Source: an uncultured virus (IMG/VR IMGVR_UViG_3300021142_000024) (Duplodnaviria > Heunggongvirae > Uroviricota > Caudoviricetes). From it: a stretch of 64,000 nucleotides of DNA. Shown piece after piece: positions 1-64,000 of this stretch. The notes beneath the pieces were generated by a model. The model was given only the letters and a program-made list of their open reading frames with translations. It was not told the origin of the DNA and ran no database searches. The position numbers were made by a program, and so were the translations under genes. Positions within the stretch are counted from its first letter, which is position 1, and each line of letters begins with the position of its first letter. Location: positions 1 to 64,000 of the IMG/VR virus record IMGVR_UViG_3300021142_000024; one strand, 5' to 3'.

Positions 1-490
1 GCTGTGTAGTATTGATATGAATATTAATAGGATAATATGGAGTAGCGTCTAGACCCATCATATCTAATAATTGGGCATGTCTATTAAGATCTATAATAGT
101 CTTATTTACAACTGCGCTATTTTCACTAGCCAATACATCAAAAGGACCTGGATGGAAACTTACACGAATATTATTAGATTTAATATAATCACCAAGAGAT
201 TTAAGCTTAAATTCTATAGTTTTAAAATTAGGCAATTGACTAAATTCATAAAATCCCATGAATGCAAACATATCACTTGAAAGTCTATATAATTTTATAC
301 CCTTTGATATATTATATTTTAAGACTTTTTGGCAGTCATCTATATTTGCAATTGCAAGTTCAGACACATATGATAGACCTTTTTCTATAAAAGTTCTATG
401 TATCATAGTACGATTAGTAGAAATATAGTCTTTATGGGCTTTTCCAAGATTAATTCCTAGAGAAATACAACAGTAACCTAATTTAGCCAT
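1..490 (-). CDS. uvsE: UV damage repair endonuclease UvsE (runs off the window edge; absent from ORF track)
   Basis: Manual translation from ATG at 490: MAKLGYCCISLG...TNRTM...YRLSSDMF...RVSFHPGPFDVLAS...PINIH, the typical UvsE/UVDE motifs. Confidence 0.9.
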   Translation of the reverse strand, partial: MAKLGYCCISLGINLGKAHKDYISTNRTMIHRTFIEKGLSYVSELAIANIDDCQKVLKYNISKGIKLYRLSSDMFAFMGFYEFSQLPNFKTIEFKLKSLGDYIKSNNIRVSFHPGPFDVLASENSAVVNKTIIDLNRHAQLLDMMGLDATPYYPINIHINTTQ

Positions 491-648
491 GATTTTAAAA
501 TATGATTAACCTTTATTAAGAATATAGAATATGCCAATTTAGCGCTCCAGATCAAATCTGAAAGACTTAATACTGCAAGAGTATCTAATATATCAAGATG
601 ATTATAATGATCTGGACAAAGCCCTATGATATGAAGAATCAATTCCAT
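478..648 (-). CDS. small hypothetical protein (56 aa, not in ORF track)
   Basis: Manual translation MELILHIIGLCPDHYNHLDILD...; overlaps the uvsE start. Confidence 0.5.
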   Translation of the reverse strand: MELILHIIGLCPDHYNHLDILDTLAVLSLSDLIWSAKLAYSIFLIKVNHILKSWLN

Positions 649-715
649 TGATATAGTATATATTACGCAGTAAAATTAATAAATAAAAAAAGAAAAAGGA
701 AATCGATATTCTAAG

Positions 716-1294
716 TTAATCCCACCAATTATGTATATGATTCTCTAATATATCAAATAAAATTCTATTAGCTTTATTCTCCATATAATGCCCTATATTT
801 ATTGCAATATTAATTTTACTATCATTTTCAAGTATAAATTTTTCATGTTTTGTTACTTCTTTATATGCATGTTTATACTTTTTAAAATAACCATCAAATT
901 TTTCCCATATCTCATTTATTTTAAGTGTACTATAATCTTTATTATCTTCTAAAGGAATCCATAAATATTCGCAATGATGATAATTCATATATTCATGTGC
1001 ATAAAATTCAGATTGAATTTTATCAATAAGTCTTACACATGTCATCATTAATTGAGCATCTCTCTTTGCACTTACATGTCTATTTTTTTCACCTATATAA
1101 TAAGCTTGATGTTTAAGTTTTGTCTTTAGAATATCAAATATATATCTATGATCATAATCTCTGTCCTTCCAGATTATTTTAAACCAGCGAATAAGATTTT
1201 TTATTCCATAATAAAAATCTTTATGTAAAAATCTGTATTCAAATTTCCAATTAAGACAGAATCTGCGCCAAATATTTAATTTAGTTTTTTTCAT
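716..1294 (-). CDS. hypothetical phage protein
   Basis: 192 aa ORF with WKDRDYD and C-terminal WWD motifs seen in phage hypotheticals; co-oriented with neighbours. Confidence 0.7.
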   Translation of the reverse strand: MKKTKLNIWRRFCLNWKFEYRFLHKDFYYGIKNLIRWFKIIWKDRDYDHRYIFDILKTKLKHQAYYIGEKNRHVSAKRDAQLMMTCVRLIDKIQSEFYAHEYMNYHHCEYLWIPLEDNKDYSTLKINEIWEKFDGYFKKYKHAYKEVTKHEKFILENDSKINIAINIGHYMENKANRILFDILENHIHNWWD

Positions 1295-1547
1295 ATAAAA
1301 TTTTTATTGCAATTTTAGATCCTGCCCATATAGATAGTAATATTAAACCCAATTGCATAAATATATCTGGCAGTGGAATGGGATTAGTCCAGCCGTATTT
1401 TGCTACATCAAATACAGTAATAGGTATAAACCATGCTAATTGACATGCTACAATACAAAATCCTATAAAATGTTGCCTATTATTAGAAGACTTATCAGTC
1501 CATTTTTTTATTCTTTTAATCATATCTGATTTTCTCAATTTTATCAA
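1281..1547 (-). CDS. small membrane protein
   Basis: Two hydrophobic segments. Confidence 0.55.
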   Translation of the reverse strand: MIKLRKSDMIKRIKKWTDKSSNNRQHFIGFCIVACQLAWFIPITVFDVAKYGWTNPIPLPDIFMQLGLILLSIWAGSKIAIKILYEKN

Positions 1548-1558
1548 TTTTAAAATAA

Positions 1559-2042
1559 CTAAATTTTCTCAAAAAATCCACATAATAACTCAATTAATTC
1601 ACCATTAAAATCAACTTTACACGTCCAGGCCGAACCATTTAAAAATGATGATACAACACAATTAATATCTGTTACAACACCTTGCTTTACTGCTAACTCA
1701 GAATTTGCTGTATTATACATCATCTTATTATATTCATCAAATGCACCTTCCGCAAACTTTACTATATCACCAACTTTAAGATTGAAATCAAATCTATAAT
1801 AATAATCAGTTGGGTCCTCTTTTACTAGTGTAAAAAAAATCTCCAGATATTGGTTTTGGTTGAATTTGTAGGTCCCACTCTCTTAAAGCATTGAATATAA
1901 TATCACTCACTTCCATTTCTGGATTTTCTTTTGCTATAAGTATCGCAGATAAAAATACTTCTATATCTAAAGCAAAATCTATAGCTGTATTTAGAGCATT
2001 TCCTGCTGCTATAAAATCTTTATTTTGGTATGTTCTATCCAT
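1559..2042 (-). pseudogene. hypothetical gene apparently broken by frameshift(s); track ORF 1806-2042 is its 5' part
   Basis: Removing one T from the T8 run (1832-1839) extends the frame as ...GDFFTLVKEDPTDYYYRFDFNLKVGDIVKF...; a second shift near 1600 would give ...NGELIELLCGFFEKI*. Confidence 0.5.
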
Positions 2043-2048
2043 ATACTT

Positions 2049-3152
2049 TTAATTTGAAAGTGGCATTTTTATTGCAGGATGACTTTGATAATTCTCTAAA
2101 ATAATATCATCCAAGGTATATTCTGAAATATCATTAATAACCCTATCGGATATTTTTACCGTTGGTAATTCATATGGTTCTCTTGTTAACTGTTCTTTAA
2201 TGCCATCTATTTGATTTTTATAAATATGAGCATCACCTAAATTAGCAATTAGTTCATCAGGCACCATATTAACCATTTTACCTATAATTTCTAATAGAAG
2301 CGCATATGATGCGATATTAAATGGAAGACCTAATGGAACATCACTTGACCTCATATTGAACATTAAAGAGATTGCTCGTTTGGGAACTCCTATGGAATCA
2401 TAATATGCCATTTCATCTCCATACTCTACGTCATATTTTGCCCCATATTTATACTGCCTAAGATGTCGATATCTCTCCAATCTACTCAACTCTCTCGTAT
2501 AAAACTGAAAAAAGTTATGACATGGCCGAAGTACCATCTGGTCGAGTTCCCCCACGTTCCACGCTGATACAATTATACCTCTATCATCTGGATTTGTTTT
2601 GAGTATATGGATTGCATCTGCGATTTGGTCGGTTATACAGGTACCTACTTCATCTCTATTTGTTGTCCTATCAAAGTAAGTAAAGTATGACATCCAACTT
2701 CTCCACTGCTTACCATATATCGGCCCAAGTTCACCCCACTCCTTTGCAAACTCAGCATCCGTTTTAATACGCTCGATAAATTCTTCTTTTGATAGTTCAT
2801 CTTGTACATCTGGAGCATAACCTTCTCTAATTGCTTGAGGGTTCAATGCAACGCAATTATTTAAAGTAATCGATCCCCTGTACTTTTTATAAGCATCTCC
2901 TACCCATATAGTATTATCATTTTCTACGAGATACTCTATTGAAGTATCTCCACGTAAAAACCATAGAAGCTCGGTTACCATAGTTTTGAATGCCATTTTC
3001 TTCGTAGTCAAGAGTGGAAATCCTTCACTCATTTTATGTCGTATCTGTCTACCGAACACTGATATTGTTTGTCCATTTCTTGTTTCTTTTCTAGTACCAT
3101 TCTCTAAAATATCTTTTAAGAGATCTTGATAAGCCATGTCTATTTTATTCAT
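2049..3152 (-). CDS. thyA: thymidylate synthase (dUMP-specific)
   Basis: GFPLLTTKK, ELLWFLRG, GPIYGKQWR, LRPCH catalytic Cys, RSSDVPLGLPFN (Asn), GDAHIY. Confidence 0.97.
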   Translation of the reverse strand: MNKIDMAYQDLLKDILENGTRKETRNGQTISVFGRQIRHKMSEGFPLLTTKKMAFKTMVTELLWFLRGDTSIEYLVENDNTIWVGDAYKKYRGSITLNNCVALNPQAIREGYAPDVQDELSKEEFIERIKTDAEFAKEWGELGPIYGKQWRSWMSYFTYFDRTTNRDEVGTCITDQIADAIHILKTNPDDRGIIVSAWNVGELDQMVLRPCHNFFQFYTRELSRLERYRHLRQYKYGAKYDVEYGDEMAYYDSIGVPKRAISLMFNMRSSDVPLGLPFNIASYALLLEIIGKMVNMVPDELIANLGDAHIYKNQIDGIKEQLTREPYELPTVKISDRVINDISEYTLDDIILENYQSHPAIKMPLSN

Positions 3153-3460
3153 AGTTTTATATATTTAATTTTTTTAATACATTCAGGTGCTATATAATCT
3201 GATATAAATTCATAGTCTGAATTGATTGATTTACCTGTTGATTTATAGATATAAGGAGTATGATTATTAGATTCTATGTATAATATAGCTAATTCTTTCC
3301 AATAATTTCTTCCTAGCTGAGTATCTATTATTTTATGGATATTATTAGTTATAAACACTTTTCCTTGTTTTGTCTTACCAATACCTTTTTTGTAATCTGG
3401 TATTAATCCATTAATTAAAATAGTAGGAATATTTTCAGGTTTAGTAATGTGATATAACAT
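3149..3460 (-). CDS. putative ADP-ribosyltransferase/Tpt1-fold small protein
   Basis: N-terminal LYHIT...I...GLIP motif, VFIT, C-terminal I.PECI. Confidence 0.45.
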   Translation of the reverse strand: MLYHITKPENIPTILINGLIPDYKKGIGKTKQGKVFITNNIHKIIDTQLGRNYWKELAILYIESNNHTPYIYKSTGKSINSDYEFISDYIAPECIKKIKYIKL

Positions 3461-3866
3461 ATTTTATTATTCTGGTAAATTAATAGATGAAATATCAGCC
3501 CAGTATTCATAATAGCTCAAATCATAATAATCTCCACTATCATTCATACACCACGATGGACTGCAATCACCTCCGGCTGTTTCATAAAATCCAAAAGATA
3601 GATCTAGAGGTATTTCATGTGCATTATGTAATATTACAAGCTTATATTCTTGTGGTAATATTTTAGATGTTTTATTCCATTGTAGATTCATAATGTTCTA
3701 GTTGTGTTTCGTTAAAAATATGCAGCAATCCATATTTATCCATTTCAGCGACTATTCTAATCTCGCCCGCAACTGTTTCAAATACAGATACTATCGTACA
3801 TGGAAATTTATATCCTTTAGGTTTCCACGCCTTATCACCTACTTTAAATTTAGTATTATTCATAAT

Positions 3867-4166
3867 TTATTTTATCTTTTTTAAATCCTCTTTTAATCTT
3901 TTTCTAAAAGAATCTTCTCCATCATCGCATGCTACTAACCAATCTATTCTTTGAGCATAGACTTGGGCTATTTTTAAATACTTAACTCCATTTTTAAATT
4001 CCTCGATAATATCTTCTGGGTAATTTGAGTATTTTGAATCTTCTGAATCCCAATATCCCAGATCTTCTTTTGATATATTTTTTCCATTTTTTTCTATTAT
4101 ATCCTCAATAGTATCAATAATATTTGATATTTCATATTGCGTATAATTAAAAGTACCCCCTGACAT
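3867..4166 (-). CDS. conserved phage hypothetical protein
   Basis: MSGGxFNY start and RIDWLxxxDDGEDSF end. Confidence 0.7.
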   Translation of the reverse strand: MSGGTFNYTQYEISNIIDTIEDIIEKNGKNISKEDLGYWDSEDSKYSNYPEDIIEEFKNGVKYLKIAQVYAQRIDWLVACDDGEDSFRKRLKEDLKKIK

Positions 4167-4709
4167 ATTATATATTATTTTAGCAAGTTAATGAAATTCC
4201 ACTCATCGTACAATTACAAACTCCAGATCCTCCATTTTTAGGATTACATGAGCAAGTATCATAGAAATTTGTAGTATGATAATCATAAACATAATTTGGA
4301 CTTATATTTGTAGGCGGGATTATATTATCTTTTTCATATAAATCAAACATAAAATTGATCCTATCAATAGTCTCTAAATCTGATTTAGGAATTACTGCAA
4401 GTATTAATTTTTTTAATGTTTCTATTGTCATATAGTATTATTATTTGTATATTTTTTATTTAATTTTAATATTATTCCAAATTTTACCATTAGGCTCTAC
4501 AATATTCAATTTACCATTAATAAAATCTTGAAATTCCTCTTCATTAAAAAGTGTAATTTGCAAAGAGTCTTTATTGATAATACTATAAATTGATCTTAGA
4601 AATATCCCATGACCACTATTTTCAATACAGTCCTTACGAATTGCCAATAGCTCTTCCCCTTGTGAATTTATTAATTCTATGCTATTTACATCTTGTTTCA
4701 TATTATATT

Positions 4710-5842
4710 TTAATGTGAGTCTCCAATATCATTCTTTTCACCATAAATAAGATAATCAGGATTTATAACTTTTGCCACCTTTTGTCTTTCTCCTGTCTCT
4801 AATTTTATTACTACTCCCTCATGAGGTACTTTTGTGCCTTCAATAAAGTTTTTAAAAGTAAAAGAATCTTGAATTTCTTGTGACCAAGGTCCAAAATATA
4901 AAACTGGAATATGTGGGAGTTCTAAAAGTGCTCGTGTTGTAGCTTCGGTAGATTCTGTGCTATAATACTCTCCATTTTCTTTAATATCAAAAATTGCAAA
5001 TTCAATATCTTTTAAACCATAATCATAATTCTTTTGAATACCTGCCCCATAGATCTCACCATATATTATAAATCCAGATCCAAAATCTTCAGGAGTTGAG
5101 TATTGTCTTGCAAAATTCCAAAGTTTTTCTTTGATCTTATATTTATCAGCTATTTCATACCATACATTAGTATCATAAAACCCTTGAGAATCAGAGCCTC
5201 TTTCTACATTATGAGAACCTATTACAAATTCATATTGATACCACTCATCAGTGATTCTAAGAAATCTTTTTATTTTATCCCAAAGAGTAAATTTATTCTT
5301 TTTTACAATGCCATATCGAGCATTAGTACCGTGAATTTTTCTAGTAATTTGAACAATATCTTCTTGAGTAAACATATTATTCACATTCTTTATATTTGGA
5401 AATTTATAGTAAATAGGGAAATTTGGATTTTCTGAATATCTAATTTTTTTACCAGAAGCAAGCTGAATTTGTTTTGCTGGAGGTTCATACTTTACAATGC
5501 TCATATATGACATTACATCCATGCCCTCTTTCAGTTTTGAAATTTCCATTTCAGTATACATAAAAGGTATGATCAAACATTCTGAATACACACCACGAAG
5601 CTTGATAGTTCGAACACGATTGCCAGAACGTAGATAATTTGTTACATTCATTTTTTCAGCCAATGTTTCTGGTATTACCGCGTCTGTGGTTGCACATACT
5701 ATTAAATCACCTTCTGCATATTGATCTTTCTTGATAATACAAGACCAATTACCTACCATGGCCTGCTCGATGTTATCGGCGCCTGGTATAGGTATAATTT
5801 GATTAATTCGAGCAATGAATGCTACAGAGTTTAAATTTTCCA
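4710..5842 (-). CDS. RNA ligase, DRB0094 family (N-terminal OB domain plus nucleotidyltransferase); likely start 5842
   Basis: PIPGADNIE, RVRTIKLRGVYSE, motif I TRKIHGTN, IYGEIYG, FAIFDI, EGVVIK, KVINPDYL. Confidence 0.9.
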
Positions 5843-7737
5843 TATTAATATATGTCTTTAAAAATTTGAATTCCAAAATCCCAAATAAGAAAATCGAAAC
5901 CGATTATAAAAATATCTGTATAAATACCAGATTCTATAAAATGAGATTGCTTAGAGTGAGTTATATAAAATCCTGGAAGTAGTGCTATTTGAATAAAACT
6001 ATTTTGTATAGTCTTATACATATAAAATTTATAAACTTTTTTCATATCTTTATTTTAATTTATCTAGTTCTCTAATTATGTTTTCTAAAATATTAATTAT
6101 ACTATATAATTCACTAGTAGGTGCAACTGAATATAACTCTTCAGATTCTGAGATCAAAGAAGAAGTCTTTTTTTGCAAAGACGCTACTTTTTTTTGTACT
6201 TCTTCTTTAGATATAGACTTAGATTCGGTGATATGAGCAGTCAAATCTGAGGTCATCCAGTTAGTTTTCTTTATCATTATTTTATTACTATTTAGTAGTT
6301 ACTCCAGGAATAGGATATAGGGGGTTTTTAAGTCGATTAATTTGAGTATCAGATAATTTCTTTTTTGCAGAATAATACTCAATAATGCTTTTATGAAATT
6401 TAACTTTTTCTGGGTAGAGAGATACATTATACTTTAATTCGATCTCTAATTTGATATTTGAATCTTGCATAAATTTGTTTTTGTAAAAGTAAAAAATAAG
6501 ATTAAGAAATTATAATTTAATTATCAAGTAAATCATATGGCAAATCTGCATTTTCTAGAATAAATTCTATTAATTTTTCCTCTAATCGACCTTGTATTTC
6601 ATCACCATTATCATCATAAATTTCCCAAGATGAATATCCGCTCTGATGATTATTATCTTCGCAATGAACTACTGTATAAAATTTATTATTAAATTCAACT
6701 TCATACATAGTTTCTGTTTGTACTTTTTTTATTTTTTGATTTTCCATAATTATATTATTTATTTTAAATTTTAATTATTTTTATTTTTTAATGCAATAAG
6801 CATTTCACAATCAATAAGTGAGCCGATCATTAATGGAGATCCGAGCTCTGAATCTATTTCGCCATATTCGCTTTCTTCTACTTCAAATACAGCAAAATCA
6901 TTATCTGCCCAGTATAAGATTTTATATTTCTTTTCCATATTTATCTCGTTCATGTTTGTATGTTTTTAGATTACCACTTTATTTGAAATCTGTCTTCAAC
7001 AATAGTTATTTTATATCCCATCTTCTCTAATTCAATTTTCATAGTATCAACTATATCTCTTGATAGACCAGATGATGTAAGATCCTTTTTTATGTCAATA
7101 TTATAAGAAAAATGACCATTACCTGCAACAGTATCTATCCATCTTAATATTATTTGAAGTGAGGATTCTAATGCTTTTTTCCTCATTGCTTCTGAGTGTG
7201 TTTGCTTTTTAAATAGTATCATGTTTTACGGTTTCATTTTAAATTTTTTAAGTACATTTAATACACTATCTATTTCTTGCATTCTATTATCAGGTAAAAT
7301 TATCACTCCACATTTCTTTTTCATTCTTATATTTTATTTTTATATTTGATTATTCTACTTCAAAACAAAGATCCGGTTTTTCTTTTAAAAAAGAAATATC
7401 CATAATTATAAATGAATCCATAACTGAACATTCTAAAATAGATCCATAGACAGTTTTACCTCGTACTGCATCATAGTCTATTATGTCGCCTCTAAAATCA
7501 AATTGACGTTTTACAATTTCACATTCTGAAAGTACTATAGTAGTATGAGAATTTACATGCGCTTCTACTTTTCTATTTTTTGAAATTTTATCATTTATTT
7601 TAAGATATGTACTTAATGGTACTTTAAAAGTGCTCATTATTAAATTAGATTAGCTGTTTTGTATAATACAAATGTACGATTAATTTTTGAGATTTTACAA
7701 CTTTTCAATGTATATTTGTTTTTTTGCTGTATAAATA

Positions 7738-7770
7738 AAAAACCCTAAGCTATTACTAACTTAGGGTTTT
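7738..7770 (-). terminator. intrinsic terminator
   Basis: AAAACCCTAAG-loop-CTTAGGGTTTT inverted repeat downstream of the 7793-8092 gene. Confidence 0.75.
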
Positions 7771-7792
7771 AATATTATATTTTATAGAATTA

Positions 7793-8092
7793 TTAGGCTT
7801 GAATATCTTTTGAATCTGAATTAGAATCTGAAGATGGACTAGATTGATTAGGTTTAAAACTAAATTTATCTAAAGTATCTGCACCCATACCTATTGCAGT
7901 TATAATTGTAACAGCTTGTACAAGACCATCTGAAGGCTTCATATTTTCATGAGTATAGCTATTTAGCATCATAGTTATACATAAAAATAAAGCGCCTACA
8001 AAAGCAATTACTGGTTTAATTGAAGTAGAACCTCTTTCATCTTTAAAAAGATCTTGAATCCAGGAAATAAATCCATTTTTTGAAGTACTCAT
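7793..8092 (-). CDS. two-TM membrane protein, holin-like
   Basis: Two hydrophobic helices and a charged C-terminus; preceded by an ATATTTAT motif. Confidence 0.45.
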   Translation of the reverse strand: MSTSKNGFISWIQDLFKDERGSTSIKPVIAFVGALFLCITMMLNSYTHENMKPSDGLVQAVTIITAIGMGADTLDKFSFKPNQSSPSSDSNSDSKDIQA

Positions 8093-8117
8093 AGCGATAT
8101 TTTATAATAAATATCAT

Positions 8118-8822
8118 CTAAATGAATTCAATACTATTAGTATTTTTATCCCAAATAAAAGTAATTGGTTTATTTCTATAATTATAATCTTCTCCTAATA
8201 TCGAAGCATTAAAATAATGAGTATCACCATCATAATAATAACCATGACCAGAGTGAATATGACCGCAAACATGAATTTTAGGTTTAATTTCCTTAATTCT
8301 GTCAGCCAATAACTCACAACCAAGATGATCTGATCTACCGATAACCTGGTCAACATAACCCCAAGCAGGACCGTGTGTAACCAATATATCCGTATCAGCT
8401 GGAATCAATGACCATTTATATCTAATTTCCTCACCACGTCTTGGCAAATTAAACGCCCAATTATAGAACTCAGGTTGCCAAGGACTACCCCAAATTTTAA
8501 CCCTATCCTTATAATTATCATATTCCTCACCAGTAAGATATAAATCATCCTGTAGGTAGTTTATATTCTTATAAAAATCCAGAATTTCTTTTGTTTTCTC
8601 AACATTATCCTGAAAACCCCAATCATGGTTACCAGCAATGAATACCTTATGATCGTATATAGCCAGTTTATTATACCAACCACAAAACTCTCTTATCTCA
8701 TGCTCATACCCCATAGAAGAAATATCACCAGCATGAATTATTATATTACCTCCAGGTAAATCAAAATGACATTGTTTGTGTTTACAATGAGTATCACTAA
8801 TAAGAGTAATTTTTTGGGGCAT
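8118..8822 (-). CDS. calcineurin-like metallophosphoesterase
   Basis: SDTH, HAGD, AGNHD, THGP, GHIH motifs. Confidence 0.93.
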   Translation of the reverse strand: MPQKITLISDTHCKHKQCHFDLPGGNIIIHAGDISSMGYEHEIREFCGWYNKLAIYDHKVFIAGNHDWGFQDNVEKTKEILDFYKNINYLQDDLYLTGEEYDNYKDRVKIWGSPWQPEFYNWAFNLPRRGEEIRYKWSLIPADTDILVTHGPAWGYVDQVIGRSDHLGCELLADRIKEIKPKIHVCGHIHSGHGYYYDGDTHYFNASILGEDYNYRNKPITFIWDKNTNSIEFI

Positions 8823-8829
8823 TATAATA

Positions 8830-9237
8830 TCAATGATGTATTAAAGAAAAAAGAATATAACTTAGACCAATAAGGCAACCAATACTTGTAATTTTAATAC
8901 CAGATGTGAGTTTTTTATTATTCTTTGATAAATTATCAATATAAATTCTAGATATGCTATCTTTAGATTTATAAAGTTGAATTTGATTTTTAAAAGTCTC
9001 ATTATCAGTCTTAAAAGTTTTAATTACTGTGTCTTTATATTGTGACTCTTTTACAGTCAAATTTAGAATACTTAAAGTTAAGCTATCTTGCCTTTTTAGA
9101 CTATCATATGAAACTAGATCGTATGCTACTAATTTACCTACTTTATGAGAAAGATGTAGACTACTGTCCGTACCTGGATAAGAAAAAGCTGTCAAGCTCA
9201 GTAGGAGTGTAGTGAGAAATATGATTGTGAATTTCAT
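8830..9237 (-). CDS. secreted/membrane coiled-coil protein, possible spanin component
   Basis: Signal peptide, coiled coil, C-terminal TM; overlaps the upstream gene by 77 nt. Confidence 0.4.
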   Translation of the reverse strand: MKFTIIFLTTLLLSLTAFSYPGTDSSLHLSHKVGKLVAYDLVSYDSLKRQDSLTLSILNLTVKESQYKDTVIKTFKTDNETFKNQIQLYKSKDSISRIYIDNLSKNNKKLTSGIKITSIGCLIGLSYILFSLIHH

Positions 9238-9496
9238 TATACTTATTTTTAATGTAAATGTATTTTATTGTTTGTTTTTGAATTAGACTATCGACATATA
9301 CAATACTATCTTTGTAAATGTATATAACACTGTCTTGTTTTTTATGAACTGAGTCTAATTTAGAAATTTTATAATTTAAACTATCTATTTTATGATTAAA
9401 CTCAAATTCCCGTTTATTATGTAATTCTCTTTGATAATTTGTATAATAACCAAATATAATTACAATAATAATACAAAATCCTAGTACTTTACTCAT
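9161..9496 (-). CDS. N-anchored coiled-coil protein, possible i-spanin
   Basis: Single N-terminal TM followed by a helical region. Confidence 0.4.
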   Translation of the reverse strand: MSKVLGFCIIIVIIFGYYTNYQRELHNKREFEFNHKIDSLNYKISKLDSVHKKQDSVIYIYKDSIVYVDSLIQKQTIKYIYIKNKYNEIHNHISHYTPTELDSFFLSRYGQ

Positions 9497-9504
9497 AGTA
9501 TTAT

Positions 9505-9705
9505 TTACTTATTTTTTAGTTTAGTAGTGTCTTTATTAGTTTTAGCTGAATCAACCTTGGTTTTTGAAGAATCTGATACTGCCATTTTAACTGTATCTAC
9601 TTTTGAAATTTTAGTTGAATCTGATTTAGCTAGAGAGCTAGATGTTACTGAATTACAGCTTACAATTGTCATTGCTGTAATAAGTGAAAGCATGATTTTT
9701 TTCAT
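9505..9705 (-). CDS. small lipoprotein (true start 9705, not 9789)
   Basis: MKKIMLSLITAMTIVSC lipobox, low-complexity S/T/K/D tail; the track's upstream extension overlaps tRNA-Glu. Confidence 0.7.
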   Translation of the reverse strand: MKKIMLSLITAMTIVSCNSVTSSSLAKSDSTKISKVDTVKMAVSDSSKTKVDSAKTNKDTTKLKNK

Positions 9706-9731
9706 TTTGTTTTTATTTAAAAATTGGTTAG

Positions 9732-9804
9732 TATTCCTGATGGGTATCGATCCCACTCCTCTGCCTTGAAAGGGCAGCGACTCAACCATTTTGTCCTCAG
9801 GAAC
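9732..9804 (-). tRNA. tRNA-Glu(TTC)
   Basis: Cloverleaf GTTCCTG/CAGGAAT, anticodon arm CTGCC-CTTTCAA-GGCAG. Confidence 0.9.
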
Positions 9805-10054
9805 GATTAATTAAATTAATCTTTAAAGGAAAATACTTTTATGCAGTATAATATCCAGTAAAAGCGGGTTCTAAATAAGATGCCAGTTTTTTGATCTCAC
9901 TGTCTATAGGAGATCCACTCTTACTAAATCCAATAAATAGACTTGATGGCTTAATAGCCCTAAGTATAGAGCGTACCTTTTTACCATCTACTTCATGATC
10001 TTTAAAAATTACAATTTTCTTCATAGATTTTATTTTATTAATTTATTATTAAAA

Positions 10055-10457
10055 TAGTGGACATGTTGGGATTCGAACCCAAGTCTAACAATTAATCCTA
10101 TAAAACTCATTCACAAGCTTATTCTCGTTTTCTAACTAGACAAAATATATAAATCACTATTTATCGTGGTATTCAGTGCTGATTTAAACATCGTATTTAT
10201 AATGCTGGGTGTTCAATCATTTAAACCACTCACACTTTTGCAGGCACTTCTGTTTCTAGGGTATCATGCGACCCCACTGGACTAAGCCGCCATTGCGAAC
10301 TCACCATCAGCGAACGCCATAGCGTCCTCGAAAGTCCATGTAGATAATTCTACGTTTGCATTTATTTTTTATATAGGTTATTAAAGTGTTTCCAATACTA
10401 ACACTGCCTGCATCATTTTAAAGAACTACATTGCCATCAATTACCAATCTCATGCCC
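10055..10457 (-). ncRNA. ssrA: tmRNA
   Basis: Acceptor stem GGGCATG/CATGTCC with G3:U70, T-arm GGGTTCGAATCCC, internal tag ORF 10359-10282 ANVELSTWTFEDAMAFADGEFAMAA*. Confidence 0.93.
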
Positions 10458-10564
10458 GATTATTATCATTGATTATTATACTATAAATATACATACATAA
10501 ATTTAATTTAAAAAATTGATTTTTAAAGTCTTGTATTATTATGATTTATTTTTAGTATATATGA

Positions 10565-10888
10565 TTAATTATTTTTTCTTCTTTTTTGTCTTTTCTCATT
10601 TATTTTTTGAATCTGAGAACATAATTCATACTCTTCAAGTTCTATTAATTTTGGCATTTGAAGATTTAGGGTTTTTAAATATTCTTTTCTTTCAAGTGAA
10701 AAAGTAATTTCTTTAGATTCAGAAAATACAACTTGGAATATTTCAATTTTTGGTTTTTTATTTTTTATTGCCCATAAAATAGTCTTTACCATTTTTAATA
10801 CAAGATCAGAATCTTTATTTTTGATTTTATCAAAAAATTCACTCTGATTCTTAAATGATAATACATGTGCTGCCATTAATACTGTCAT
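10565..10888 (-). CDS. hypothetical protein with UVR-like EEYELC motif; paralogue-like to 40461-40805
   Basis: Shared C-terminal pattern (E/Q)E(E/D)Y(E/D)xCxxI. Confidence 0.55.
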   Translation of the reverse strand: MTVLMAAHVLSFKNQSEFFDKIKNKDSDLVLKMVKTILWAIKNKKPKIEIFQVVFSESKEITFSLERKEYLKTLNLQMPKLIELEEYELCSQIQKINEKRQKRRKNN

Positions 10889-11583
10889 GATTTTAGGTCT
10901 TCTACTCTAGTTATAGCACTAGGAGGTATATTATTTAAAGTGTAACAACCATTTGATTTATAATTTGGATCTTCATATAATTTAAAATAATCTCCAGGTA
11001 TTTTATCAGTATCTATAGAAAAAAGTGTCCAGTTTTTAATTCCAGTTTTATAAGTAAAATTATCAACTAAATATAATGCTGATTCTTTTGAAAGAGCTAA
11101 ATAAACTCTATCTGGATGGTAAGACGCCTTTGATCTAGATTTTGGAACTAGGCCAATTTTTTCTATTTTATTTGAATTTATAGTAGGGGCTATATGATAT
11201 AATATTTTAGGATATTTTTCTATAATTATATCAAATTTTGCCTCAAAAAATATTGAAAAAGTAACTCCGTCTTTTATATAATATTCTGCATATTTTTTCT
11301 CATATTTACCTACATATTCTTTAGATTGCATAAAAGAAGGAAACCAACCTAGATTATTAGCATCTTTAAGAAGATCATTAAATTTTGATAAATCTATTTT
11401 TTGTGAAAATATAACTTTAAAAGTATTATCAATATTATCACTTTTAAAATTTAAAATATTTGAATATTTTCTATGTAAAATAGACACTGTTTTATTTAAT
11501 TGCACAGTCTTTATTTCACCCTCTTTGAGGTTTATAGAATACTCTTCTTTATATAAATCTAAAAGTATATTTAGTAATTTCAC
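10885..11583 (-). CDS. protein with C-terminal ADP-ribosyltransferase-like domain
   Basis: LYH...IEKIGLVPKS...RVYL...NIPPSAI pattern. Confidence 0.45.
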   Translation of the reverse strand: MKLLNILLDLYKEEYSINLKEGEIKTVQLNKTVSILHRKYSNILNFKSDNIDNTFKVIFSQKIDLSKFNDLLKDANNLGWFPSFMQSKEYVGKYEKKYAEYYIKDGVTFSIFFEAKFDIIIEKYPKILYHIAPTINSNKIEKIGLVPKSRSKASYHPDRVYLALSKESALYLVDNFTYKTGIKNWTLFSIDTDKIPGDYFKLYEDPNYKSNGCYTLNNIPPSAITRVEDLKS

Positions 11584-11596
11584 ATTTATAAATATA

Positions 11597-13324
11597 TTAA
11601 TCTTCTTTAATAATGATTCTTTTTATAAACTCTTCAGGAAAATTATCATCAGATCTAGTTATAAGATCAGTAAGACATCCATCTAAAAAATATGTAATTG
11701 CCCAATCTGACTCTGATCTTACACTTCTACCAACTCCTTGAAGTATAGATGTACAGGTTTTCCAAGTATACCATCCTGGAGAGTATTTCATTTTCTCTGA
11801 AACATACTTATCTCCAATATAGGGATATGGCACTTTAAGGAATATTTGAAGTCTGCTTTTATCGTCTTTTAGATCCAGACCTTCTAGAAGAGAAGGGCCT
11901 ATAAGAATATTACCAGGAGTGGCTATAAATTTAGAAAGAACATCAATTTTCTCATCTGTACCTCTATACACATGAATTCTTCTTTGCTTAGATTTTGGTA
12001 GATTAAATAGTAGTTTTCTACCTAGATCATATGAGCCTGTATGTATTACTCCTGATTCTTTTGGATGAGCATCCATGATCTTTTCAACTGTCTTTACTAG
12101 CCATGATATATTTTTATCTATATCTTTCATGCCCATTCTACGATTAGGATAGTAATATATTGGTGATTTTGAGTAGTCAAATGAAGACTGCATCTTTTTA
12201 TAAAATGATTTACTAACTCCTATAGAATTTTCAAATTCTGATCTAGATCCCATAGTCGCAGTCATCATAAGTTTAAATCCAAATCTATCTAAAAAGTGCT
12301 TTTTCATAAGATACTTTTCATCTAGACAATTAAAAGTAATCTCTTGATCTTTCATACTCTTAATCATAAAATGCAGACCAGACTCTTCAACTATAGTAAT
12401 ATAATCTTCTATTTTACATAGTACATCTTTGACATAATCAAAATATTTAAATACATTTGACCACTCTTTTGAAACTAGATTATCTCCAAAAAGTTCTTTT
12501 GCCTTTTTCTGAACCTCATCTCTGTATGATTGGGCTTTGCCTAAGACAATCATAATGCGCTTCAGGGATGCCAAGAGAGCGCTTTTATCTTCTGTCTTAA
12601 TCATACTATCAATATTCTCTTTCAGTAGCTCTGTATTGACTAGAATACTTTTAAATCCAATATCGCTAAGACTTAAAACTAATTTAAGAACGTTATCATG
12701 TGTTTTATGAGATATTTTTGGGCTAAAATGTGTTTGAACTATATCTACTACTCTATGAGCTTCATCACATATTACAAAATCTCTAGTCTCAAATGCACTA
12801 CCATTTATAGATTTATCTTCTACGTAATTTCTCTGAATCAGTGCATATGAATAGGTTAGTAAACTCACTAGCGCCTCAATTGCCTGTTTTCTAGATTGGA
12901 AATACCCACATTGATTATAGCAATTTAATTTTTCAGAATCTTTATATGAAAGACCCTTATTCTTGCACTCTCCTAAAGAAAATTTTTCATTATTCAAAGA
13001 GCATATATAATTGTCTACACCCTTAATATAACCCCAATTATTAAACTTAAAATTTAAGATGTCTCTAGTATACTGCTCATGAAGACTGAGATCTGAAGTT
13101 AAAATATATCCAGTCTTAGATCTACTGGCCATAAAAGATGCAAAGAGAATGCCTATTATAGACTTTCCAGATCCAGTAGGGGCATCAAGAAGATAGACTC
13201 CATTTTTATCTTTATTGTAAGATTTTATAATATCTTCAACTACCTCTTTTTGGCCAGATCTGTATTTAAAATTAGGAAATTTAGATTTAACAAAACCGTC
13301 GAATTCTTTATAAGATATTGTCAT
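11597..13324 (-). CDS. DinG/Rad3-like SF2 helicase (likely start 13324)
   Basis: Q-motif RSGQ, APTGSGKS, Cys cluster, DEAH, MTAT, EGLD, QGVGRSVRS. Confidence 0.92.
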   Translation of the reverse strand: MTISYKEFDGFVKSKFPNFKYRSGQKEVVEDIIKSYNKDKNGVYLLDAPTGSGKSIIGILFASFMASRSKTGYILTSDLSLHEQYTRDILNFKFNNWGYIKGVDNYICSLNNEKFSLGECKNKGLSYKDSEKLNCYNQCGYFQSRKQAIEALVSLLTYSYALIQRNYVEDKSINGSAFETRDFVICDEAHRVVDIVQTHFSPKISHKTHDNVLKLVLSLSDIGFKSILVNTELLKENIDSMIKTEDKSALLASLKRIMIVLGKAQSYRDEVQKKAKELFGDNLVSKEWSNVFKYFDYVKDVLCKIEDYITIVEESGLHFMIKSMKDQEITFNCLDEKYLMKKHFLDRFGFKLMMTATMGSRSEFENSIGVSKSFYKKMQSSFDYSKSPIYYYPNRRMGMKDIDKNISWLVKTVEKIMDAHPKESGVIHTGSYDLGRKLLFNLPKSKQRRIHVYRGTDEKIDVLSKFIATPGNILIGPSLLEGLDLKDDKSRLQIFLKVPYPYIGDKYVSEKMKYSPGWYTWKTCTSILQGVGRSVRSESDWAITYFLDGCLTDLITRSDDNFPEEFIKRIIIKED

Positions 13325-13328
13325 AATA

Positions 13329-13814
13329 TTATTTACATAATTTATCAGCCACATAAGTAGCAGATATTGCATCTGGTTTACACCTTACAGTATAGCCCAA
13401 TGATTCTACATACCCTAATGCTGCTCTTAATGCTTGATTTGATTTAAATTGAGGATCTGGATTTAGATCTATGTCTATAAATGCAGGCTTTTTAATATTA
13501 AAAGATTTAAGATATTCAGCAATTTCAATAGATCTTTCTACTTCTGCCCATAGACGAGTAAATTCAACTTCAGTCTTGGCTGTCTGTTTTAGTATTTTAA
13601 TTCTAGGAATCCATTCAGTTGAGTAAAGAACATGACCTCCTCGACCTTTATTATGTAGGACTATTACAGTTGCATAGATAGTTTTACGTCCAATATTTTG
13701 AGAATCACAACCAATGTAAATATCAGTATTCTCATTTTTAAGTAAATAACTTTTTATATATGGAATAATGTCTATCTCTTGATTATCAGTTAAACTCTTA
13801 AATATTCGGTTCAT
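13329..13814 (-). CDS. RNase H-like YkuK/DUF458 family protein
   Basis: YIGCDSQ, GRGGHV, RLWAEVERS, DIDLN, KPDAISATYVAD. Confidence 0.85.
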   Translation of the reverse strand: MNRIFKSLTDNQEIDIIPYIKSYLLKNENTDIYIGCDSQNIGRKTIYATVIVLHNKGRGGHVLYSTEWIPRIKILKQTAKTEVEFTRLWAEVERSIEIAEYLKSFNIKKPAFIDIDLNPDPQFKSNQALRAALGYVESLGYTVRCKPDAISATYVADKLCK

Positions 13815-13850
13815 AAAATTAGATTTGCTTCATGTATAAATATATTTTAG

Positions 13851-13925
13851 AGGGCAATATTGGATTCGAACCAATGATTGTCTAGTTTTGCAGACCAGTG
13901 CCTTTAACCACTCAGCCAATTGCCC
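13851..13925 (-). tRNA. tRNA-Cys(GCA)
   Basis: Cloverleaf, loop CTGCAAA, U73. Confidence 0.92.
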
Positions 13926-13938
13926 AAATTGACAAATG

Positions 13939-14020
13939 TGCTCCAGGAGGGAATCGAACCCCCACTCCTTACGGAACCAGATCCTAAGTCTGACGCGGCT
14001 ACCAATTACGCCACTGGAGC
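13939..14020 (-). tRNA. tRNA-Leu(TAG)
   Basis: Class II cloverleaf, loop CTTAGGA. Confidence 0.93.
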
Positions 14021-14033
14021 AAGAAATTATATG

Positions 14034-14120
14034 TGCTTCTGGTCGGAGTCGAACCGACACGGACATTACTGTCCAAGGGATTTTAAGTCCCTCGCGTACT
14101 ACCTATTTCGCCACAGAAGC
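14034..14120 (-). tRNA. tRNA-Leu(TAA)
   Basis: Class II cloverleaf, loop CTTAAAA. Confidence 0.93.
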
Positions 14121-14131
14121 ATTTTTTATTG

Positions 14132-14205
14132 TACTTCGGATTGGATTCGAACCAATGACCCCCAGCTTAGAAGGCTGGTGCTCTATCCAGCTGAGCTACC
14201 GAAGC
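14132..14205 (-). tRNA. tRNA-Arg(TCT)
   Basis: Cloverleaf, loop CTTCTAA. Confidence 0.93.
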
Positions 14206-14216
14206 ATATTTTAGTG

Positions 14217-14288
14217 AGGACATACCCAGAACTGACCTGGGGACTCATGCTTACAAGGCAAGTATTTTTCCAATTAAACTACACGTCC
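14217..14288 (-). tRNA. atypical tRNA-Thr(TGT)
   Basis: Acceptor GGACGTG/TATGTCC, loop CTTGTAA, non-canonical T-loop GTCAGTT. Confidence 0.65.
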
Positions 14289-14446
14289 AAAATGAAGCTT
14301 TTAAATTATCCCCAGAGCTTCTCAACTGTGCTGGCATACGTTATGAATATGTTTCATATTCCTCCAGAGGTTTAGTGGCAGGTAGTGGATGCTATCCACC
14401 TTAACCAGACTTTCCTATCTTCGATCCCTTGGCCTTTGGGCTGTTG

Positions 14447-14518
14447 TTGCGAGGGCAGGATTCGAACCTGCGACCTTCTGGTTATGAGCCAGGTAAGCTA
14501 CCACTGCTCTACCTCACA
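14447..14518 (-). tRNA. tRNA-Met(CAT), initiator-like D-arm
   Basis: TAGAGCAGTGGTAGCT D-arm, loop CTCATAA. Confidence 0.88.
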
Positions 14519-14653
14519 ATATAATTTTAAAAAATGATAGTAGGTTATCAACATCTTTCTTGTTGTTATCAGCCCCTTTTTCGCCTATCATTTTTATTTG
14601 AGTATTATACTATAAAAGTACTAAAAGATTTTGATTATTTATTAGTATATCTT

Positions 14654-15337
14654 CTAAGTTTTATCTATAAAATTTCTTGCATCTTTTATTTTTTCTTTAG
14701 TATTATTAGACATATCAGTCCACTTTAATCTTAAAATAATCCATCCTAATTTTTCACAATATTCATCTTTTCTAATATCTCGTTGTCTATATTCTTCATA
14801 TCTTTGATGTTGTTCACCGTCTATTTCTATAGCTTTTTTTAATTTAGGCCAAGCAAAATCAAGCGAATATATTCCAATTGGATATTCAGACTTATATTCT
14901 TTATTAATAAATTCATTTTCTATAACTCGAGAAAAGAATTTTTCTGGATATGATTTTTCGTTATTCCATCTACTTTTTCCAATATTCCAAGCTCTACCTT
15001 CTTTATGAGCTTTTTTCATAGATATAGATAATTTTTCTATAGTCTCTTTTGAATGCTTTTTACCAATAGAACTTTTTTTAATTTTAGCTAATCTATCTAA
15101 TCTAAAGGGATTCAATTCACAATTAGTAGTATGAGCCCCTATTTTATTTTTGTCAAAATCATTAAAGCAGTATTTGCATACGCTATATAAAAGCTTCTGT
15201 TTTTCTAATCTTAATTTCCTAATACCAGTTTTTTCTCTACCTAATTTATAAGATTCTCCTCTATTGTGAGAAGAACAGTGTCCTATATACGCTTTTCTTT
15301 TTTCAAAGTCTTTATTGCATTTTTCACATCTATACAT
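14654..15337 (-). CDS. putative homing endonuclease (Zn finger, NUMOD3-like motif, DUF559/Vsr-like nuclease)
   Basis: CxxC..H..H N-terminus, KKHSKETIEKLS, YSLDFAW...AIEIDGEQH...RD...GWIILR; sits inside the tRNA array. Confidence 0.8.
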   Translation of the reverse strand: MYRCEKCNKDFEKRKAYIGHCSSHNRGESYKLGREKTGIRKLRLEKQKLLYSVCKYCFNDFDKNKIGAHTTNCELNPFRLDRLAKIKKSSIGKKHSKETIEKLSISMKKAHKEGRAWNIGKSRWNNEKSYPEKFFSRVIENEFINKEYKSEYPIGIYSLDFAWPKLKKAIEIDGEQHQRYEEYRQRDIRKDEYCEKLGWIILRLKWTDMSNNTKEKIKDARNFIDKT

Positions 15338-15386
15338 ATTTGTATTTTATTATAAATATAGCTCAATTGAAAAGTAGTTAACTGTG

Positions 15387-15471
15387 CGGGTAGGACAGGA
15401 TTCGAACCTGTGATGGTCTTGCGACACTGGATTAACAGTCCAGACTTTTCGGCCTCTAAAGCAACCTACCC
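15387..15471 (-). tRNA. tRNA-Asn(GTT) with long variable arm
   Basis: Loop CTGTTAA, G73, variable region TGTCGCAAGACCATC. Confidence 0.85.
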
Positions 15472-15482
15472 GTAATTTTGTG

Positions 15483-15555
15483 TGGAAATACCAGGATTCG
15501 AACCTGAATTAAATGAGTATCAGTCATTTGTGCTAAACCATTCTACTATATTTCC
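15483..15555 (-). tRNA. tRNA-Ile(GAT)
   Basis: Cloverleaf, loop CTGATAC. Confidence 0.88.
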
Positions 15556-15563
15556 AATTTGTG

Positions 15564-15650
15564 CGGAAAGCAGTGTAATCGAAACACAACCAAATTAATG
15601 ATCCACTCGCTTAGCAGGCGGTGACAACAAACCTCATTGCTTTACTTTCC
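15564..15650 (-). tRNA. tRNA-Ser(GCT)
   Basis: Class II, loop CTGCTAA, G73. Confidence 0.85.
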
Positions 15651-15654
15651 AATG

Positions 15655-15725
15655 TGTGACAGCGGGTAACGATCCCTATCTGACTGCTTCACAAGCAGGT
15701 GTGCTACCATTACACTACAGTCACC
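15655..15725 (-). tRNA. tRNA-His(GTG)
   Basis: Loop TTGTGAA, encoded G-1, T-loop ATCGTTA. Confidence 0.8.
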
Positions 15726-15733
15726 ATATTAAG

Positions 15734-15817
15734 CGGAGAAGTGAGGTATCGATCCCCATACCCGAAGGTACTCGCAGTTTTCAAGACTGGATCTAGCGCC
15801 AGCTAAATTACCTCTCC
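15734..15817 (-). tRNA. tRNA-Ser(TGA)
   Basis: Class II, loop CTTGAAA, G73. Confidence 0.88.
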
Positions 15818-15829
15818 AAAATTATTTTA

Positions 15830-15878
15830 CTGTCTCCTTTACAGTGGAGACTACTAACAATGTCCTTGTGAATATTAT
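15830..15878. repeat. 49-bp dispersed exact repeat, copy 1
   Basis: ctgtctcctttacagtggagactactaacaatgtccttgtgaatattat, identical to 19218-19266. Confidence 0.9.
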
Positions 15879-15879
15879 G

Positions 15880-15951
15880 TGCACCCTAAGGGGATTGAAC
15901 CCATGACCTCCACATTATGAGTGTGTTGCTCTACCGCTGAGCTAAAGGTGC
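15880..15951 (-). tRNA. tRNA(CAT): elongator Met or lysidine-type Ile2
   Basis: Cloverleaf, loop CTCATAA; identity cannot be resolved by eye. Confidence 0.88.
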
Positions 15952-16123
15952 AATATGTATGTAGCAACTGTCACAAGCTCTTAGAATCTACATACTAATT
16001 CAGGTTGTAAATCGGGCGATACCAATTACGCTTCACCCTTTCAAAATAACTATTACCTATCGGACGTCATCTTTAACCTTTTGGGATCCTAACCTCTCGG
16101 TCTCTAAAGGCTTATAGTTATTG

Positions 16124-16195
16124 TAGTCGCTAATGGAATCGAACCACTATCTTCGGGACCAAAACCCGACGTGTTAGCCTTTATACTAAGTGACT
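16124..16195 (-). tRNA. tRNA-Gln(TTG)
   Basis: TCGGG-TTTTGGT-CCCGA anticodon arm. Confidence 0.88.
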
Positions 16196-16245
16196 AGGTG
16201 TCCTCGGTTTTTTATAAGAGAACCGTGCACGGGTAAAAACTCTAT

Positions 16246-16319
16246 TGGAGTAGAATGTCAGAATCGAACTGACGCCACAGGCTTGGAAGGCTAGTGTACT
16301 ACCGCTATACTAATTCTAC
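16246..16319 (-). tRNA. tRNA-Gly(TCC)
   Basis: Loop CTTCCAA, U73, encoded CCA. Confidence 0.9.
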
Positions 16320-16400
16320 ATTCAGAAGTGCTTTTGATAAGTGCACTACAATTTCCTCTTAGATGGTTTACAATGTCTACGCCAACCAACAAACCCTACG

Positions 16401-16472
16401 TAGTCCATGTGAATTACGATATCACAACCTCTTGCATGTAAGGCAAGCGCTCTTCCATTGAGCTATGGGACT
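16401..16472 (-). tRNA. tRNA-Val(TAC)
   Basis: CTTGC-CTTACAT-GCAAG arm; T-loop ATCGTAA. Confidence 0.82.
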
Positions 16473-16554
16473 ATAGGGACGGTTAACTAACGCCCGCCAC
16501 AACTACCACCGCCAAGAATAGTTTTAGTGTGAGTTTTTAACCTCAATGCGTCTG

Positions 16555-16627
16555 TCTAGATGAAAGGTGACGATCCTTCCTAGTCTTGCTCCCAAAGCAA
16601 GTGCCTCACCAACTCGGCCACATCTAG
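16555..16627 (-). tRNA. tRNA-Pro(TGG)
   Basis: C1:G72, loop TTTGGGA, T-loop ATCGTCA. Confidence 0.88.
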
Positions 16628-16661
16628 ATATTTACTTTCCAATATGTCAAAGAACTAATTG

Positions 16662-16734
16662 TACTCTCAAAGTGATTCGAACACTTATCTCTAGATCCGT
16701 AGTCTAGTATTCTACTCCATTGAACTATAAGAGC
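16662..16734 (-). tRNA. tRNA-Arg(ACG)
   Basis: CTAGA-CTACGGA-TCTAG arm. Confidence 0.9.
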
Positions 16735-16738
16735 ATTT

Positions 16739-16814
16739 TGGCACGCACGTAGGGATTCGAACCCTCATCTTTGGTTTTGGAGACCAATACTCTAGCCATT
16801 TGAGCTACGCACGC
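16739..16814 (-). tRNA. tRNA-Trp(CCA)
   Basis: Loop CTCCAAA, G73, encoded CCA. Confidence 0.93.
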
Positions 16815-16822
16815 AATTTATA

Positions 16823-17068
16823 TTATCTATATTTTCTTATGAGTTTAAAAAGTTCTCTTATATCTGTGAATTTTAATTCTTGTCCTGGCTTTATGGGAAT
16901 GAACGCTATTGTAAATCCATGATTGCCACAAAAATAATCTTCCTTTTTTATCCTGTTACCATTCACGCTATCGACATATATCCAAGGAAAGTTACCTGCA
17001 AGTTTTACTTCTATCCCAAGTCGTTTCATCCTGTCTATGAATACCATCAATATATCTTTCTGCTTCAT
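16823..17068 (-). CDS. hypothetical protein
   Basis: 81 aa ORF; has its own TACTTTTA promoter-like motif at about 17084-17091. Confidence 0.65.
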   Translation of the reverse strand: MKQKDILMVFIDRMKRLGIEVKLAGNFPWIYVDSVNGNRIKKEDYFCGNHGFTIAFIPIKPGQELKFTDIRELFKLIRKYR

Positions 17069-17152
17069 TTCCTATTGATATTATAAAAGTAAAATTAATT
17101 TTTGATATTTTAAAGCTTTTTTAAGTATTTTTATTTTTTTATTATTTAAATT

Positions 17153-17189
17153 AAAAAAGCCCTGAGAGTTTGTATTTCCCAGGGCTTTT
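17153..17189 (-). terminator. intrinsic terminator of putative attenuator
   Basis: AAAAGCCCTGGGA-loop-TCTCAGGGC-TTTTTT on the minus strand. Confidence 0.85.
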
Positions 17190-17208
17190 AAAATATAATT
17201 GAGTAAAT

Positions 17209-17349
17209 TTATTTATCCATATTATATTGCCCTGGGCTGTATCTAGATTTATCTTGCATATTATTGAGTGTAATATAACAAGAGCCTAGTGAGGTCGTCG
17301 GTACGCGTCCTAATTGCCAATTATTGATATGTATATTACCTTGTGTCAT
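17209..17349 (-). CDS. putative attenuator leader peptide (46 aa, not in ORF track)
   Basis: MTQGNIHINNWQLGRVPTTSLGSCYITLNNMQDKSRYSPGQYNMDK*; preceded by GATATTTATAG motif; contains antiterminator strand 17221-17236. Confidence 0.75.
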   Translation of the reverse strand: MTQGNIHINNWQLGRVPTTSLGSCYITLNNMQDKSRYSPGQYNMDK

Positions 17350-17544
17350 TTTCTATAAATATCATACTTTTGAATAAAAAATAGATTTTAATTTTTATTT
17401 TAGTATTAGCATATTAAATCTTGTATTTAGGGGAAATCATAACGTGGAGTAAAATCCAATATTACTTCTCTAAAAAATTTAATAGGTTTCTTTTCCTTTT
17501 TTTCTTGGTTATCCTCACCAATGACAATACATTTTATTTTCATA

Positions 17545-17958
17545 TTATATAAGTGATAATGCGTGTTCAATTGCTTTTTGTCTTACTTCTTCATAATTAT
17601 TAGACCAGTCTTGGGTTGAATCGTCATTTTCTATGCCATACTCTTCTCCAACCCACACAGTAAAAATATATTGAGCTGTTTCTTTAGTTAACCCACCTAA
17701 AAACTGCACTTCAATTATAATATTATACTTCTTCCTAAACCAGTCTATGACTTGCTGCCACAAGGGTAATGAGTAGGACATATCGTACTTATTCCAGTCA
17801 TCACACTTAATTTTGCCTTCAGGAGTACTAGATCCATATATATACCGATCTACATTATTACCAGTATCTCCAGTATAAACGTAGGCCATACAAGGTTCAT
17901 CAAAACCTCTTTGCTTTAGTACTTCTGCTATTGATAGTGGCACAAATTGTTCTTTCAT
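17545..17958 (-). CDS. hypothetical protein
   Basis: FVP..IA..LK..GFDEPC and PLWQQVIDWFR motifs common in Bacteroidetes phage hypotheticals. Confidence 0.7.
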   Translation of the reverse strand: MKEQFVPLSIAEVLKQRGFDEPCMAYVYTGDTGNNVDRYIYGSSTPEGKIKCDDWNKYDMSYSLPLWQQVIDWFRKKYNIIIEVQFLGGLTKETAQYIFTVWVGEEYGIENDDSTQDWSNNYEEVRQKAIEHALSLI

Positions 17959-17961
17959 TTT

Positions 17962-18177
17962 TTACTTTTTAAGTGGATAGATTACATCTACGAGTTTGCT
18001 TGCCATACTTGATTTTACTTCAAAATCCTTAATATATAGGGATTCAAAATGCGCATGGACTCTAGCTTCACTCTCTGTTACTGATTCCGCATCGACTAGA
18101 TATTTCACTGTCTCTTTTCTTACTTTTTCTGAATTAGGATCAATAGTCCTAAATTCTACTTTTACTTCAAAAAACAT
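17962..18177 (-). CDS. DUF4494 family protein
   Basis: FEVKV...KYLVDAESVTESEARV...FEVKS. Confidence 0.75.
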   Translation of the reverse strand: MFFEVKVEFRTIDPNSEKVRKETVKYLVDAESVTESEARVHAHFESLYIKDFEVKSSMASKLVDVIYPLKK

Positions 18178-18438
18178 ATTTTATTTTTTAGTTTTATTTA
18201 AATAACGAATTAATAATTCTATTGGAATACCTACTGATAATGTAAGTAAAATTATACCAGATAAAAAATAAAGAATGCCTGTTTTATTTATTAACCAAAA
18301 AGAAATATTACATAGTACTATTATAATTGATAATAATATTACAAATATTGCTATCTTTTTAAGTGGATATTGCTTTATCATATCGATTTATTACAGTGTA
18401 AAAGTAATTAAAAAAAGTGATCTTATAGTATTTTATTT

Positions 18439-18924
18439 CTAAGTAGTAGTATATTTTTTTCCTAAACTTGTAATAGCTTCTATTGCTGTAGGTAAATCAA
18501 TATTGAAAAATTCTCTATTATTAGAAACTCGGTATTGATCTAGATATTTATGTATTTCACTTTCTAAAAATTCACCCTCATTACATCTGAAAATATACTC
18601 TACAATAAAAGGAGTAGCCACGCCAGTAGCAGATGATATTTGCTGAGCTCTGTCTTTAGGATCTTGTTTTGTATAACCTATTTTTAGCAGATTTGGCATA
18701 GATTGATTTGACAGCACATATATCCAATATCTTCCAGAGCCTAGATCATTAGAATATGATTTACGTCTAGAGGTATAATATGTGACATCATCCCAGTCTT
18801 CCATACCTGGAATAGTACATGGCGTTATAGTAAAATATGCAGCTGGATAATCCAATACATCATCAGTTTTAGATATATATTGATCTGCCTCTTGAGGAGT
18901 TAATCTTATTATAGATTTTTTCAT
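18439..18924 (-). CDS. T5orf172/GIY-YIG domain protein
   Basis: WIYVLSN.SMPNLLKIGYT...RA.QIS.ATGV..PF...REFF. Confidence 0.88.
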   Translation of the reverse strand: MKKSIIRLTPQEADQYISKTDDVLDYPAAYFTITPCTIPGMEDWDDVTYYTSRRKSYSNDLGSGRYWIYVLSNQSMPNLLKIGYTKQDPKDRAQQISSATGVATPFIVEYIFRCNEGEFLESEIHKYLDQYRVSNNREFFNIDLPTAIEAITSLGKKYTTT

Positions 18925-19149
18925 ACTATAGCATCATTATGATTAAGGCAAAAAGACCAATGCTCCACCATGGCATAAAAATAAAAATAATCATTTCTAC
19001 TAAAAGACTGAATTTAAACATCTGTAATAAAGTCAATCCTAAATCATTTGCAAATAGTAGTGAGATTAATGGTACTGCAAATATGATCAATATAGTAAAT
19101 ATGATCTTCCTTAAAATATGTAATGCCTTCATTTTAATTAAATTAAAAA

Positions 19150-19206
19150 GAGAGTTCCACTTACTGCTATAGAGCTTGATTCAGCACAGCCAGTCACTCA
19201 CAACCA
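19150..19206 (-). ncRNA. candidate small structured RNA, copy A
   Basis: Conserved flanks TGGTTGTGAGTGACT...GTGGAACTCTC around a variable hairpin; same flanks at 28225-28292. Confidence 0.5.
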
Positions 19207-19217
19207 ATATCTTACTT

Positions 19218-19266
19218 CTGTCTCCTTTACAGTGGAGACTACTAACAATGTCCTTGTGAATATTAT
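19218..19266. repeat. 49-bp dispersed exact repeat, copy 2
   Basis: Identical to 15830-15878. Confidence 0.9.
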
Positions 19267-19512
19267 TGCTTTAATTCACTAACCCCAAGCTTGCAATTAG
19301 CTATATGGACTCTCAGGGGCCACGAGTTTAGTATCTCTTTCATTGAATAACGCTACTGTAATAGCTGTAATGCTGTTATGTTTTAAAACGGTAGCGGGAT
19401 TAGTGCCTCAGATAATTTCCACCGTTGGAAATTCCTACCTGTACTTATCAGGCCATTACTATTCAACTTCAAAGCAGAAGTAAATGATTATAAAGAATTT
19501 TAATCTGCTAGA

Positions 19513-20028
19513 TTATTTATTTCTAAATGCCACCCATTGAGCAGCTGTAAAATCTTTTGGTGTTTTATTTTGGCCATCTACCTCAATGGTAATTTTTATT
19601 TGTTTGGGCTTACGAATATAGGGCCAAGTGGCTATGTGAAAACCACTAATAAATTGACCAGATTTATATCTTTCTTCCCATTCATTACTAATACACATAT
19701 GTGAAGAAGCTTTATTCTTAGTTGAATATAGGAATATACGATTATCCCAATTAATACCATCATTTGATACTTCTACCAAATCTCCCTCTTGTGGCGCCCA
19801 ATCTTCATATAATTCAAAGCAATCTACTGGATGATCATAAACATACCCTTTAATGATTATAAACATATTATCCCAATCAAGATTACCATTATTAGAAATT
19901 CCACTTACTTGATAGATTTCTCCAAGTCGAAGATTATCATGATCGATATATAGTGATCCGTCTTTATAAAATTTACTTTGCTTTGTTACTAGCTTTACCT
20001 TGTCTCCTACTTTAAATTTTGGTGTCAT
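19513..20028 (-). CDS. hypothetical protein; paralogue of 20926-21467
   Basis: Shares MTPKFK.GD.VKLVTKQSKFY...HPVDCFELYEDW.P..G.LVEVSN. Confidence 0.75.
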   Translation of the reverse strand: MTPKFKVGDKVKLVTKQSKFYKDGSLYIDHDNLRLGEIYQVSGISNNGNLDWDNMFIIIKGYVYDHPVDCFELYEDWAPQEGDLVEVSNDGINWDNRIFLYSTKNKASSHMCISNEWEERYKSGQFISGFHIATWPYIRKPKQIKITIEVDGQNKTPKDFTAAQWVAFRNK

Positions 20029-20271
20029 ATTTTTTTTGATTTTTTATTTATATAAAAGTACTACAAAACCTCTAAATAATTTAATTTTTTCCCAAAGTCA
20101 ACACGTATATATATATATTTTTATCACACATTTAGGATCAATAGCAATCACCATATATATTTTTTGTAGATCTTTTCAATTTTTTCTAAATTTGGAAATT
20201 TGAATTTTTGACTTTTGGATCAAAAGCCGTGAAATCAATTTGAATTGTATAAAATAATCACACTCTCTCCA

Positions 20272-20523
20272 CTAATTGATTCTTATCAGGTGATCGACAG
20301 TACTCGCATCGTAGAAGAACATTCCGCCTTTAAAGTAAACTTTGTAGATGATGTTTGGACGCTTTGAGGTGTCTTGTGCGTAGTATTCTCCTTCTGATGT
20401 GACAAAGGTGCAAGTTGGACACACTTTTCGTACTCCAGTAGAACGAGATTCATAGTCGGCTGACATTCATTTACATGAGGCGGCGCTTATTATCATACAT
20501 ACCGCGATTAGTGCTCTTTTCAT
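20272..20523 (-). pseudogene. lipoprotein gene interrupted by an in-frame TGA (20467-20469)
   Basis: MKRALIAVCMIISAASCK*MSADYESR...: lipobox signal in frame with track ORF 20272-20466. Confidence 0.6.
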
Positions 20524-20532
20524 ATTGTTTGA

Positions 20533-20781
20533 TTATTTTATTTCAACATATTCTTGAATGCTAGTAATTTTAGCCTCTGAGGTGCTGCCATAGACAAGTT
20601 TTTTAACATTACCTGCAGAGTCCACAACTAAGTACTCATAGTGAGGTTGAATGACATATATTCTACACCTCGGATATGTACCCCTTGCATTTTTGGCACA
20701 TGCAGCATCATCGAAACCGAGCGCGGGTCCACAGGAAGTTATTAAAATGGTGCTTAAAGCGATTAAGATTAGGCTTTTCAT
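20533..20781 (-). CDS. small lipoprotein (likely start 20781)
   Basis: MKSLILIALSTILITSC lipobox. Confidence 0.7.
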   Translation of the reverse strand: MKSLILIALSTILITSCGPALGFDDAACAKNARGTYPRCRIYVIQPHYEYLVVDSAGNVKKLVYGSTSEAKITSIQEYVEIK

Positions 20782-20925
20782 ATTGTTTGTAGAAATTGAT
20801 TTTATATGCATTGTATATATTTTTATTGGGTAGGTGGAAAATTGCCGGGTGTGTAAATTTAGTATAGCGCACCCCTCCGCGCTAACATTGTCCTAGCTAC
20901 GTAAATGTGCACCCCCAGCAAAACG

Positions 20926-21467
20926 CTAGTACTCTGCTAGCACCTGCTTAATACTTGCCACCAGGTCGCTCATAGAGAATTTGCCTTCTATAGCATGGAG
21001 ATATGCATTATTTATATCACCTAGTAATTTTTCAGCGGTAGGCACCTCTTTAACTTTAAGTTGTCGTATATACTTCCAATAAGACGTATTATGATCTTTA
21101 CTTGCTTTATAATCTGATTCATCATCTTCTATTACACTGTCCAGTGTAAATTTCTATTTGGTGTTGAGTAGAGATATATTCTTTCCAGCCAAGTTATTTT
21201 ATTATTTGATACTTCTACCAGTTCTCCAGTCTTTGGTACCCAATCTTCATATAATTCAAAGCAATCTACTGGATGATTATAATCATATCCTTTGAGTAGT
21301 ATAAAATCATCAGATTGACCTACGCCATTATTATTAACATGGTCCACTTCATAGATTTCTCCAAGTTGAAGGCAGTCGAGATCTATAAAATCCAATGAAT
21401 AATTATAAAATTTACTTTGCTTTGTTACTAGCTTTACACTATCTCCGATTTTAAATTTTGGCGTCAT
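20926..21467 (-). pseudogene. frameshifted paralogue of 19513-20028
   Basis: After the stop at 21132, another frame continues VIEDDESDYKASKDHNTSYWKYIRQLK..., matching the paralogue's ...EERYKSG...TWPYIRKPK. Confidence 0.65.
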
Positions 21468-21546
21468 ATCTTCTAGTTATTTATTATACTATAAAAGTAA
21501 GTGATTATTTTGACTTAATAAAACTTTTTAGAGGATATTTTTTCCC

Positions 21547-22251
21547 TTAATTTATTGAATTAAACAGGGCTTCTATATACTGTATTGTTGGGTAATAATT
21601 ACCTCTGCCTTGATATTTTTTATCAACAGCGGCTTTAAGTTCTTCGAGTGTGCCTCTAAAACAGCCAGCCGATATCATTTTATTGGAGAATGTGATGGTG
21701 ATTATCCTACTTATTTCTCCTAAAGATGATATTGTCATATAATCTGATGTCTTCTCAACCTTAGCATTACCATATACCAGAGCATTACCAGATACATGAG
21801 CATTACCAGATACATGAGCATTACCAGATACTTTAGCATCACCAGATACTTTAGCATTACCAGATACTTTAGCATCACCAGATACATGAGCATTACCAAA
21901 TACCAGAGCATTACCAGATACTTTAGCATTACCAGATACCCAAGTATTACCAGATACATAAGCATTACCAGATACTTTAGCATTACCATATACCTGAGCA
22001 TTACCAAATACCCAAGCATTACCAGATACTTTAGCATTACCAGATACATGAGCATTACCAGATACTTTAGCATCACCAAATACCTGAGCATTACCAGATA
22101 CCCAGGCATTTTCGGTTAAGTTATTTATCGTCTCGATAAAGCCGCCTTTTGTTCCAGCTTTGCCCCATTTACAATCTTCAGTTAGTTCAATACGGTAGAG
22201 TGGTTTATCATTAAATTGTATTGATTCGTCAGTTAATTTATACGGTGTCAT
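21547..22251 (-). CDS. hexapeptide-repeat (beta-helix) protein
   Basis: 20 x (N/D)AxV(S/F/Y)G repeats between LYRI..KGGFIE and AGCFRGTLEE segments. Confidence 0.85.
   Translation of the reverse strand: MTPYKLTDESIQFNDKPLYRIELTEDCKWGKAGTKGGFIETINNLTENAWVSGNAQVFGDAKVSGNAHVSGNAKVSGNAWVFGNAQVYGNAKVSGNAYVSGNTWVSGNAKVSGNALVFGNAHVSGDAKVSGNAKVSGDAKVSGNAHVSGNAHVSGNALVYGNAKVEKTSDYMTISSLGEISRIITITFSNKMISAGCFRGTLEELKAAVDKKYQGRGNYYPTIQYIEALFNSIN
21751..22110 (-). repeat. 18-bp coding tandem repeat, about 20 units
   Basis: agcattaccagatacttt and variants. Confidence 0.92.
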
Positions 22252-22401
22252 ATCTTTTAGTTATTTAGTATGATGTAAAAGTAAGTGATTATTTTGAGAT
22301 TATAAAGCTTCTAGTCAAATATTTATTTTTGTACTATGATATTCTATATATCAAAAAGGCCCACTATTATGTGAGCCTCTTCTACAACTAAACAACACAA
22401 C

Positions 22402-23235
22402 TTATTTTATAATTTCATATTTTTCAGCCAAAGTCCATAGGTCCTGGTTGATATTAAGCTCTGCGATTGGATTTTTAATGGCACGCGCCTCACGATTATT
22501 GAGTGAAAAACCGCCTTTAACCAGGCCTTCCTGTATAACATTATAGGTTAGCCACAAAGATTTGCCAGTGTCTTCTTTACGTCTAGGCTGCAGCAAATCA
22601 AGTATTTCATATTGCTCTGGAAGACGATCATCTGACAGTCTTAGGGCCAGAGCCTCTGTTGCAAATTGAAAACGCTGCTTGTCTGTCATTTCAATCATAT
22701 TCCAGGTATTGATCTTATTTACAGCCTGCTCCATATCTACTATCTTATGGCTGACTATATCCTTAATCTCTGCCTGAGTGTATTTGATATGACGCTCTTT
22801 CATTGAGCCAAAGTCTTGAGTCTTGATTACCAACCCGTTACTACATACCAACCTAAAAATGCCGGCTTCAATCTGAAGAGGACGATCACCATTAGAATTG
22901 TTAATTACAACTATCTCTGGACGACCTTCAATACCTCCGCGATCATCTTTCATATAGAGATCTTGATTTTGGAAATGCATGATATGAGTGCCATAGGTAG
23001 TGTAGAGAGAGCTGTCATTTTTGCTCTTTGACTGCTTTACATTTGTAAGCTGCCAGCCTTGACTATCGAGATGTTCTATCAAGTCCTTAGAAGATACAAA
23101 CTTATAATTTGAGCTAAGGCGTGGATGTGGACCTGGAGCTGAGATACCAGGTGCTCGTTGGATTGCTGACTCGAGTGACATTACTGAGATCTGATTGTTC
23201 TTGTTGCCTTGCGCTAAAACTGTTTGATTTTCCAT
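22402..23235 (-). CDS. DUF932/DUF945 family protein
   Basis: S.NYKFV, PEIVVINNS.G, AGIFRLVCSNGLV, PRR.ED..SLW.TYNVIQE. Confidence 0.88.
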   Translation of the reverse strand: MENQTVLAQGNKNNQISVMSLESAIQRAPGISAPGPHPRLSSNYKFVSSKDLIEHLDSQGWQLTNVKQSKSKNDSSLYTTYGTHIMHFQNQDLYMKDDRGGIEGRPEIVVINNSNGDRPLQIEAGIFRLVCSNGLVIKTQDFGSMKERHIKYTQAEIKDIVSHKIVDMEQAVNKINTWNMIEMTDKQRFQFATEALALRLSDDRLPEQYEILDLLQPRRKEDTGKSLWLTYNVIQEGLVKGGFSLNNREARAIKNPIAELNINQDLWTLAEKYEIIK

Positions 23236-23598
23236 AACTGTTATTTTTTTAGTTGTTTAGTGTGATGTAAAAGTAAGAGATTGTTTTGACTTAAAAAAAC
23301 TTTTTAGAGGATATTTTTTTACTCCATATCTTTTTCTTTGCCTGGTATAGACAAGTCATATTCTTCAAAAGTATCTACCATAGCCTGATAAGCTGTTGAG
23401 CCACTCATCCAGTTATACACTAGATATTCTAATATTTCTTTGTCGCTCATATCCCACTCATCTCTGAGTATATCAAGAAGTTTAAATGCTCCATTGCGAT
23501 CTGCTGTTATATTTGCCATATCTTTTAGTTGTTTAGTGTAGTGTAAAAGTAAGAAAAATACCTGAGACTTTATAATTTTATCTCAGGTATTTATTTCT

Positions 23599-24573
23599 TT
23601 AATTTAATATGCCTAATTCCAAATCTGCACCACTACGATTAATTATAAATTGGATTGGGATATTGTCTGTAGCGTCTGAGGCATCATTCTCGGCTTCATC
23701 TACTATATAGCCATAATGTATGTCGTTATTTGATAATTGATAGCTCCATTTATTATCTGATTGACCATTCCTATTTTTCGTGAATACTATATATGTGCCA
23801 CCACCATCAGACATTTTCTCTCTCTTCATTTCCATGTGTGCATCAACTAAATGTTTTACTTTATTACTACCTACAAAAGTACCGTTTTTAGTAACTTGTT
23901 GGATAAGTAAAAATGATGTGTAGGCTTTGCGATCATTCTGGCCCTCATTATGATTAATGCACAAATCAATTATCCACTTCTCAGCCTCTTTAATACTCAT
24001 ACTAGTATTCTCTTTTACTGACTCAAGAACTTCTGCGAGAGAGTCAATAAGCACATAGTCATAACCTTCTTTAAGCAGGCCCTCGATCACATCTTTCATA
24101 TTATCATTAAGATAATCGGCTGCAATCAAAGTCTTAACACAACCAAATACAGGAAATCTTTGCATATATTTGAAAAGTTGTATTTTGCCCATTTCACATG
24201 ATATAAACAGGCATTTCAGATCTGGATTATTTTTTTGCATATGTGCTAAGGTGTGCAATAGAACAGTTGTTTTCCCAACACCTGGATCTCCGGTACACAT
24301 TATATTTGTACCAACTGGCAGGCCACCTTCATATGAGATAAGTTTATCAATTGCCAATCCACTCTTATATGTTTTTAGCATATTATCATTTACATTGATA
24401 GCATCAAGTGACTTGACTTTATCAAATGATATTGGCTTCTTATCTACTACTTTAATTTCACCATTTACTAGTAAACGACCTCTTGATGTAAGGTACTCAT
24501 CTACTGAGATACCAAGTTGTTTAGCTTTTAGCTGTGCATAATACCTTTGAGAATAACTTAGTTGATTTGACAT
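23599..24573 (-). CDS. RadA/Sms-like RecA-family ATPase
   Basis: GDPGVGKT Walker A, FISCEM, LIDS Walker B, QVTK.G.FVG.N..KHLVD, KNR.G. Confidence 0.85.
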   Translation of the reverse strand: MSNQLSYSQRYYAQLKAKQLGISVDEYLTSRGRLLVNGEIKVVDKKPISFDKVKSLDAINVNDNMLKTYKSGLAIDKLISYEGGLPVGTNIMCTGDPGVGKTTVLLHTLAHMQKNNPDLKCLFISCEMGKIQLFKYMQRFPVFGCVKTLIAADYLNDNMKDVIEGLLKEGYDYVLIDSLAEVLESVKENTSMSIKEAEKWIIDLCINHNEGQNDRKAYTSFLLIQQVTKNGTFVGSNKVKHLVDAHMEMKREKMSDGGGTYIVFTKNRNGQSDNKWSYQLSNNDIHYGYIVDEAENDASDATDNIPIQFIINRSGADLELGILN

Positions 24574-25129
24574 TTCTTTTAGTTGTTTAGTGTAGTGTAA
24601 AAGTAAGAGATACTTTTCAAATAATAAAGTCCTAAATTAGATATTTGTTCTTATAATATGGGGGGAGTCCCCTATAACCCCCTAATACTATATTAGTTTT
24701 CTGGAGTAGATTTATATTTCTTAGTCTTCTTTTTATTATACTTTGTAGTTATTTCTTTTTATTATCTGGAGTAGGTAGGATTAACTTTAAATTTTCTATT
24801 AGTCAAGTTTTTTTAGTATATTCTCCAGAATTCTCTCTGTTAGAGTCAGCCTATATTATAGAATATAATTAAATATATCACCCGCCCTTATAGATGAATA
24901 ATTTAATAGTAATTATATGTGATCTTACAATATTGATAAAAATCAGATTGCATTCACGACTTACCGATGGGCGTCCTAGCGCGGGCATGCGTTCAGTCCG
25001 AAATTATTCAAAAGGTAACCAGGGCCATCACTGTAAGATTTAATTGACCAGATCCAACAATCATTTACAATTGAAGTCTAGTAGTTTATATTTACCAGGT
25101 ATTCTACCACCACCTGTGAATTGAGGCAT

Positions 25130-25157
25130 AAAAAAAGCGCCTCTAAAGAGAAGCGCT
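25130..25157 (-). terminator. intrinsic terminator-like hairpin in non-coding region
   Basis: AGCGCTTCT-CTTT-AGAGGCGCT followed by a T run. Confidence 0.75.
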
Positions 25158-25621
25158 GTAATTTTTTCAGGTGGCTTTTAAGCCCTATGGTGACGACCCT
25201 GAATATTGAATGTAAAAAATTTAAACTAAATTATAGTATTGAGTATTTTGGTCGTCACACCTTACATGCTCTCGTACTGTAATAAATATCATGATTTTTC
25301 TCTCGTTTCGTTCAAAGTAGAAATTTTATATATAAAAGTTTAGAAGAATATCCAAATTTTTCTATAACCATCTCCTGTGCCAATAATGAACTAGACGCGG
25401 ATATTATCTCTGTCTGTTTTTTAATTCTATAGTACACTCAAAGATAAAATCCATAATACAATTATATATAATATAGAATAGAAAATAAAATCTATTTAGC
25501 AAGTTTAGAAAAAATCCCCTATTTCTAGAGGACTCTCAATGCCAAGGGAGGAATTATTTTGCATTAAAGTGAGCAGAGGAGAGAATATTATACTCACTTT
25601 ATTATCTATTCTGTAAAATTA

Positions 25622-26065
25622 CTATTCATATTGATGATCTGCAGTGATGTCTTCAAGAGTGATCAGTTTATATGTCATAGCTGCTTTTATCACTTCAAGA
25701 AATGCTGGGATAATTACATCTTGACAGCCAACTTTGATACCATTACTATCTATTTCTGCAGTGTAATTAGATGAGGTTACGTGTTCAATTTTAATTGATT
25801 TATGACCTTCAAATAGGGCTACAAATTCCTCTACTGTATTTACAGATTTGCAATCATTATTATTAATCCAATTTTCATTAGTCTGAGTCATCAAAATTCT
25901 ATCAAACATGATATAAGGATATTCAGAATCATATTCTCTAGTATTATTATAGACTGGTACACCAAGTAGTCGCAAATATTTAATTGCGAGAGTGATTTTT
26001 GCTGGATCTACCTCTTTACAGAATACTTGTGTATTAGGTAGTGTAAATGATTGTGCTGTGCTCAT
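25622..26065 (-). CDS. hypothetical early protein
   Basis: ORF directly behind a promoter cassette. Confidence 0.7.
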   Translation of the reverse strand: MSTAQSFTLPNTQVFCKEVDPAKITLAIKYLRLLGVPVYNNTREYDSEYPYIMFDRILMTQTNENWINNNDCKSVNTVEEFVALFEGHKSIKIEHVTSSNYTAEIDSNGIKVGCQDVIIPAFLEVIKAAMTYKLITLEDITADHQYE

Positions 26066-26876
26066 ATCTTTTAGTTGTTTTGAGAGGCAAATTCATTTAG
26101 CCTCAAGTAAAAGTAAGAGATTATTTTGAGAATATAAAGCTTTTATCTCAGGTATTTGTTTTTCTACTATGATATTTTTCCTATGAGTGTAATTGCTATT
26201 TGCCAATATTCATAAAACTCATCCTGGTCCATATCATCTCCATATTTATAAAACACATCATCATATATCTCATCTTCGCTATCAGCTTTTATCAGAGTTA
26301 TAACGGAATCTCCAAAATCATCATCAATATTAGATACTGATACTGCATACAAATTTTTTCCATTTCCGTGTACTTGTGCTTTTGGATCGAGCGTGATTAT
26401 TGTCTTTGCCATTGTATTTAGTTATTTTGAGAGGCAAATTCATTTAGCCTCAAGTAAAAGTAAGAAATTATTTTGAGAATATAAAGCTTTTAGTCAGATA
26501 TTTTTTATATTAATCCCTCTTTGGATTTAATCTAAGATCGCAGCCAGCAAGGTGTAAATTAGTAATAGAAAACATAAGAGCTATTTTGCTTTTACATTTT
26601 GAGATCTCATTAATCCAGTAAGCTCTAGTCTTATCACTTACTGAAGTTTCTTGATCATTTAGAACAGAAATGAATTCAGATTTAATATCCACCTCTGTCA
26701 TCTTGTCCATACGACCTATTAAGCTTTCTACTTTGGCTGTGATTGAGCTTTGTGATTTTGAAAGATTATACATATGTTTTAGTTATTTTGAGAGGCAAAT
26801 TCATTTAGCCTCAAGTAAAAGTATAAAAAATACCTGAGACTTTGCACTTTTATCTCAGGTATTTGTTTTTCTACTA

Positions 26877-27287
26877 TCATGCCTCATCATCTACATCATA
26901 CCACTCCTCTTCATCCTCGTCCTCGTCCTCATAAAAATAACCTTGATTTGGGCAAGACTCTGGATAGTCATTCTTCCATTCCCAATTAGGATCTTCTACT
27001 AGATTTGGATGTTTGCAATTTGGATTATCTCCTTCTGGAGAATCTTTAAAGGCAAGATCTATGCCCGCATCTCTGTCTTTGTCCAGATCTCCTATTGCGA
27101 TACCATTCATCTCAGCAAGAAGTTGAAAATAATCCTTGCCACCGAATACTCCGTATCCTTCATAGTCATCTTCTCTCCATTTATTCCCCTTATCATCTAC
27201 CATAAATACAGTAAATGTTGGTCTGGATGAGTAGTTATTGGCGATTGATTCGCCTGTGTCTTGTGTGTACCAGCTGAAAAATCCCAT
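26877..27287 (-). CDS. hypothetical early protein with acidic tail
   Basis: MGFFSW.T.DT..SI.N...YEGYGVFGGKDY..LLA.MN...NQGYFY. Confidence 0.75.
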   Translation of the reverse strand: MGFFSWYTQDTGESIANNYSSRPTFTVFMVDDKGNKWREDDYEGYGVFGGKDYFQLLAEMNGIAIGDLDKDRDAGIDLAFKDSPEGDNPNCKHPNLVEDPNWEWKNDYPESCPNQGYFYEDEDEDEEEWYDVDDEA

Positions 27288-27363
27288 GTTGCTATTAGTT
27301 ATTTAGTATGCTGTAAAAGTAAGAAATTATTTTGAGAATATAAAGATTTTAGTCAGATATTTT

Positions 27364-27459
27364 TTATCCAACTACGGCAATAATAAACATTGCCAACCAA
27401 ATAAGAAACGCGCAGATAGCGCCTCCTGCTAATAATAATGCTATTTCTTTAATATTCAT
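27364..27459 (-). CDS. 31-aa single-TM microprotein (not in ORF track)
   Basis: MNIKEIALLLAGGAICAFLIWLAMFIIAVVG*, starts exactly at a cassette ATG. Confidence 0.7.
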   Translation of the reverse strand: MNIKEIALLLAGGAICAFLIWLAMFIIAVVG

Positions 27460-27541
27460 ATCTTTTAGATGTTTAGTGTGATGTAAAAGTATAACTAATT
27501 TTTGATATTTTGTACTTTTATCTCAGGTATTTGTTTTTCTA

Positions 27542-28045
27542 CTATAAAGCTTTTAATTGGTATTTTTTTCCGTCTATCTCCACTATTTTATTTTCACAAC
27601 AATCTTCTTTTGGCAATCCAGTCTCAATTAGCTCGCCATAACATATTTTACCTTCTACTAATTTGCCTACTTTTATTTGCATTTCTTCTCGAGTGGGTAT
27701 TTTCCAAGTGGTTAATCCTGCAAATATTCTCAATTTACTTGATAGATCTCCTTTACAAATAATACTCCCACCAGCTTGAATACTCCCACCAGCTTGAATA
27801 CTCCAACCAGCTTGAATAATCCCATCAGCTTGAATATTCCAACCAGCTTTAATACTCCCATCAGCTTGAATACCACTGCCAAATCCAAAATTTATATAAC
27901 CAGTAGCCTTTAAAGTATTGTAGAATTTTATTATTCCAAGATACTTATCTGATTCTATATTTCCTTGATAATTACTTAAATCCTCTTTACCAATATAGTA
28001 ATTTTCTGTATTTAAGTGTTCTTTTTTAATTACAAATGTGTTCAT
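27542..28045 (-). CDS. beta-helix-like repeat protein
   Basis: About seven I(Q/K)A(D/G)(G/W)x hexapeptides. Confidence 0.7.
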   Translation of the reverse strand: MNTFVIKKEHLNTENYYIGKEDLSNYQGNIESDKYLGIIKFYNTLKATGYINFGFGSGIQADGSIKAGWNIQADGIIQAGWSIQAGGSIQAGGSIICKGDLSSKLRIFAGLTTWKIPTREEMQIKVGKLVEGKICYGELIETGLPKEDCCENKIVEIDGKKYQLKAL

Positions 28046-28132
28046 ATCTTTTAGATGTTTATTGTAGTGTAAAAGTATAAAATAAAGTTGAAAATAAAAA
28101 GTTTTTAATCAGATATTTATTTTCTTATTAAG

Positions 28133-28218
28133 TAGTCGGGGTAGGATTCGAACCTACATACCTACTGTAATGGATTCGAACCCATCTACCAGTTGTCTAC
28201 CAATTGCACCACCTGACC
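28133..28218 (-). ncRNA. tRNA-like RNA lacking an anticodon loop
   Basis: Acceptor GGTCAGG/CCCGACT, D-loop AATTGGTA, T-arm GTAGG-TTCGAAT-CCTAC; central arm capped by a second GGTTCGAATCC. Confidence 0.7.
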
Positions 28219-28224
28219 AAATTT

Positions 28225-28292
28225 GAGAGTTCCACAATATACTATATGTCTTTCCCTATAGCGGTACCTTGTATATTAGTCACTCACAACCA
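28225..28292 (-). ncRNA. candidate small structured RNA, copy B
   Basis: Same flanks as 19150-19206, different internal hairpin (AATATAC/GTATATT). Confidence 0.5.
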
Positions 28293-28614
28293 CTAGTTCT
28301 TTATTTTACGGCTATCTCCGTACCCATAAATCCAGGTATTAAATTAAGCGGAGTCTCTTGCTCTGGATAGAGAATTTTATATACATGAGGAGCATATATT
28401 GATAACATAGATTTCCTACCTTCTTCCCAGCCCCCCATATTAGCTGCAGAGATTATGTCATAAATTTTAAATATCTCCTCGGTAGTGAGTTTGTCCGCTG
28501 CAATAGCTCTAAATGCCTTGAATGCTTCTGTAGTTGTCATATCTTTTAGTTGTTTAGTGTGATGTAAAAGTACAACTAATTTTTGATAATTTGCACTTTT
28601 TTATTACATTTATT

Positions 28615-29154
28615 TTAAGATAATAAAAAGCTCAGTTTTTGCCTTGATTTTGCAACATGCCATTTAATTGTGCCTTCGGCTGTATTTAGCATATCTGCTA
28701 TCTCTCGATATTTATATCCAATAGATGCAAGTCTCATCACCTTTTCAGAGGATTTAGGCAGCAATGATATAGCAATCTCAAACTGCTTTGCCGCTTCATA
28801 TTCCCCATTGTCATTATAAGCCACTGATCTCCACATATTTTTAATCTCAGCAAGTACTACCCTATCATTAGTAATATCTTTATGCTTTGGAGACTTAATA
28901 GTATTGAGAGCCGTATTCTTAATCACCACTCTCACCCAGCCCTCAAAAGAGCCAATACCTTGGTATGAATCTATCTTCTTGAATACTTTGAGAAACCCAT
29001 CATTGATTACCTCATCTAAGTCTCTAATATCTTTAAAGTATTTATAGAGCATCTGGCGCATATTTGGATAGTAGTATTTATACACCTCCTCCTGGCACTG
29101 CCTATCGTTGTTTTTACAGCCGGCAATTAGTTCGTGTATATGTTTGTGGTCCAT
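28615..29154 (-). CDS. ECF-type RNA polymerase sigma-70 factor
   Basis: Region 2 D.DEVINDGFLKVF.KIDSY...SFEGWV; region 4 GYKYREIADML...GTIKWH..KSR. Confidence 0.9.
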   Translation of the reverse strand: MDHKHIHELIAGCKNNDRQCQEEVYKYYYPNMRQMLYKYFKDIRDLDEVINDGFLKVFKKIDSYQGIGSFEGWVRVVIKNTALNTIKSPKHKDITNDRVVLAEIKNMWRSVAYNDNGEYEAAKQFEIAISLLPKSSEKVMRLASIGYKYREIADMLNTAEGTIKWHVAKSRQKLSFLLS

Positions 29155-30269
29155 GTTATTATTTTGAGATTGTAAAGATAAGAAAAATACCTGAGACTTT
29201 GTACTTTTATCTCAGGTATTTATTTTCTTAATACTCCATTGTGATTCTGATTGACTCCATCGTCTGGAAGTAGTAGTCTGGATGTATCATTGACCTTTTG
29301 CCTTCTGATTCCATAGACTTACGAATCTCCTGTTCATTCTCTAATATATTCTCTGTCATCGCGAGTATCCTCTCTCTAAGTATTCCTAACTGGATAGGGT
29401 CGAGTGAGTTAATCATCTTTGTAAGTGTCTGTTTATTTGTGAGTGTCTTTGCCATTGTATTTAGTTGTTTAGTGTGATGTAAAAGTAAGAGATTATTTTG
29501 AGAATATAAAGCTTTTAGTCAGATATTTTTTAGTTTAAAGTGGGTATTGAATCCACTCCATGAGCAGCGCACATTTGCAACACTACCCTATTAAATTCAT
29601 CAGCATTAACTCGATTCATTATCCATCCACCATCTATATTATTAAGATGTTTGGCGGTAGTACGACTCCAAATGTTTTTATGTACTACTCGAATAGATGA
29701 ATCTTCTATTGCCACTAATGTAGTGTAAGAGAAATGGAATGTAAGTCCATTTACTGTGATTTTTGATGTGTTATTCATATCTTTTAGTTGTTTATTGTAG
29801 TGTAAAAGTATAAAATAAAGTTGAAAGTAGGTGGCTTTTTTACAAGTATTTGTTTTTGTAATTTATTCCTCTCCCATATACATTGCAATATCATTCTCAT
29901 CAGCATAGAATATCTCAGCCAATATATAACGCAGATCTTCATCTGATCCTGTAAATTCTACTACTGGACATCCTCCTCCTGGACCATTCCAAGTTATAAT
30001 ATTCAGCAATATATTCTTTTGCTTTAAAATGCCCCAGAATTTTTGATCTTCCTTTTGATTGTCTGTGAATGGAATGCAATCCATTTCGATTGTTTTTATC
30101 ATATCTTTTAGTTGTTTTGTGTAGGGCAAATATACAACACATAATCTAAAGTAGGTAGTTTTTTTACAAGTATTTGTTTTGCTAATTTATAAAAACAAAT
30201 ATACGATAATTTTCTTTCAAGTGTCAAATCATTGTCTTACTTTTACATCATAATAAACAACTAAAAATT

Positions 30270-30593
30270 ATGGCAAAGCTAACAAACAAATCTACAGGCG
30301 GAACAACATTCGGCGGTCACACAGTGACATGCTCAGTAAATGATCTTATACATATTATAGGAGAGCCTCAAGGCCAATACAATACTGGCAAGGATAAAAC
30401 CAACTTTGACTGGGATTGTGAAAATGATCTTGGCGAGGTATTCACAATATATGACTGGAAAGAGGGCAGAGTGTTGGATAAGAATGAGCCTATAGAGTTT
30501 CACATAGGAGCCCACTCAAAATCAGCGGCCTATCAGGCAATGATCGAGCTCAATGATCTGCTATTTCTCGCTACTAGGTCAGGACAGATCTAG
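30270..30593 (+). CDS. hypothetical early protein; the only well-supported plus-strand gene
   Basis: Behind an inverted promoter cassette; DKT..W...FTIYDWK...FHIG motif. Confidence 0.8.
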   Translation: MAKLTNKSTGGTTFGGHTVTCSVNDLIHIIGEPQGQYNTGKDKTNFDWDCENDLGEVFTIYDWKEGRVLDKNEPIEFHIGAHSKSAAYQAMIELNDLLFLATRSGQI

Positions 30594-30851
30594 ACATTAA
30601 AAAAAGAAATACCTGATAAATAATTTCTAAGTGTCAGGTATTTCTTTTACTTTTACCCTATCAAATTGCAACGCCAGCAATCACTGAAAGGTTCGGAGCT
30701 ACTTACCGAGGATGGGTATACTCCGCTCTGCGACTGACTTTAGACGATATTATAAAAACAAATATACTAGAAAATAGTGTCAAGTGTCAAAAATAAGGTG
30801 TACTTTTACATTGTGATTATGAGGAATTAGGAGGTATATGAGTAGGTTATA

Positions 30852-31097
30852 TTATTCTAAGATGATTATGTCCGAGCTCTTTTGAAAGCATCTCCACCCG
30901 TCTGCAATAAAATCATAAAAATTTACCACGCCCGTTTTTGGAGTTTTACGATCTCCACCCCTTTTGGCCTCTAATGGTAGTAGTTCTGGATTTGTTGTGC
31001 CTAGAGCCTCACGTAAAGTGCCGTCTACCTTTGTGAATTTAAAGTGCACCTTTTCAGAGCCTAGCCTATCGATTAGTATTTCAATTGTGTTTTTCAT
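30852..31097 (-). CDS. WYL-like SH3-fold protein (DUF2693-like)
   Basis: V.F.FTKVDGTLREA.GT...FYD....WRCF. Confidence 0.8.
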   Translation of the reverse strand: MKNTIEILIDRLGSEKVHFKFTKVDGTLREALGTTNPELLPLEAKRGGDRKTPKTGVVNFYDFIADGWRCFQKSSDIIILE

Positions 31098-31288
31098 ATA
31101 GTAAAAGTAAAAAGTAATTTTGATATTTAAAAGCTCTTTAGAATATATTTCTTTTTATAATATCAAATCTATTTTAGATTTACTCATTCCATTACCCCCT
31201 TCTACTTTCTTTTCACGTGCGTATAATCTAGAGATGATTATTATAATAGAGGATTTTAATTCAATTTAATTTTTATTTCTTTTTATTT

Positions 31289-31687
31289 TAAAAAAATACC
31301 TTTTTTATTTTCTGGTCTACCCAGATACCTTTTTTGTTTTTATAGTAAAAAATACTTTTTTTGTTTTCTGGATACTTTTTTTGTTTTTTCTCCAAAACTA
31401 GTATATTTATGAATGTAAGAGCAGTTGATTTATTATATAGTCTGCGTAGCAATTAGGCCACTGGTCCAGAGTAGCATAGCCCTAGCGCTTGGAAATGGAT
31501 GACACAGAAAAAAATAAATAGACCTCTCTTATAGACATTATATCACTGCAGGCCCACAAGGTGTATCTGATCTAGCTTCAGATCTCGTTGATGTCAATGA
31601 TCCTTGCTAAATAGGAAGTCAATCGGTAGAGACTATAAAAAAATACCTTTTTTATTTTCTGGTCTACCCAGATACCTTTTTTGTTTT
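31289..31687. repeat. 52-bp direct repeat (31289-31340, 31636-31687) plus ATACYTTTTTTRTTTT sub-repeats
   Basis: taaaaaaataccttttttattttctggtctacccagataccttttttgtttt occurs twice; the sub-repeat about six times. Confidence 0.88.
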
Positions 31688-32628
31688 ACCTTTGCAGGAG
31701 ACCTCCGGTGCCTGTTAAAAATTTTTTTTTACTAATACTAGATAGTATACATCATATCCAAATAACAGCATAGCTAATAGTGATATTACTATAATCATAT
31801 AGACTAATCGCTTTTCATCTCTGCGAAAGTACGTATACGCTGGAGTAAATAGTGTCGCTATACTTGCAAATAGAGTTATAAAATTAAAAATTAATATTAT
31901 TGTATTAATCGTGATAAGTAGTCCCATATTGATTTACGTGTTTTTTCTATAAAAATAATAAAAATTTTTTAAAAAAATAATAATTTTCGCAAGTTTACGC
32001 ATATTTATAGATAGAGAAGATTTATTAATTCACTCGAAAGATTAATTTTTTCCTGTGAGTTTCAAAGTCCTGGAACCCTCCCTCCCAGTTTCACTAAAAT
32101 CGCCTCTCTATAATCCCCTTCTTTATACCGATATTTTACACCTATTTACCTAATTTTTAAGAGATCGCCTCTTATACCTACTTTACTACTATTTCTATAG
32201 GATTTACCACGCCCCTATTTTTTTATTCTAAAAAATCTGTTATAATTAAATTTCTTTGATTTCTTTGGTTCTGCTAATGGACTTTCAAATAGAGTAATGC
32301 GGGCAGCTATTGTATTTGCAATGTCAAATATAACGTATCAGCACTAATCTCTAATACTTGAAATCTACCTCCTATAGAGTAGGCCTTTCTTATCCATCTA
32401 TATACTCTGATTGCACTTATTATATAAATTCCTATTAGGATCATTCTTGCTATTAATGGTGTCATGCCTTGTTTTTTTATTATAAATTATATTATTATAC
32501 TTCTTTTATAAACTCTCTGCTTTATTTATATCCTGGAGTGTTATTCTCTATACTAGTGATCTTATCTATATTATTCTTATAGTTATTGTTATAGATCTAT
32601 TTTAATTATGCTCTCCTTCTTTATTGTC

Positions 32629-32787
32629 TTACTCCTTGATTATTAATTCTGGATATGTCTCTATTATATTCACTATCTTATTTACTATTTCTTTTGGTCC
32701 AAATGTGGTTTTCCAATCAAACTCATCACTGACTTTATTAACCCACTCCATATACAATTTATATACCTTCTTTTCATCTATTTTCAT
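32629..32787 (-). CDS. 52-aa hypothetical protein (not in ORF track)
   Basis: MKIDEKKVYKLYMEWV...; ATGA-coupled to the upstream gene. Confidence 0.6.
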   Translation of the reverse strand: MKIDEKKVYKLYMEWVNKVSDEFDWKTTFGPKEIVNKIVNIIETYPELIIKE

Positions 32788-35185
32788 TTCATACTATTTT
32801 TTAGGTTCTCGATGGCTTGCGAGTTGGCTGAAAGTTCAGGGTATTCACCGCCTTCTACATAAGTAGGACACATTTCTACGGTAAAGTATTTATCTAAGTT
32901 ACTCACCACTTCGTCAATAGCCTCTTTTCGGGCTGCGTTGATGGCTTGCTCAAAGAAATAATCAAGTCCTTTTATCGGCTGTAAAATTGATTTGTTTCTT
33001 GCATCTTTTACGTATTCTTCTGCTGTTCTCATATCTTCTCCATTTTAGTTTTAACAATCTCCACCGCTCGTTTAGATTGTTTCTCTTGAATGAATAATGA
33101 GAAAAGTTCGGTGGTTGATGGCTCTAAACCCGACTTTGGATTAACCCACATTACCTTAAAATCTACATAAACCCACCCGTTCATACTACACCACTCTGCG
33201 AAGTATTGGCAGTCTGTCAGGGCTTGGGCGTAACCAATACGGTTGTCTTTAATTGATATTTCAGAAAGTATATATTCGCTCCCATCTAATGGGTACGCCT
33301 TATCGGCAAGCTGTTCATTGGTCATAACTTGTGTTGGTTTTTGAGGTTATGGCGTCTGTTCCTTTTTAGGTGACGCATGTACTTTATGTTATAGTTCCTA
33401 TGCCTGTTAAACCTGTTACAAATAAGACGCCCGTATTCTTTGTCTTGCTCGATGCAGTAAATCAATAGTTCATATGCTTGCTCTGAGTTCATCACTTTTG
33501 TTTTGCGGGTATAATCCCTCGTGATTGTAAATAGTTTCCTATGTCTGTATAGTTAAGTTCGGAATCGTTATTTTGCCAACCTTTTATGTAGCATTCATGT
33601 GCTTCGTTATAAGCCTCTCGTAGTGCTAGCTCCGCAAGGGGGAGCATTCGGTTGACTTCTTTTACTTTTACCCATTTAGGTAACTTATCCCAATCCTCAT
33701 TTATGAACCCAACCAAATAACTTGATCTTGAATATTCGCATTTTGCCATCTTCTCCGCCATTGATTTTAAACGTTCTGTGTGCTTATCCATTGTTAGACA
33801 TTTTATTTTGATAGTAAACAATTGCGGGAGATATACATAAAACAATTAAGCAACAAACGAATAGACATATATTTATGGTTTTATGTGTATAAAAATCTAT
33901 AGTGCTGAATAGTACAATAACAAATGAAAATATCGTTGCTACTATAAAAATAGATGCGATAATGTATCTGCCTTTCTTATCCATTTGCCCCTCCTTTGGT
34001 TTGTAGGTCTGATAATGCTTGCTTGTAACCTGCTACGTAAAAACTTTGAGGATATTTATATACGCTGTGCTCTTTAAAATATTCTTGAGACTTATTGTAT
34101 ATCTCTTCATCAGTAGGAATAGATGGTACACTTGACTTTAATTTACTATTGTAATAGTCTTTACAATGCTCACATTGTTCTTGACATGGTGCTTTACCTT
34201 CTATCTCCATTTGGCAATCAAATGATTTTTCGGACTTCTCTTGCAGTTGGACATCGCTCTGCTCTACCTGCTCTGTCCCGTATGTCGTGGCGAAGTACAT
34301 AGATGAATCATTTATATGACCATATACGCACCCTAACTTATTACGCAGGTCGGCTACTAAACCATGTAATGAAGGCTCGTATTGTTTGGGCTGCTCCATC
34401 GGTATCATCGGGTCGGGGGAAATACATGTTGACATTTCTTCTACAAGAACGCTATTCCCCGTTTCTGCATGTAGTTTTCTTATATCGGCATGATATTCAG
34501 AAAACGATTTGTTGGTCATATACTCCATGGGGCATGTAGCAAATGGCTTACCAACGGTTTCCCATTTTTCATTACACTCATAAGATACAATGCCACTTGT
34601 TGATGTGTAGACTATAATGCGTCTGCCATCGTTAAATTGAAATGCGCTTTGCATTATTGATAGTTCTTTTTGTTCCATTAGTTTGTGTGTTTTATGTGTG
34701 ATGATTATACTTCTTCGTATGTACCTTTAAATATATCGGGCTTGCACGGATAAAATTCTCCTGCTATCCCTTTTATTACATAGTCTCCAAATGATGCCAA
34801 GTGAGTACCTTCTAGTGTTTTTATTTCGATACCCCCACGAGCACGAACAATATCAAGATACATATCCCATGCATCGGATGCAGAAGCGCATGAATTTTTA
34901 TCAAGCACGCCATTCTGTATAAATTTTTGCACACTCGCTATTGATTCTGCGGTATGCGTTAGCAATATCGCCTCAATTACTACGGGCTTTTTTCTGTACT
35001 GTTTTGCTACTGTCATATTCCCTATTTTTTATCCGCTACTTGCGGGTTACTTACCTTGTTTTAGCTGTTCACGAATACGGTTTGCTGCGGTTTAACCACC
35101 TCATAAAAAGCGGTCATCTTACCTTTCATTATCGAATGGACTTCATCCGTGGTGAATATCTTAGAGTGGCGCATGGGTGGTGAGT
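32784..35185 (-). other. GC-richer island of about 8 small, tightly coupled hypothetical genes
   Basis: Two sampled 60-nt lines are 45-50% GC against visibly AT-rich flanks; ORFs 32784, 33029, 33322-33492 (unannotated), 33492, 33784, 33977, 34705. Confidence 0.7.
34705..35016 (-). CDS. conserved phage protein (YRKKPVVIEA family)
   Basis: YRKKPVVIEA...IKTLEG...GDYVIKG..GEFYPCKPDIF..TYE. Confidence 0.85.
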   Translation of the reverse strand: MTVAKQYRKKPVVIEAILLTHTAESIASVQKFIQNGVLDKNSCASASDAWDMYLDIVRARGGIEIKTLEGTHLASFGDYVIKGIAGEFYPCKPDIFKGTYEEV

Positions 35186-35247
35186 TAATTATTATGATGT
35201 AAAAGTACAACTATTTTTTGATAAAAAAAACTTTTTATAAAATATTT

Positions 35248-35934
35248 TTATGACAAATATTCAGAAAGATTAATAGCTGCCCGTTTTGCCTCTTCTAAAG
35301 TCTCTATTATTTTACTACCTCGTTTTCTAAATGGAATATAATCACATATATTTTTATCATCACTATCACTATTATTCATATCATACTCAAATCCAGCCCA
35401 CTCCCACTCTTCGAAATCTTCTTCTTTTGGAATATATGTCTCTTCAAATAATTTATCTCCTATATAAAATGGCGCACCTCCTCTATGTGTAAATCCATAA
35501 TATGCCTCAAGTTTTTCATTATCATATATCTCTGCTACTCCAATAGGGTAATCTTGGCAAACTTTAAAATTATTTTTATAATAAAACCAACCAATAGTGG
35601 CATCGCCTATATAATTACCATCTGCAGTTACAAAACTATCATATAAGTAAAATATTTCTGGATTAGTCGAATGAGACAAAAATGGATCTTCAATTTTATA
35701 ATCCCTAATAAATCCACCAGTTTTAGTCTCTATTAAATGTACTTTTTCTTTATTAAGAATCATTTTACTAGTTGTCTTAGAGAGTTTTGTGGGCATTATT
35801 CTACTTACAAGTTTAGTAAATCCAAGATCTAAATGAATTTTATTTAGCACACCATCTGAAATACTCGTATAATGTGGATATTTTTCAAATTTCAATACTA
35901 TTCTACCTTGATAAACTGTTTGGTTTTTAATCAT
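35248..35934 (-). CDS. hypothetical protein
   Basis: 228 aa ORF, YYGFTHRG..FYIGD motif. Confidence 0.7.
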   Translation of the reverse strand: MIKNQTVYQGRIVLKFEKYPHYTSISDGVLNKIHLDLGFTKLVSRIMPTKLSKTTSKMILNKEKVHLIETKTGGFIRDYKIEDPFLSHSTNPEIFYLYDSFVTADGNYIGDATIGWFYYKNNFKVCQDYPIGVAEIYDNEKLEAYYGFTHRGGAPFYIGDKLFEETYIPKEEDFEEWEWAGFEYDMNNSDSDDKNICDYIPFRKRGSKIIETLEEAKRAAINLSEYLS

Positions 35935-36489
35935 CTTTTTTTATTTTATTTATTATTAATATTATTTTATATGTGTCTCTGAAATAACTTCAAAATCACT
36001 ATCTGAAATTTTTCTAATATCTAAATTCATATATTTTTATTTATAGATTCACTTGAAATTTAAATTAAATTTAGATGCTATTCTTGATCATCTAATACTC
36101 TATAATATAATACTTTGATTTTATTATTTAAATAGCAAATTTAATAATCTGGATAGCTTTAATTTAGTTTAAGAGTATATTATAATGACAATTTACTAAT
36201 AAAAGTACTTATTGGTACACATTTTATTTTATTATCATTTTGAATTGTATAATTTACAAAAACACTCGTATGACCAACAAATATAGAAGTAACTGTCTTA
36301 TCTTTATAAATAGAGCCAATTTTAATCAAAATCATGGTTTTATTATTATGATCTGGATAATATACTCTTTCATACTGATCAGTTTTATGTTTAAGTGGCC
36401 AATAGATCGGTGTAGATTGGTATTTAATATTGCTCATAAAGTAAAAGTATTATATTATTGATTAGAGATAAAGTCTAAATTTTAAGTAT

Positions 36490-36522
36490 AAAAAAAAGAC
36501 CTACTTTTTTTGTAGGTCTTTT
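36490..36522 (-). terminator. intrinsic terminator
   Basis: AAAAGACCTAC-loop-GTAGGTCTTTT inverted repeat. Confidence 0.75.
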
Positions 36523-36548
36523 AATAAGTATTGTCTCTTTTTTATTAA

Positions 36549-36794
36549 TTAGTTAATCTCAGAGACTATTTCAGCATTTTGCTTACGATTACGAGCCATA
36601 TTAAAAATATGATTCATAATGCGAGTATTAAACTGCTTACCACTTACTACATCACTCACATGTGTAATAGAATAACCAGTACGCTCTGCTGTAAGAGTAA
36701 TATCACCATTACGGAGACGGCGATTAGCGATGATCGCTTTTTGAATGTAAGAACGAGTCTTGTACTGCTTTGGACGATTTGTTTGATTCCTCAT
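36549..36794 (-). CDS. basic HTH-like protein
   Basis: LTAERTGYSITHVSDVVSG helix-turn-helix pattern. Confidence 0.55.
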   Translation of the reverse strand: MRNQTNRPKQYKTRSYIQKAIIANRRLRNGDITLTAERTGYSITHVSDVVSGKQFNTRIMNHIFNMARNRKQNAEIVSEIN

Positions 36795-37969
36795 TTTTTT
36801 GAGTTTTTATGTGTTAAAAATAGATTACAATACAAAAGTAAAAATAATAGATGAGATATAAAAACTTATTTTCTAAGTATAGTATTAATTTACTACTCTT
36901 TTATTTTTATAAAATTTCATATTTTCTACAAGATCATCCAAAAATTTTTCAAATTTAGACCTTAATGCATCATTTGGATCTCCTTCAGTAGATTCAATAA
37001 ATTGTTTAAATGAATAAATGTCTACTTCAAATCTGGCTATTCCATTTTCACTAAAAAATGTGGAGACTGTTTCTTGTGGAAATTCGATGTGATTGTTCAT
37101 AACTTTTAATTTTTAGTTTATTGGTTTAAAATACCGTATTTTATTTTTAGGGTATCTATATAATATTTTATAGCCCTGTCTGGATTAGAAGATTTTATAT
37201 TCGATCCTGAATTTGTATTATTAAGACACTCAGAATATCCTAATAGATATGCATATTCCATAGATATTCTTATTTGATCTATTAATTCTTCAGGAGAAAT
37301 TACCTTATTATTATCTTCCATAAAATATAATTTTATTCTTCATCATGTAATATTAAATTATTACTCATATTACCTCCAGACTCTTCAAGATTTTTTTTAC
37401 CCTTATTAATAAGTTCTATAATTTTTTTCTTGATCTCTTTTAGAGAAGTTGCATATTGTTTTACTTGCTCTTGTTCGTAGTCTGGTAATGTGCTTATAGC
37501 TTCTTTAATATTTGACATACAGATAAATTATTTTTTAATAAATATCTGAATTTGATGATATAGATTTAAGTCTCTGTATTTCTTGAGCTATTTTAGGATC
37601 TCTTATGATCTCTATTGAAGAGACTTCATTGCTCTCTGTGCCTTCTATAACTATTAATCCTGTAAATTTAGATGTTTCTGAGTGATTTACGCATGTGGTT
37701 TTATATCCCAATGCTGCTCTTTTTGGATGTATTTCTACATTACAAACTTTACAATAGTACTTATTCTCTAATTCTTGCTGCATACTTATTCAAAACTGAT
37801 TTAAAATATAAAATTAAATAAAAATTTTGTAAATAAAAAATTTAACTTTTGTGTTTATTTTGATAATACTTTAATATTTTTTTATTTTTACGTGATATTG
37901 AAAGTATAATTATTGTTAAAATGAATATTATATATACAAAATAAGACATAATGAATTCCATATTTAATA

Positions 37970-38275
37970 TTATTTATGGTTTATCATAAAAGTTAAGATA
38001 GATTTCTGTAATTCTGTTAATGCTCTTGTATTATCTTCTATAAGTTTAGCTAATCTATCACGCTCTTCTATAAGTAAATTCGTCATATCTAATTGTACTT
38101 TGTCTATCTTTTGCTCTAATTGCGCATTTCTCTCTACTAATTTTTGATATTGATGAAATGCAACCCAGGCAAGTATAACAGTAATTATCCCTAATATTCC
38201 ATATTGTAATACATAGTTCTGATAAGAACTAAGTGGATTAGGCATCGGTGTTATATTAGATTGTAATATTATCAT
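37970..38275 (-). CDS. BhlA/UviB-like holin-type membrane protein
   Basis: QYGILG + single TM + coiled coil. Confidence 0.5.
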   Translation of the reverse strand: MIILQSNITPMPNPLSSYQNYVLQYGILGIITVILAWVAFHQYQKLVERNAQLEQKIDKVQLDMTNLLIEERDRLAKLIEDNTRALTELQKSILTFMINHK

Positions 38276-38743
38276 GGTAAATTCTTATAATAATAAATAT
38301 TATCATTATTTAGAAAAAACCAAAATGTACTACTTTTATTTAGGAATTTCACTCTTTAAAAGACCATTAACATAAAATTTAAAATTTCCAATATCTATCT
38401 TTATTCCATTAAAAGTTATATATAAAGAAAATAAAATATACGCTAAGAGTCTTAAAAGATTTCCCTTATTGATCTTTTTCAAATCTATCGTATTTTATGA
38501 GTCATTGCTAATTGCCTAAATGTAATAGGCACTCTTGAACTTACATTATAATCAATAGCCCATTTATTAAAATCTGGTCTATTTTCTGGTTCACATGTCC
38601 TAAACCCAATTGAATTTGATAAAATTGATTGACCTTTTGCTGGAATTCCAAAGAAAAATTCTGTGATTTTATATTTCATAACCTTAATTTTTAACAAAAG
38701 TACAAATTAAAATTGAAGAATAGAAATCTATCTTTTAAGTAGA

Positions 38744-40039
38744 CTATTGGTAATCTATAAGATCTTCTGGTAGTGGATTTTTATCATCTTTTATAGGCTC
38801 TTGAACTTTTTCTGCTAATTGTCCAATTCCCAAACTTTTAAGATGTTCTAAATAAAAATCATCTATTTTATAAAAGCTTTCAGATTCTTGTGGTGCATCT
38901 GGAGACTCTGGAGCAGTACCTTGTAATATTTGTCGTTTATTTCTATTAGTAAAATCTAAAGCTAGTATAAAAGCACAATTATAACATACCCATCTTAAAT
39001 TACTTTCAGTCCAATCAGAACGATCTCCATTGATAAAATTTATCATTAGGGGCATCTTCATATCAATAGGTCTTTTAGAACAATATCCGCACTCACTACA
39101 AGAATATCCAAGTCTACCATCTTTCATAAGTCTTGAGGCTAATTGATCAATTCTTTTAGGAGTGGCAGTTTGACCTTTAATTAATTGATATCCTAATTCT
39201 ACAAATTGAAAACTATTTTTAGTCTTTTTAGTTCTTGCTTTTGGTATACCTGTACCATTTGATAAATGCAAATTAAATAAAGATCTACCCGTCTGTTGAT
39301 CAATATACATTTTTGCATACTTTTTCCAAGTCTTATATGATACTCTCAGCCATTGAGCCGCCTCTTTATTAGACCTAGTATTACGCATAGCGCCTCGAAT
39401 AATCTCTTCAGATAATTCAAGTCCTTTATATTTCCAATTATCTGGGCGCTCGCTCATTGGTGGGAGATTTTCAGATGTGAATTTCTGCTTTTCCCATTTC
39501 TCTTTTATTTCAGCCGCCTTTTGAGGATCGTAATTTTTAAATTTCTCTTTTCTTAGTTTATACTTTTCAAATGAGTATTTCTTCCACTTTTGATATTGTA
39601 TTTCAAAAAGACTTAATTTAGTCTCTTCATCTATAATAGCAGATGCACATTTCTTATATACATATGGTGAAGCCCCTAAAATTTCTGCAGCCTGTTTATT
39701 ACATAAAGTAACAGACATCGCATATCTTATCTCCTCTTCAGTAAACTCATTCTTATCATGATAGCTTTTATAGGTTCTTATTGGTTTTTTACCTATTTCT
39801 TGAGCTTTAGCTAAAAGTAAATTTCTATTTTGTAATTCTAAAAGATTTAACCCAGTATCTGGATCTAAATATTTTTTTGCGTAATTTTTAAATCTATCTG
39901 TAGATACATTAAGATATGCAGCGGCTTTATAAATATAATTACTATGATTTATAGCCTCTCTTATTTTAGATTCTGGAATAACTAATTTAGCATTACGATC
40001 CTTAAGAGCCTGTCTAGGATCTTGGAATAAGTCTGCCAT
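38744..40039 (-). CDS. protein with three tandem HTH-like repeats and a C-terminal HNH-like Zn domain
   Basis: 3 x IR.A...(S/C)N..AA..L.(V/A)S....K.(Y/C)A...(L/I)D..T...L; CSEC...NGDRSDW..SNLRWVCYNC. Confidence 0.65.
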   Translation of the reverse strand: MADLFQDPRQALKDRNAKLVIPESKIREAINHSNYIYKAAAYLNVSTDRFKNYAKKYLDPDTGLNLLELQNRNLLLAKAQEIGKKPIRTYKSYHDKNEFTEEEIRYAMSVTLCNKQAAEILGASPYVYKKCASAIIDEETKLSLFEIQYQKWKKYSFEKYKLRKEKFKNYDPQKAAEIKEKWEKQKFTSENLPPMSERPDNWKYKGLELSEEIIRGAMRNTRSNKEAAQWLRVSYKTWKKYAKMYIDQQTGRSLFNLHLSNGTGIPKARTKKTKNSFQFVELGYQLIKGQTATPKRIDQLASRLMKDGRLGYSCSECGYCSKRPIDMKMPLMINFINGDRSDWTESNLRWVCYNCAFILALDFTNRNKRQILQGTAPESPDAPQESESFYKIDDFYLEHLKSLGIGQLAEKVQEPIKDDKNPLPEDLIDYQ

Positions 40040-41160
40040 AAAATCTCTATTTATTTATTTTAGGATTAATTTTTATCATTAAATCCCAAAGATCATAAGG
40101 ACTTTTAAATTCTATATGATTACCAAATGTGTCTACTAACGCTAGAGAATTACCATCTTCATCCATACGTTCCCAAAGATAAAAGCTAATTAGATCATAA
40201 CATTCAGGTCCATAACTCATAAGAAGTAGATAATCAATAATACTATAAAACTTTTCATCATATTTAGCAGTATCTATTTCTAGATCTGAGTATGCTATAT
40301 TTGATCTTACTATAGCCTCATCTATCATATTTATGATCATTACAAAGATCTCCCTCTTCTTTTCAATCCCACCTCTTTGCGCCTTTCTTTTAATAAATGA
40401 TTGTATATTCAATATAGAATTTACTGCCTCTTGTATTTGCTTATATTCTTCCATGACCTTTTACTTTTTTAACGGGATTTTTTTCTGCTTGTCTTTTATC
40501 TCTTGTATCAACCATGCTATTTTTTTACAAGTATCATAGTCCTCTTGAGTAACATACATAGCTAATATTGATTCTAATGCAGAGATCCAATTATTTTTAT
40601 GAATTTCTATATAAGATGTAGAGTCATTTATTTCAAATAAAGTTGCAAATATTTTATTAGACTTATGAGCATCTTCTATTGCTATAGGAGTTCTCTCTTT
40701 AAGCATATCTAAAAATTGCTGAGATTTTACTATATCTTCCGCAGTCAATTCCTGTATATTGTCAAATATTGCCCTAATTATTTTATCTTTTTTTGCTAAA
40801 GCCATAACTAATACTATTTGATTTATTTTGAACCTTTAAGTATATTAATCAACATATTAGTGATTGAATTTAATGGCACAATAAATCCTATAACATTTTT
40901 ATAAGGAGTTCTGTCATCAAAATCCACCATTAATCCAGCATCACCAAATCTTTTTTGAAGAGCTGTTGATATTTTCTCAGTTAAATCTTGTTTTTCTTTT
41001 GGATCCATTTCATCTGAATCTAATATGAATTGCATCTTAACTCCTCTCTTAGTCTCATTAGTATTTAAATCAAACTGAAGACCTAATTTTTTACCAGCTA
41101 TATTTACTGATGTTCTTGGTTTTGGTATTATATTATCCATGTAATTTTTATTATAAATAT

Positions 41161-41712
41161 TTAAATTATCTCATCAATCAATCCTAATTTAAGAGCCTCT
41201 TTTGGAGATATATACCACTCTTCTTTTCTGAGTTTAATATCATCAAGTTTCTTCTTTGGTATTTTAGAGCGTTCTAAAATAATAGAATCATACATATCTT
41301 GTAATCTATGACCCTCTTCAACTTCTTTATGATGAGTACTAAGTTTTGTGTCAGATCCTATTCCCCAAGAGACTTCATGATACATTAAAGTAGATCTTTT
41401 TGACATTGATCTATGATGTCCTACACATAATATTGGTAGTGCCATAGATTGAGCTTGACCTAATATAGTAATATGTACTGGTATTTTTGAAAGTTCAATA
41501 CAATCTATAAGTCCAAATCCTCTATAGACTTCTCCACCCTGTGAATTTATTATTAATTTTATAGGTTCTAATTTTTCAATAGGTACATTAGAATCTAATT
41601 CATTAATTTCTAATATTTGAGATATACAGTCATTTACATTCTCATCATCAATATCTCCTAAAACCACTATTCTACTTTGAGGTTTTTCCTCTTTTTTATT
41701 TTTAGAACTCAT
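41161..41712 (-). CDS. clpP: ClpP-like protease subunit
   Basis: INSQGG, GQAQSMA (Ser), MYHE (His), EALKLGLIDEI. Confidence 0.88.
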   Translation of the reverse strand: MSSKNKKEEKPQSRIVVLGDIDDENVNDCISQILEINELDSNVPIEKLEPIKLIINSQGGEVYRGFGLIDCIELSKIPVHITILGQAQSMALPILCVGHHRSMSKRSTLMYHEVSWGIGSDTKLSTHHKEVEEGHRLQDMYDSIILERSKIPKKKLDDIKLRKEEWYISPKEALKLGLIDEII

Positions 41713-41759
41713 ATGATATTAATTTAGATAATAAGAACATATTAAATAATAATGAAATT

Positions 41760-42887
41760 TTAAAATAAATGTATTAAGTCACTCTGTCTTTCTATAATTT
41801 GATTTATTGTAATTTTTAAGTCTTCTAATTCAAAATATCCAGGTTCTCCTGATTCTTTTATTATAGCAGGAAGAGATTGTAATAATTCAAATGTTCTTTG
41901 GTTAAATTTTAAACAATCAAATTCTACTATAATATCATTATCTTGAATAGGATTTGAATTTATGAGTGGCAATATTCTTTTTGTCAAATCATATTTAGTA
42001 TTTGGTTGTTCTTTTTCTATATAATTAAATAGATCATTGATATATATTTTATCGCACCACGGTTCTAAAGTTTCTAATGCGTGAATATTACAATTATGAG
42101 CTACATATGCTATATTATATTTTAGATAATTTCCTCTTGATCCCCATTTTCTGATATAATTTCTATTTGATTTAATCTCTAGTATTTGAGTTTGTATTTT
42201 ATATTCTTCTGAAAATCTAGAAGTCTTACTTACAAAATGATAACATATTGCATCTAAAGAAGTTATTAATTCTAAACCATATAATTTAAGTCTATTTATT
42301 ATATCATCATCTTCACAAAAAAAAGGATTAAATAGATTATCCATACCACCTATTTCTAATAAAACTTTTCTAGGCATACACATAAAAAATGTTACCCCTG
42401 GTTCTAGCATATTAGATTTATTATGAGCCTCTTCATTTGCAAACTTATACATATCAGAAGTCCTAAAGCTATTTATATCAATACCAAAATCTCTTATAAT
42501 CTTACCAAGTCTTTCATGTCCTGAGAATATAGGTGGTTCTATCGTAGTATATGATACAGCTCTAGAGTGAGTCATATGCTTTAATATATTTTCTATAAAG
42601 TTTGGAGCTAAAACAATATCATTATGTAAATATGCTACATAATCTTTAGTAGCTATTTGTGTTGCCTTATTAAATGTATCTGATAATGTTTTAGAATCTT
42701 TTTCATAGTAATACTTTAGATTAATATCAGATAATGAGTCTAGCCATTCATGTGTACCATCTGTAGATCCATAACTTACAAAGCATATCTCAATTTCTGG
42801 ATATAATTTTCTAGTTGTGAAGTAGAAATTTTTTGAGTAGTCTAGATTATTTTTAAGACCAACTAAAAGAGATATATTATTCTTCAT
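41760..42887 (-). CDS. GT2 family glycosyltransferase
   Basis: GSTDGT, YLHNDI, IGGMD..F.PFFCEDDD, YHFVS. Confidence 0.88.
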   Translation of the reverse strand: MKNNISLLVGLKNNLDYSKNFYFTTRKLYPEIEICFVSYGSTDGTHEWLDSLSDINLKYYYEKDSKTLSDTFNKATQIATKDYVAYLHNDIVLAPNFIENILKHMTHSRAVSYTTIEPPIFSGHERLGKIIRDFGIDINSFRTSDMYKFANEEAHNKSNMLEPGVTFFMCMPRKVLLEIGGMDNLFNPFFCEDDDIINRLKLYGLELITSLDAICYHFVSKTSRFSEEYKIQTQILEIKSNRNYIRKWGSRGNYLKYNIAYVAHNCNIHALETLEPWCDKIYINDLFNYIEKEQPNTKYDLTKRILPLINSNPIQDNDIIVEFDCLKFNQRTFELLQSLPAIIKESGEPGYFELEDLKITINQIIERQSDLIHLF

Positions 42888-43758
42888 ATATAAATTTATT
42901 TAAGCTACGTTTACTTTTTTCTGCCATTTGTTTATATTCTATATCTTCTCTTGTTGATATAGTATTTACTCTTTTATTAGGATGATAATAATTATGACCT
43001 TTTATTCTAGTAGCTAAATGATATTGTGGAATTTGATACTTTTGAAAAAATAAAGCTGCGCATGTATCTTCTTGTATAAAATTCATATCAGGTGCAATAA
43101 ATGGAGTAGGTAAATTTCCTGATAAAGCAAGTAATGATCCATCTATTTTATTATTGTCTAATTTTATAATTGATATATCATATTTATCATTAAATTCATT
43201 AAGTTGATCTAGAGTTATTCTGTCATAATAACGAAATGGTTTTAATTCTTCATTACTAGGTTTTTGATTATCTAAATTTGGATATTGTTTTAAGTCATTA
43301 TGTTCAACACAAGTCCATGAATCATCCCACATTATTCTAGAAGCACAACTTAATGTATGCGGTTCTGAAATATCTAAATTAGATAAAATGTAAAAATAAT
43401 CATTAGGTATTAAACAATCACTTTCACCCCATACTGTATATTTTGCATTAGTATTATATATTTCTCTGCGCCAATCTCCTATATTATAAAATGGATGATC
43501 ATCTGTTTTATGTATTATTTTTGCATCTTTTAATATTGGATGAGATAAAAATTCATTAAACATATCTTCAGATTTTCCATCAATAGGCTTTTCTAAATAT
43601 GTTTGGGAATTAAGGCAAATTACTAATTCTACTGGTACAGAACTATAGATTAGCGCTGCTTGTAATGAATCTAATATTTCATTTACTATCTTAGACTCAT
43701 ACCACATTATGTGTTGTTGATAAAGGACCATATTTAGTATTTTAAAGGAGAATTCCAA
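42877..43758 (-). CDS. putative GT-A fold glycosyltransferase
   Basis: WGESDCLI, IQEDT; embedded in the sugar cluster. Confidence 0.5.
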   Translation of the reverse strand: MEFSFKILNMVLYQQHIMWYESKIVNEILDSLQAALIYSSVPVELVICLNSQTYLEKPIDGKSEDMFNEFLSHPILKDAKIIHKTDDHPFYNIGDWRREIYNTNAKYTVWGESDCLIPNDYFYILSNLDISEPHTLSCASRIMWDDSWTCVEHNDLKQYPNLDNQKPSNEELKPFRYYDRITLDQLNEFNDKYDISIIKLDNNKIDGSLLALSGNLPTPFIAPDMNFIQEDTCAALFFQKYQIPQYHLATRIKGHNYYHPNKRVNTISTREDIEYKQMAEKSKRSLNKFIYEE

Positions 43759-43853
43759 TTAGACTGCATTATTATACCTAAATAATTTTTGGTTATCATT
43801 TTTTTATTATATTTTACTGTTATATATACTCAATATACTACTAAATAAGATTA

Positions 43854-44594
43854 TTATCCATAATACGTGTAATTTTTTGTTTTTTCTCTTAATTCATATA
43901 ATTTTGAAGAAAGATTTTTATCTTCAAAGTACTTTATCATTTCTTTATATGCATTATTATTATAATCTGCTATATGAGCTTTATCAGAATTATCTTTAAT
44001 ACTCCCCCCTCCATAATGTATTACTGGAAGCCAATCACATACACCTATTTTCCAATTTTTTTCTTCACATACTATACCACTCATGACATCTTGCACCCAT
44101 CCATATTGACTTCCAAAAGCTTTTACTTCTTCTATAAATTCTCTTTTTAATAATACACATTGATAATCTACCCATGGGACATATCTTATTTCTTGAGAAT
44201 TCCAACAATGCATTTGTGGCCAATAACATTGATCTTTTCCTGGTTGTATAATACAAGCTGAGCACATCATCAATTCGGGAATTGAAAAAAGTTGGTTTCT
44301 TAAATTTTTAATAAAATTATATCCGTGGATTATTAAATCTGAATTTAAGAAAAGAAGTGAATCATATTGGGGATTTTCTAAAAAAAACTGAAATCCTATA
44401 TCTAATCCGCCTCCATAATAACAGTTTTCTTCTATTTTATGTGTTGTATATTTACTTTCTTTTCCTTTATCGCTTCCATTATCAAAAACTAATAAATCAT
44501 AATCATTATTTTCATATGGTTTTAATATTTCAAATAAAGTATCTGTATATTGGATTGAATTATAGTGTAGTATTATTGCTAGTGTTTTATTCAT
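43854..44594 (-). CDS. GT2 family glycosyltransferase
   Basis: FDNGS, N.YYGGG, FLNSD, VIHYGG. Confidence 0.85.
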   Translation of the reverse strand: MNKTLAIILHYNSIQYTDTLFEILKPYENNDYDLLVFDNGSDKGKESKYTTHKIEENCYYGGGLDIGFQFFLENPQYDSLLFLNSDLIIHGYNFIKNLRNQLFSIPELMMCSACIIQPGKDQCYWPQMHCWNSQEIRYVPWVDYQCVLLKREFIEEVKAFGSQYGWVQDVMSGIVCEEKNWKIGVCDWLPVIHYGGGSIKDNSDKAHIADYNNNAYKEMIKYFEDKNLSSKLYELREKTKNYTYYG

Positions 44595-45237
44595 ATATAT
44601 ATTCGTTTATCGTGTACTCTTTAATATCTGCTTCAGCAACAAAAGTATGTATACATTTTAATTTAGCATTAGGGTTAGAACCTATCCAAAATTCTGCTCC
44701 CATTCTTTTATGTATATAATTTTCATCTAAATATGAATTATCTAAAGACATTATATGTTTATATTTAGACCACCAAAAATTTCCACTAAAATGAGGAAAA
44801 TATCCTAAAAATGTATCTTCTCTATACAATGGACCTACACTATCATATTCATGTAATATTTCTATACATTTTTTCCATTCATAAATAACTTTATATTGTA
44901 CTAATCTTCTCCATAAATTTTGAGATATAGAGTTATGAGTTATTCCTTTAGTATGAAAATATAATACATAATCATTTGGTTTTATTATTAATGGTATTAA
45001 TCTTAAAGTATGCTTTTCATCTCCATTATCAAAAAAATGTAATTTTATTTTTGAATATTTTCCTACTAAGTTAATTATCCACTTTTTTTCTTCTTCTCCA
45101 CCTACAATACCTATATGGAATTCTTGACAATATTTGTATAATCCTGAATTAAAAATATTAGTTAATTGTTCTGTTATAATATCTTTATAGTTATTAATTA
45201 GATAGGCGTGATAAAATAATTTTATATCTTTTTCCAT
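44587..45237 (-). CDS. putative glycosyltransferase-like protein (likely start 45237)
   Basis: LYFHTKG, HFSGNFWW, AEFWIG motifs. Confidence 0.6.
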   Translation of the reverse strand: MEKDIKLFYHAYLINNYKDIITEQLTNIFNSGLYKYCQEFHIGIVGGEEEKKWIINLVGKYSKIKLHFFDNGDEKHTLRLIPLIIKPNDYVLYFHTKGITHNSISQNLWRRLVQYKVIYEWKKCIEILHEYDSVGPLYREDTFLGYFPHFSGNFWWSKYKHIMSLDNSYLDENYIHKRMGAEFWIGSNPNAKLKCIHTFVAEADIKEYTINEYIYE

Positions 45238-45851
45238 ATACCAATTCCACATGTTGTTTTATAAATAAATTCTAAACATTCACTATGTTTTATATCTTGC
45301 CATAATTTAACTACACCTGGACATGCAGTGCTAGCTATATCATGTAAAACTATATACCCGTTTTCTTCTAGTAAAGGTAAAGCATTATTATAATCAGTTT
45401 TAACACCTTCATATGAATGATCTCCATCAATAAAAATAATATCATATTTTTTATTACATTTAGTTAACCATTCATTACTATCAGTATCATAAAATTCTAT
45501 TGTATTAGTTAAATTATTTTTCAACCATTTTATTTTTTCTACAATAGATTCTCTTTGATCTTGATGCCAATAAGAAGAGTTATCTATGGCTGTTGAAGAT
45601 TCTAAATTTTCTTGAATAAAAGTTTCAATTAAAAATGATCCACCTTTACCAATTCCTATATTTAAATAATTTTTAAATTTTTTATTTTTTAAGAACCATA
45701 AATATTCAATATATTCTTCAGGTACTTGTTGTATTTCTAGTCCACCTACATATAAATGATCACCAAACCAACTATGATGATTAACTCCAGCTTCATTACA
45801 TAACCAATAAAAAAGTTCATCTTTTGTAATTTTTTTTATATTTGGTATCAT
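45222..45851 (-). CDS. class I SAM-dependent methyltransferase (Methyltransf_24-like)
   Basis: IGIGKGGS, FIDGDHSYEGV, HDI. Confidence 0.88.
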   Translation of the reverse strand: MIPNIKKITKDELFYWLCNEAGVNHHSWFGDHLYVGGLEIQQVPEEYIEYLWFLKNKKFKNYLNIGIGKGGSFLIETFIQENLESSTAIDNSSYWHQDQRESIVEKIKWLKNNLTNTIEFYDTDSNEWLTKCNKKYDIIFIDGDHSYEGVKTDYNNALPLLEENGYIVLHDIASTACPGVVKLWQDIKHSECLEFIYKTTCGIGIWKKI

Positions 45852-45854
45852 ATT

Positions 45855-47081
45855 TTAAATAGTTTTTATGTTTGGTATTAAAATAATAAATTTTCCTTTA
45901 TATTCTAAATTTAAAGATTTAATAATATAATCTGCAAAATTATGTGCTAAAATTAATATATAATCTGGTTGTTTTTGTTTTAAAATACTTCTATTTACTA
46001 TTTGAATACCTGTACCAGGAATAAATTTTCCTTGTTTAATATCAGTATCATCAATAACAACATCAATATCATTATAGTCTAAATTCATTGCATTTAAATA
46101 AATGCACCCTTTAGCAGCTGCTCCAAATCCATAGATAGTTTTCCCTTCAGATTTTAATTGTTTAATAAAGTTTTTAGAATTAATAATATGTTTTTGGACT
46201 TCTTCTCCCCATTTAATATGATAATCTAAATCATACTTTTTTTCTAATTGAATATATTCTTCAATGGTGTTATCTACAGTATATTTAGAATTAAATTTAG
46301 CTATTATAAGTCTTAGAGTACCACCATGTATATCTTGTTTAGTAATATTAATAATTTTCATTCCATATTTTTCCATCATCATTTTCATAGGAGTTATAGA
46401 ATGATAAAATACATGCTCATGATATATTTGATCAAATTGATTAGTTTCCATTCCGCTAATCCAATATGGAAATTCTAAAATCCAAATACCATTTTCAGTT
46501 AATAAATGTTCAACTCCTTTTGCAAAAGAATTTATATCTAATAAATGTTGAAATACGTTAGTAGAAATAATCACATCAGATTTTTTATCTAATTCTATAG
46601 CTATTTTATATGAAAAAAATTTAGTTAAACATGGAATATTTTTTTCTTTACACGCTAAAGATAAATTTTGTGATGGATCTATATTTAATAAATCTAATAC
46701 TTTATCACTTACACTTCTAAATGAATTAAGTAATGTACCGTCGTTACCACCAATATCAATTATACTTGTATTATCTTCTATATTAATATACTCTTGAATA
46801 TTTTTAAACATTTCTTGACAATGTTTAGAATATGGCTTATTTACTTCTGATTTAAATAGATAATATGAAAACAATAATTCCCCATCTACAGCTATACTTA
46901 ATGAAGATTCTCCTGATTTAGGATAATAATTTATATTTAACGGAAATTTTTGAGCATTAATAGAGTCTTCTCTAGTATCACACAAATTATTAACTAATGG
47001 AATATTTCCTAAATCAAAATATTTTATTTGTTTATTATGCTCGGTTATTGGACATTTACTAATCACTGAGTAATTTTTCAT
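45855..47081 (-). CDS. NDP-hexose C-methyltransferase
   Basis: DLG..PLVN, DIGGNDGTLL, FDQIYHEH, HGGTLR, GFGAAAKG. Confidence 0.9.
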   Translation of the reverse strand: MKNYSVISKCPITEHNKQIKYFDLGNIPLVNNLCDTREDSINAQKFPLNINYYPKSGESSLSIAVDGELLFSYYLFKSEVNKPYSKHCQEMFKNIQEYINIEDNTSIIDIGGNDGTLLNSFRSVSDKVLDLLNIDPSQNLSLACKEKNIPCLTKFFSYKIAIELDKKSDVIISTNVFQHLLDINSFAKGVEHLLTENGIWILEFPYWISGMETNQFDQIYHEHVFYHSITPMKMMMEKYGMKIINITKQDIHGGTLRLIIAKFNSKYTVDNTIEEYIQLEKKYDLDYHIKWGEEVQKHIINSKNFIKQLKSEGKTIYGFGAAAKGCIYLNAMNLDYNDIDVVIDDTDIKQGKFIPGTGIQIVNRSILKQKQPDYILILAHNFADYIIKSLNLEYKGKFIILIPNIKTI

Positions 47082-47736
47082 ATTTACTAATATTTAAACT
47101 AAAATTATTATTTGTTGGTTTTTTAATTGATTCAACTTTATTATACTTAGATGCATATTCAAATATAGTTTTAGCATGCGTTCCTATATTTAATATTCCA
47201 GTAATATCAGATTTTATCGCTTTTAATATCATTGGAGCTATAATATCAATATAATCTTTACTAACTATTTGATTAGTCCATGCTTTTGTATATGGAAATT
47301 TATTTGAACCAAAACTAGTTCTAATTATTAAATGATTTGGATTCAATCTAACTGAGCACTCTCCTCCTAATTTTGTCCATGCATAATTATTATATGGCAG
47401 TATATGATCTATTTCTTTATAATTTCCACGTATTCCTGGATATATATAATCAGTAGATATATAGATTAATCTTTTATTATTCTCAATGCAATATTCAGAT
47501 ATATATCCAGTACCTATTATATTAGTTTTTATAGCAAGTATTGGATTTATATCTATATCATGTGAATTAGTTATAGCTGCTGCATGAATTATAATATCTG
47601 GATTTATTGATTTTAATTTTAATTTTATATCATCTTTTGTAATATCAAAATCATTGCTAGATAGTCCTATAATATTTGGATCTATTTTTTGTAATTCTCT
47701 ACTTAACAATCCATTCTTCCCAGTAATTACTATCAT
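47059..47736 (-). CDS. rmlD: dTDP-4-dehydrorhamnose reductase-like SDR
   Basis: ITGKNGLL, IHAAA, YISTDY, YAWTK. Confidence 0.82.
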   Translation of the reverse strand: MIVITGKNGLLSRELQKIDPNIIGLSSNDFDITKDDIKLKLKSINPDIIIHAAAITNSHDIDINPILAIKTNIIGTGYISEYCIENNKRLIYISTDYIYPGIRGNYKEIDHILPYNNYAWTKLGGECSVRLNPNHLIIRTSFGSNKFPYTKAWTNQIVSKDYIDIIAPMILKAIKSDITGILNIGTHAKTIFEYASKYNKVESIKKPTNNNFSLNISKYEKLLSD

Positions 47737-48350
47737 ATTGTGTCGTATAATTTATTTTGTTTCTCTTGTCTTTCTATTGTCTTTGGATGTATCAAATAAA
47801 ATTGATCTGGTAATCTTGATACTCCTTTATATCCCACTAATCTTTCGTGGACTTTACCGATCCATTGTATTTCTGGAACGTTCTTACAAATTCTGCCTTG
47901 TAAATCTGGCCAATTAATTCTACTCTGATCATCTAGATTCCAACCCCATTTAGATATATGCTCCTTTGTTAAACCTTCTACTGTATTCCATCTTGGTATA
48001 TAGTACAGATCTACTTCAGGATTCATTTCTAATATCATTGGTAGATATTCAATAATATCCTCATTTAAGTATTCATCAGCATCTATATAAATAATATAAT
48101 CCTTTTTACAAAAATTCTTTATATTGTTCTTGAAAGTGGCAAAATCTTTATTTAATGGAAATTCAATTAGAGTTTCTATGTGATTTTTAAAACCAAACAC
48201 TATCATCTTAACCTCATCTGATGCATTAGTATCTAATTGGATTATTATTTCATCTTTTTCAGATTTATAATCACATAGCTTGGTAAGTAACCTATTTAAT
48301 TCTTCATGTTCATTACATGCTGTTATAGCATAACTAATTGTAGGAGTCAT
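47733..48350 (-). CDS. GT2 family glycosyltransferase
   Basis: IDADE, WPD.Q.R, W.GKVHE. Confidence 0.85.
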   Translation of the reverse strand: MTPTISYAITACNEHEELNRLLTKLCDYKSEKDEIIIQLDTNASDEVKMIVFGFKNHIETLIEFPLNKDFATFKNNIKNFCKKDYIIYIDADEYLNEDIIEYLPMILEMNPEVDLYYIPRWNTVEGLTKEHISKWGWNLDDQSRINWPDLQGRICKNVPEIQWIGKVHERLVGYKGVSRLPDQFYLIHPKTIERQEKQNKLYDTI

Positions 48351-48811
48351 TACTCTTCTATATTTTCAATTTCAAAAAATCCTATATAATTACAAGCATC
48401 AAAAAATCCGTCTATTCCAAAATGTTGCATAGTCTGTGAGTCAGATTTATGCGTTTGATTTTTAAAACGTGGAGATTGCGCCTCCTCTTTAGTCAATTCT
48501 TTTGTTTTAATTCCAGAAAAATAGCAATCATCTTTTGAAGTACCATTTAAAAATACAGTGCCTTTTGTAGGAATATTTATAGTAGCTGGGTACCAAACTC
48601 TACCACTTTCTTCTACATATGCACATTCTTTATGAAGTTCTGGAAGTGTGGACTCAAATTCTTCAAAATCAAATTCTCCTTCTATCATTAAATCAGATGT
48701 TTGATACCCACATTGAAAACAAATATAGGAGTTCATAGTCTCATTTATAGGAGTAGTATAGCAAGATTCTAGTGCTCCACATTTTGGACAAGTAGTTAAT
48801 TTATCTATCAT
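48350..48811 (-). CDS. Zn-ribbon hypothetical protein
   Basis: CPKC and CFQCG. Confidence 0.6.
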   Translation of the reverse strand: MIDKLTTCPKCGALESCYTTPINETMNSYICFQCGYQTSDLMIEGEFDFEEFESTLPELHKECAYVEESGRVWYPATINIPTKGTVFLNGTSKDDCYFSGIKTKELTKEEAQSPRFKNQTHKSDSQTMQHFGIDGFFDACNYIGFFEIENIEE

Positions 48812-50119
48812 TTACATTTTTTTTAAAGCGGGTAATTCTATTTTTTTGAGTTGGGGTAATTTTAAAGCTACGTGTTTAGGGAATTTATCTAAAGTCTCAT
48901 TGAGTTTTTCTTTCATTTTATCATATGTAAAATTCTCAAATACATATCTAGATTGACGTTTAGCATTAACCTCATAATTCTTATAATTCTGCCACATATC
49001 TAGCATCTTCTTAGCTGCAAAGTCCATATTTGGATAAAACCATTGTGATCCTTGTATAAGCATATTCTGTGCTTGAGCTGAGGGGTGTATCTCTTTAAGT
49101 TCTCCTGGGACAAAATTACAAAATTCATCATTACAAAAATCAAGATGACCTGACCAATATGATACTAATGCTGGCTTTTTAGACATAAAGAACTCTGAAA
49201 GTGGTCTAAAATACCCTTCGCCTTTTACTAGACCTAACATAACCTTAATTTTATCATGATTATATAGATCATTCATGTCATTATCTCCAAATTCACCATG
49301 AAGTAAATACACATTTGGAAGTGTTTTAGCTATCACAGTCTTTCTAATTGAATCTATTTTATTAAGAATATCATCTCTATCCATTATACTATTTGTGCCT
49401 CTTGCTGTCTTTAATATCAGAGCCGGTGGATTAGTCTTATTCTTAAATGTCTCAAGGAAAGTTTTTATAGTTAATCCCACATTTTTTCTATCTTCTCCGA
49501 TATCTCCATTCATCCAATGACCTACAAATAAAAAGCAGAAATTTTCTTTGATCTCATCAAGAGAATCTACTAAATCAGAACCTTTGATATTATTATCATC
49601 AATATAAAAATATTTAGATGTATCAATACCCTCAAATAGAACTTCTACTGGTTTCTCAAGTTTTATATGTGCTATTATCTGACCAGTATTATTATCTTTT
49701 TGATCAAATTTTGAATTCTCAAATACCTGTTTAGCATGTTCAGATGATACTAAAGTTAAATTCATTTTATTCACTCCTTGAATCCAACTAGGATCGCATA
49801 TAGTAGTCTCTATACCCGCAGTTACGCCTAAATTATATAGTTTACCTATAGGTTGAAATTCATTTGGTACTGTGATCTGGCACCAATAATCTGGTTGTTG
49901 ATTAAGTTGATAAATTAATAGAGTATTCATCCAACCCATAGTCTCCTGATGATCATTAATAAAACCCCATGGGCAATTACCCCAACGCTGAGGCAGTACT
50001 TTAATATCCCACTCATCTTTTTTTGACTCATAAAGAGCTTTAATAAAATCTCTACTTCTTGCACCATATCCTGAATAAGTGTCAATAGGACATGATATTA
50101 CACATAACGGCTTTATCAT
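48812..50119 (-). CDS. GT4-like (GT-B) glycosyltransferase
   Basis: SGYG, FLFVG, RKNV, KGEGYFRPLSE. Confidence 0.85.
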   Translation of the reverse strand: MIKPLCVISCPIDTYSGYGARSRDFIKALYESKKDEWDIKVLPQRWGNCPWGFINDHQETMGWMNTLLIYQLNQQPDYWCQITVPNEFQPIGKLYNLGVTAGIETTICDPSWIQGVNKMNLTLVSSEHAKQVFENSKFDQKDNNTGQIIAHIKLEKPVEVLFEGIDTSKYFYIDDNNIKGSDLVDSLDEIKENFCFLFVGHWMNGDIGEDRKNVGLTIKTFLETFKNKTNPPALILKTARGTNSIMDRDDILNKIDSIRKTVIAKTLPNVYLLHGEFGDNDMNDLYNHDKIKVMLGLVKGEGYFRPLSEFFMSKKPALVSYWSGHLDFCNDEFCNFVPGELKEIHPSAQAQNMLIQGSQWFYPNMDFAAKKMLDMWQNYKNYEVNAKRQSRYVFENFTYDKMKEKLNETLDKFPKHVALKLPQLKKIELPALKKM

Positions 50120-50120
50120 A

Positions 50121-51563
50121 TTAGTATGTTAATTTATGTTTAATCCTTTTAGGCTTGATTGATTCAATTTTTATCAATTGAAATTTCTTTCTTGGCTCAA
50201 AATTATCAATTGTCTTATTTATCGTATTTATTACATTCTTACACATCCATCTTGCACTCATCATAGACTCATCACCTGTAACCCATTTTCTAGCGCTCAG
50301 ACCAATTCTCTGACGATCTTCTAGGCCTATGTTATATAGATAATGGATTGCGGTAGAAATGTCCCTAAAATCGCACCTATCATCCCAAATATATGGAGTA
50401 GGCAGACTACCTACTAGACTTAAATTAGAAGGGAATACTGGAATTGCCCATGCGCCATGATCTTTTAAAGCGCCTTGATGATTAGATGGTAGTTCTGTAG
50501 AAGGAGTAAACCACTGACCTTGATCATCTACAAATCTCATTTGATCTTGCATACCTCCAGTAACGTTTGCAATTATCATTTTACCTGCCATCATAGACTC
50601 TGTCAAAGATAGACCCCAACCCTCATTAGAACTTACTAGAGCAGTTCCGTCTGCAATATTATATAGCAAATTCATTTGATCTGGACTATATGCACCATCT
50701 GCAAAATATACTTTCTGATACTCTGGATCACATAGTAATTCTATAACTACAGGTAGATCAGTACCATTCTCATCAGTTTTATGAGTATGCAGTAGTAGTG
50801 CACATTTCTTTGCATTCTCTTTGCCTATAGAATCCGTAAAGTGAGACCAGGCTGCAATCAGATCTGAAGTAGATTTTCTACGAATATTACGAGCATTGTA
50901 TAAAAGTACAAATTCTGGATCGAAATCACCAAATATAGATTTTTTAAGTGTTATCATATCATTATACTCAGGAGAATATTCTGTGATTGGTTTAAAGATA
51001 TTCTCATTAATTCCATGTGGTATATATTCTATTATCTTCTCTTTTGCAAGAGAATCAAGCACCATCTCTGTTATTAATTTTGTCTGCTTTGAAATGCACA
51101 TGAAAGTATCACATGATTCATAATATGATTTATTATATAGAGGAGCTGGAAAATTATCCCATATACTTAGATATATTAGGGGGGTGGTTTTTCTAATCTC
51201 AGCTTCCATATCAAAAAGCCAAGTATAATATCTAGGATCAGTAAATATTAATATAGCATCTGGCTTTTCTATTTGTAATATTTGACGTATTAGATCTGGA
51301 TTTCCATATCCATCAGTAGGATATAATATTACAGAAGAATTATCAATTCCTAAAATACTATCTGTATCTGTTGAAAGATCGAGTCTCTTACCTTTGTCTG
51401 GATGGTTCATTCCTCCAGCTATTTGAACCCAGTTAAATATATGAGCAGTACCTAAAACTATTTCTTTAGACATAGTAGCAATACCGCTAAAAAATCTAAG
51501 ATCATCACCTAAAAATAGGATCTTTTTCCTATCTTCTTTTTTAATGTAACCTGTATTTGTCAT
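50121..51563 (-). CDS. GT4 (GT-B) glycosyltransferase
   Basis: IPHGI, RNIRRK, EGWGLSLTESM. Confidence 0.88.
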   Translation of the reverse strand: MTNTGYIKKEDRKKILFLGDDLRFFSGIATMSKEIVLGTAHIFNWVQIAGGMNHPDKGKRLDLSTDTDSILGIDNSSVILYPTDGYGNPDLIRQILQIEKPDAILIFTDPRYYTWLFDMEAEIRKTTPLIYLSIWDNFPAPLYNKSYYESCDTFMCISKQTKLITEMVLDSLAKEKIIEYIPHGINENIFKPITEYSPEYNDMITLKKSIFGDFDPEFVLLYNARNIRRKSTSDLIAAWSHFTDSIGKENAKKCALLLHTHKTDENGTDLPVVIELLCDPEYQKVYFADGAYSPDQMNLLYNIADGTALVSSNEGWGLSLTESMMAGKMIIANVTGGMQDQMRFVDDQGQWFTPSTELPSNHQGALKDHGAWAIPVFPSNLSLVGSLPTPYIWDDRCDFRDISTAIHYLYNIGLEDRQRIGLSARKWVTGDESMMSARWMCKNVINTINKTIDNFEPRKKFQLIKIESIKPKRIKHKLTY

Positions 51564-51565
51564 AA

Positions 51566-51799
51566 TTATAAACTTTTTAATTTTTTAATGTCATCTACGA
51601 ATTGACTTCCTGTATAGTATGTACTGTATGTACTATGCATTTTATGTCTAAATTCTGGATCTGTAATATATAAAAATACAGATCTTTCTGCTAAATCTTG
51701 TAAATACATTTTATTGATCTTAGTCAATACTTTAAAATCTTCATAAATACCCTTTGGGAGTTTAATTGATGTAAGTACTCTTTGCTGTTCTTGTGTCAT
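51566..51799 (-). CDS. ribbon-helix-helix-like protein
   Basis: LTSIKL strand followed by two helices. Confidence 0.55.
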   Translation of the reverse strand: MTQEQQRVLTSIKLPKGIYEDFKVLTKINKMYLQDLAERSVFLYITDPEFRHKMHSTYSTYYTGSQFVDDIKKLKSL

Positions 51800-51860
51800 A
51801 TTTCTTTATCTATAAATATACATAAAATATTTATGATGTATATTTTAAGAATATTTTTTA

Positions 51861-52763
51861 TTATTTTTTACTGCAAAGTTGATCATTATCCTTAAATGGA
51901 CACCACTTACATGAATCAAAATTCTTAGGGTATTCTTTATCTATGTATTGACCATCTGAAGTAAATGCATCTTTTACAAATGATTTAAGATCTTCTATTG
52001 CTTTTTTTACTGATGGTTTACCTTGAGAAGGCTTGAATTCTTGCACTCGCTTTATAGGAAATTCTGCATCTTCATAAATCTTACGACGAACGATAAAGAA
52101 TTCTACATCAACCATTTCTGGATCAATGTTTAATTTTTTTGAATAAAAGTGCTTATAGAAAAGAACTTGATTTATTTTATTCTTATCAGATTTATCTTTA
52201 TCTTTCCACCCTGATGTACTAGTTTTAATATCATAGATAGTATATTTCCCCGTATTCTTATTCTTCATAATAAGATCTATACTACCAATCATTAGCACAT
52301 TGGGTATTTCATCTACTACCTGTTCAGTAATAGGTATTTCTATACCTACTAAAGTATTATTTTTAAGACTAAAATACTCAGTTCTCTTCTTTTTAATATA
52401 CTCAAGTATTGTATTACCGTCTTCTAAAAATTCTTGTAATTCTGTAGGATTAGAAAAATGATTTCCATTATTAGAAGTGAGCGCCTCTTTATAATTTTCT
52501 ATCATTCTCTGTTTAAAAAAACCTAGTAAATCAATTTTATCTGCAGCAGTTCCAGATTCTGTATACATTATCTCTATATACTTTTGCAGAGCCTCATGTA
52601 TAGAAGTTCCAAAAGTTAGATGAATACTTTGCTCAAATTTTTTATTCTTCTTTACATATTGCAAATACCAATTATGAGGACATGATTTATACATGCTATA
52701 TTGCGAATATGATATAGCTTTTTGACCTAAATCATATCTAACTCCATAATTCTGATTAGGCAT
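51861..52763 (-). CDS. PD-(D/E)xK exonuclease (Cas4/AddB-like)
   Basis: SYSQ..CP, FGTSIH, GSID, YDIKT, Q..FY, CKWCPF...C. Confidence 0.88.
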   Translation of the reverse strand: MPNQNYGVRYDLGQKAISYSQYSMYKSCPHNWYLQYVKKNKKFEQSIHLTFGTSIHEALQKYIEIMYTESGTAADKIDLLGFFKQRMIENYKEALTSNNGNHFSNPTELQEFLEDGNTILEYIKKKRTEYFSLKNNTLVGIEIPITEQVVDEIPNVLMIGSIDLIMKNKNTGKYTIYDIKTSTSGWKDKDKSDKNKINQVLFYKHFYSKKLNIDPEMVDVEFFIVRRKIYEDAEFPIKRVQEFKPSQGKPSVKKAIEDLKSFVKDAFTSDGQYIDKEYPKNFDSCKWCPFKDNDQLCSKK

Positions 52764-53025
52764 CTAGCTGAGTTTTTTGTAATTCTTTAGGCATGAAATC
52801 ATCATTAGTATGTCCACACACTGCACAGCAAAATACTTGAATAGGCACAAGTGCATCTTGAGGAGTGCCAGTTAGAAATTTAGAAGCTTTACGGATTAAA
52901 AGCCCATCTCTAAATACATTTCCACCACATTTTTCACATACTACTACTGTAGTCTTATCTAATGATATGTTTAATTTCTGATTGTTCATAATATAATATG
53001 ATTATAAATGTTATTAAATTTAAAT

Positions 53026-53277
53026 TTATCCTTTAAGTAGATTAATTAATTGAGGTTTAGACATTGCACCTACTGCCTTATTTACTGTTATGCCATTTTC
53101 CATTACTACGATTGTGGGTACTGATGTAACTGAATGTGCTTGGGCCATAGATGGATTTTGTTGTGCATCTATATAATTTACATTAATGCCTAGTTCTAGT
53201 GCAGTAGATTGTACTAGTGGTTTAAACATTTTACAAGGTGTACATGTCTGTGTTGAAAAATAAAGTACGCTTCTCAT
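53026..53277 (-). CDS. thioredoxin-like protein
   Basis: CTPC and SVPT cis-Pro motif. Confidence 0.88.
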   Translation of the reverse strand: MRSVLYFSTQTCTPCKMFKPLVQSTALELGINVNYIDAQQNPSMAQAHSVTSVPTIVVMENGITVNKAVGAMSKPQLINLLKG

Positions 53278-53283
53278 TTTATA

Positions 53284-53751
53284 TTAAAAGTTTGATGTTG
53301 AAAGATTTTTCATATAATCTAAAGTATTCTGATTTGTTATAGTATGAATATGCTTTATAGCCTCTTGATCTATAGGAATACATGTATTATTAGTAACTAA
53401 GTGTTCTATTAAACTATCCTGAGTAATCATATTAGTAGGATCTAGTTCATACACTTTTCCAGAATATGGATTATTTAATTTATTAAGAGGTACTGCAATA
53501 AAATAAGTTCTATAACTATTTCTAATCTTATTTAATTGATTTCTTTTAATCATAAAAGATTTATCTTTAATCATAGGTACTAGAGTTTTTACTTCTACAT
53601 TTTTTCCATCTATAGTCATATCCTTTTCATGATCAAATGGATTTTCAGATAGTATTGTAATTATACCTCTTGAGTTAAAGTAGTTTGCTATGATCTTTTC
53701 TCCTAATGTACCTAATTCCTTATTCTTGTATTCTACTGATTTTGCATACAT
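53284..53751 (-). CDS. putative PD-(D/E)xK endonuclease
   Basis: G.LGE...KD...VEVKT. Confidence 0.6.
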   Translation of the reverse strand: MYAKSVEYKNKELGTLGEKIIANYFNSRGIITILSENPFDHEKDMTIDGKNVEVKTLVPMIKDKSFMIKRNQLNKIRNSYRTYFIAVPLNKLNNPYSGKVYELDPTNMITQDSLIEHLVTNNTCIPIDQEAIKHIHTITNQNTLDYMKNLSTSNF

Positions 53752-53753
53752 TC

Positions 53754-55556
53754 TTATTGAAAATTTAATTTATGTTTATAGTATGATTTATGCTTTTCTA
53801 CTCCTGGTATATTCCAACCATTTTCAAAATCACTCATAGTATGATGCGGCTTTACATAATATTCCCAAATTGGGTTTTTTATATATTTTAAAAAAACACA
53901 TAACAAATCCTCTAAATCCATAGGTTTCATATTATATCTCTCTGCTAATTTTATAAAATCCCCATATTTAAATCCAGGCTTTAGTATTTTCATTGAGGCT
54001 GTAGCAGTAGGACCTAATTTACAGTGTGTCCACTCATTTATTTCAAATAGACCATTTAGTTTAGTGTCAAGATTTACATAATTTGCAAGATCTCCCGCCA
54101 TTAAAAGATAGTGGAAATTAAATGCATGGAGTTTATTATCTCTATTATACTCATTCATTATATCTACTATACCATCAAGACTAGTACCTGGTTTTATTTT
54201 ATCAATAATATGATCTGCCCAAGGTCTAAAATGATTTATTACTAGATCTTTTAGTGGATAACGTGGAGGTTGATTTACACAGCAGCTTACAAAATTTCCA
54301 GTATCTGCTTTCATAAAAGGATAAAAATCTTCATAAGAATTAAATCTTTGGAAATTCAATAATATAGTATTATTATATCCATGATTATATTGATTTGAAG
54401 TACCTGATCCAAATATTCTATGTGAGTAGATCAAGAAGAGATAATCATAAATTCCCCAATTAGGATTTGCTACTGGTTTATATAGATCCCAAGTGAGTGA
54501 ATTTTCTTGCATAAAATAATCTTCAAGCAAGAATATAAAGCCCTCATATCTTCTATCAATATTATGAAATAAATTTACATTATCTATATATTTATCTCCA
54601 GTATTAAATTCTCTTTTCTTAGTATCTATAAAAACTTTTTCTGTCTTTCGATTAATATCTATATAATAGTCAAGACATTCTAGAGCTATTGGATTAAATC
54701 CCTGTTCATTTAATATCACACTCTTCTTTGTAATTTTTTCTGTATCTTCAAGTTTATATACACTCTGAGATCCTTTAGACTCCTCTTGCTCTACTGATAT
54801 ATTATCTTCTATTTTACATTGATATTCTTGAGTCTCTTCATTTTTAAATGATACATAGCTTTGAGATACTGTAGTTTCCATATCTGGAATATCAGAGAAT
54901 TTCATATAGCTAGTTTGAGGTTTGATCTTATCATAATGTCTCTTATAGATATGGAGATTTGTAATAAACCAATGCATTTCACCCATTGAAGTATTTGTAT
55001 CAAAACAAATCTTACTCATAAGCTTTGCAAAAGTATATTGATCATTGCAGAATCCCAGCCATAAATCAATACTTCTTGCGAATACTGTAAGATTAAGTCG
55101 ACCATCAACTATTGTGAAGTTTAATACAACATTACATGGAGTGTCTGAGGCATATCTGTCTAGCTCATTTATATCGTAATGAACTACTATCGCTCTTCTT
55201 GTATTCGGGTTGCTCTTGAGCTCCTGGATAGCACGATCTAACTGTCCATTTTTATTCCAAAAAAATCCATAATTACTATTCACTTCTGTAGTGCCTGGAA
55301 TCATCATGTTCTTCCATATCTTAGCACGTTCAGAAATTTCAGATGCGTCTCTATTTCCTGTTAAATACCAATGCCACTCATATTCTGCATAGTCTACATT
55401 AAACTTACGTTCTGGTTCTGTGATAATCATCTGCATTGGATTATCTAAAGTAAAAGAGGCATTAAATTTTGCTTTAGTACTAGCAAAATCTACCCCCGTA
55501 GACATTATATCTAAGTAAAGACTTTTAAATGCTTCATTTGCGTTTTTAAATCTCAT
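53754..55556 (-). CDS. fusion: dCMP hydroxymethylase-like thymidylate-synthase-fold domain plus C-terminal putative base-modification domain
   Basis: NSNYG, DTPCN, RSIDLWLGFCND (Asp), NLHIY; acidic linker; C-domain HNIDRRYEGF, HRIFGSG, HGYNN, DLED..C. Confidence 0.75.
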   Translation of the reverse strand: MRFKNANEAFKSLYLDIMSTGVDFASTKAKFNASFTLDNPMQMIITEPERKFNVDYAEYEWHWYLTGNRDASEISERAKIWKNMMIPGTTEVNSNYGFFWNKNGQLDRAIQELKSNPNTRRAIVVHYDINELDRYASDTPCNVVLNFTIVDGRLNLTVFARSIDLWLGFCNDQYTFAKLMSKICFDTNTSMGEMHWFITNLHIYKRHYDKIKPQTSYMKFSDIPDMETTVSQSYVSFKNEETQEYQCKIEDNISVEQEESKGSQSVYKLEDTEKITKKSVILNEQGFNPIALECLDYYIDINRKTEKVFIDTKKREFNTGDKYIDNVNLFHNIDRRYEGFIFLLEDYFMQENSLTWDLYKPVANPNWGIYDYLFLIYSHRIFGSGTSNQYNHGYNNTILLNFQRFNSYEDFYPFMKADTGNFVSCCVNQPPRYPLKDLVINHFRPWADHIIDKIKPGTSLDGIVDIMNEYNRDNKLHAFNFHYLLMAGDLANYVNLDTKLNGLFEINEWTHCKLGPTATASMKILKPGFKYGDFIKLAERYNMKPMDLEDLLCVFLKYIKNPIWEYYVKPHHTMSDFENGWNIPGVEKHKSYYKHKLNFQ

Positions 55557-55947
55557 ATTTGGAAATTTCTATAAATTGTTTTAAAAAATCTATACCATCA
55601 GTTTTTCTATACTGCTCTAGATATAGTACTCTTTTTATTCCAGATTGTAATATTAATTTTGCACATTCAATACAAGGACTAAGAGTCAAATATAAAATGG
55701 CATTATTTATTGAATATCCTGATTTTGCAGCTTTAAGAATAGCATTCATTTCAGCATGTACAACATACGGGAGTGTAATATTGTCTCTTTCACAGCAATT
55801 ATCCATTCCAGAAGGAGTACCATTATACCCAAATGCTATAATATTTCCATCTTTTATTAAAAGTGCACCTACTTTATTTCTCTCACAATGAGAAAGGGTG
55901 GCTATCTCTTTTGCAATATTAAGATAAACTTTATCTAATTTTGACAC
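55546..55947 (-). CDS. dCMP deaminase
   Basis: GYNG, HAE.NA, SPCIEC. Confidence 0.93.
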   Translation of the reverse strand: MSKLDKVYLNIAKEIATLSHCERNKVGALLIKDGNIIAFGYNGTPSGMDNCCERDNITLPYVVHAEMNAILKAAKSGYSINNAILYLTLSPCIECAKLILQSGIKRVLYLEQYRKTDGIDFLKQFIEISKYEI

Positions 55948-55965
55948 AACCTTTATTTTATTTTT

Positions 55966-56397
55966 TTAGTTAATTCCAGTACTTCCAAATCCACTTTCAC
56001 CTCTTTGAGTCTCTATAGAATCTAATTGATCTACTACTTCAACTTCTTCATAATTTACTGGTACGAGTATAAACTGAATAATTTTTTTACCTGCTTCAAG
56101 TATATCATTTGCTTTACCTGCATTGAATACGTGAATATGAATTTCTCCGGTATAATCCTCATCTACTATTTCAGCTCCTTTAATGAGCTTATTTTTTGTA
56201 GCTATTCCACTTTTATTTGCTGCCATTAACATATATCCAGTAGGAATATTTGCTTTAATACCTGATGGAATTAGAATATCTTCTCCTGGTCTAAGTATTG
56301 TACATTCAAAATCATTTGGAATATAAAAGTCTATACCTGCACTTTTATTAGTGCCTCTGGTTGGAGTTTTTACTGGTCTTGTTTTAATTATCTTCAT
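55966..56397 (-). CDS. dut: trimeric dUTPase
   Basis: SAGID, KSG, VDEDYTGEI, RG..GFGSTG. Confidence 0.93.
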   Translation of the reverse strand: MKIIKTRPVKTPTRGTNKSAGIDFYIPNDFECTILRPGEDILIPSGIKANIPTGYMLMAANKSGIATKNKLIKGAEIVDEDYTGEIHIHVFNAGKANDILEAGKKIIQFILVPVNYEEVEVVDQLDSIETQRGESGFGSTGIN

Positions 56398-56400
56398 ATC

Positions 56401-56682
56401 TTATTTTGTTTTATTATAATCTTCTTTATAATGATCTACCATTGCTGCCATATAAGATATAGCATCTAGTATATTATCATACTTTTTACTATAAGATTCT
56501 CTAGACATTTTTAATGCTACCATACAAAGATACATGTCTTTTGCTGTAATTTCTTTATTGCACATAGTAGAAGCTAATAGAGCGGCTTTTTCCATACTCT
56601 CTTTCATAGGACCATATTGTCTAGATCCCTCTTCACCTCTTTTAAAAACTATATTATTTGCTTGTTCTAATATATTACTCAT
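56401..56682 (-). CDS. DUF6378-like small helical protein (possible nucleotide pyrophosphatase)
   Basis: IL..A..IV...R.YG...M..LK.SR...DN..D...Y. Confidence 0.6.
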   Translation of the reverse strand: MSNILEQANNIVFKRGEEGSRQYGPMKESMEKAALLASTMCNKEITAKDMYLCMVALKMSRESYSKKYDNILDAISYMAAMVDHYKEDYNKTK

Positions 56683-56708
56683 AATAGAATTTAATCATAT
56701 TATTATTA

Positions 56709-57632
56709 TTAAGACAATATATCCTGTAAGTATGGATAATATTTAGGTTTGAGATGTACACTTTGCCTAGATTCTAAAATATCTAACATCGCAGTACCAT
56801 CATCATCAATCCAGCTATCTGGCCATGATATAAATTTAAGTCCAGAATTAGCGATAATATCATTTGCTATTTGTCTTAATTCCATTCTTTGCTGTCTAGA
56901 TCCAAAAAATGGTTGCTTTTTATATAATCCAGTTCCTGGTATTTTACGAGATTCATGTTCTATTGGAAGTAATTGAACTAGTATAGGATTATTTAATTCT
57001 TTTGCAAAATTTACATATTTTGTAAATAATTCTTTTGTGGCAGTAATTGGATCTACTTGACGAGCTAGATGGAATCTGGTATCAATATTTCCAAAGTAAA
57101 GTACTACATTACCTGATCTAGTTGCATTTATAGCTTGTGCATTTGCATGTTTAAGCCAACCATATAGCGTTTTACCTGGATTAAAACTAAGAGCGTACCC
57201 TGGTCTCCAGACTGAGAGAGAATGTGAATCTCCTATTACAATATTAGGATTTGGTTTAGAAAAATAATCTACAGCACTGCTTATAGGCCAATTATGACTA
57301 TCGACTTTTATCCTCTGGTTAAATTTTCTAAAATCAAAAGTTTTATTAACAAATTCAAATTCGCCTTCAAATTCAGATATTGCCTGCATCTTCTCAGTAT
57401 GAATTGACTGAGGTCCTCCTGGGATATTAAAACTACCATCAGTAAAATTTACACCTTCACATATATAAAGTTTTTCATATTGACTCCAAGTACTAGGATC
57501 TGGATTGACATCTATTACATCTTGTGGATTTTGATCTTTGACCATTTTTGCGCATATGAGACCATATCCAGATCCTTGAGAATTCATCCCAGTTCCTACA
57601 TTACTCATTATTGATATTAATGCAGCTTTCAT
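56709..57632 (-). CDS. SGNH-like protein in nucleotide-modification cluster
   Basis: IGDSH, FGNID.R.H, QSVHL motifs. Confidence 0.55.
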   Translation of the reverse strand: MKAALISIMSNVGTGMNSQGSGYGLICAKMVKDQNPQDVIDVNPDPSTWSQYEKLYICEGVNFTDGSFNIPGGPQSIHTEKMQAISEFEGEFEFVNKTFDFRKFNQRIKVDSHNWPISSAVDYFSKPNPNIVIGDSHSLSVWRPGYALSFNPGKTLYGWLKHANAQAINATRSGNVVLYFGNIDTRFHLARQVDPITATKELFTKYVNFAKELNNPILVQLLPIEHESRKIPGTGLYKKQPFFGSRQQRMELRQIANDIIANSGLKFISWPDSWIDDDGTAMLDILESRQSVHLKPKYYPYLQDILS

Positions 57633-57769
57633 AAATCTTTATTTTTTATTTGCAGAAATAATAATAAAAGCTTTTATAATCCATATCTAGAAATAAAAGC
57701 TTTTATTACATATATTATGGTTTAAAATTGAATTATAATCAAATAATTATATAATATCCTTAGTAGAGA

Positions 57770-59419
57770 TTACATACCCATGCCCATCATAGGATCTGGA
57801 GTGTCTTGCTCTTTATCTGATTTTTTTTCAAGTACCACTGCATCTACTGTGAGTATTGTACCAGCTACACTCGCTGCATTTTTTATAGAAGATATTACTA
57901 CTTTTGTAGGATCAAGTAGACCAGCTTCAATACCATTTACTACTGCTCTATTTTTAGCATCAAATGTTGTAAATACATCGTCTTTAGAATTTACATTATA
58001 TAAAATTTCATACCAATTCTCAATACCTGAATTTGATAGAATTGTTTTAAATGGCGCATAGCAGGCAGTTTCTACTATAGAAAGAGCAATCTTTTCATTT
58101 GAATTCCAATTTATAGTATTATTCTTTATAGACATAAATGCTTTGATAAGTGCAATACCACCGCCTGGAAGTATACCTTCTGCAAGTGCGGCTTTAGTCG
58201 CCAGAAGTGCATCTTCTACTCTGTCTTTCTTTTCTTTGATCTCAATTTCAGAATTTCCACCTACATTTATAATAGCAACTCCACCTACAAGTTTACCAAG
58301 ACGCTCTTGAAGTTTCTCTTTTTCAAAAAATGATGTTGCACTTTCTATCTGCTCTTTAATCTCATTTGCTCTATTAGAAATTGCTGTCTCATCCCCTTTA
58401 CCATCTACTATTGTAGTAGTCTCTTTAGCTACTGTGGCAAGACGTGATTTACCTAGATATTTATCTAATTCTGAAGATGAGAGTTTATCAAGTTTATGTC
58501 CTTTGCTTTTTGACATTACTGTACCTCCAGTAAGAATTGCCATATCTTCAAGAATCAAAGTTCTTCTATCTCCAAAGTCTGGTGCTTTTACTGCACATAC
58601 TTTTACTACATTTCGCATTTTATTTACGATCATTAGTGCGAGTGCCTCATCTCCAAAGTCTTCTGCAATTACTAGAAGTGATCTATTTTCAGTATTTGCT
58701 TTCTGTAGAAATGGAATCATCTCAGCTGCAGTTTGAATACGACCATCATAGAGCATAATATAGCAATCATCTAGTACTGCATTCATTGTGGTATTATTAG
58801 TCACAAAATATGGACTCTTATATCCACGATCAAATTGCATACCTTCAACTACTTCAAGAGTAGTTTCACCGGTCTTAGATTCTTCAATAGTCACAATACC
58901 TTCACGACCAACTTTATCTATAGCAGCAGAAATCAGCTCTCCTACTTCAATATCATTATTACCTGAGATAGTTGCCACTTGTTTAATTTGATCTTCTGTG
59001 CTGACATCTACTGATAGTGATTTAAGTTGATCTATAATCATAGAGACTGTCTTATCAATACCGTGCTTAACTTCTACTGCATTAACTCCTTGACGTATAG
59101 TCTTCATTCCCCCTTGAATCATCTTTGTTGCAAGTAATGTAGATGTTGTTGTACCATCACCGGCCTCATTTGCTGATTTAATTGATACTTGTTTTACCAT
59201 CTGTGCTCCAAGATCTTCTATATCATTTTCAAGTCTATTAAAGGCCTTTGAGCAAGTTACTCCGTCTTTTGTGGCTTTTACTTCACCATAAGGTTCACGT
59301 ATTAATACTGTGCGACCTCCTGGACCGAGTGTTGATGATACTATATCATTGAGTTTATTAATTCCAGCAAGAAGTTGCTCTTTAAGTTCTGTCCCTATTA
59401 AATGTTTTGTTTCGCTCAT
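57770..59419 (-). CDS. groEL: chaperonin GroEL
   Basis: [32 protein letters not shown]-rich tail. Confidence 0.97.
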
Positions 59420-60030
59420 AATCTATTTTGATTGTTTTTTAATTTGCTTTTTCCACCCAAAGACCATCCAATATGGATATAGTCTTCTAAATTTTGTTTT
59501 TGAATATACTTATTTTTACCGTCTTTATTAATACAAATAGAATTTGAATTATGAGAAATTCTGCCTTTATTCTGAATTCCAAATCTAGATAAATCTCCAG
59601 AATGTTTTTTGCCCTTCATCCAAGTAGTTCTACCTTTATTCTGAATTCCAAATCTAGATAAATCTCCAAAATGTTTTTTGCCATAAAAGGAATTTAATTC
59701 TCCAAATTTTCCCTTTTGAGAAGCCATTTTAACTCTAGATTCCTCAGATAAATTTGGAGCGCCATCTCCTCCATCTGTAAGATTTACTAATGGACCTAAT
59801 CCTAAATCTCTACGACCTATTTCTTTTATTAATTTCTTTTCTATCTCACAAGCCTCTTCCCAAGAAATATTATTATATAAAATTTTTATAGCGTATTCAT
59901 GATTTTTTATATAATCTCTCCAAGTTTTTCCTCTACTTTTTTTATCAAAAGCTCTCTTTTCACTTTTACCTATTCCTATATAAAATATCTGATTTGTATC
60001 AATCCTGTGATGTTGGTATACTATAGCCAT
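59416..60030 (-). CDS. GIY-YIG-like homing endonuclease with NUMOD-type repeats (likely start 60030)
   Basis: VYQH...FYIGIG...RA, LVNLTDGGDG, duplicated GKKH.GDLSRFGIQNKGR. Confidence 0.75.
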   Translation of the reverse strand: MAIVYQHHRIDTNQIFYIGIGKSEKRAFDKKSRGKTWRDYIKNHEYAIKILYNNISWEEACEIEKKLIKEIGRRDLGLGPLVNLTDGGDGAPNLSEESRVKMASQKGKFGELNSFYGKKHFGDLSRFGIQNKGRTTWMKGKKHSGDLSRFGIQNKGRISHNSNSICINKDGKNKYIQKQNLEDYIHIGWSLGGKSKLKNNQNRL

Positions 60031-60160
60031 CTTTTTGTAATTTATCTTTAATAAGTTTTTCAACTAATGCTCCAAGAATCAAACAATTAGCCTTACAGTG
60101 TTTTTTTAAAATGCTGTGAAGAGTTTTATCTATCTGTATTGATGCGCGTTGATTTTCCAT
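59999..60160 (-). CDS. 53-aa ribbon-helix-helix-like protein (not in ORF track)
   Basis: MENQRASIQIDKTLHSILKKHCKANCLILGALVEKLI...; preceded by an ATATTTAT motif. Confidence 0.6.
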   Translation of the reverse strand: MENQRASIQIDKTLHSILKKHCKANCLILGALVEKLIKDKLQKDGYSIPTSQD

Positions 60161-60409
60161 TTATAATAAATATACGAAAAATTGTATAAAATTGTATACT
60201 ATTCTGTGATGTGTGATTTTAAAAAGTTATCTATATCTTGACCAGTTACTGATGATCCAAGATGACTAAAATTCTCAATATACAAATCTTTAAGATGCTC
60301 TGGAATGTATTTATGTTTAAGTTGCATACTTACTACGTCTACACCATTCTCATCTTTAGAAGATTTTGTTTCTGTATAAAATGCCATGTAATGTGTTGGA
60401 TTGTTCATA

Positions 60410-60700
60410 TTAATTTATTATTGCTAAAATTTCTGTTTCTCTTGTTATATAATAATCTTGTCCTTCTAGTTTTACTGACATTGATCCAAGTTTTGGAATA
60501 AGTACAATGTCTCCTACATTTAGATTTGAAGGGACTTCTTTATCAGTGTGATAGTTCCAAGCATTTGAGATTGCTACTACTTCACCTGATTCTGGACGCT
60601 CTTTGCCCATGTCTGGAAGGATAATATTTCCTACCATCTCTTCCGATGTTTCTACTGGTCGCAGTACTACATGACCATTTAGTGGTTTTAATTTTGACAT
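60410..60700 (-). CDS. groES: co-chaperonin GroES
   Basis: LKPL..HVV, IILPD..KE.P..GEVVA, VGD.V, ILAI. Confidence 0.93.
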   Translation of the reverse strand: MSKLKPLNGHVVLRPVETSEEMVGNIILPDMGKERPESGEVVAISNAWNYHTDKEVPSNLNVGDIVLIPKLGSMSVKLEGQDYYITRETEILAIIN

Positions 60701-61078
60701 AACGATTTATTTAATTAAAGTTTGTTTGCTATTTTTAAAATTACGTGTTCATCTTCTACACTCAGTCTCCATTTATTTTCAACTAGTTTTGAACAGGCAT
60801 TTATAAATGTACTAGGTTCTGATAAATGCCCTATATGAGGCATTACTATCACATCACTTGATTGAGTGATATTATATCCTCTAATTTCTTCATCAATTAG
60901 GCCTCTAAATTCTAATAATTCTGGACCTGTCATTGATTCAATTATATCATAAACATCTACTTCAACTTCTGTGTCTATTTGAATGTATCTCATAACTGTA
61001 TATTATTAAATTGATTTGATATTAAAAAACTTATTTTTAAAGTGTGAAATTCTATAATAAATACTCTAAATTTATATT

Positions 61079-63388
61079 TTAGTGGCCATCTTTCCAATTG
61101 TAGGCAATAGCTGGAGGTGCTTTAAGATCTATGCTTATTTTAGTAGTATTTTCCATACAATCTTGTACTATCTTAGCACAGATTTCTGCATCTTTTGCTG
61201 GCACTTCTGTAATAATCTGATCATGAATTTGTGCACATACCCAGCCATTTATACCTAAATCTTTGAGTCGTCTATTAATTGCAATGGCAGCACGGTTTAC
61301 TATAGATGCAGATAACCCCTGAATCTGTACATTTCTGGCATTATTAATACCATTAATATAGTCTCTATACAGCTTAGTAACTTTATCTTTACCGTATTGT
61401 TTAATTAATAATTGTCTAACTTGCCAATCAGTAATAGCCTCTCCTAGAGTATCATGTATCTTTTTAACCTTGTCTAAGTGACGTATACGACCTACTTGAG
61501 TTTTTACATACCCTAGATTTTGTGCATCATATTTAGATCTGTCCATCCACTCTTTTAGTGCAGGAAATCCATTAAGATAACCATCTACTAAAACTTGTGC
61601 CTGTTTTGCTGGTATACCTAGATTCATACCAAGTGCATAAGCTCCCATACCATAAGGAATACCTAGAGCATAGGCTTTGGCTTTATTTCTAAGTTTTGGC
61701 GCCTGCTTTCTTAAGAAATTTTCTGCTTTTTTATCAGGGGAGTATTGATCTAATTTTTCTGTTTTTATTGCGATAGTAGAGTAGAAGTCCCAGTTATTCC
61801 TAAAGATGTCCTTGAGTCCATCATCTCCAGATACATGTGCGAATACATGTGGCTCAAGAGACTCATAGTCACAATCTATAAATTTATTATCTGTATCTGG
61901 AATAAAGAATGCTCTTACTAGATTTGTATATTCTACTACTATAGGATCATCATCGCCTTCTTCTTTAGGTCTAGGTAATTGCTGAGAGTCTGAACCATAT
62001 CTTCCAGAGACTGTGCCATGCTGTTTATAATAAAAGAAATATCGACCATCTTCATGTGCTTCTAAGAATCTATCCATATAAGTAGATCTTATTTTTAGTA
62101 ACTTACCATATATCCTTAGATTTTTAGCCCATTCATATTTATCTGAAATACTTTGAATAAGTTCATCATCAAATTGTGGTTTGCCTCCTGGTGTACTTGA
62201 TAGTGATTTTATACCTAGTGCATTGAATGCAATATCTCCCATTTGATCTTTAGACTGTATATTAAAAAATAGTCCATCATTATCGTCTTTCCATAGTTTA
62301 AGACTAATTGCTTGAATATCAGAATCTTCTAATAAAAAATCATGACCTTCAATTAAAAATCTCTGTGCTGGTGAAGCGGGCAATAAAGTTAGATTTGATC
62401 TTGTAATATTATATTTTCCAGTTTTTTCAGATTTTGGAAGTGGTAATTTATAATAATCTGCAATAGCTTGAGCAAATTTGCCTTTATTACTTACTGGCCA
62501 CTCTTGTTGAGCCTTATTTAATATCCAAGTTTTAACTTGTTGTTTTGATAGTAGATCTTTAGTAATTATATCTATATACTTGCTCATCTCCACATTTATC
62601 TTTTCTCTTGAAGATTTAATGAGTTCAATATCTAATTTTACCCCCTTATCTTCCATAGGTATAGTTACTTCTTTATAAAGAGGCATAACCTCATCATTAA
62701 AAAAGAAATTAGTCAAACCCTGTTCTTCAATCTTAGTAAGATAGTAATCATATATCCTAAGAGTTAAGTCAACGTCAGCACAGGCGTATTTTGAGAGTAT
62801 ATCAAGATCAGCTTTCCAAATCTCATAATTGTCTTTTGTAATACTGCCCCCATTTCTTTTTATAGACTCTTTAAGTTCTATCTGCTCTTGATTAGCCTCA
62901 CTAGATACATCAATGCCAATTTCAGATTGTATGCTTTTAGCCACCTCTTTAAGTGCAAAAGACCCACCTCCATTTTCTGAATTTACACCCTCTTCTTGAA
63001 TAGTATGCACCATAAGTATAGTATCTGCATGAATACTATTAATAAGATCTACTCCATAAAAATTCTTAACGAATCTGGCATCGAAAGATAAGTTATGCCC
63101 TATAATTTTTTTATCAATTAATAGTGCAATAATTCTCTTAGCTATATCATGGCATAGCACACCCTCTATCTTAGAGTCTATAAGCAGACCATCTTGAAGG
63201 ATCATAGTAGGCATATAGTAACCATGATCCCTTTCTCCAGTAATAGAGAATCCTATAATTTTACCTTTTCTGGGATTTAGAGAGTTTGTTTCAGTATCAA
63301 ATGCAATTATATCATGCTTTTGAATGTGAGCTATCATCTCCTTGACGCTCGCTAAAGTATTTACTGTTAAATATTGTCTCTGAGTCAT
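61079..63388 (-). CDS. polA: family A DNA polymerase with 3'-5' exonuclease
   Basis: Exo DTET, GHN..FD, YACAD; T.SGR, DYESLE, R.KAK...G.PYG, QIHD. Confidence 0.95.
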   Translation of the reverse strand: MTQRQYLTVNTLASVKEMIAHIQKHDIIAFDTETNSLNPRKGKIIGFSITGERDHGYYMPTMILQDGLLIDSKIEGVLCHDIAKRIIALLIDKKIIGHNLSFDARFVKNFYGVDLINSIHADTILMVHTIQEEGVNSENGGGSFALKEVAKSIQSEIGIDVSSEANQEQIELKESIKRNGGSITKDNYEIWKADLDILSKYACADVDLTLRIYDYYLTKIEEQGLTNFFFNDEVMPLYKEVTIPMEDKGVKLDIELIKSSREKINVEMSKYIDIITKDLLSKQQVKTWILNKAQQEWPVSNKGKFAQAIADYYKLPLPKSEKTGKYNITRSNLTLLPASPAQRFLIEGHDFLLEDSDIQAISLKLWKDDNDGLFFNIQSKDQMGDIAFNALGIKSLSSTPGGKPQFDDELIQSISDKYEWAKNLRIYGKLLKIRSTYMDRFLEAHEDGRYFFYYKQHGTVSGRYGSDSQQLPRPKEEGDDDPIVVEYTNLVRAFFIPDTDNKFIDCDYESLEPHVFAHVSGDDGLKDIFRNNWDFYSTIAIKTEKLDQYSPDKKAENFLRKQAPKLRNKAKAYALGIPYGMGAYALGMNLGIPAKQAQVLVDGYLNGFPALKEWMDRSKYDAQNLGYVKTQVGRIRHLDKVKKIHDTLGEAITDWQVRQLLIKQYGKDKVTKLYRDYINGINNARNVQIQGLSASIVNRAAIAINRRLKDLGINGWVCAQIHDQIITEVPAKDAEICAKIVQDCMENTTKISIDLKAPPAIAYNWKDGH

Positions 63389-63566
63389 GACTTTTATTTT
63401 TATAGGGAAGTAATCTATTTAGTGCACCTTGTCGTCTTTGGCATCCACAGTCCTGTAAACCTAGTATTTTTTTAGCAAACCATGAAGAAAATTTATCAAG
63501 TCCAAAGAAATGCGTAAATTTAGCTACAGTGTCTCCAAAACCTCTACTGCTTATCTTGTTTTTCAT
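63312..63566 (-). CDS. small conserved phage protein
   Basis: S.G.GDTVAK...CGC..R...LN motif. Confidence 0.65.
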   Translation of the reverse strand: MKNKISSRGFGDTVAKFTHFFGLDKFSSWFAKKILGLQDCGCQRRQGALNRLLPYKNKSHDSETIFNSKYFSERQGDDSSHSKA

Positions 63567-63791
63567 CTATCTTTTTTTCTAATACAGTCAATGCACTTGC
63601 TACACCTATTACTATATTGTGTATTTGTAATTCTAATTGAACTTTAAGTGATTTTATTTTAGACCACTGATACACTTGCAATATTATCAGCAATAAGATA
63701 ATTGATAAATAAATATTCTCTGTTGTTATAGTAAATGTCATATTTAAATCTATGATTTTTTTATAACATTATTAAATATTTCTTATGAGTA

Positions 63792-64000
63792 TTATAATTC
63801 TATACTCAATCTTTTAAGAAATCTCTTATATAATTGCTCATCAGTTGACCAAGCCTTAATCTTGACCAGCTCAGAATAAAAATTATCTCTTGCTGTCTCA
63901 ATTCTGTCTTTTATCCACGGTCCTCTTAGGAATAAAAAAGGAACTGCTGTATTTTTATACTTATTATATACCTCATCGTAGCTCTTAGTCTTTATGTCAG
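63792..64000 (-). CDS. 3' end of a gene entering from beyond the window
   Basis: Open frame ...DIKTKSYDEVY...LSIEL*. Confidence 0.6.
   Translation of the reverse strand, partial: DIKTKSYDEVYNKYKNTAVPFLFLRGPWIKDRIETARDNFYSELVKIKAWSTDEQLYKRFLKRLSIEL

Follow-up and report, generated by a model that had tools for sequence, protein, structure and literature searches.

The tRNA gene array of an uncultured lake phage is preceded by a 46-codon open reading frame (ORF46) and an intrinsic terminator that can enter two mutually exclusive folds. These folds are conserved, and in part covary, in related phages, and the codons of the ORF match the tRNAs encoded downstream. The element at the head of the array is probably a ribosome-mediated leader-peptide transcription attenuator, through which tRNA expression would be driven by demand.

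The tRNA array and its upstream region

The window, i.e., the whole stretch of 64,000 nucleotides that was analyzed, is the initial part of a 75.6-kb IMG/VR virus record. It has a G+C content of 30%, and nearly all its long ORFs lie on the minus strand. When positions 16800–18200 were compared by blastn with the phage GenBank collection, zero matches were obtained. A search of public sequencing runs listed no RNA run that contains the sequence. The features that the analysis uses are as follows:

13850..16814, minus strand: tRNA array (18 genes, 17 distinct anticodons, 14 amino acids)
15337–14654: homing-endonuclease ORF, inserted within the tRNA array
16823..17068, minus strand: 81-codon ORF (phrog_38683) between the terminator and the first tRNA, kept inside the tRNA arrays of relatives
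about 17082..17091, minus strand: second promoter-like motif, TACTTTTA / ACTTTTATA, between the terminator and the 81-codon ORF
17153..17189, minus strand: intrinsic terminator (A-tract, 5′ arm 17185–17177, loop, 3′ arm 17167–17159, T6 17158–17153)
17192..17199, minus strand: inner-helix 3′ strand ATTATATT, whose hairpin encloses the stop codon
17209..17349, minus strand: leader ORF (ORF46), 46 codons plus TAA stop, open in four distinct relatives with an in-frame variable C-terminus (42–47 codons)
17221..17236, minus strand: antiterminator 5′ strand, CCCAGGGC (17236–17229) plus AATATAAT (17228–17221), codons 38–43
17251..17346, minus strand: putative sensor part, codons 2–33, proposed from constraint folds and 25 cognate codons out of 32; a ribosome stalled here would leave the antiterminator free
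17354..17362, minus strand: ATATTTATA motif, candidate promoter element that ends 4 nt before the leader start codon

ARAGORN and Rfam together returned the 18 tRNAs and 14 amino acids that the initial annotation had counted in the array. Fifteen genes came from default ARAGORN. Rfam added a Thr(TGT) tRNA (14217–14288), supported by relaxed ARAGORN, and a type-II tRNA (15735–15817) that relaxed ARAGORN reads as Ser(TGA); Ser(GCT) at 15563–15650 is marginal and was seen by relaxed ARAGORN only. A tRNA-Glu(TTC) gene (9732–9804) sits outside the array, together with the tmRNA, ∼4 kb past its end and beyond protein genes, and the leader ORF has no codon cognate to Glu(TTC). The rest of the record yielded zero additional tRNAs; its completeness is estimated at ∼48%, and further tRNA genes may lie elsewhere, beyond it.

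A terminator and an antiterminator that exclude each other

The intrinsic terminator proposed at 17189–17153 was found, with a 13-bp stem and T6. GCCCTGGGA (17185–17177) pairs with TCTCAGGGC (17167–17159) across a 9-nt loop, and an A4/T4 extension lengthens the stem. The 9-bp core amounts to −14.5 kcal/mol, and the 13-bp stem is kept in the full-length MFE structure. An automated terminator scan did not detect this element, which we attribute to its 9-nt loop exceeding the 3–8 nt loop limit of the scan.

The complementarity of the leader to the terminator 5′ arm and to the inner helix was exact, as had been claimed: CCCAGGGC (17236–17229) is the complement of GCCCTGGG (17185–17178), and AATATAAT (17228–17221) that of ATTATATT (17199–17192). 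In the 64 kb, GCCCWGGG is confined to the two partner sites (3 matches with 0.25 expected; 0 of 100 shuffles reach 3). The best duplex between the 5′ arm and the 170 nt upstream of it had −19.7 kcal/mol vs. −7.7 ± 2.0 in shuffled sequence, a value reached by 0 of 2000 shuffles. Among 10 terminator-like hairpins on the coding strand, only the one before the array has a partner of this kind upstream (z = −6.1, vs. −1.3 to +1.5 for the remaining nine). The complement to the terminator 5′ arm is not due to chance.

The MFE structure of the full-length RNA is the terminator conformer (−39.9), and the antiterminator conformer (−34.8) is ∼5 kcal/mol weaker. When the 3′ arm is missing or blocked, the MFE structure is the antiterminator, and RNAs that end before the terminator 3′ arm adopted the antiterminator fold in 7 of 7 representatives. 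A ribosome was mimicked by blocking 28 nt around the A-site codon, an assumed footprint size. An A site at codon 20, 28, or 33 allowed the antiterminator to form, and one at codon 36, 40, or 44 prevented it. Both the mutual exclusion of the two hairpins and their response to blocked codons came out as the initial annotation had predicted. Since the fold is free up to codon 33 and blocked from codon 36, the cut that had been placed at codon 32 falls on a physical boundary. When the A site was set at the stop codon, both 8-mers were paired by the program across the blocked stretch, a pairing that would be sterically unlikely around a ribosome.

The fold z-score of the leader region is −3.5. A candidate hairpin at ORF nt 61–107 was paired to 77.9% in four relatives, vs. 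24–53% in slid registers, with zero compensatory changes, and a search of the leader for a clear 1:2 anti-antiterminator found none. Rfam matches at E ≤ 1 in positions 9000–19000 were tRNAs, the tmRNA and chance-level hits (snoRNA, opposite strand), with none for the leader and none to T-box or other cis-regulatory families.

Leader codons match the tRNAs of the array

The 46-codon ORF at 17349–17209 is present as described and has neither a Pfam nor a PHROG family. Under strict wobble it offers a cognate codon for 17 of 17 distinct array anticodons, in agreement with the claim that every tRNA of the array is represented. The significance of this coverage was estimated with 10,430 random 46-codon windows drawn from the phage's own 52 long ORFs, and 4 of them reached 17/17 (P ∼4 × 10⁻⁴). 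Strictly cognate codons make up 32 of the 46, with a random mean of 21.1 (P = 3.5 × 10⁻³), and 14 are not cognate under strict wobble. The match is strongest in the first 32 codons, where 25 are strictly cognate to array tRNAs vs. a random mean of 14.9, and 0 of 10,430 windows reach 25. A recount gave the same amino-acid content for this segment as the initial annotation, namely Tyr and the 14 amino acids that the array serves; it contains no K, E, D, F, or A (P = 3.8 × 10⁻⁴). Codons for which the phage has no tRNA are those for Tyr (three), Asp (two), and Lys (two), and the unserved Asp and Lys codons are placed at positions 33–34 and 45–46.

For most tRNAs the leader has between one and three codons, and these do not form runs. 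The number of distinct codons is 31, as counted before, and is mildly unusual (P = 0.04); codons 11–29 are indeed all different. High amino-acid diversity was rejected as a signal, with 17 amino-acid types being ordinary (P = 0.63). Because diversity is ordinary and the match to the tRNAs is rare, the signal lies in the match to the tRNA set and not in codon ‘sampling’. The earlier reading of the element as a tRNA-sensing attenuator is supported by the folds, the permutations and the relatives described below, but its wording on amino-acid diversity is not.

The dN/dS of ORF46 was 0.40–0.53 between the window and its relatives and 0.14–0.25 among the relatives. These values (0.14–0.53 overall) show that the amino acids are under constraint, and a functional peptide would predict likewise.

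Candidate promoters on both sides of the terminator

The ATATTTATA motif has 15 matches in the window vs. 9.4 expected (4 of 100 shuffles reach 15). On the minus strand, 6 of 9 copies are located 3–24 nt upstream of a gene start, and besides the leader the motif lies upstream of five genes, the tmRNA among them. It is kept in two relatives (L088 and L082) and has a variant form in a third (L084). Since it ends 4 nt before the ATG, its use as a promoter would imply a leaderless mRNA or a different promoter. None of the 52 phage genes carries a Shine-Dalgarno motif, so that its absence before the leader is no argument against translation.

A 2-mismatch variant of ATATTTATA is found at 17090–17082. 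With this promoter-like motif and the 81-codon ORF lying between the terminator and the array, the attenuator (i) may control only part of the expression; and (ii) may, in the window phage, supplement a basal level of expression instead of being the sole gate of the array. Scans for other promoters in the window were uninformative, with 30 sigma-70 sites vs. 26 expected. The same holds for the TAnnTTTG box of the Bacteroidota promoter type, which stands before the leaders of relatives; in the window it is not enriched (107 vs. 97 ± 11) and tells nothing about the promoters of this phage.

Close relatives keep the layout

The ORF46 family was found at nine loci, with four distinct sequences at 73–76% nucleotide identity. 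The conserved stretch extends from ∼12 nt before the ATG through the T-run, the flanks differ, and in one group of relatives the upstream flank is a different gene. In the four distinct relatives the terminator pairing is kept in 100% of cells; for the antiterminator this figure is 85.9%, vs. 25–48% in slid registers. Covariation in this family is limited to one compensatory pair (128/158, A-U to G-C, inner helix) and, given four sequences, does not reach significance (122 of 500 shuffles). The amino-acid identity of the ORF46 family is ∼52% vs. 96% for a neighbouring gene.

In these relatives tRNA-Phe starts ∼13 nt past the T-run, which leaves no room for a promoter, so that transcription of the first tRNAs must cross the terminator. 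The arrays of these relatives encode tRNAs for Ala, Phe, Lys, Asp, and Tyr, and their leaders have two codons for Ala and one or two for Phe; the window has neither the Ala and Phe tRNAs nor such codons in its leader. Leader coverage in the relatives is 18/19, 18/20, and 17/21 anticodons. One phage, L081, at 99% identity and with an identical leader, is without the His, Ser, Ser, Ile, and Asn tRNAs; the match between leader and tRNAs is thus not obligatory. The examination of relatives proposed in the initial annotation found the layout of ORF, terminator and antiterminator to be kept, with leader codons that follow the tRNA content by block, by gains and by losses, as detailed below.

A different leader at the same place in wider relatives

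Phages that carry the 81-codon array ORF at 58–62% identity have a different small ORF, leader 1, at the same place. Leader 1 consists of 29–34 codons with the core HTMSFTICSKWADER, was found at 44 loci as 29 distinct sequences, and belongs to no Pfam or PHROG family. The core is conserved position by position, with synonymous variation. No homology of leader 1 to ORF46 was detected (hhalign probability 0.3%, E = 0.21), and a common W-x3-R-x4-S-L-G spacing of both, seen by eye, was not supported by hhalign. A possible likeness of ICSKW to TnaC is given no weight here. The layout recurs in three unrelated-looking leader types, one of them being leader 2 described below.

Upstream of leader 1 there is a TTG...TAnnTTTG box, and downstream of it a small hairpin encloses the stop codon and is followed by the terminator. 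In most copies a tRNA starts 3–10 nt past this terminator, with no room for a promoter-like box between them. When ORF46 and leader 1 were taken together (53 loci plus the window), a same-strand tRNA was found downstream in 54 of 54 rows; it lies ≤400 nt from the leader stop in 52 rows, and at +1121 in two rows of one sequence. The reading frame is open in every leader copy found (54 rows, 38 distinct) despite 25% divergence. Leader length changes in-frame, one 3-nt insertion being among the changes, and synonymous variation is seen at third positions.

Codons 24–27 of leader 1 are complementary to the terminator 5′ arm. In a fixed-register, codon-anchored comparison of the 29 distinct sequences, ORF and 5′ arm were paired in 83.1% of cells vs. 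21–49% in slid registers. Compensatory changes on both sides were observed at 5 of 10 pairs, and none of 2000 partner shuffles equalled the observation. Examples are the change from TCCCGAGGT:ACCTCGGGA to TCTCGAGGT:ACCTCGAGA and that from GTCTCGAG:CTCGAGAC to TTCCGAG:CTCGGAA. The 5′ arms paired better with their own ORF than with the ORFs of other members (−9.35 vs. −7.16 kcal/mol; 0 of 10,000 permutations). A weak spot is that the shuffle z is below −2 in only 14 of the 29 sequences. Covariation of the antiterminator is significant in the leader-1 family, but not in the ORF46 family. GAGAC, which occurs near the start of some leader-1 copies, was considered as an anti-antiterminator and discarded because it is not conserved.

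Each leader matches the block of tRNAs that follows it

Larger relatives have a second terminator, ACCCGAAC...GTTCGGGT6, directly before tRNA-Leu(TAA). It is preceded by a promoter box and a further leader (leader 2, MKN[IL]NNI..RP.NNGNGYGVQP..., 33–36 codons). Leader 2 was found in 17 distinct regions, and in 17 of 17 it contains GTTCGG, a copy of the terminator 3′ arm; its antiterminator is the MFE structure of the RNA without the 3′ arm in only 9 of the 17. A promoter-like box is also present downstream of terminator 2 in the relatives. The leaders precede two blocks of tRNAs: block 1 comprises Ala, Ile, Phe, Lys, Trp, Arg-ACG, Cys, His, Met, Asp, Ser-TGA, and Glu, and block 2 comprises Leu, Arg-TCT, Pro, Asn, Leu, Tyr, Met, Val, Gly, Thr, Gly, Gln, and Ser-GCT.

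The block test covered phages that carry the two leaders and have 10 or more tRNAs in each block, with tRNAs called at a relaxed ARAGORN threshold, which includes some miscalls. In 14 of 14 two-leader phages the codons of each leader are cognate to its own block (Fisher p from 1 × 10⁻⁹ to 7 × 10⁻⁴); because the compared phages are related, these per-phage tests are not independent. The block tables read 19 and 0 over 1 and 17 in L114, and 16 and 3 over 2 and 18 in L115. A random re-partition of anticodons equals the observed separation in 0–1 of 5000 trials. Tables based on the whole ORFs gave p from 4 × 10⁻⁸ to 0.024. The separation extends to isoacceptors, with Arg CGT/CGC and Ser TCG/TCA in leader 1, and Arg AGA and Ser AGT in leader 2.

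Leader content also tracks changes of the arrays for Val(TAC), Gln(TTG), Lys(TTT), and Thr(TGT), in 14 of 14 phages each. Where Val(TAC) is in block 1, a Val codon is in leader 1 (three phages), and where Thr(TGT) is missing from block 2, the Thr codon is missing from leader 2 (five phages). L114 has Gln(TTG) in block 1, and Gln was gained in the core of its leader 1 and lost from its leader 2. In L108 Lys(TTT) was lost, and the Lys codon of the core was lost too. There are exceptions: (i) a Thr codon is kept in leader 1 though Thr(TGT) sits in block 2; (ii) codons 2–5 of leader 1 (AGA, CAA) are often cognate to block 2; and (iii) L104 and L112 have a Val codon and no Val tRNA was seen in their block 1.

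Discussion

In attenuators of the trp/his type the lead ribosome is coupled to RNA polymerase, and its stalling leads to read-through. The proposed attenuator presumes that ORF46 is translated and that its translation is coupled to transcription in the same manner. A ribosome moving at full speed would cover codons 36–46 while the polymerase transcribes the terminator; the 5′ arm GCCCUGGGA would then pair with its own 3′ arm, and transcription would stop. If a charged tRNA were scarce, the ribosome would lag at an earlier matching codon, CCCAGGGC-AAUAUAAU would pair first with AUUAUAUU and GCCCUGGG, and the terminator would be blocked. Without the terminator, the polymerase would continue toward the tRNA genes. 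The predicted outcome is a negative feedback, in which slow decoding of exactly those codons raises the tRNA supply. The direction and size of this effect, like the physiological condition that would trigger it, are inferred.

It is unlikely that the element is a translation-coupled switch that reports global capacity or the stage of infection, with the codon match being a by-product of codon usage. Codon usage cannot explain a block-specific match in 14 of 14 phages, it leaves the Arg/Ser isoacceptor split and the 14/14 co-variation with tRNA moves unexplained, and random windows of the phage's own ORFs seldom match the array. A switch of this kind would nevertheless fit several observations, in that the geometry needs only a lagging ribosome, single codons represent most tRNAs, the A-rich codons 2–5 of leader 1 are often cognate to the other block, and L081 retains its leader after the loss of five tRNAs. 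We give clearly less credence to the ORF encoding a functional micro-protein, or a sequence-specific arrest peptide responsive to a small molecule or factor, in which case the switch would answer arrest rather than tRNA supply. Purifying selection (dN/dS 0.14–0.53) and a leader-1 core, HTMSFTICSKWADER, that is fixed by position with synonymous variation would be expected of such a peptide. The ORF46 family, however, evolves fast (∼52% vs. 96% amino-acid identity for the neighbour), no Pfam or PHROG family is recognised, and an arrest motif does not predict a composition that follows the tRNAs of the downstream block.

A slightly lower probability still is assigned to an ordinary small gene followed by an insulating terminator, with the array transcribed from the downstream promoter-like motif and both complement and coverage being coincidental. 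The motif at 17091–17082 and the ORF between terminator and array speak for this, as does the choice of the feature by the initial annotation after it had been seen. Coincidence is hard to reconcile with a complement (z = −6.1) that is the single case among 10 terminators and unique in 64 kb, with a coverage at P ∼4 × 10⁻⁴, with a layout shared by three leader types that look unrelated (hhalign probability 0.3%), or with relatives whose tRNAs begin 3–13 nt past the T-run. The least probable explanation, in our estimate, is a switch made of RNA alone, resembling a riboswitch or a T-box or being a processing or stability hairpin, that acts without translation of the ORF. Parts of the leaders are highly conserved at the nucleotide level and the fold z-score is −3.5, as such an RNA might show; but Rfam gave no match at E ≤ 1 bar a chance-level snoRNA on the other strand, and the frame is open in all copies (54 rows, 38 distinct) at 25% divergence, with in-frame length changes. 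Variation at third positions is synonymous, and the match is at the level of codon and anticodon.

The proposed tRNA-sensing attenuator shares with leader-peptide attenuators their structural hallmarks: ORF, terminator, antiterminator, cognate codons and geometry. The trp, his, leu, and pheA operons of enterobacteria are controlled by leader-peptide transcription attenuators. Like them, the phage element combines a short ORF with an intrinsic terminator and an antiterminator that exclude each other, its regulatory codons match the product of the operon, and slow decoding would lead to read-through. In contrast to them, the phage element has tRNAs and not biosynthetic enzymes as its product, its leader has one to seven codons for each of 14 amino acids and no single-residue run, the antiterminator 5′ strand is inside the ORF rather than past the stop, the element resides in a phage, and no clear 1:2 anti-antiterminator was found. 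Multivalent attenuators are known, thr sensing Thr and Ile, and ilvGMEDA sensing Ile, Leu, and Val. The phage leader likewise would combine the supply of several amino acids, but it covers 17 anticodons, whereas thr and ilvGMEDA use repeated codons for 2–3 amino acids. In the E. coli pheST leader (pheM), a synthetase operon is attenuated via a cognate codon; there too translation-machinery genes are under leader-peptide attenuation, although it concerns one synthetase and one amino acid and no tRNA genes are regulated. In T-box riboswitches, as proposed here, tRNA status chooses between terminator and antiterminator before translation-related genes. A T-box, however, binds uncharged tRNA directly and needs no ORF, and no T-box Rfam match was found here. 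A full-text literature search, in which subscription journals are thinly covered, returned no account of attenuation of a phage tRNA array.

Why and when phages use tRNA arrays is debated, with codon-usage compensation, host shut-off and escape from tRNA-cleaving defences among the proposals. We tentatively suggest, as a possibility that goes well beyond the attenuator itself, that tRNA arrays are modular self-regulating units. A leader per block might sense decoding codon by codon and induce replacement tRNAs upon host tRNA depletion, anticodon-nuclease cleavage or uncharging, thereby serving both as a counter-defence and as a translational homeostat. Block-specific leaders provide a natural internal control, and the design is possibly useful as a compact, programmable sensor of tRNA availability. 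If the attenuator operates as proposed, tRNA genes would be under the same feedback logic as amino-acid operons, and the phage would read decoding speed directly.

A predicted hairpin within the leader ORF

17289–17243, minus strand: predicted hairpin within the leader ORF (ORF nt 61–107)

This hairpin lies just upstream of the antiterminator strand. In four relatives it was 77.9% paired, with no compensatory changes. It may act as a pause or anti-antiterminator element.

Sequences following the terminators in related phages

In the larger relatives, a leader ORF and terminator precede each of two tRNA blocks. Directly 3′ of terminator 1 the first gene is a tRNA-like sequence (L022, 3544–3615, and most loci with leader 1) with the anticodon loop TTTGCAA, which default ARAGORN missed and which was called Ala(TGC) at a relaxed ARAGORN threshold. 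Terminator 2 is separated from tRNA-Leu(TAA) by ~60 nt, within which a promoter-like box, TTTG-N19-TAnnTTTG, is conserved in the related loci L089–L131; its first element overlaps the terminator 2 T-run, and a conserved GTTCTTTGACAT[AT]TTG box comes next.

ARAGORN also called a tRNA with a four-base anticodon (CCTA) at 12629–12704 of L084, and amber-reading (CTA-anticodon) tRNAs in the arrays of L097 and L126. These are possibly suppressors or miscalls.

Other genes in and near the tRNA array

16823–17068, minus strand: 81-aa protein, phrog_38683 (L022, 4001–4243; also in further relatives)
14654–15337, minus strand: DUF559/NUMOD3 homing-endonuclease-like ORF, 227 aa, an insertion within the tRNA array
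10057–10457, minus strand: tmRNA, tag ANVELSTWTFEDAMAFADGEFAMAA*
9732–9804, minus strand: tRNA-Glu(TTC), standing alone after the tmRNA

The 81-aa protein is kept within the tRNA arrays of phages that are otherwise only 58–62% identical in this protein, and its ORF is always close to tRNA-Trp and tRNA-Arg. The related, 99%-identical sequence L081 differs exactly at the homing-endonuclease-like ORF region: tRNAs for His, Ser, Ser, Ile and Asn are missing from it, and it carries additional Met(CAT) genes.

The tmRNA and tRNA-Glu(TTC) look like a unit apart from the array. The ATATTTATA motif found before the leader also precedes the tmRNA (10490–10482).

Repeated elements at 21–29 kb

The arm TACCTGAGAT is common to three terminator-like hairpins (23558, 26830 and 29187, minus strand). 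The upstream context CTAAAAGAT, which runs up to the ATG, recurs at five genes (starts at 21467–28045). The shared arm and start context suggest a tandemly repeated gene module.

Follow-up and report, generated by a model that had tools for sequence, protein, structure and literature searches.

A candidate cytosine hypermodification module in an uncultured virus, with a predicted dCMP hydroxymethylase fused to a helical domain

Among the described enzymes of the aGPT-Pplase superfamily are the amino-acid:DNA transferases (AADT), such as PaMx11 gp46 and M6 gp51, and the helical domains that belong to 5-hmdU DNA kinases (HMUDK_hel). For PaMx11 gp46, the accessible text of PMC11472151 proposes Cys247 and Glu243 as catalytic and metal-binding residues, and the available part of PMC8989533 reports that a Cys and a Glu are essential in M6 gp51 and that M6 gp55, a member of the HMUDK_hel family, is dispensable in vitro. 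On the cytosine side, a metagenome-derived 5hmC carbamoyltransferase system, which produces 5cmdC, modifies 5hmC post-replicatively according to the excerpted text of PMC8670742. The substrates and products of thymidylate synthase (TS) homologues can be read from a few positions, as laid out in the accessible sections of PMC13326640: Asp replacing ThyA Asn177 confers specificity for dCMP rather than dUMP, an acidic residue replacing Leu143 admits water and leads to a hydroxymethyl instead of a methyl product, and Asn at the D169 position marks 5-hydroxy-dCMP synthases, whereas 5hm-dCMP synthases keep Asp.

Layout of the locus and the predicted dCMP hydroxymethylase

The window, i.e. the whole stretch of 64,000 nucleotides that was analysed, derives from an uncultured virus (IMG/VR IMGVR_UViG_3300021142_000024). 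The features considered here are the following.

53754-55556, minus strand: fusion ORF, a single open frame of 600 aa
54912..55556, minus strand: TS-fold domain, about residues 1-215 of the 600-aa ORF; PF00303; predicted dCMP hydroxymethylase
54738..54911, minus strand: linker, about residues 216-273 of the 600-aa ORF, described from its composition and relatives' sequences
53754..54737, minus strand: C-terminal 327-aa all-helical domain (CD), characterized by AF2 model, Foldseek, conserved columns and hhalign
55546..55947, minus strand: dCMP deaminase; PF00383, E 1.4e-25; phrog_174
55966..56397, minus strand: dUTPase, trimeric-type; PF00692, E 2.4e-24; phrog_135
56401..56682, minus strand: DUF6378 small helical protein; PF19905, E 1.4e-13
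56709..57632, minus strand: P307, 307 aa, unnamed family, possibly SGNH/GDSL-like; phrog_13881, E 1e-42, function unannotated
2049..3152, minus strand: canonical ThyA, 367 aa with an internal insertion; PF00303, E 1.3e-89

The stop of the dCMP deaminase gene and the start of the fusion gene overlap by 11 nt. The original prediction had described a second TS-fold domain that is joined to a domain of ~330 aa and clustered with dCMP deaminase, dUTPase and DUF6378 genes. This observation is confirmed: PF00303 matched residues 27-243 of the fusion protein (E 4.4e-29, Pfam), the 327-aa helical domain lies in the same 600-aa frame and all three neighbours were matched by Pfam. The canonical ThyA, which is the predicted source of dTMP, was found where it had been placed, on the minus strand, a detail left unstated before; its motif is RSSDVPLGLPFN, and its residues at the L143 and N177 positions are Leu (in L-R-P-C) and Asn, respectively. 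The linker exists as well, but it had been called acidic and is mildly so, with 16 acidic against 11 basic residues within residues 206-285.

In the TS domain of the fusion protein, the motif RSIDLWLGFCND occupies residues 161-172 and ends in Asp172. The domain aligned with the T4 dCMP hydroxymethylase 1b49_A (E 1.8e-16, HMMER alignment); RSIDLWLGFCND falls on RSNDVVFGFRND of the T4 enzyme, and the catalytic Cys141 on the Cys of T4 gp42 and ThyA (C148 in T4, C146 in E. coli ThyA). Asp172 takes the ThyA N177 position and Asp138 the L143 position (D-T-P-C, three residues ahead of Cys141). Asp164 corresponds to ThyA D169 and is kept (R-S-I-D); the mark of 5-hydroxy-dCMP synthases, Asn instead of Asp at this position, is absent from the domain. 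Judged by its sequence, the TS domain bears every mark of a dCMP hydroxymethylase given in the accessible text of PMC13326640, and the three Asp residues at the N177, L143 and D169 positions support the earlier proposal that the phage makes a 5-substituted dC. Assignment to a ThyA equivalog failed for this domain in NCBIfam (best 78 bits, cut-offs 108-576 bits), and the closest phage matches in tblastn were Bacteroides phage genes annotated as deoxycytidylate 5-hydroxymethyltransferase (45% identity).

Fold and motif of the C-terminal domain

When CD was searched by sequence, no match was obtained in Pfam at E <= 10, in NCBIfam or among PDB sequences. Its AF2 model, built on a 52-row alignment, reached a pLDDT of 93.4 and a pTM of 0.91. 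Foldseek with this model against BFVD gave three matches at E <= 0.001 (TM 0.68-0.72), of which one bears the name 'Amino acid:DNA transferase domain-containing'; among the named entries, Pplase1, another AADT, SP10 5-hmdU DNA kinase, HMUDK_hel proteins and endonuclease III came next, and matches of the HMUDK_hel type stood at ranks 4, 6, 9, 11 and 14. Among the 48,161 solved chains compared by VIA, the top match was PaMx11 gp46, the 5-PmdU glycinyltransferase (8z2m_A; rmsd 3.6, 195 residues aligned, 7% identity), with a Z score of 8.5, which is middling and, according to the tool's note, within the chance range for helical models. It was followed by HhH glycosylases and queuine-salvage DUF2419 at Z 5-8. 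The Foldseek search, proposed originally as a check for an unrelated fold, placed members of the aGPT-Pplase superfamily among the top matches of the predicted structure.

Across 52 members of the CD family, Glu276 (Glu549 in the full protein) is invariant and Cys280 (Cys553) is conserved in at least 90%. In hhalign, the residues paired with this Glu-x3-Cys were E243/C247 in the AADT profile (E 0.049, probability 1%, 45 columns) and E291/C295 in the HMUDK_hel profile (E 0.0012, probability 19%, 76 columns), the latter alignment spanning three shared motifs, namely a hairpin, an A-G-P-G-A-like motif and the Glu-x3-Cys itself. Searches with the Pfam profiles stayed below their cut-offs: one of the 52 members matched PF18724 (ADDT) at E 1e-3 with 19.3 bits, under the cut-off of 26.2, and the best of the 52 reached E 0.01 with PF18723. 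As positive controls, M6 gp51 scored 159.6 bits (PF18724) and M6 gp55 189.9 bits (PF18723). The Glu-x3-Cys is no proof of transferase activity, because it is also invariant in HMUDK_hel, whose member M6 gp55 is dispensable in vitro.

The model points to the aGPT-Pplase superfamily, in particular its AADT and HMUDK_hel branches, as the closest relatives of CD, and CD may represent a new clade of this helix-hairpin-helix (HhH) superfamily, although the link by sequence is weak. The original prediction had likened the domain to the aGPT-Pplase families; the model matches and the Glu-x3-Cys are in agreement with this, and the interpretation given at that time is supported within the limits of sequence and structure prediction.

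Occurrence of the gene set and a proposed pathway

A relative is encoded in 391 of 414 candidate stretches of viral contigs, and the best 80 of these 391 were surveyed. In the 80 loci, Asp occupies the D169 position in all 61 TS-like ORFs and stands three residues ahead of the Cys in 57 of them; at the N177 position, Asp was present in 59 of the 59 TS-like ORFs counted beside a CD ORF. Of the distant loci, 29 have flanks of 4 kb or more on either side; in these, the CD family is accompanied by an Asp-type TS homologue in 27, by P307 in 28 and by both in 27, and P307 is the most constant partner of CD. Homologues of P307 were also found in three Aeromonas phages with a putative modification of hmC, namely 44RR2.8t, 31 and 25. 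TS homologue, P307 and CD appear to form a widespread, undescribed gene set, which probably decorates viral DNA cytosines.

The neighbourhood is variable beyond this set. Eight ~290-310-aa neighbours in distant loci gave sub-threshold PALP matches (E 5.4e-7 to 0.16; the control M6 gp52 scores E 5.6e-10), and in L029, L065 and L057, all of them distant, a small DUF1599 or dGTP_diPhyd_N protein adjoins the TS homologue. Neither a PALP-like gene nor a MazG-type dCTPase was found in the window's lineage, so that an amino-acid adduct and full replacement of C are both uncertain. PF18723 and the PF18748 kinase were not found in the window's record (~48% complete), nor was the kinase found in the records of four relatives, one of which is a complete 158-kb genome.

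Our best reading, to which we assign a probability of roughly 0.55, is post-replicative hypermodification of 5hmC, the equivalent, for cytosine, of the pathway by which phages hypermodify thymidine. In the first step, for which the sequence argues strongly, the TS domain would convert dCMP to 5hm-dCMP; dCMP deaminase, dUTPase and the separate ThyA would sustain dTMP synthesis, and replication would bring 5hmC into DNA. In the second step, which we infer from fold, motif and gene context, CD would flip 5hmC from the duplex as a DNA-glycosylase-like HhH enzyme, and CD and P307 would jointly derivatise the 5-hydroxymethyl group. As the most likely split, P307 would replace the P-loop 5-hmdU DNA kinase and esterify or otherwise activate the hydroxyl, and CD would use Cys553/Glu549 as PaMx11 gp46 and M6 gp51 use Cys247/Glu243: Cys553 would attack C6, the activated group would depart and a nucleophile would capture the exocyclic methylene. 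The weakly PLP-enzyme-like protein in many distant loci suggests, by analogy with the M6 decarboxylase gp52, an amino-acid adduct that would be trimmed later.

SGNH/GDSL enzymes carry GDS(x) with the nucleophilic Ser in block I, GxND in block III and DxxH in block V. P307 contains GDSHS (134-138), GNIDTRFH (181-188), PIEHESRKIPGTGLYK (223-238) and SVH (291-293). G134-D135-S136-H137 is invariant in 29 sequences, and G-N-I-D and S-V-H are conserved, but with a spacing unlike the canonical SGNH blocks and with no Asp three residues ahead of the His in S-V-H. Lipase_GDSL matched two homologues below threshold (E 0.02 and 0.066), and language-model look-alikes (Atlas) point to GDSL (score 0.91, 145-152 shared features). 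For the P307 of the window itself, no Pfam match at E <= 10 and no PDB sequence match was obtained. The original description of 56709-57632 as SGNH-like agrees with the GDSH motif and the sub-threshold GDSL matches, and P307 is possibly SGNH/GDSL-like.

A second reading, tentative and clearly less probable than the first, makes P307 the sole catalyst, which would move e.g. an acyl group onto the 5hmC hydroxyl, with CD as a DNA-binding, base-flipping subunit; the product would be an O-substituted 5hmC, formed without Cys-dependent substitution. Several gene architectures agree with it. P307 is fused to CD in P0039 (P307 at residues 12-332, hhalign E 2.8e-62; CD at 447-699) and in P0047, which is built alike. 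In ORF233c of Aeromonas phage 44RR2.8t, P307 is fused to a domain weakly matching HMUDK_hel (E 9e-4), which mirrors the kinase plus HMUDK_hel architecture of SP10, and in 5-hmdU DNA kinases the HMUDK_hel domain likewise accompanies a P-loop kinase; moreover, CD aligned slightly better to HMUDK_hel than to AADT. Tenacibaculum phage PTm1 encodes P307 without CD, so that P307 can work without CD, and the adjoining TS homologue has a 5-hydroxy-C signature, which fits an enzyme acting on a C5-linked hydroxyl. However, a purely P307-based catalysis leaves the near-invariant Cys and the invariant Glu of CD unexplained, as well as the PLP-enzyme-like gene of many distant loci; in the thymidine pathway, the PLP-enzyme gene acts on the amino-acid adduct made by the AADT. 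It also rests on a putative fold and putative catalytic residues of P307.

It is improbable that CD acts before replication, modifying 5hm-dCMP further for incorporation by the phage polymerase, although CD is covalently joined to a mononucleotide enzyme, the TS gene directly adjoins the CD gene in some distant loci and, in the list of solved matches, the HhH-fold queuine-salvage DUF2419 takes ranks two and three (Z 7.9). DUF2419 enzymes of queuine salvage act on free nucleosides or nucleotides. The TS-CD fusion was present in 13 of 22 closely related viral loci (579-607 aa) and in 10 of 16 database relatives and is not an assembly artefact, because it recurs in both. It is restricted to one lineage; the linker varies in length and sequence between relatives and in two loci (L003, L006) holds a homing-endonuclease insertion, which splits the fusion in phages otherwise 98-99% identical, and in L017-L023 the TS and CD genes are 1-2 kb apart. 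The restriction to one lineage, the split and the spacing of 1-2 kb argue against a mononucleotide substrate of CD, as does the fact that every characterised member of the superfamily acts on DNA, as described in the accessible parts of PMC8989533 and PMC11472151.

The fusion is better seen, from these gene arrangements, as a probable lineage-specific joining of genes adjacent elsewhere, dispensable for function. The two domains are indeed split in relatives, a point raised originally, being unfused in distant loci; the fusion had been called unusual, which is true in that it is lineage-specific, but it recurs in related loci and is a variant of a widespread unfused module. Neither this variant nature nor P307 as the most constant partner of CD had been recognized earlier.

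Just downstream of the module, the same strand carries two GT-B-like genes (48812-51563, at a distance of 2-5 kb) and a cluster for sugar tailoring (41760-48350). In several distant loci, genes for sugar-nucleotide enzymes stand between those of the module, and in the window a 480-aa downstream protein gave weak BshA/GT4-type matches in the NCBIfam scan, a class resembled by the DNA arabinosyltransferases of RB69 and DLP3 according to the available text of PMC13326640. Nevertheless, it is unlikely that the phage makes plain 5hmC, or 5hmC glycosylated by the GT-B enzymes, with CD (whose fold is that of DNA glycosylases) and P307 serving another DNA transaction, e.g. repair or exclusion of unmodified DNA, as CD, P307 and Asp-type hydroxymethylases co-occur tightly and specifically, all three together, and CD retains a Glu-x3-Cys of the AADT type, which speaks for a part of both in the modification itself. 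The window's glycan genes, except for one RmlD-like match, are not common to the distant loci.

Comparison with known systems

The 5cmdC system is also encoded beside a TS homologue, dCMP deaminase and MazG-like genes, as reported in the excerpted text of PMC8670742, but the enzyme families of the window are wholly different, and Pfam detected no carbamoyltransferase domain among the window ORFs scanned. T4 gp42 (PDB 1b49/1b5e) resembles the TS domain in its TS fold and in the motif R-S-x-D-x3-G-F-x-N-D; both have the catalytic Cys, preceded at a distance of three residues by Asp, and a further Asp at the N177 position. Unlike gp42, the TS domain is fused to a second domain, and T4-type glucosyltransferases or a MazG-type dCTPase are not found alongside. 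Judged by its family A polymerase, whose nearest cultured match is Flavobacterium phage immuto (50% identity), the phage does not appear to be T4-like.

HMUDK_hel (PF18723, clade 1 aGPT-Pplase; M6 gp55 and the C-terminal part of SP10 gp186) has the same predicted superfamily fold as CD and gave its best profile-profile alignment, although the similarity is under the family thresholds. CD, too, occurs fused to or beside a presumed catalytic partner, which is P307 and not a P-loop kinase.

Compared with the amino-acid:DNA transferases PaMx11 gp46 and M6 gp51, all CD members score below the Pfam cut-off, the Glu is mostly followed by Asp in the CD family but by Thr244 in both transferases, the accompanying hydroxymethylase is predicted to be of the dCMP type (Asp) and not dUMP-specific, and no 5-hmdU DNA kinase was found accompanying CD in the records searched. 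At the same time, the CD model shares their two-lobed helical HhH glycosylase-like fold, the profile alignment sets the Glu-x3-Cys close to the C-terminus against the catalytic E243/C247, and the gene cluster of CD likewise includes a pyrimidine hydroxymethylase of the TS fold, joined in distant loci by a weakly PLP-enzyme-like protein.

Gene order and the thymidylate-synthase-fold domain

The source record is 75.6 kb long, with a GC content of about 30% and an estimated completeness of 48%, and the minus strand carries nearly all genes. The flagged stretch is made up of five closely packed genes, given here with the canonical thymidylate synthase (TS) gene:

56709-57632, minus strand: 307-aa ORF (P307)
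56401-56682, minus strand: DUF6378 protein, 93 aa, Pfam-confirmed
55966-56397, minus strand: dUTPase, Pfam-confirmed
55546-55947, minus strand: dCMP deaminase, Pfam-confirmed
53754-55556, minus strand: fusion of a TS-fold domain and a C-terminal domain (CD), 600 aa, with an 11-nt overlap with the deaminase stop
2049-3152, minus strand: canonical ThyA, E 1.3e-89

The original prediction had read a second TS-fold domain, a canonical ThyA and the named neighbours from the sequence, and this reading is correct, as Pfam matches on the 600-aa protein, the three neighbours and ThyA show. The fusion was likewise described correctly; the acidity ascribed to its linker is just mild (of 80 residues, 16 are acidic and 11 basic). 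The canonical ThyA has 367 aa; about 40 of them form an insertion that separates the R-S-x-D motif from the catalytic Cys, and there are further extra segments.

PF00303 covered residues 27-243 of the fusion protein (E 4.4e-29), and HMMER aligned the domain to T4 dCMP hydroxymethylase (1b49_A, E 1.8e-16), placing RSIDLWLGFCND of the window opposite T4 RSNDVVFGFRND; in ThyA sequences Asn ends the same motif. According to Lee et al. (2026, PMC13326640), dCMP is the substrate where ThyA position N177 holds Asp, a hydroxymethyl instead of a methyl product is associated with an acidic L143 position, and Asn at D169 marks the recently found 5-hydroxy-dCMP synthases. The TS domain has Asp172 at the N177 position, Asp138 (in D-T-P-C) at the L143 position and keeps D169 as Asp164, and the canonical ThyA of the window shows L-R-P-C and Asn at those marks. 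The claim of the original prediction that Asp selects dCMP over dUMP, as in T4, fits the published mark at N177. NCBIfam ThyA equivalogs scored far under their cut-offs, and the closest phage matches, at 45% identity, were genes of Bacteroides phages that carry the annotation deoxycytidylate 5-hydroxymethyltransferase. Judged by its sequence, the domain is a 5hm-dCMP synthase of the dCMP-specific hydroxymethylase type. A 5-hydroxy-dCMP synthase was also considered, and was rejected because Asp169 is retained.

A short way downstream of the locus lies a run of sugar-related genes (41760-51563, minus strand), encoding two GT-B-like proteins (480 and 435 aa), two GT2 proteins, an RmlD-like reductase fragment, a C-methyltransferase and a Methyltransf_24 protein. 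The 480-aa protein gave weak matches to BshA/GT4, a class that the RB69 and DLP3 DNA arabinosyltransferases resemble; the products of this run could serve glycosylation of DNA, virion or host surface. Phage-encoded homologues of GroEL (57770-59419), GroES (60410-60700) and a family A DNA polymerase (61079-63388) are all found on the minus strand. The nearest cultured match of the polymerase is in Flavobacterium phage vB_FspM_immuto (50% identity), which hints at a Bacteroidota host. Elsewhere on the minus strand, a 228-aa protein (35248-35934) matched PF25188, the type I Thoeris inhibitor Tad6 (E 8.9e-15), and is likely an anti-defence gene; ARAGORN predicted a tmRNA (10057-10457, tag ANVELSTWTFEDAMAFADGEFAMAA) as well as 15 arrayed tRNA genes (13850-16814).

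The C-terminal domain

When CD was searched against Pfam no match was obtained even at E 10, and NCBIfam gave none either. The same was true for tblastn of CD and of the distant family member P0025 against 50,697 phage records, and for the CD family profile against PDB sequences at E <= 10. A word-based search recovered just 16 close relatives: ten TS fusions (578-607 aa), three stand-alone proteins (330-339 aa) and three proteins of 436-445 aa whose N-terminus differs. Searched exhaustively with HMMER, 1.84 billion representatives yielded 61 CD proteins at E <= 0.001, mostly stand-alone and 300-390 aa long. Aligned, these proteins form a real family, with the motifs H-R-x-T-G-S-G, D-H-G-Y-x-N, N-Q-x-P, F-x-x-T-A-x-x-x-D-x-A-x-Y, G-x-N-A and E-D-x-x-C-D-x-x-R-Y; Glu276 (Glu549 of the fusion protein) is invariant in the alignment, and Cys280 (Cys553) is conserved in at least 90% of the sequences.

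An AlphaFold model from a 4-row alignment (pLDDT 46) was set aside, and the model built with 52 sequences reached pLDDT 93.4 and pTM 0.91. Against viral models, Foldseek returned three matches (E 2.6e-8 to 1.8e-7, TM 0.68-0.72), one of them named as an amino-acid:DNA transferase (AADT) domain protein; the next named rows were Pplase1, a second AADT, the SP10 5-hmdU DNA kinase, several HMUDK_hel proteins and endonuclease III. Foldseek against the PDB had no match at E <= 0.001; AGOG glycosylases were among its weak leading rows. In an all-against-all structural scan of 48,161 PDB chains the top match was 8z2m_A, the 5-PmdU glycinyltransferase PaMx11 gp46, with a Z of 8.5 that is not high for a helical protein, the ranking agreeing with the viral-library matches; behind it, at Z 5-8, came queuine-salvage enzymes (DUF2419) and HhH DNA glycosylases.

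Glu243 of PaMx11 gp46 binds a metal and the base O4, and Cys247 attacks C6 (PMC11472151), and Cys and Glu are essential in M6 gp51 and ViI gp247 (PMC8989533). With hhalign, the CD family aligned weakly to the AADT profile (E 0.049) and the HMUDK_hel profile (E 0.0012), and both alignments put its Glu-x3-Cys on theirs; M6 gp55 aligned weakly as a single sequence (E 0.0038), and M6 gp51 gave no meaningful alignment (E 0.19). Going by the fold, the Glu-x3-Cys alignments and the Pfam nulls, the most fitting place for CD is in a new aGPT-Pplase superfamily clade outside both Pfam models, PF18723 and PF18724, so that it belongs to neither of these Pfam families. Clades of this superfamily were reportedly defined by Iyer et al. 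in 2013. The original prediction had likened CD to aGPT-type proteins, and the viral-model matches of Foldseek, the PDB scan and the weak hhalign alignments point to that superfamily.

Conserved gene context, P307 and cultured carriers

The genome context is the most informative result. In a scan of viral contigs, 391 stretches encoded a relative, so that the module is common in this collection, and the best 80 of these 391 loci were examined. The fusion, which the original prediction had regarded as unusual, is one of several arrangements: TS and CD are fused in 13 of the 22 close loci, encoded by separate genes in L017-L023, and split by an insertion in two close phages that are otherwise 98-99% identical (L003, L006). 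In the latter, a homing-endonuclease ORF replaces nt 546-780 of the gene, so that TS becomes a separate protein of 213 aa and CD one of 445 aa that begins with a new N-terminus:

L006:6872-7961 and L003:2275-3364: insertion of about 1.09 kb, in relatives 98-99% identical to window 53754-55556
L006:7025-7654: homing endonuclease ORF, 209 aa, NUMOD3/GIY-YIG-like

In the window itself, a 215-aa ORF (59416-60063, minus strand) lies directly downstream of GroEL in the same orientation, with a 4-nt overlap with the GroEL 3' end. It carries a NUMOD3 motif and, over 93 aa, is 49% identical to the L006 homing-endonuclease-like ORF; it probably encodes a homing endonuclease itself.

The remaining 58 loci are distant (about 25% identity), and in 29 of them the CD gene is flanked by 4 kb or more on either side. 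Among these 29, a TS homologue was found in 27, a P307 homologue in 28 and both in 27; TS and CD genes abut directly in four, and the fusion seems to have arisen secondarily, when adjacent genes were joined. Asp occupies N177 in each of the 59 TS-like ORFs counted next to a CD ORF, and among the TS-like ORFs of the best 80 loci Asp169 is kept in 61/61 and Asp stands three residues before Cys in 57/61. Distant neighbourhoods also hold dCMP deaminase, dUTPase, MazG-like, ThyX and DUF1599 or dGTP_diPhyd_N small proteins, sugar-nucleotide enzymes, and T4-type UvsX and helicase genes. A further neighbour of about 300 aa showed sub-threshold PALP similarity (eight proteins, E 5.4e-7 to 0.16; the same model gave 5.6e-10 on the PLP-dependent decarboxylase M6 gp52). 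A search run without a positive control, which shows little, brought up no PLP-enzyme-like gene for the window's record or the complete relative G001, and MazG and PRA-PH dCTPase families were not found in G000 or G001. The PF18748 5-hmdU DNA kinase domain was not found in the window's record or those of four relatives (one complete, 158 kb), and HMUDK_hel had no match in the window's record.

P307 itself had no Pfam match, and its family profile had none among PDB sequences at E <= 10. The family alignment contains invariant G-D-S-H, I-D-x-R-x-H and P-x-E-x-x-x-R-x-x-P-x-x-G-x-x-K and a conserved S-V-H. Two homologues gave weak Lipase_GDSL matches, and the language-model look-alikes of two distant members were GDSL/SGNH clusters (0.91). 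The SGNH-like label attached to P307 in the original prediction thus stands as a lead, and not as an established finding.

P307 was detected in 43 cultured-phage records, from 38 Aeromonas T4-like, three Tenacibaculum and two Stenotrophomonas phages:

L082:6001-8388: Aeromonas phage 44RR2.8t (NC_005135) ORF233c, 795-aa hypothetical protein
L091:6175-6852 and L085:6965-7984: Tenacibaculum phage PTm1 (NC_049340)

The N-terminal third of ORF233c is P307; its C-terminal part matched HMUDK_hel weakly (E 9e-4), with the hairpin, A-G-P-G-A and Glu/Cys motifs present. The CD profile gave no meaningful hhalign alignment with it (E 0.51), and a CD profile search found no member of the CD family in 44RR2.8t or PTm1. 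Phage 44RR2.8t encodes a gp42-type TS homologue, RSNDAIFGYRND. As stated by Petrov et al. (2010, PMC2993671), 44RR, 31 and 25 possess genes 42 and 56 and lack glucosyltransferases, and whether gene-42 phages modify Hm-dCMP further was left as an open question. In the cultured phage 44RR2.8t, ORF233c is a candidate enzyme for hmC modification, and with it that question becomes testable on one named gene. In PTm1, which has no CD, ribonucleotide reductase genes flank the gene of a stand-alone P307 homologue (gp050); the second TS homologue of this phage, gp167, has E-Y-P-C and R-S-N-N...D, with Asn at D169 and Asp at N177, and so carries the published 5-hydroxy-dCMP synthase signature.

Proposed pathway and relation to known systems

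By analogy with the thymidine pathway, we favour, with a probability of roughly 55%, a scheme of activation, substitution and trimming. The TS domain, according to its sequence, would hydroxymethylate dCMP. As fold, motif and context suggest, CD would flip out 5hmC in DNA and, with P307, alter its hydroxymethyl group: P307 would stand in for the absent kinase and activate the hydroxyl, and CD would carry out a Cys/Glu-dependent substitution. The PLP-like enzyme of distant loci, not found in the window's lineage, may then trim an amino-acid adduct. A more specific version is tentative: P307 might be a non-kinase SGNH-fold enzyme esterifying 5hmC in DNA, with CD swapping the ester for an amino acid or amine via a Cys-C6 adduct. 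If so, the ester would be a new kind of activated DNA base and the swap the first amino-acid- or amine-type cytosine hypermodification, present across many uncultured aquatic phages and, as a fused variant, in Aeromonas phages 44RR2.8t, 31 and 25.

P307 and CD are also joined to each other. In P0039, P307 occupies residues 12-332 (hhalign E 2.8e-62) and CD residues 447-699, and P0047 has the same build. Such fusions of P307 to helical domains mirror the kinase-HMUDK_hel fusions and speak for P307 as the sole catalyst with CD as its targeting subunit, the main rival to the favoured scheme, which we consider an unlikely arrangement overall. Less likely than either this or the favoured scheme, and improbable in our view, are two further readings: that CD acts on mononucleotides, or that the 5hmC is plain or glycosylated and CD and P307 have some unrelated role.

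New DNA-base chemistry of this type bears on phage resistance to restriction and CRISPR, on virome sequencing artefacts and on enzymatic DNA-labelling tools. The kinds of phage pyrimidine modification that turned up in the literature were thymidine hypermodification via kinase and AADT, glucosyl-hmC, glycosylated 5-hydroxy-C, TET-derived glycosylation and 5-carbamoyloxymethyl-C. No system in which an Asp-type hydroxymethylase stands together with an aGPT-Pplase-like protein and a P307-type enzyme appeared in our literature search; Iyer et al. (2013) may have predicted cytosine-linked aGPT-Pplase contexts, which might bear on priority. A search for a 5hmC DNA kinase or 5-PmdC gave nothing relevant. 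CD and P307 represent two protein families without a Pfam, NCBIfam or PDB sequence model. To our knowledge, every aGPT-Pplase-based phage hypermodification has thymidine as its target and a P-loop DNA kinase as its first enzyme; the present locus points to a parallel hypermodification pathway on cytosine, in which P307 appears in place of the kinase.
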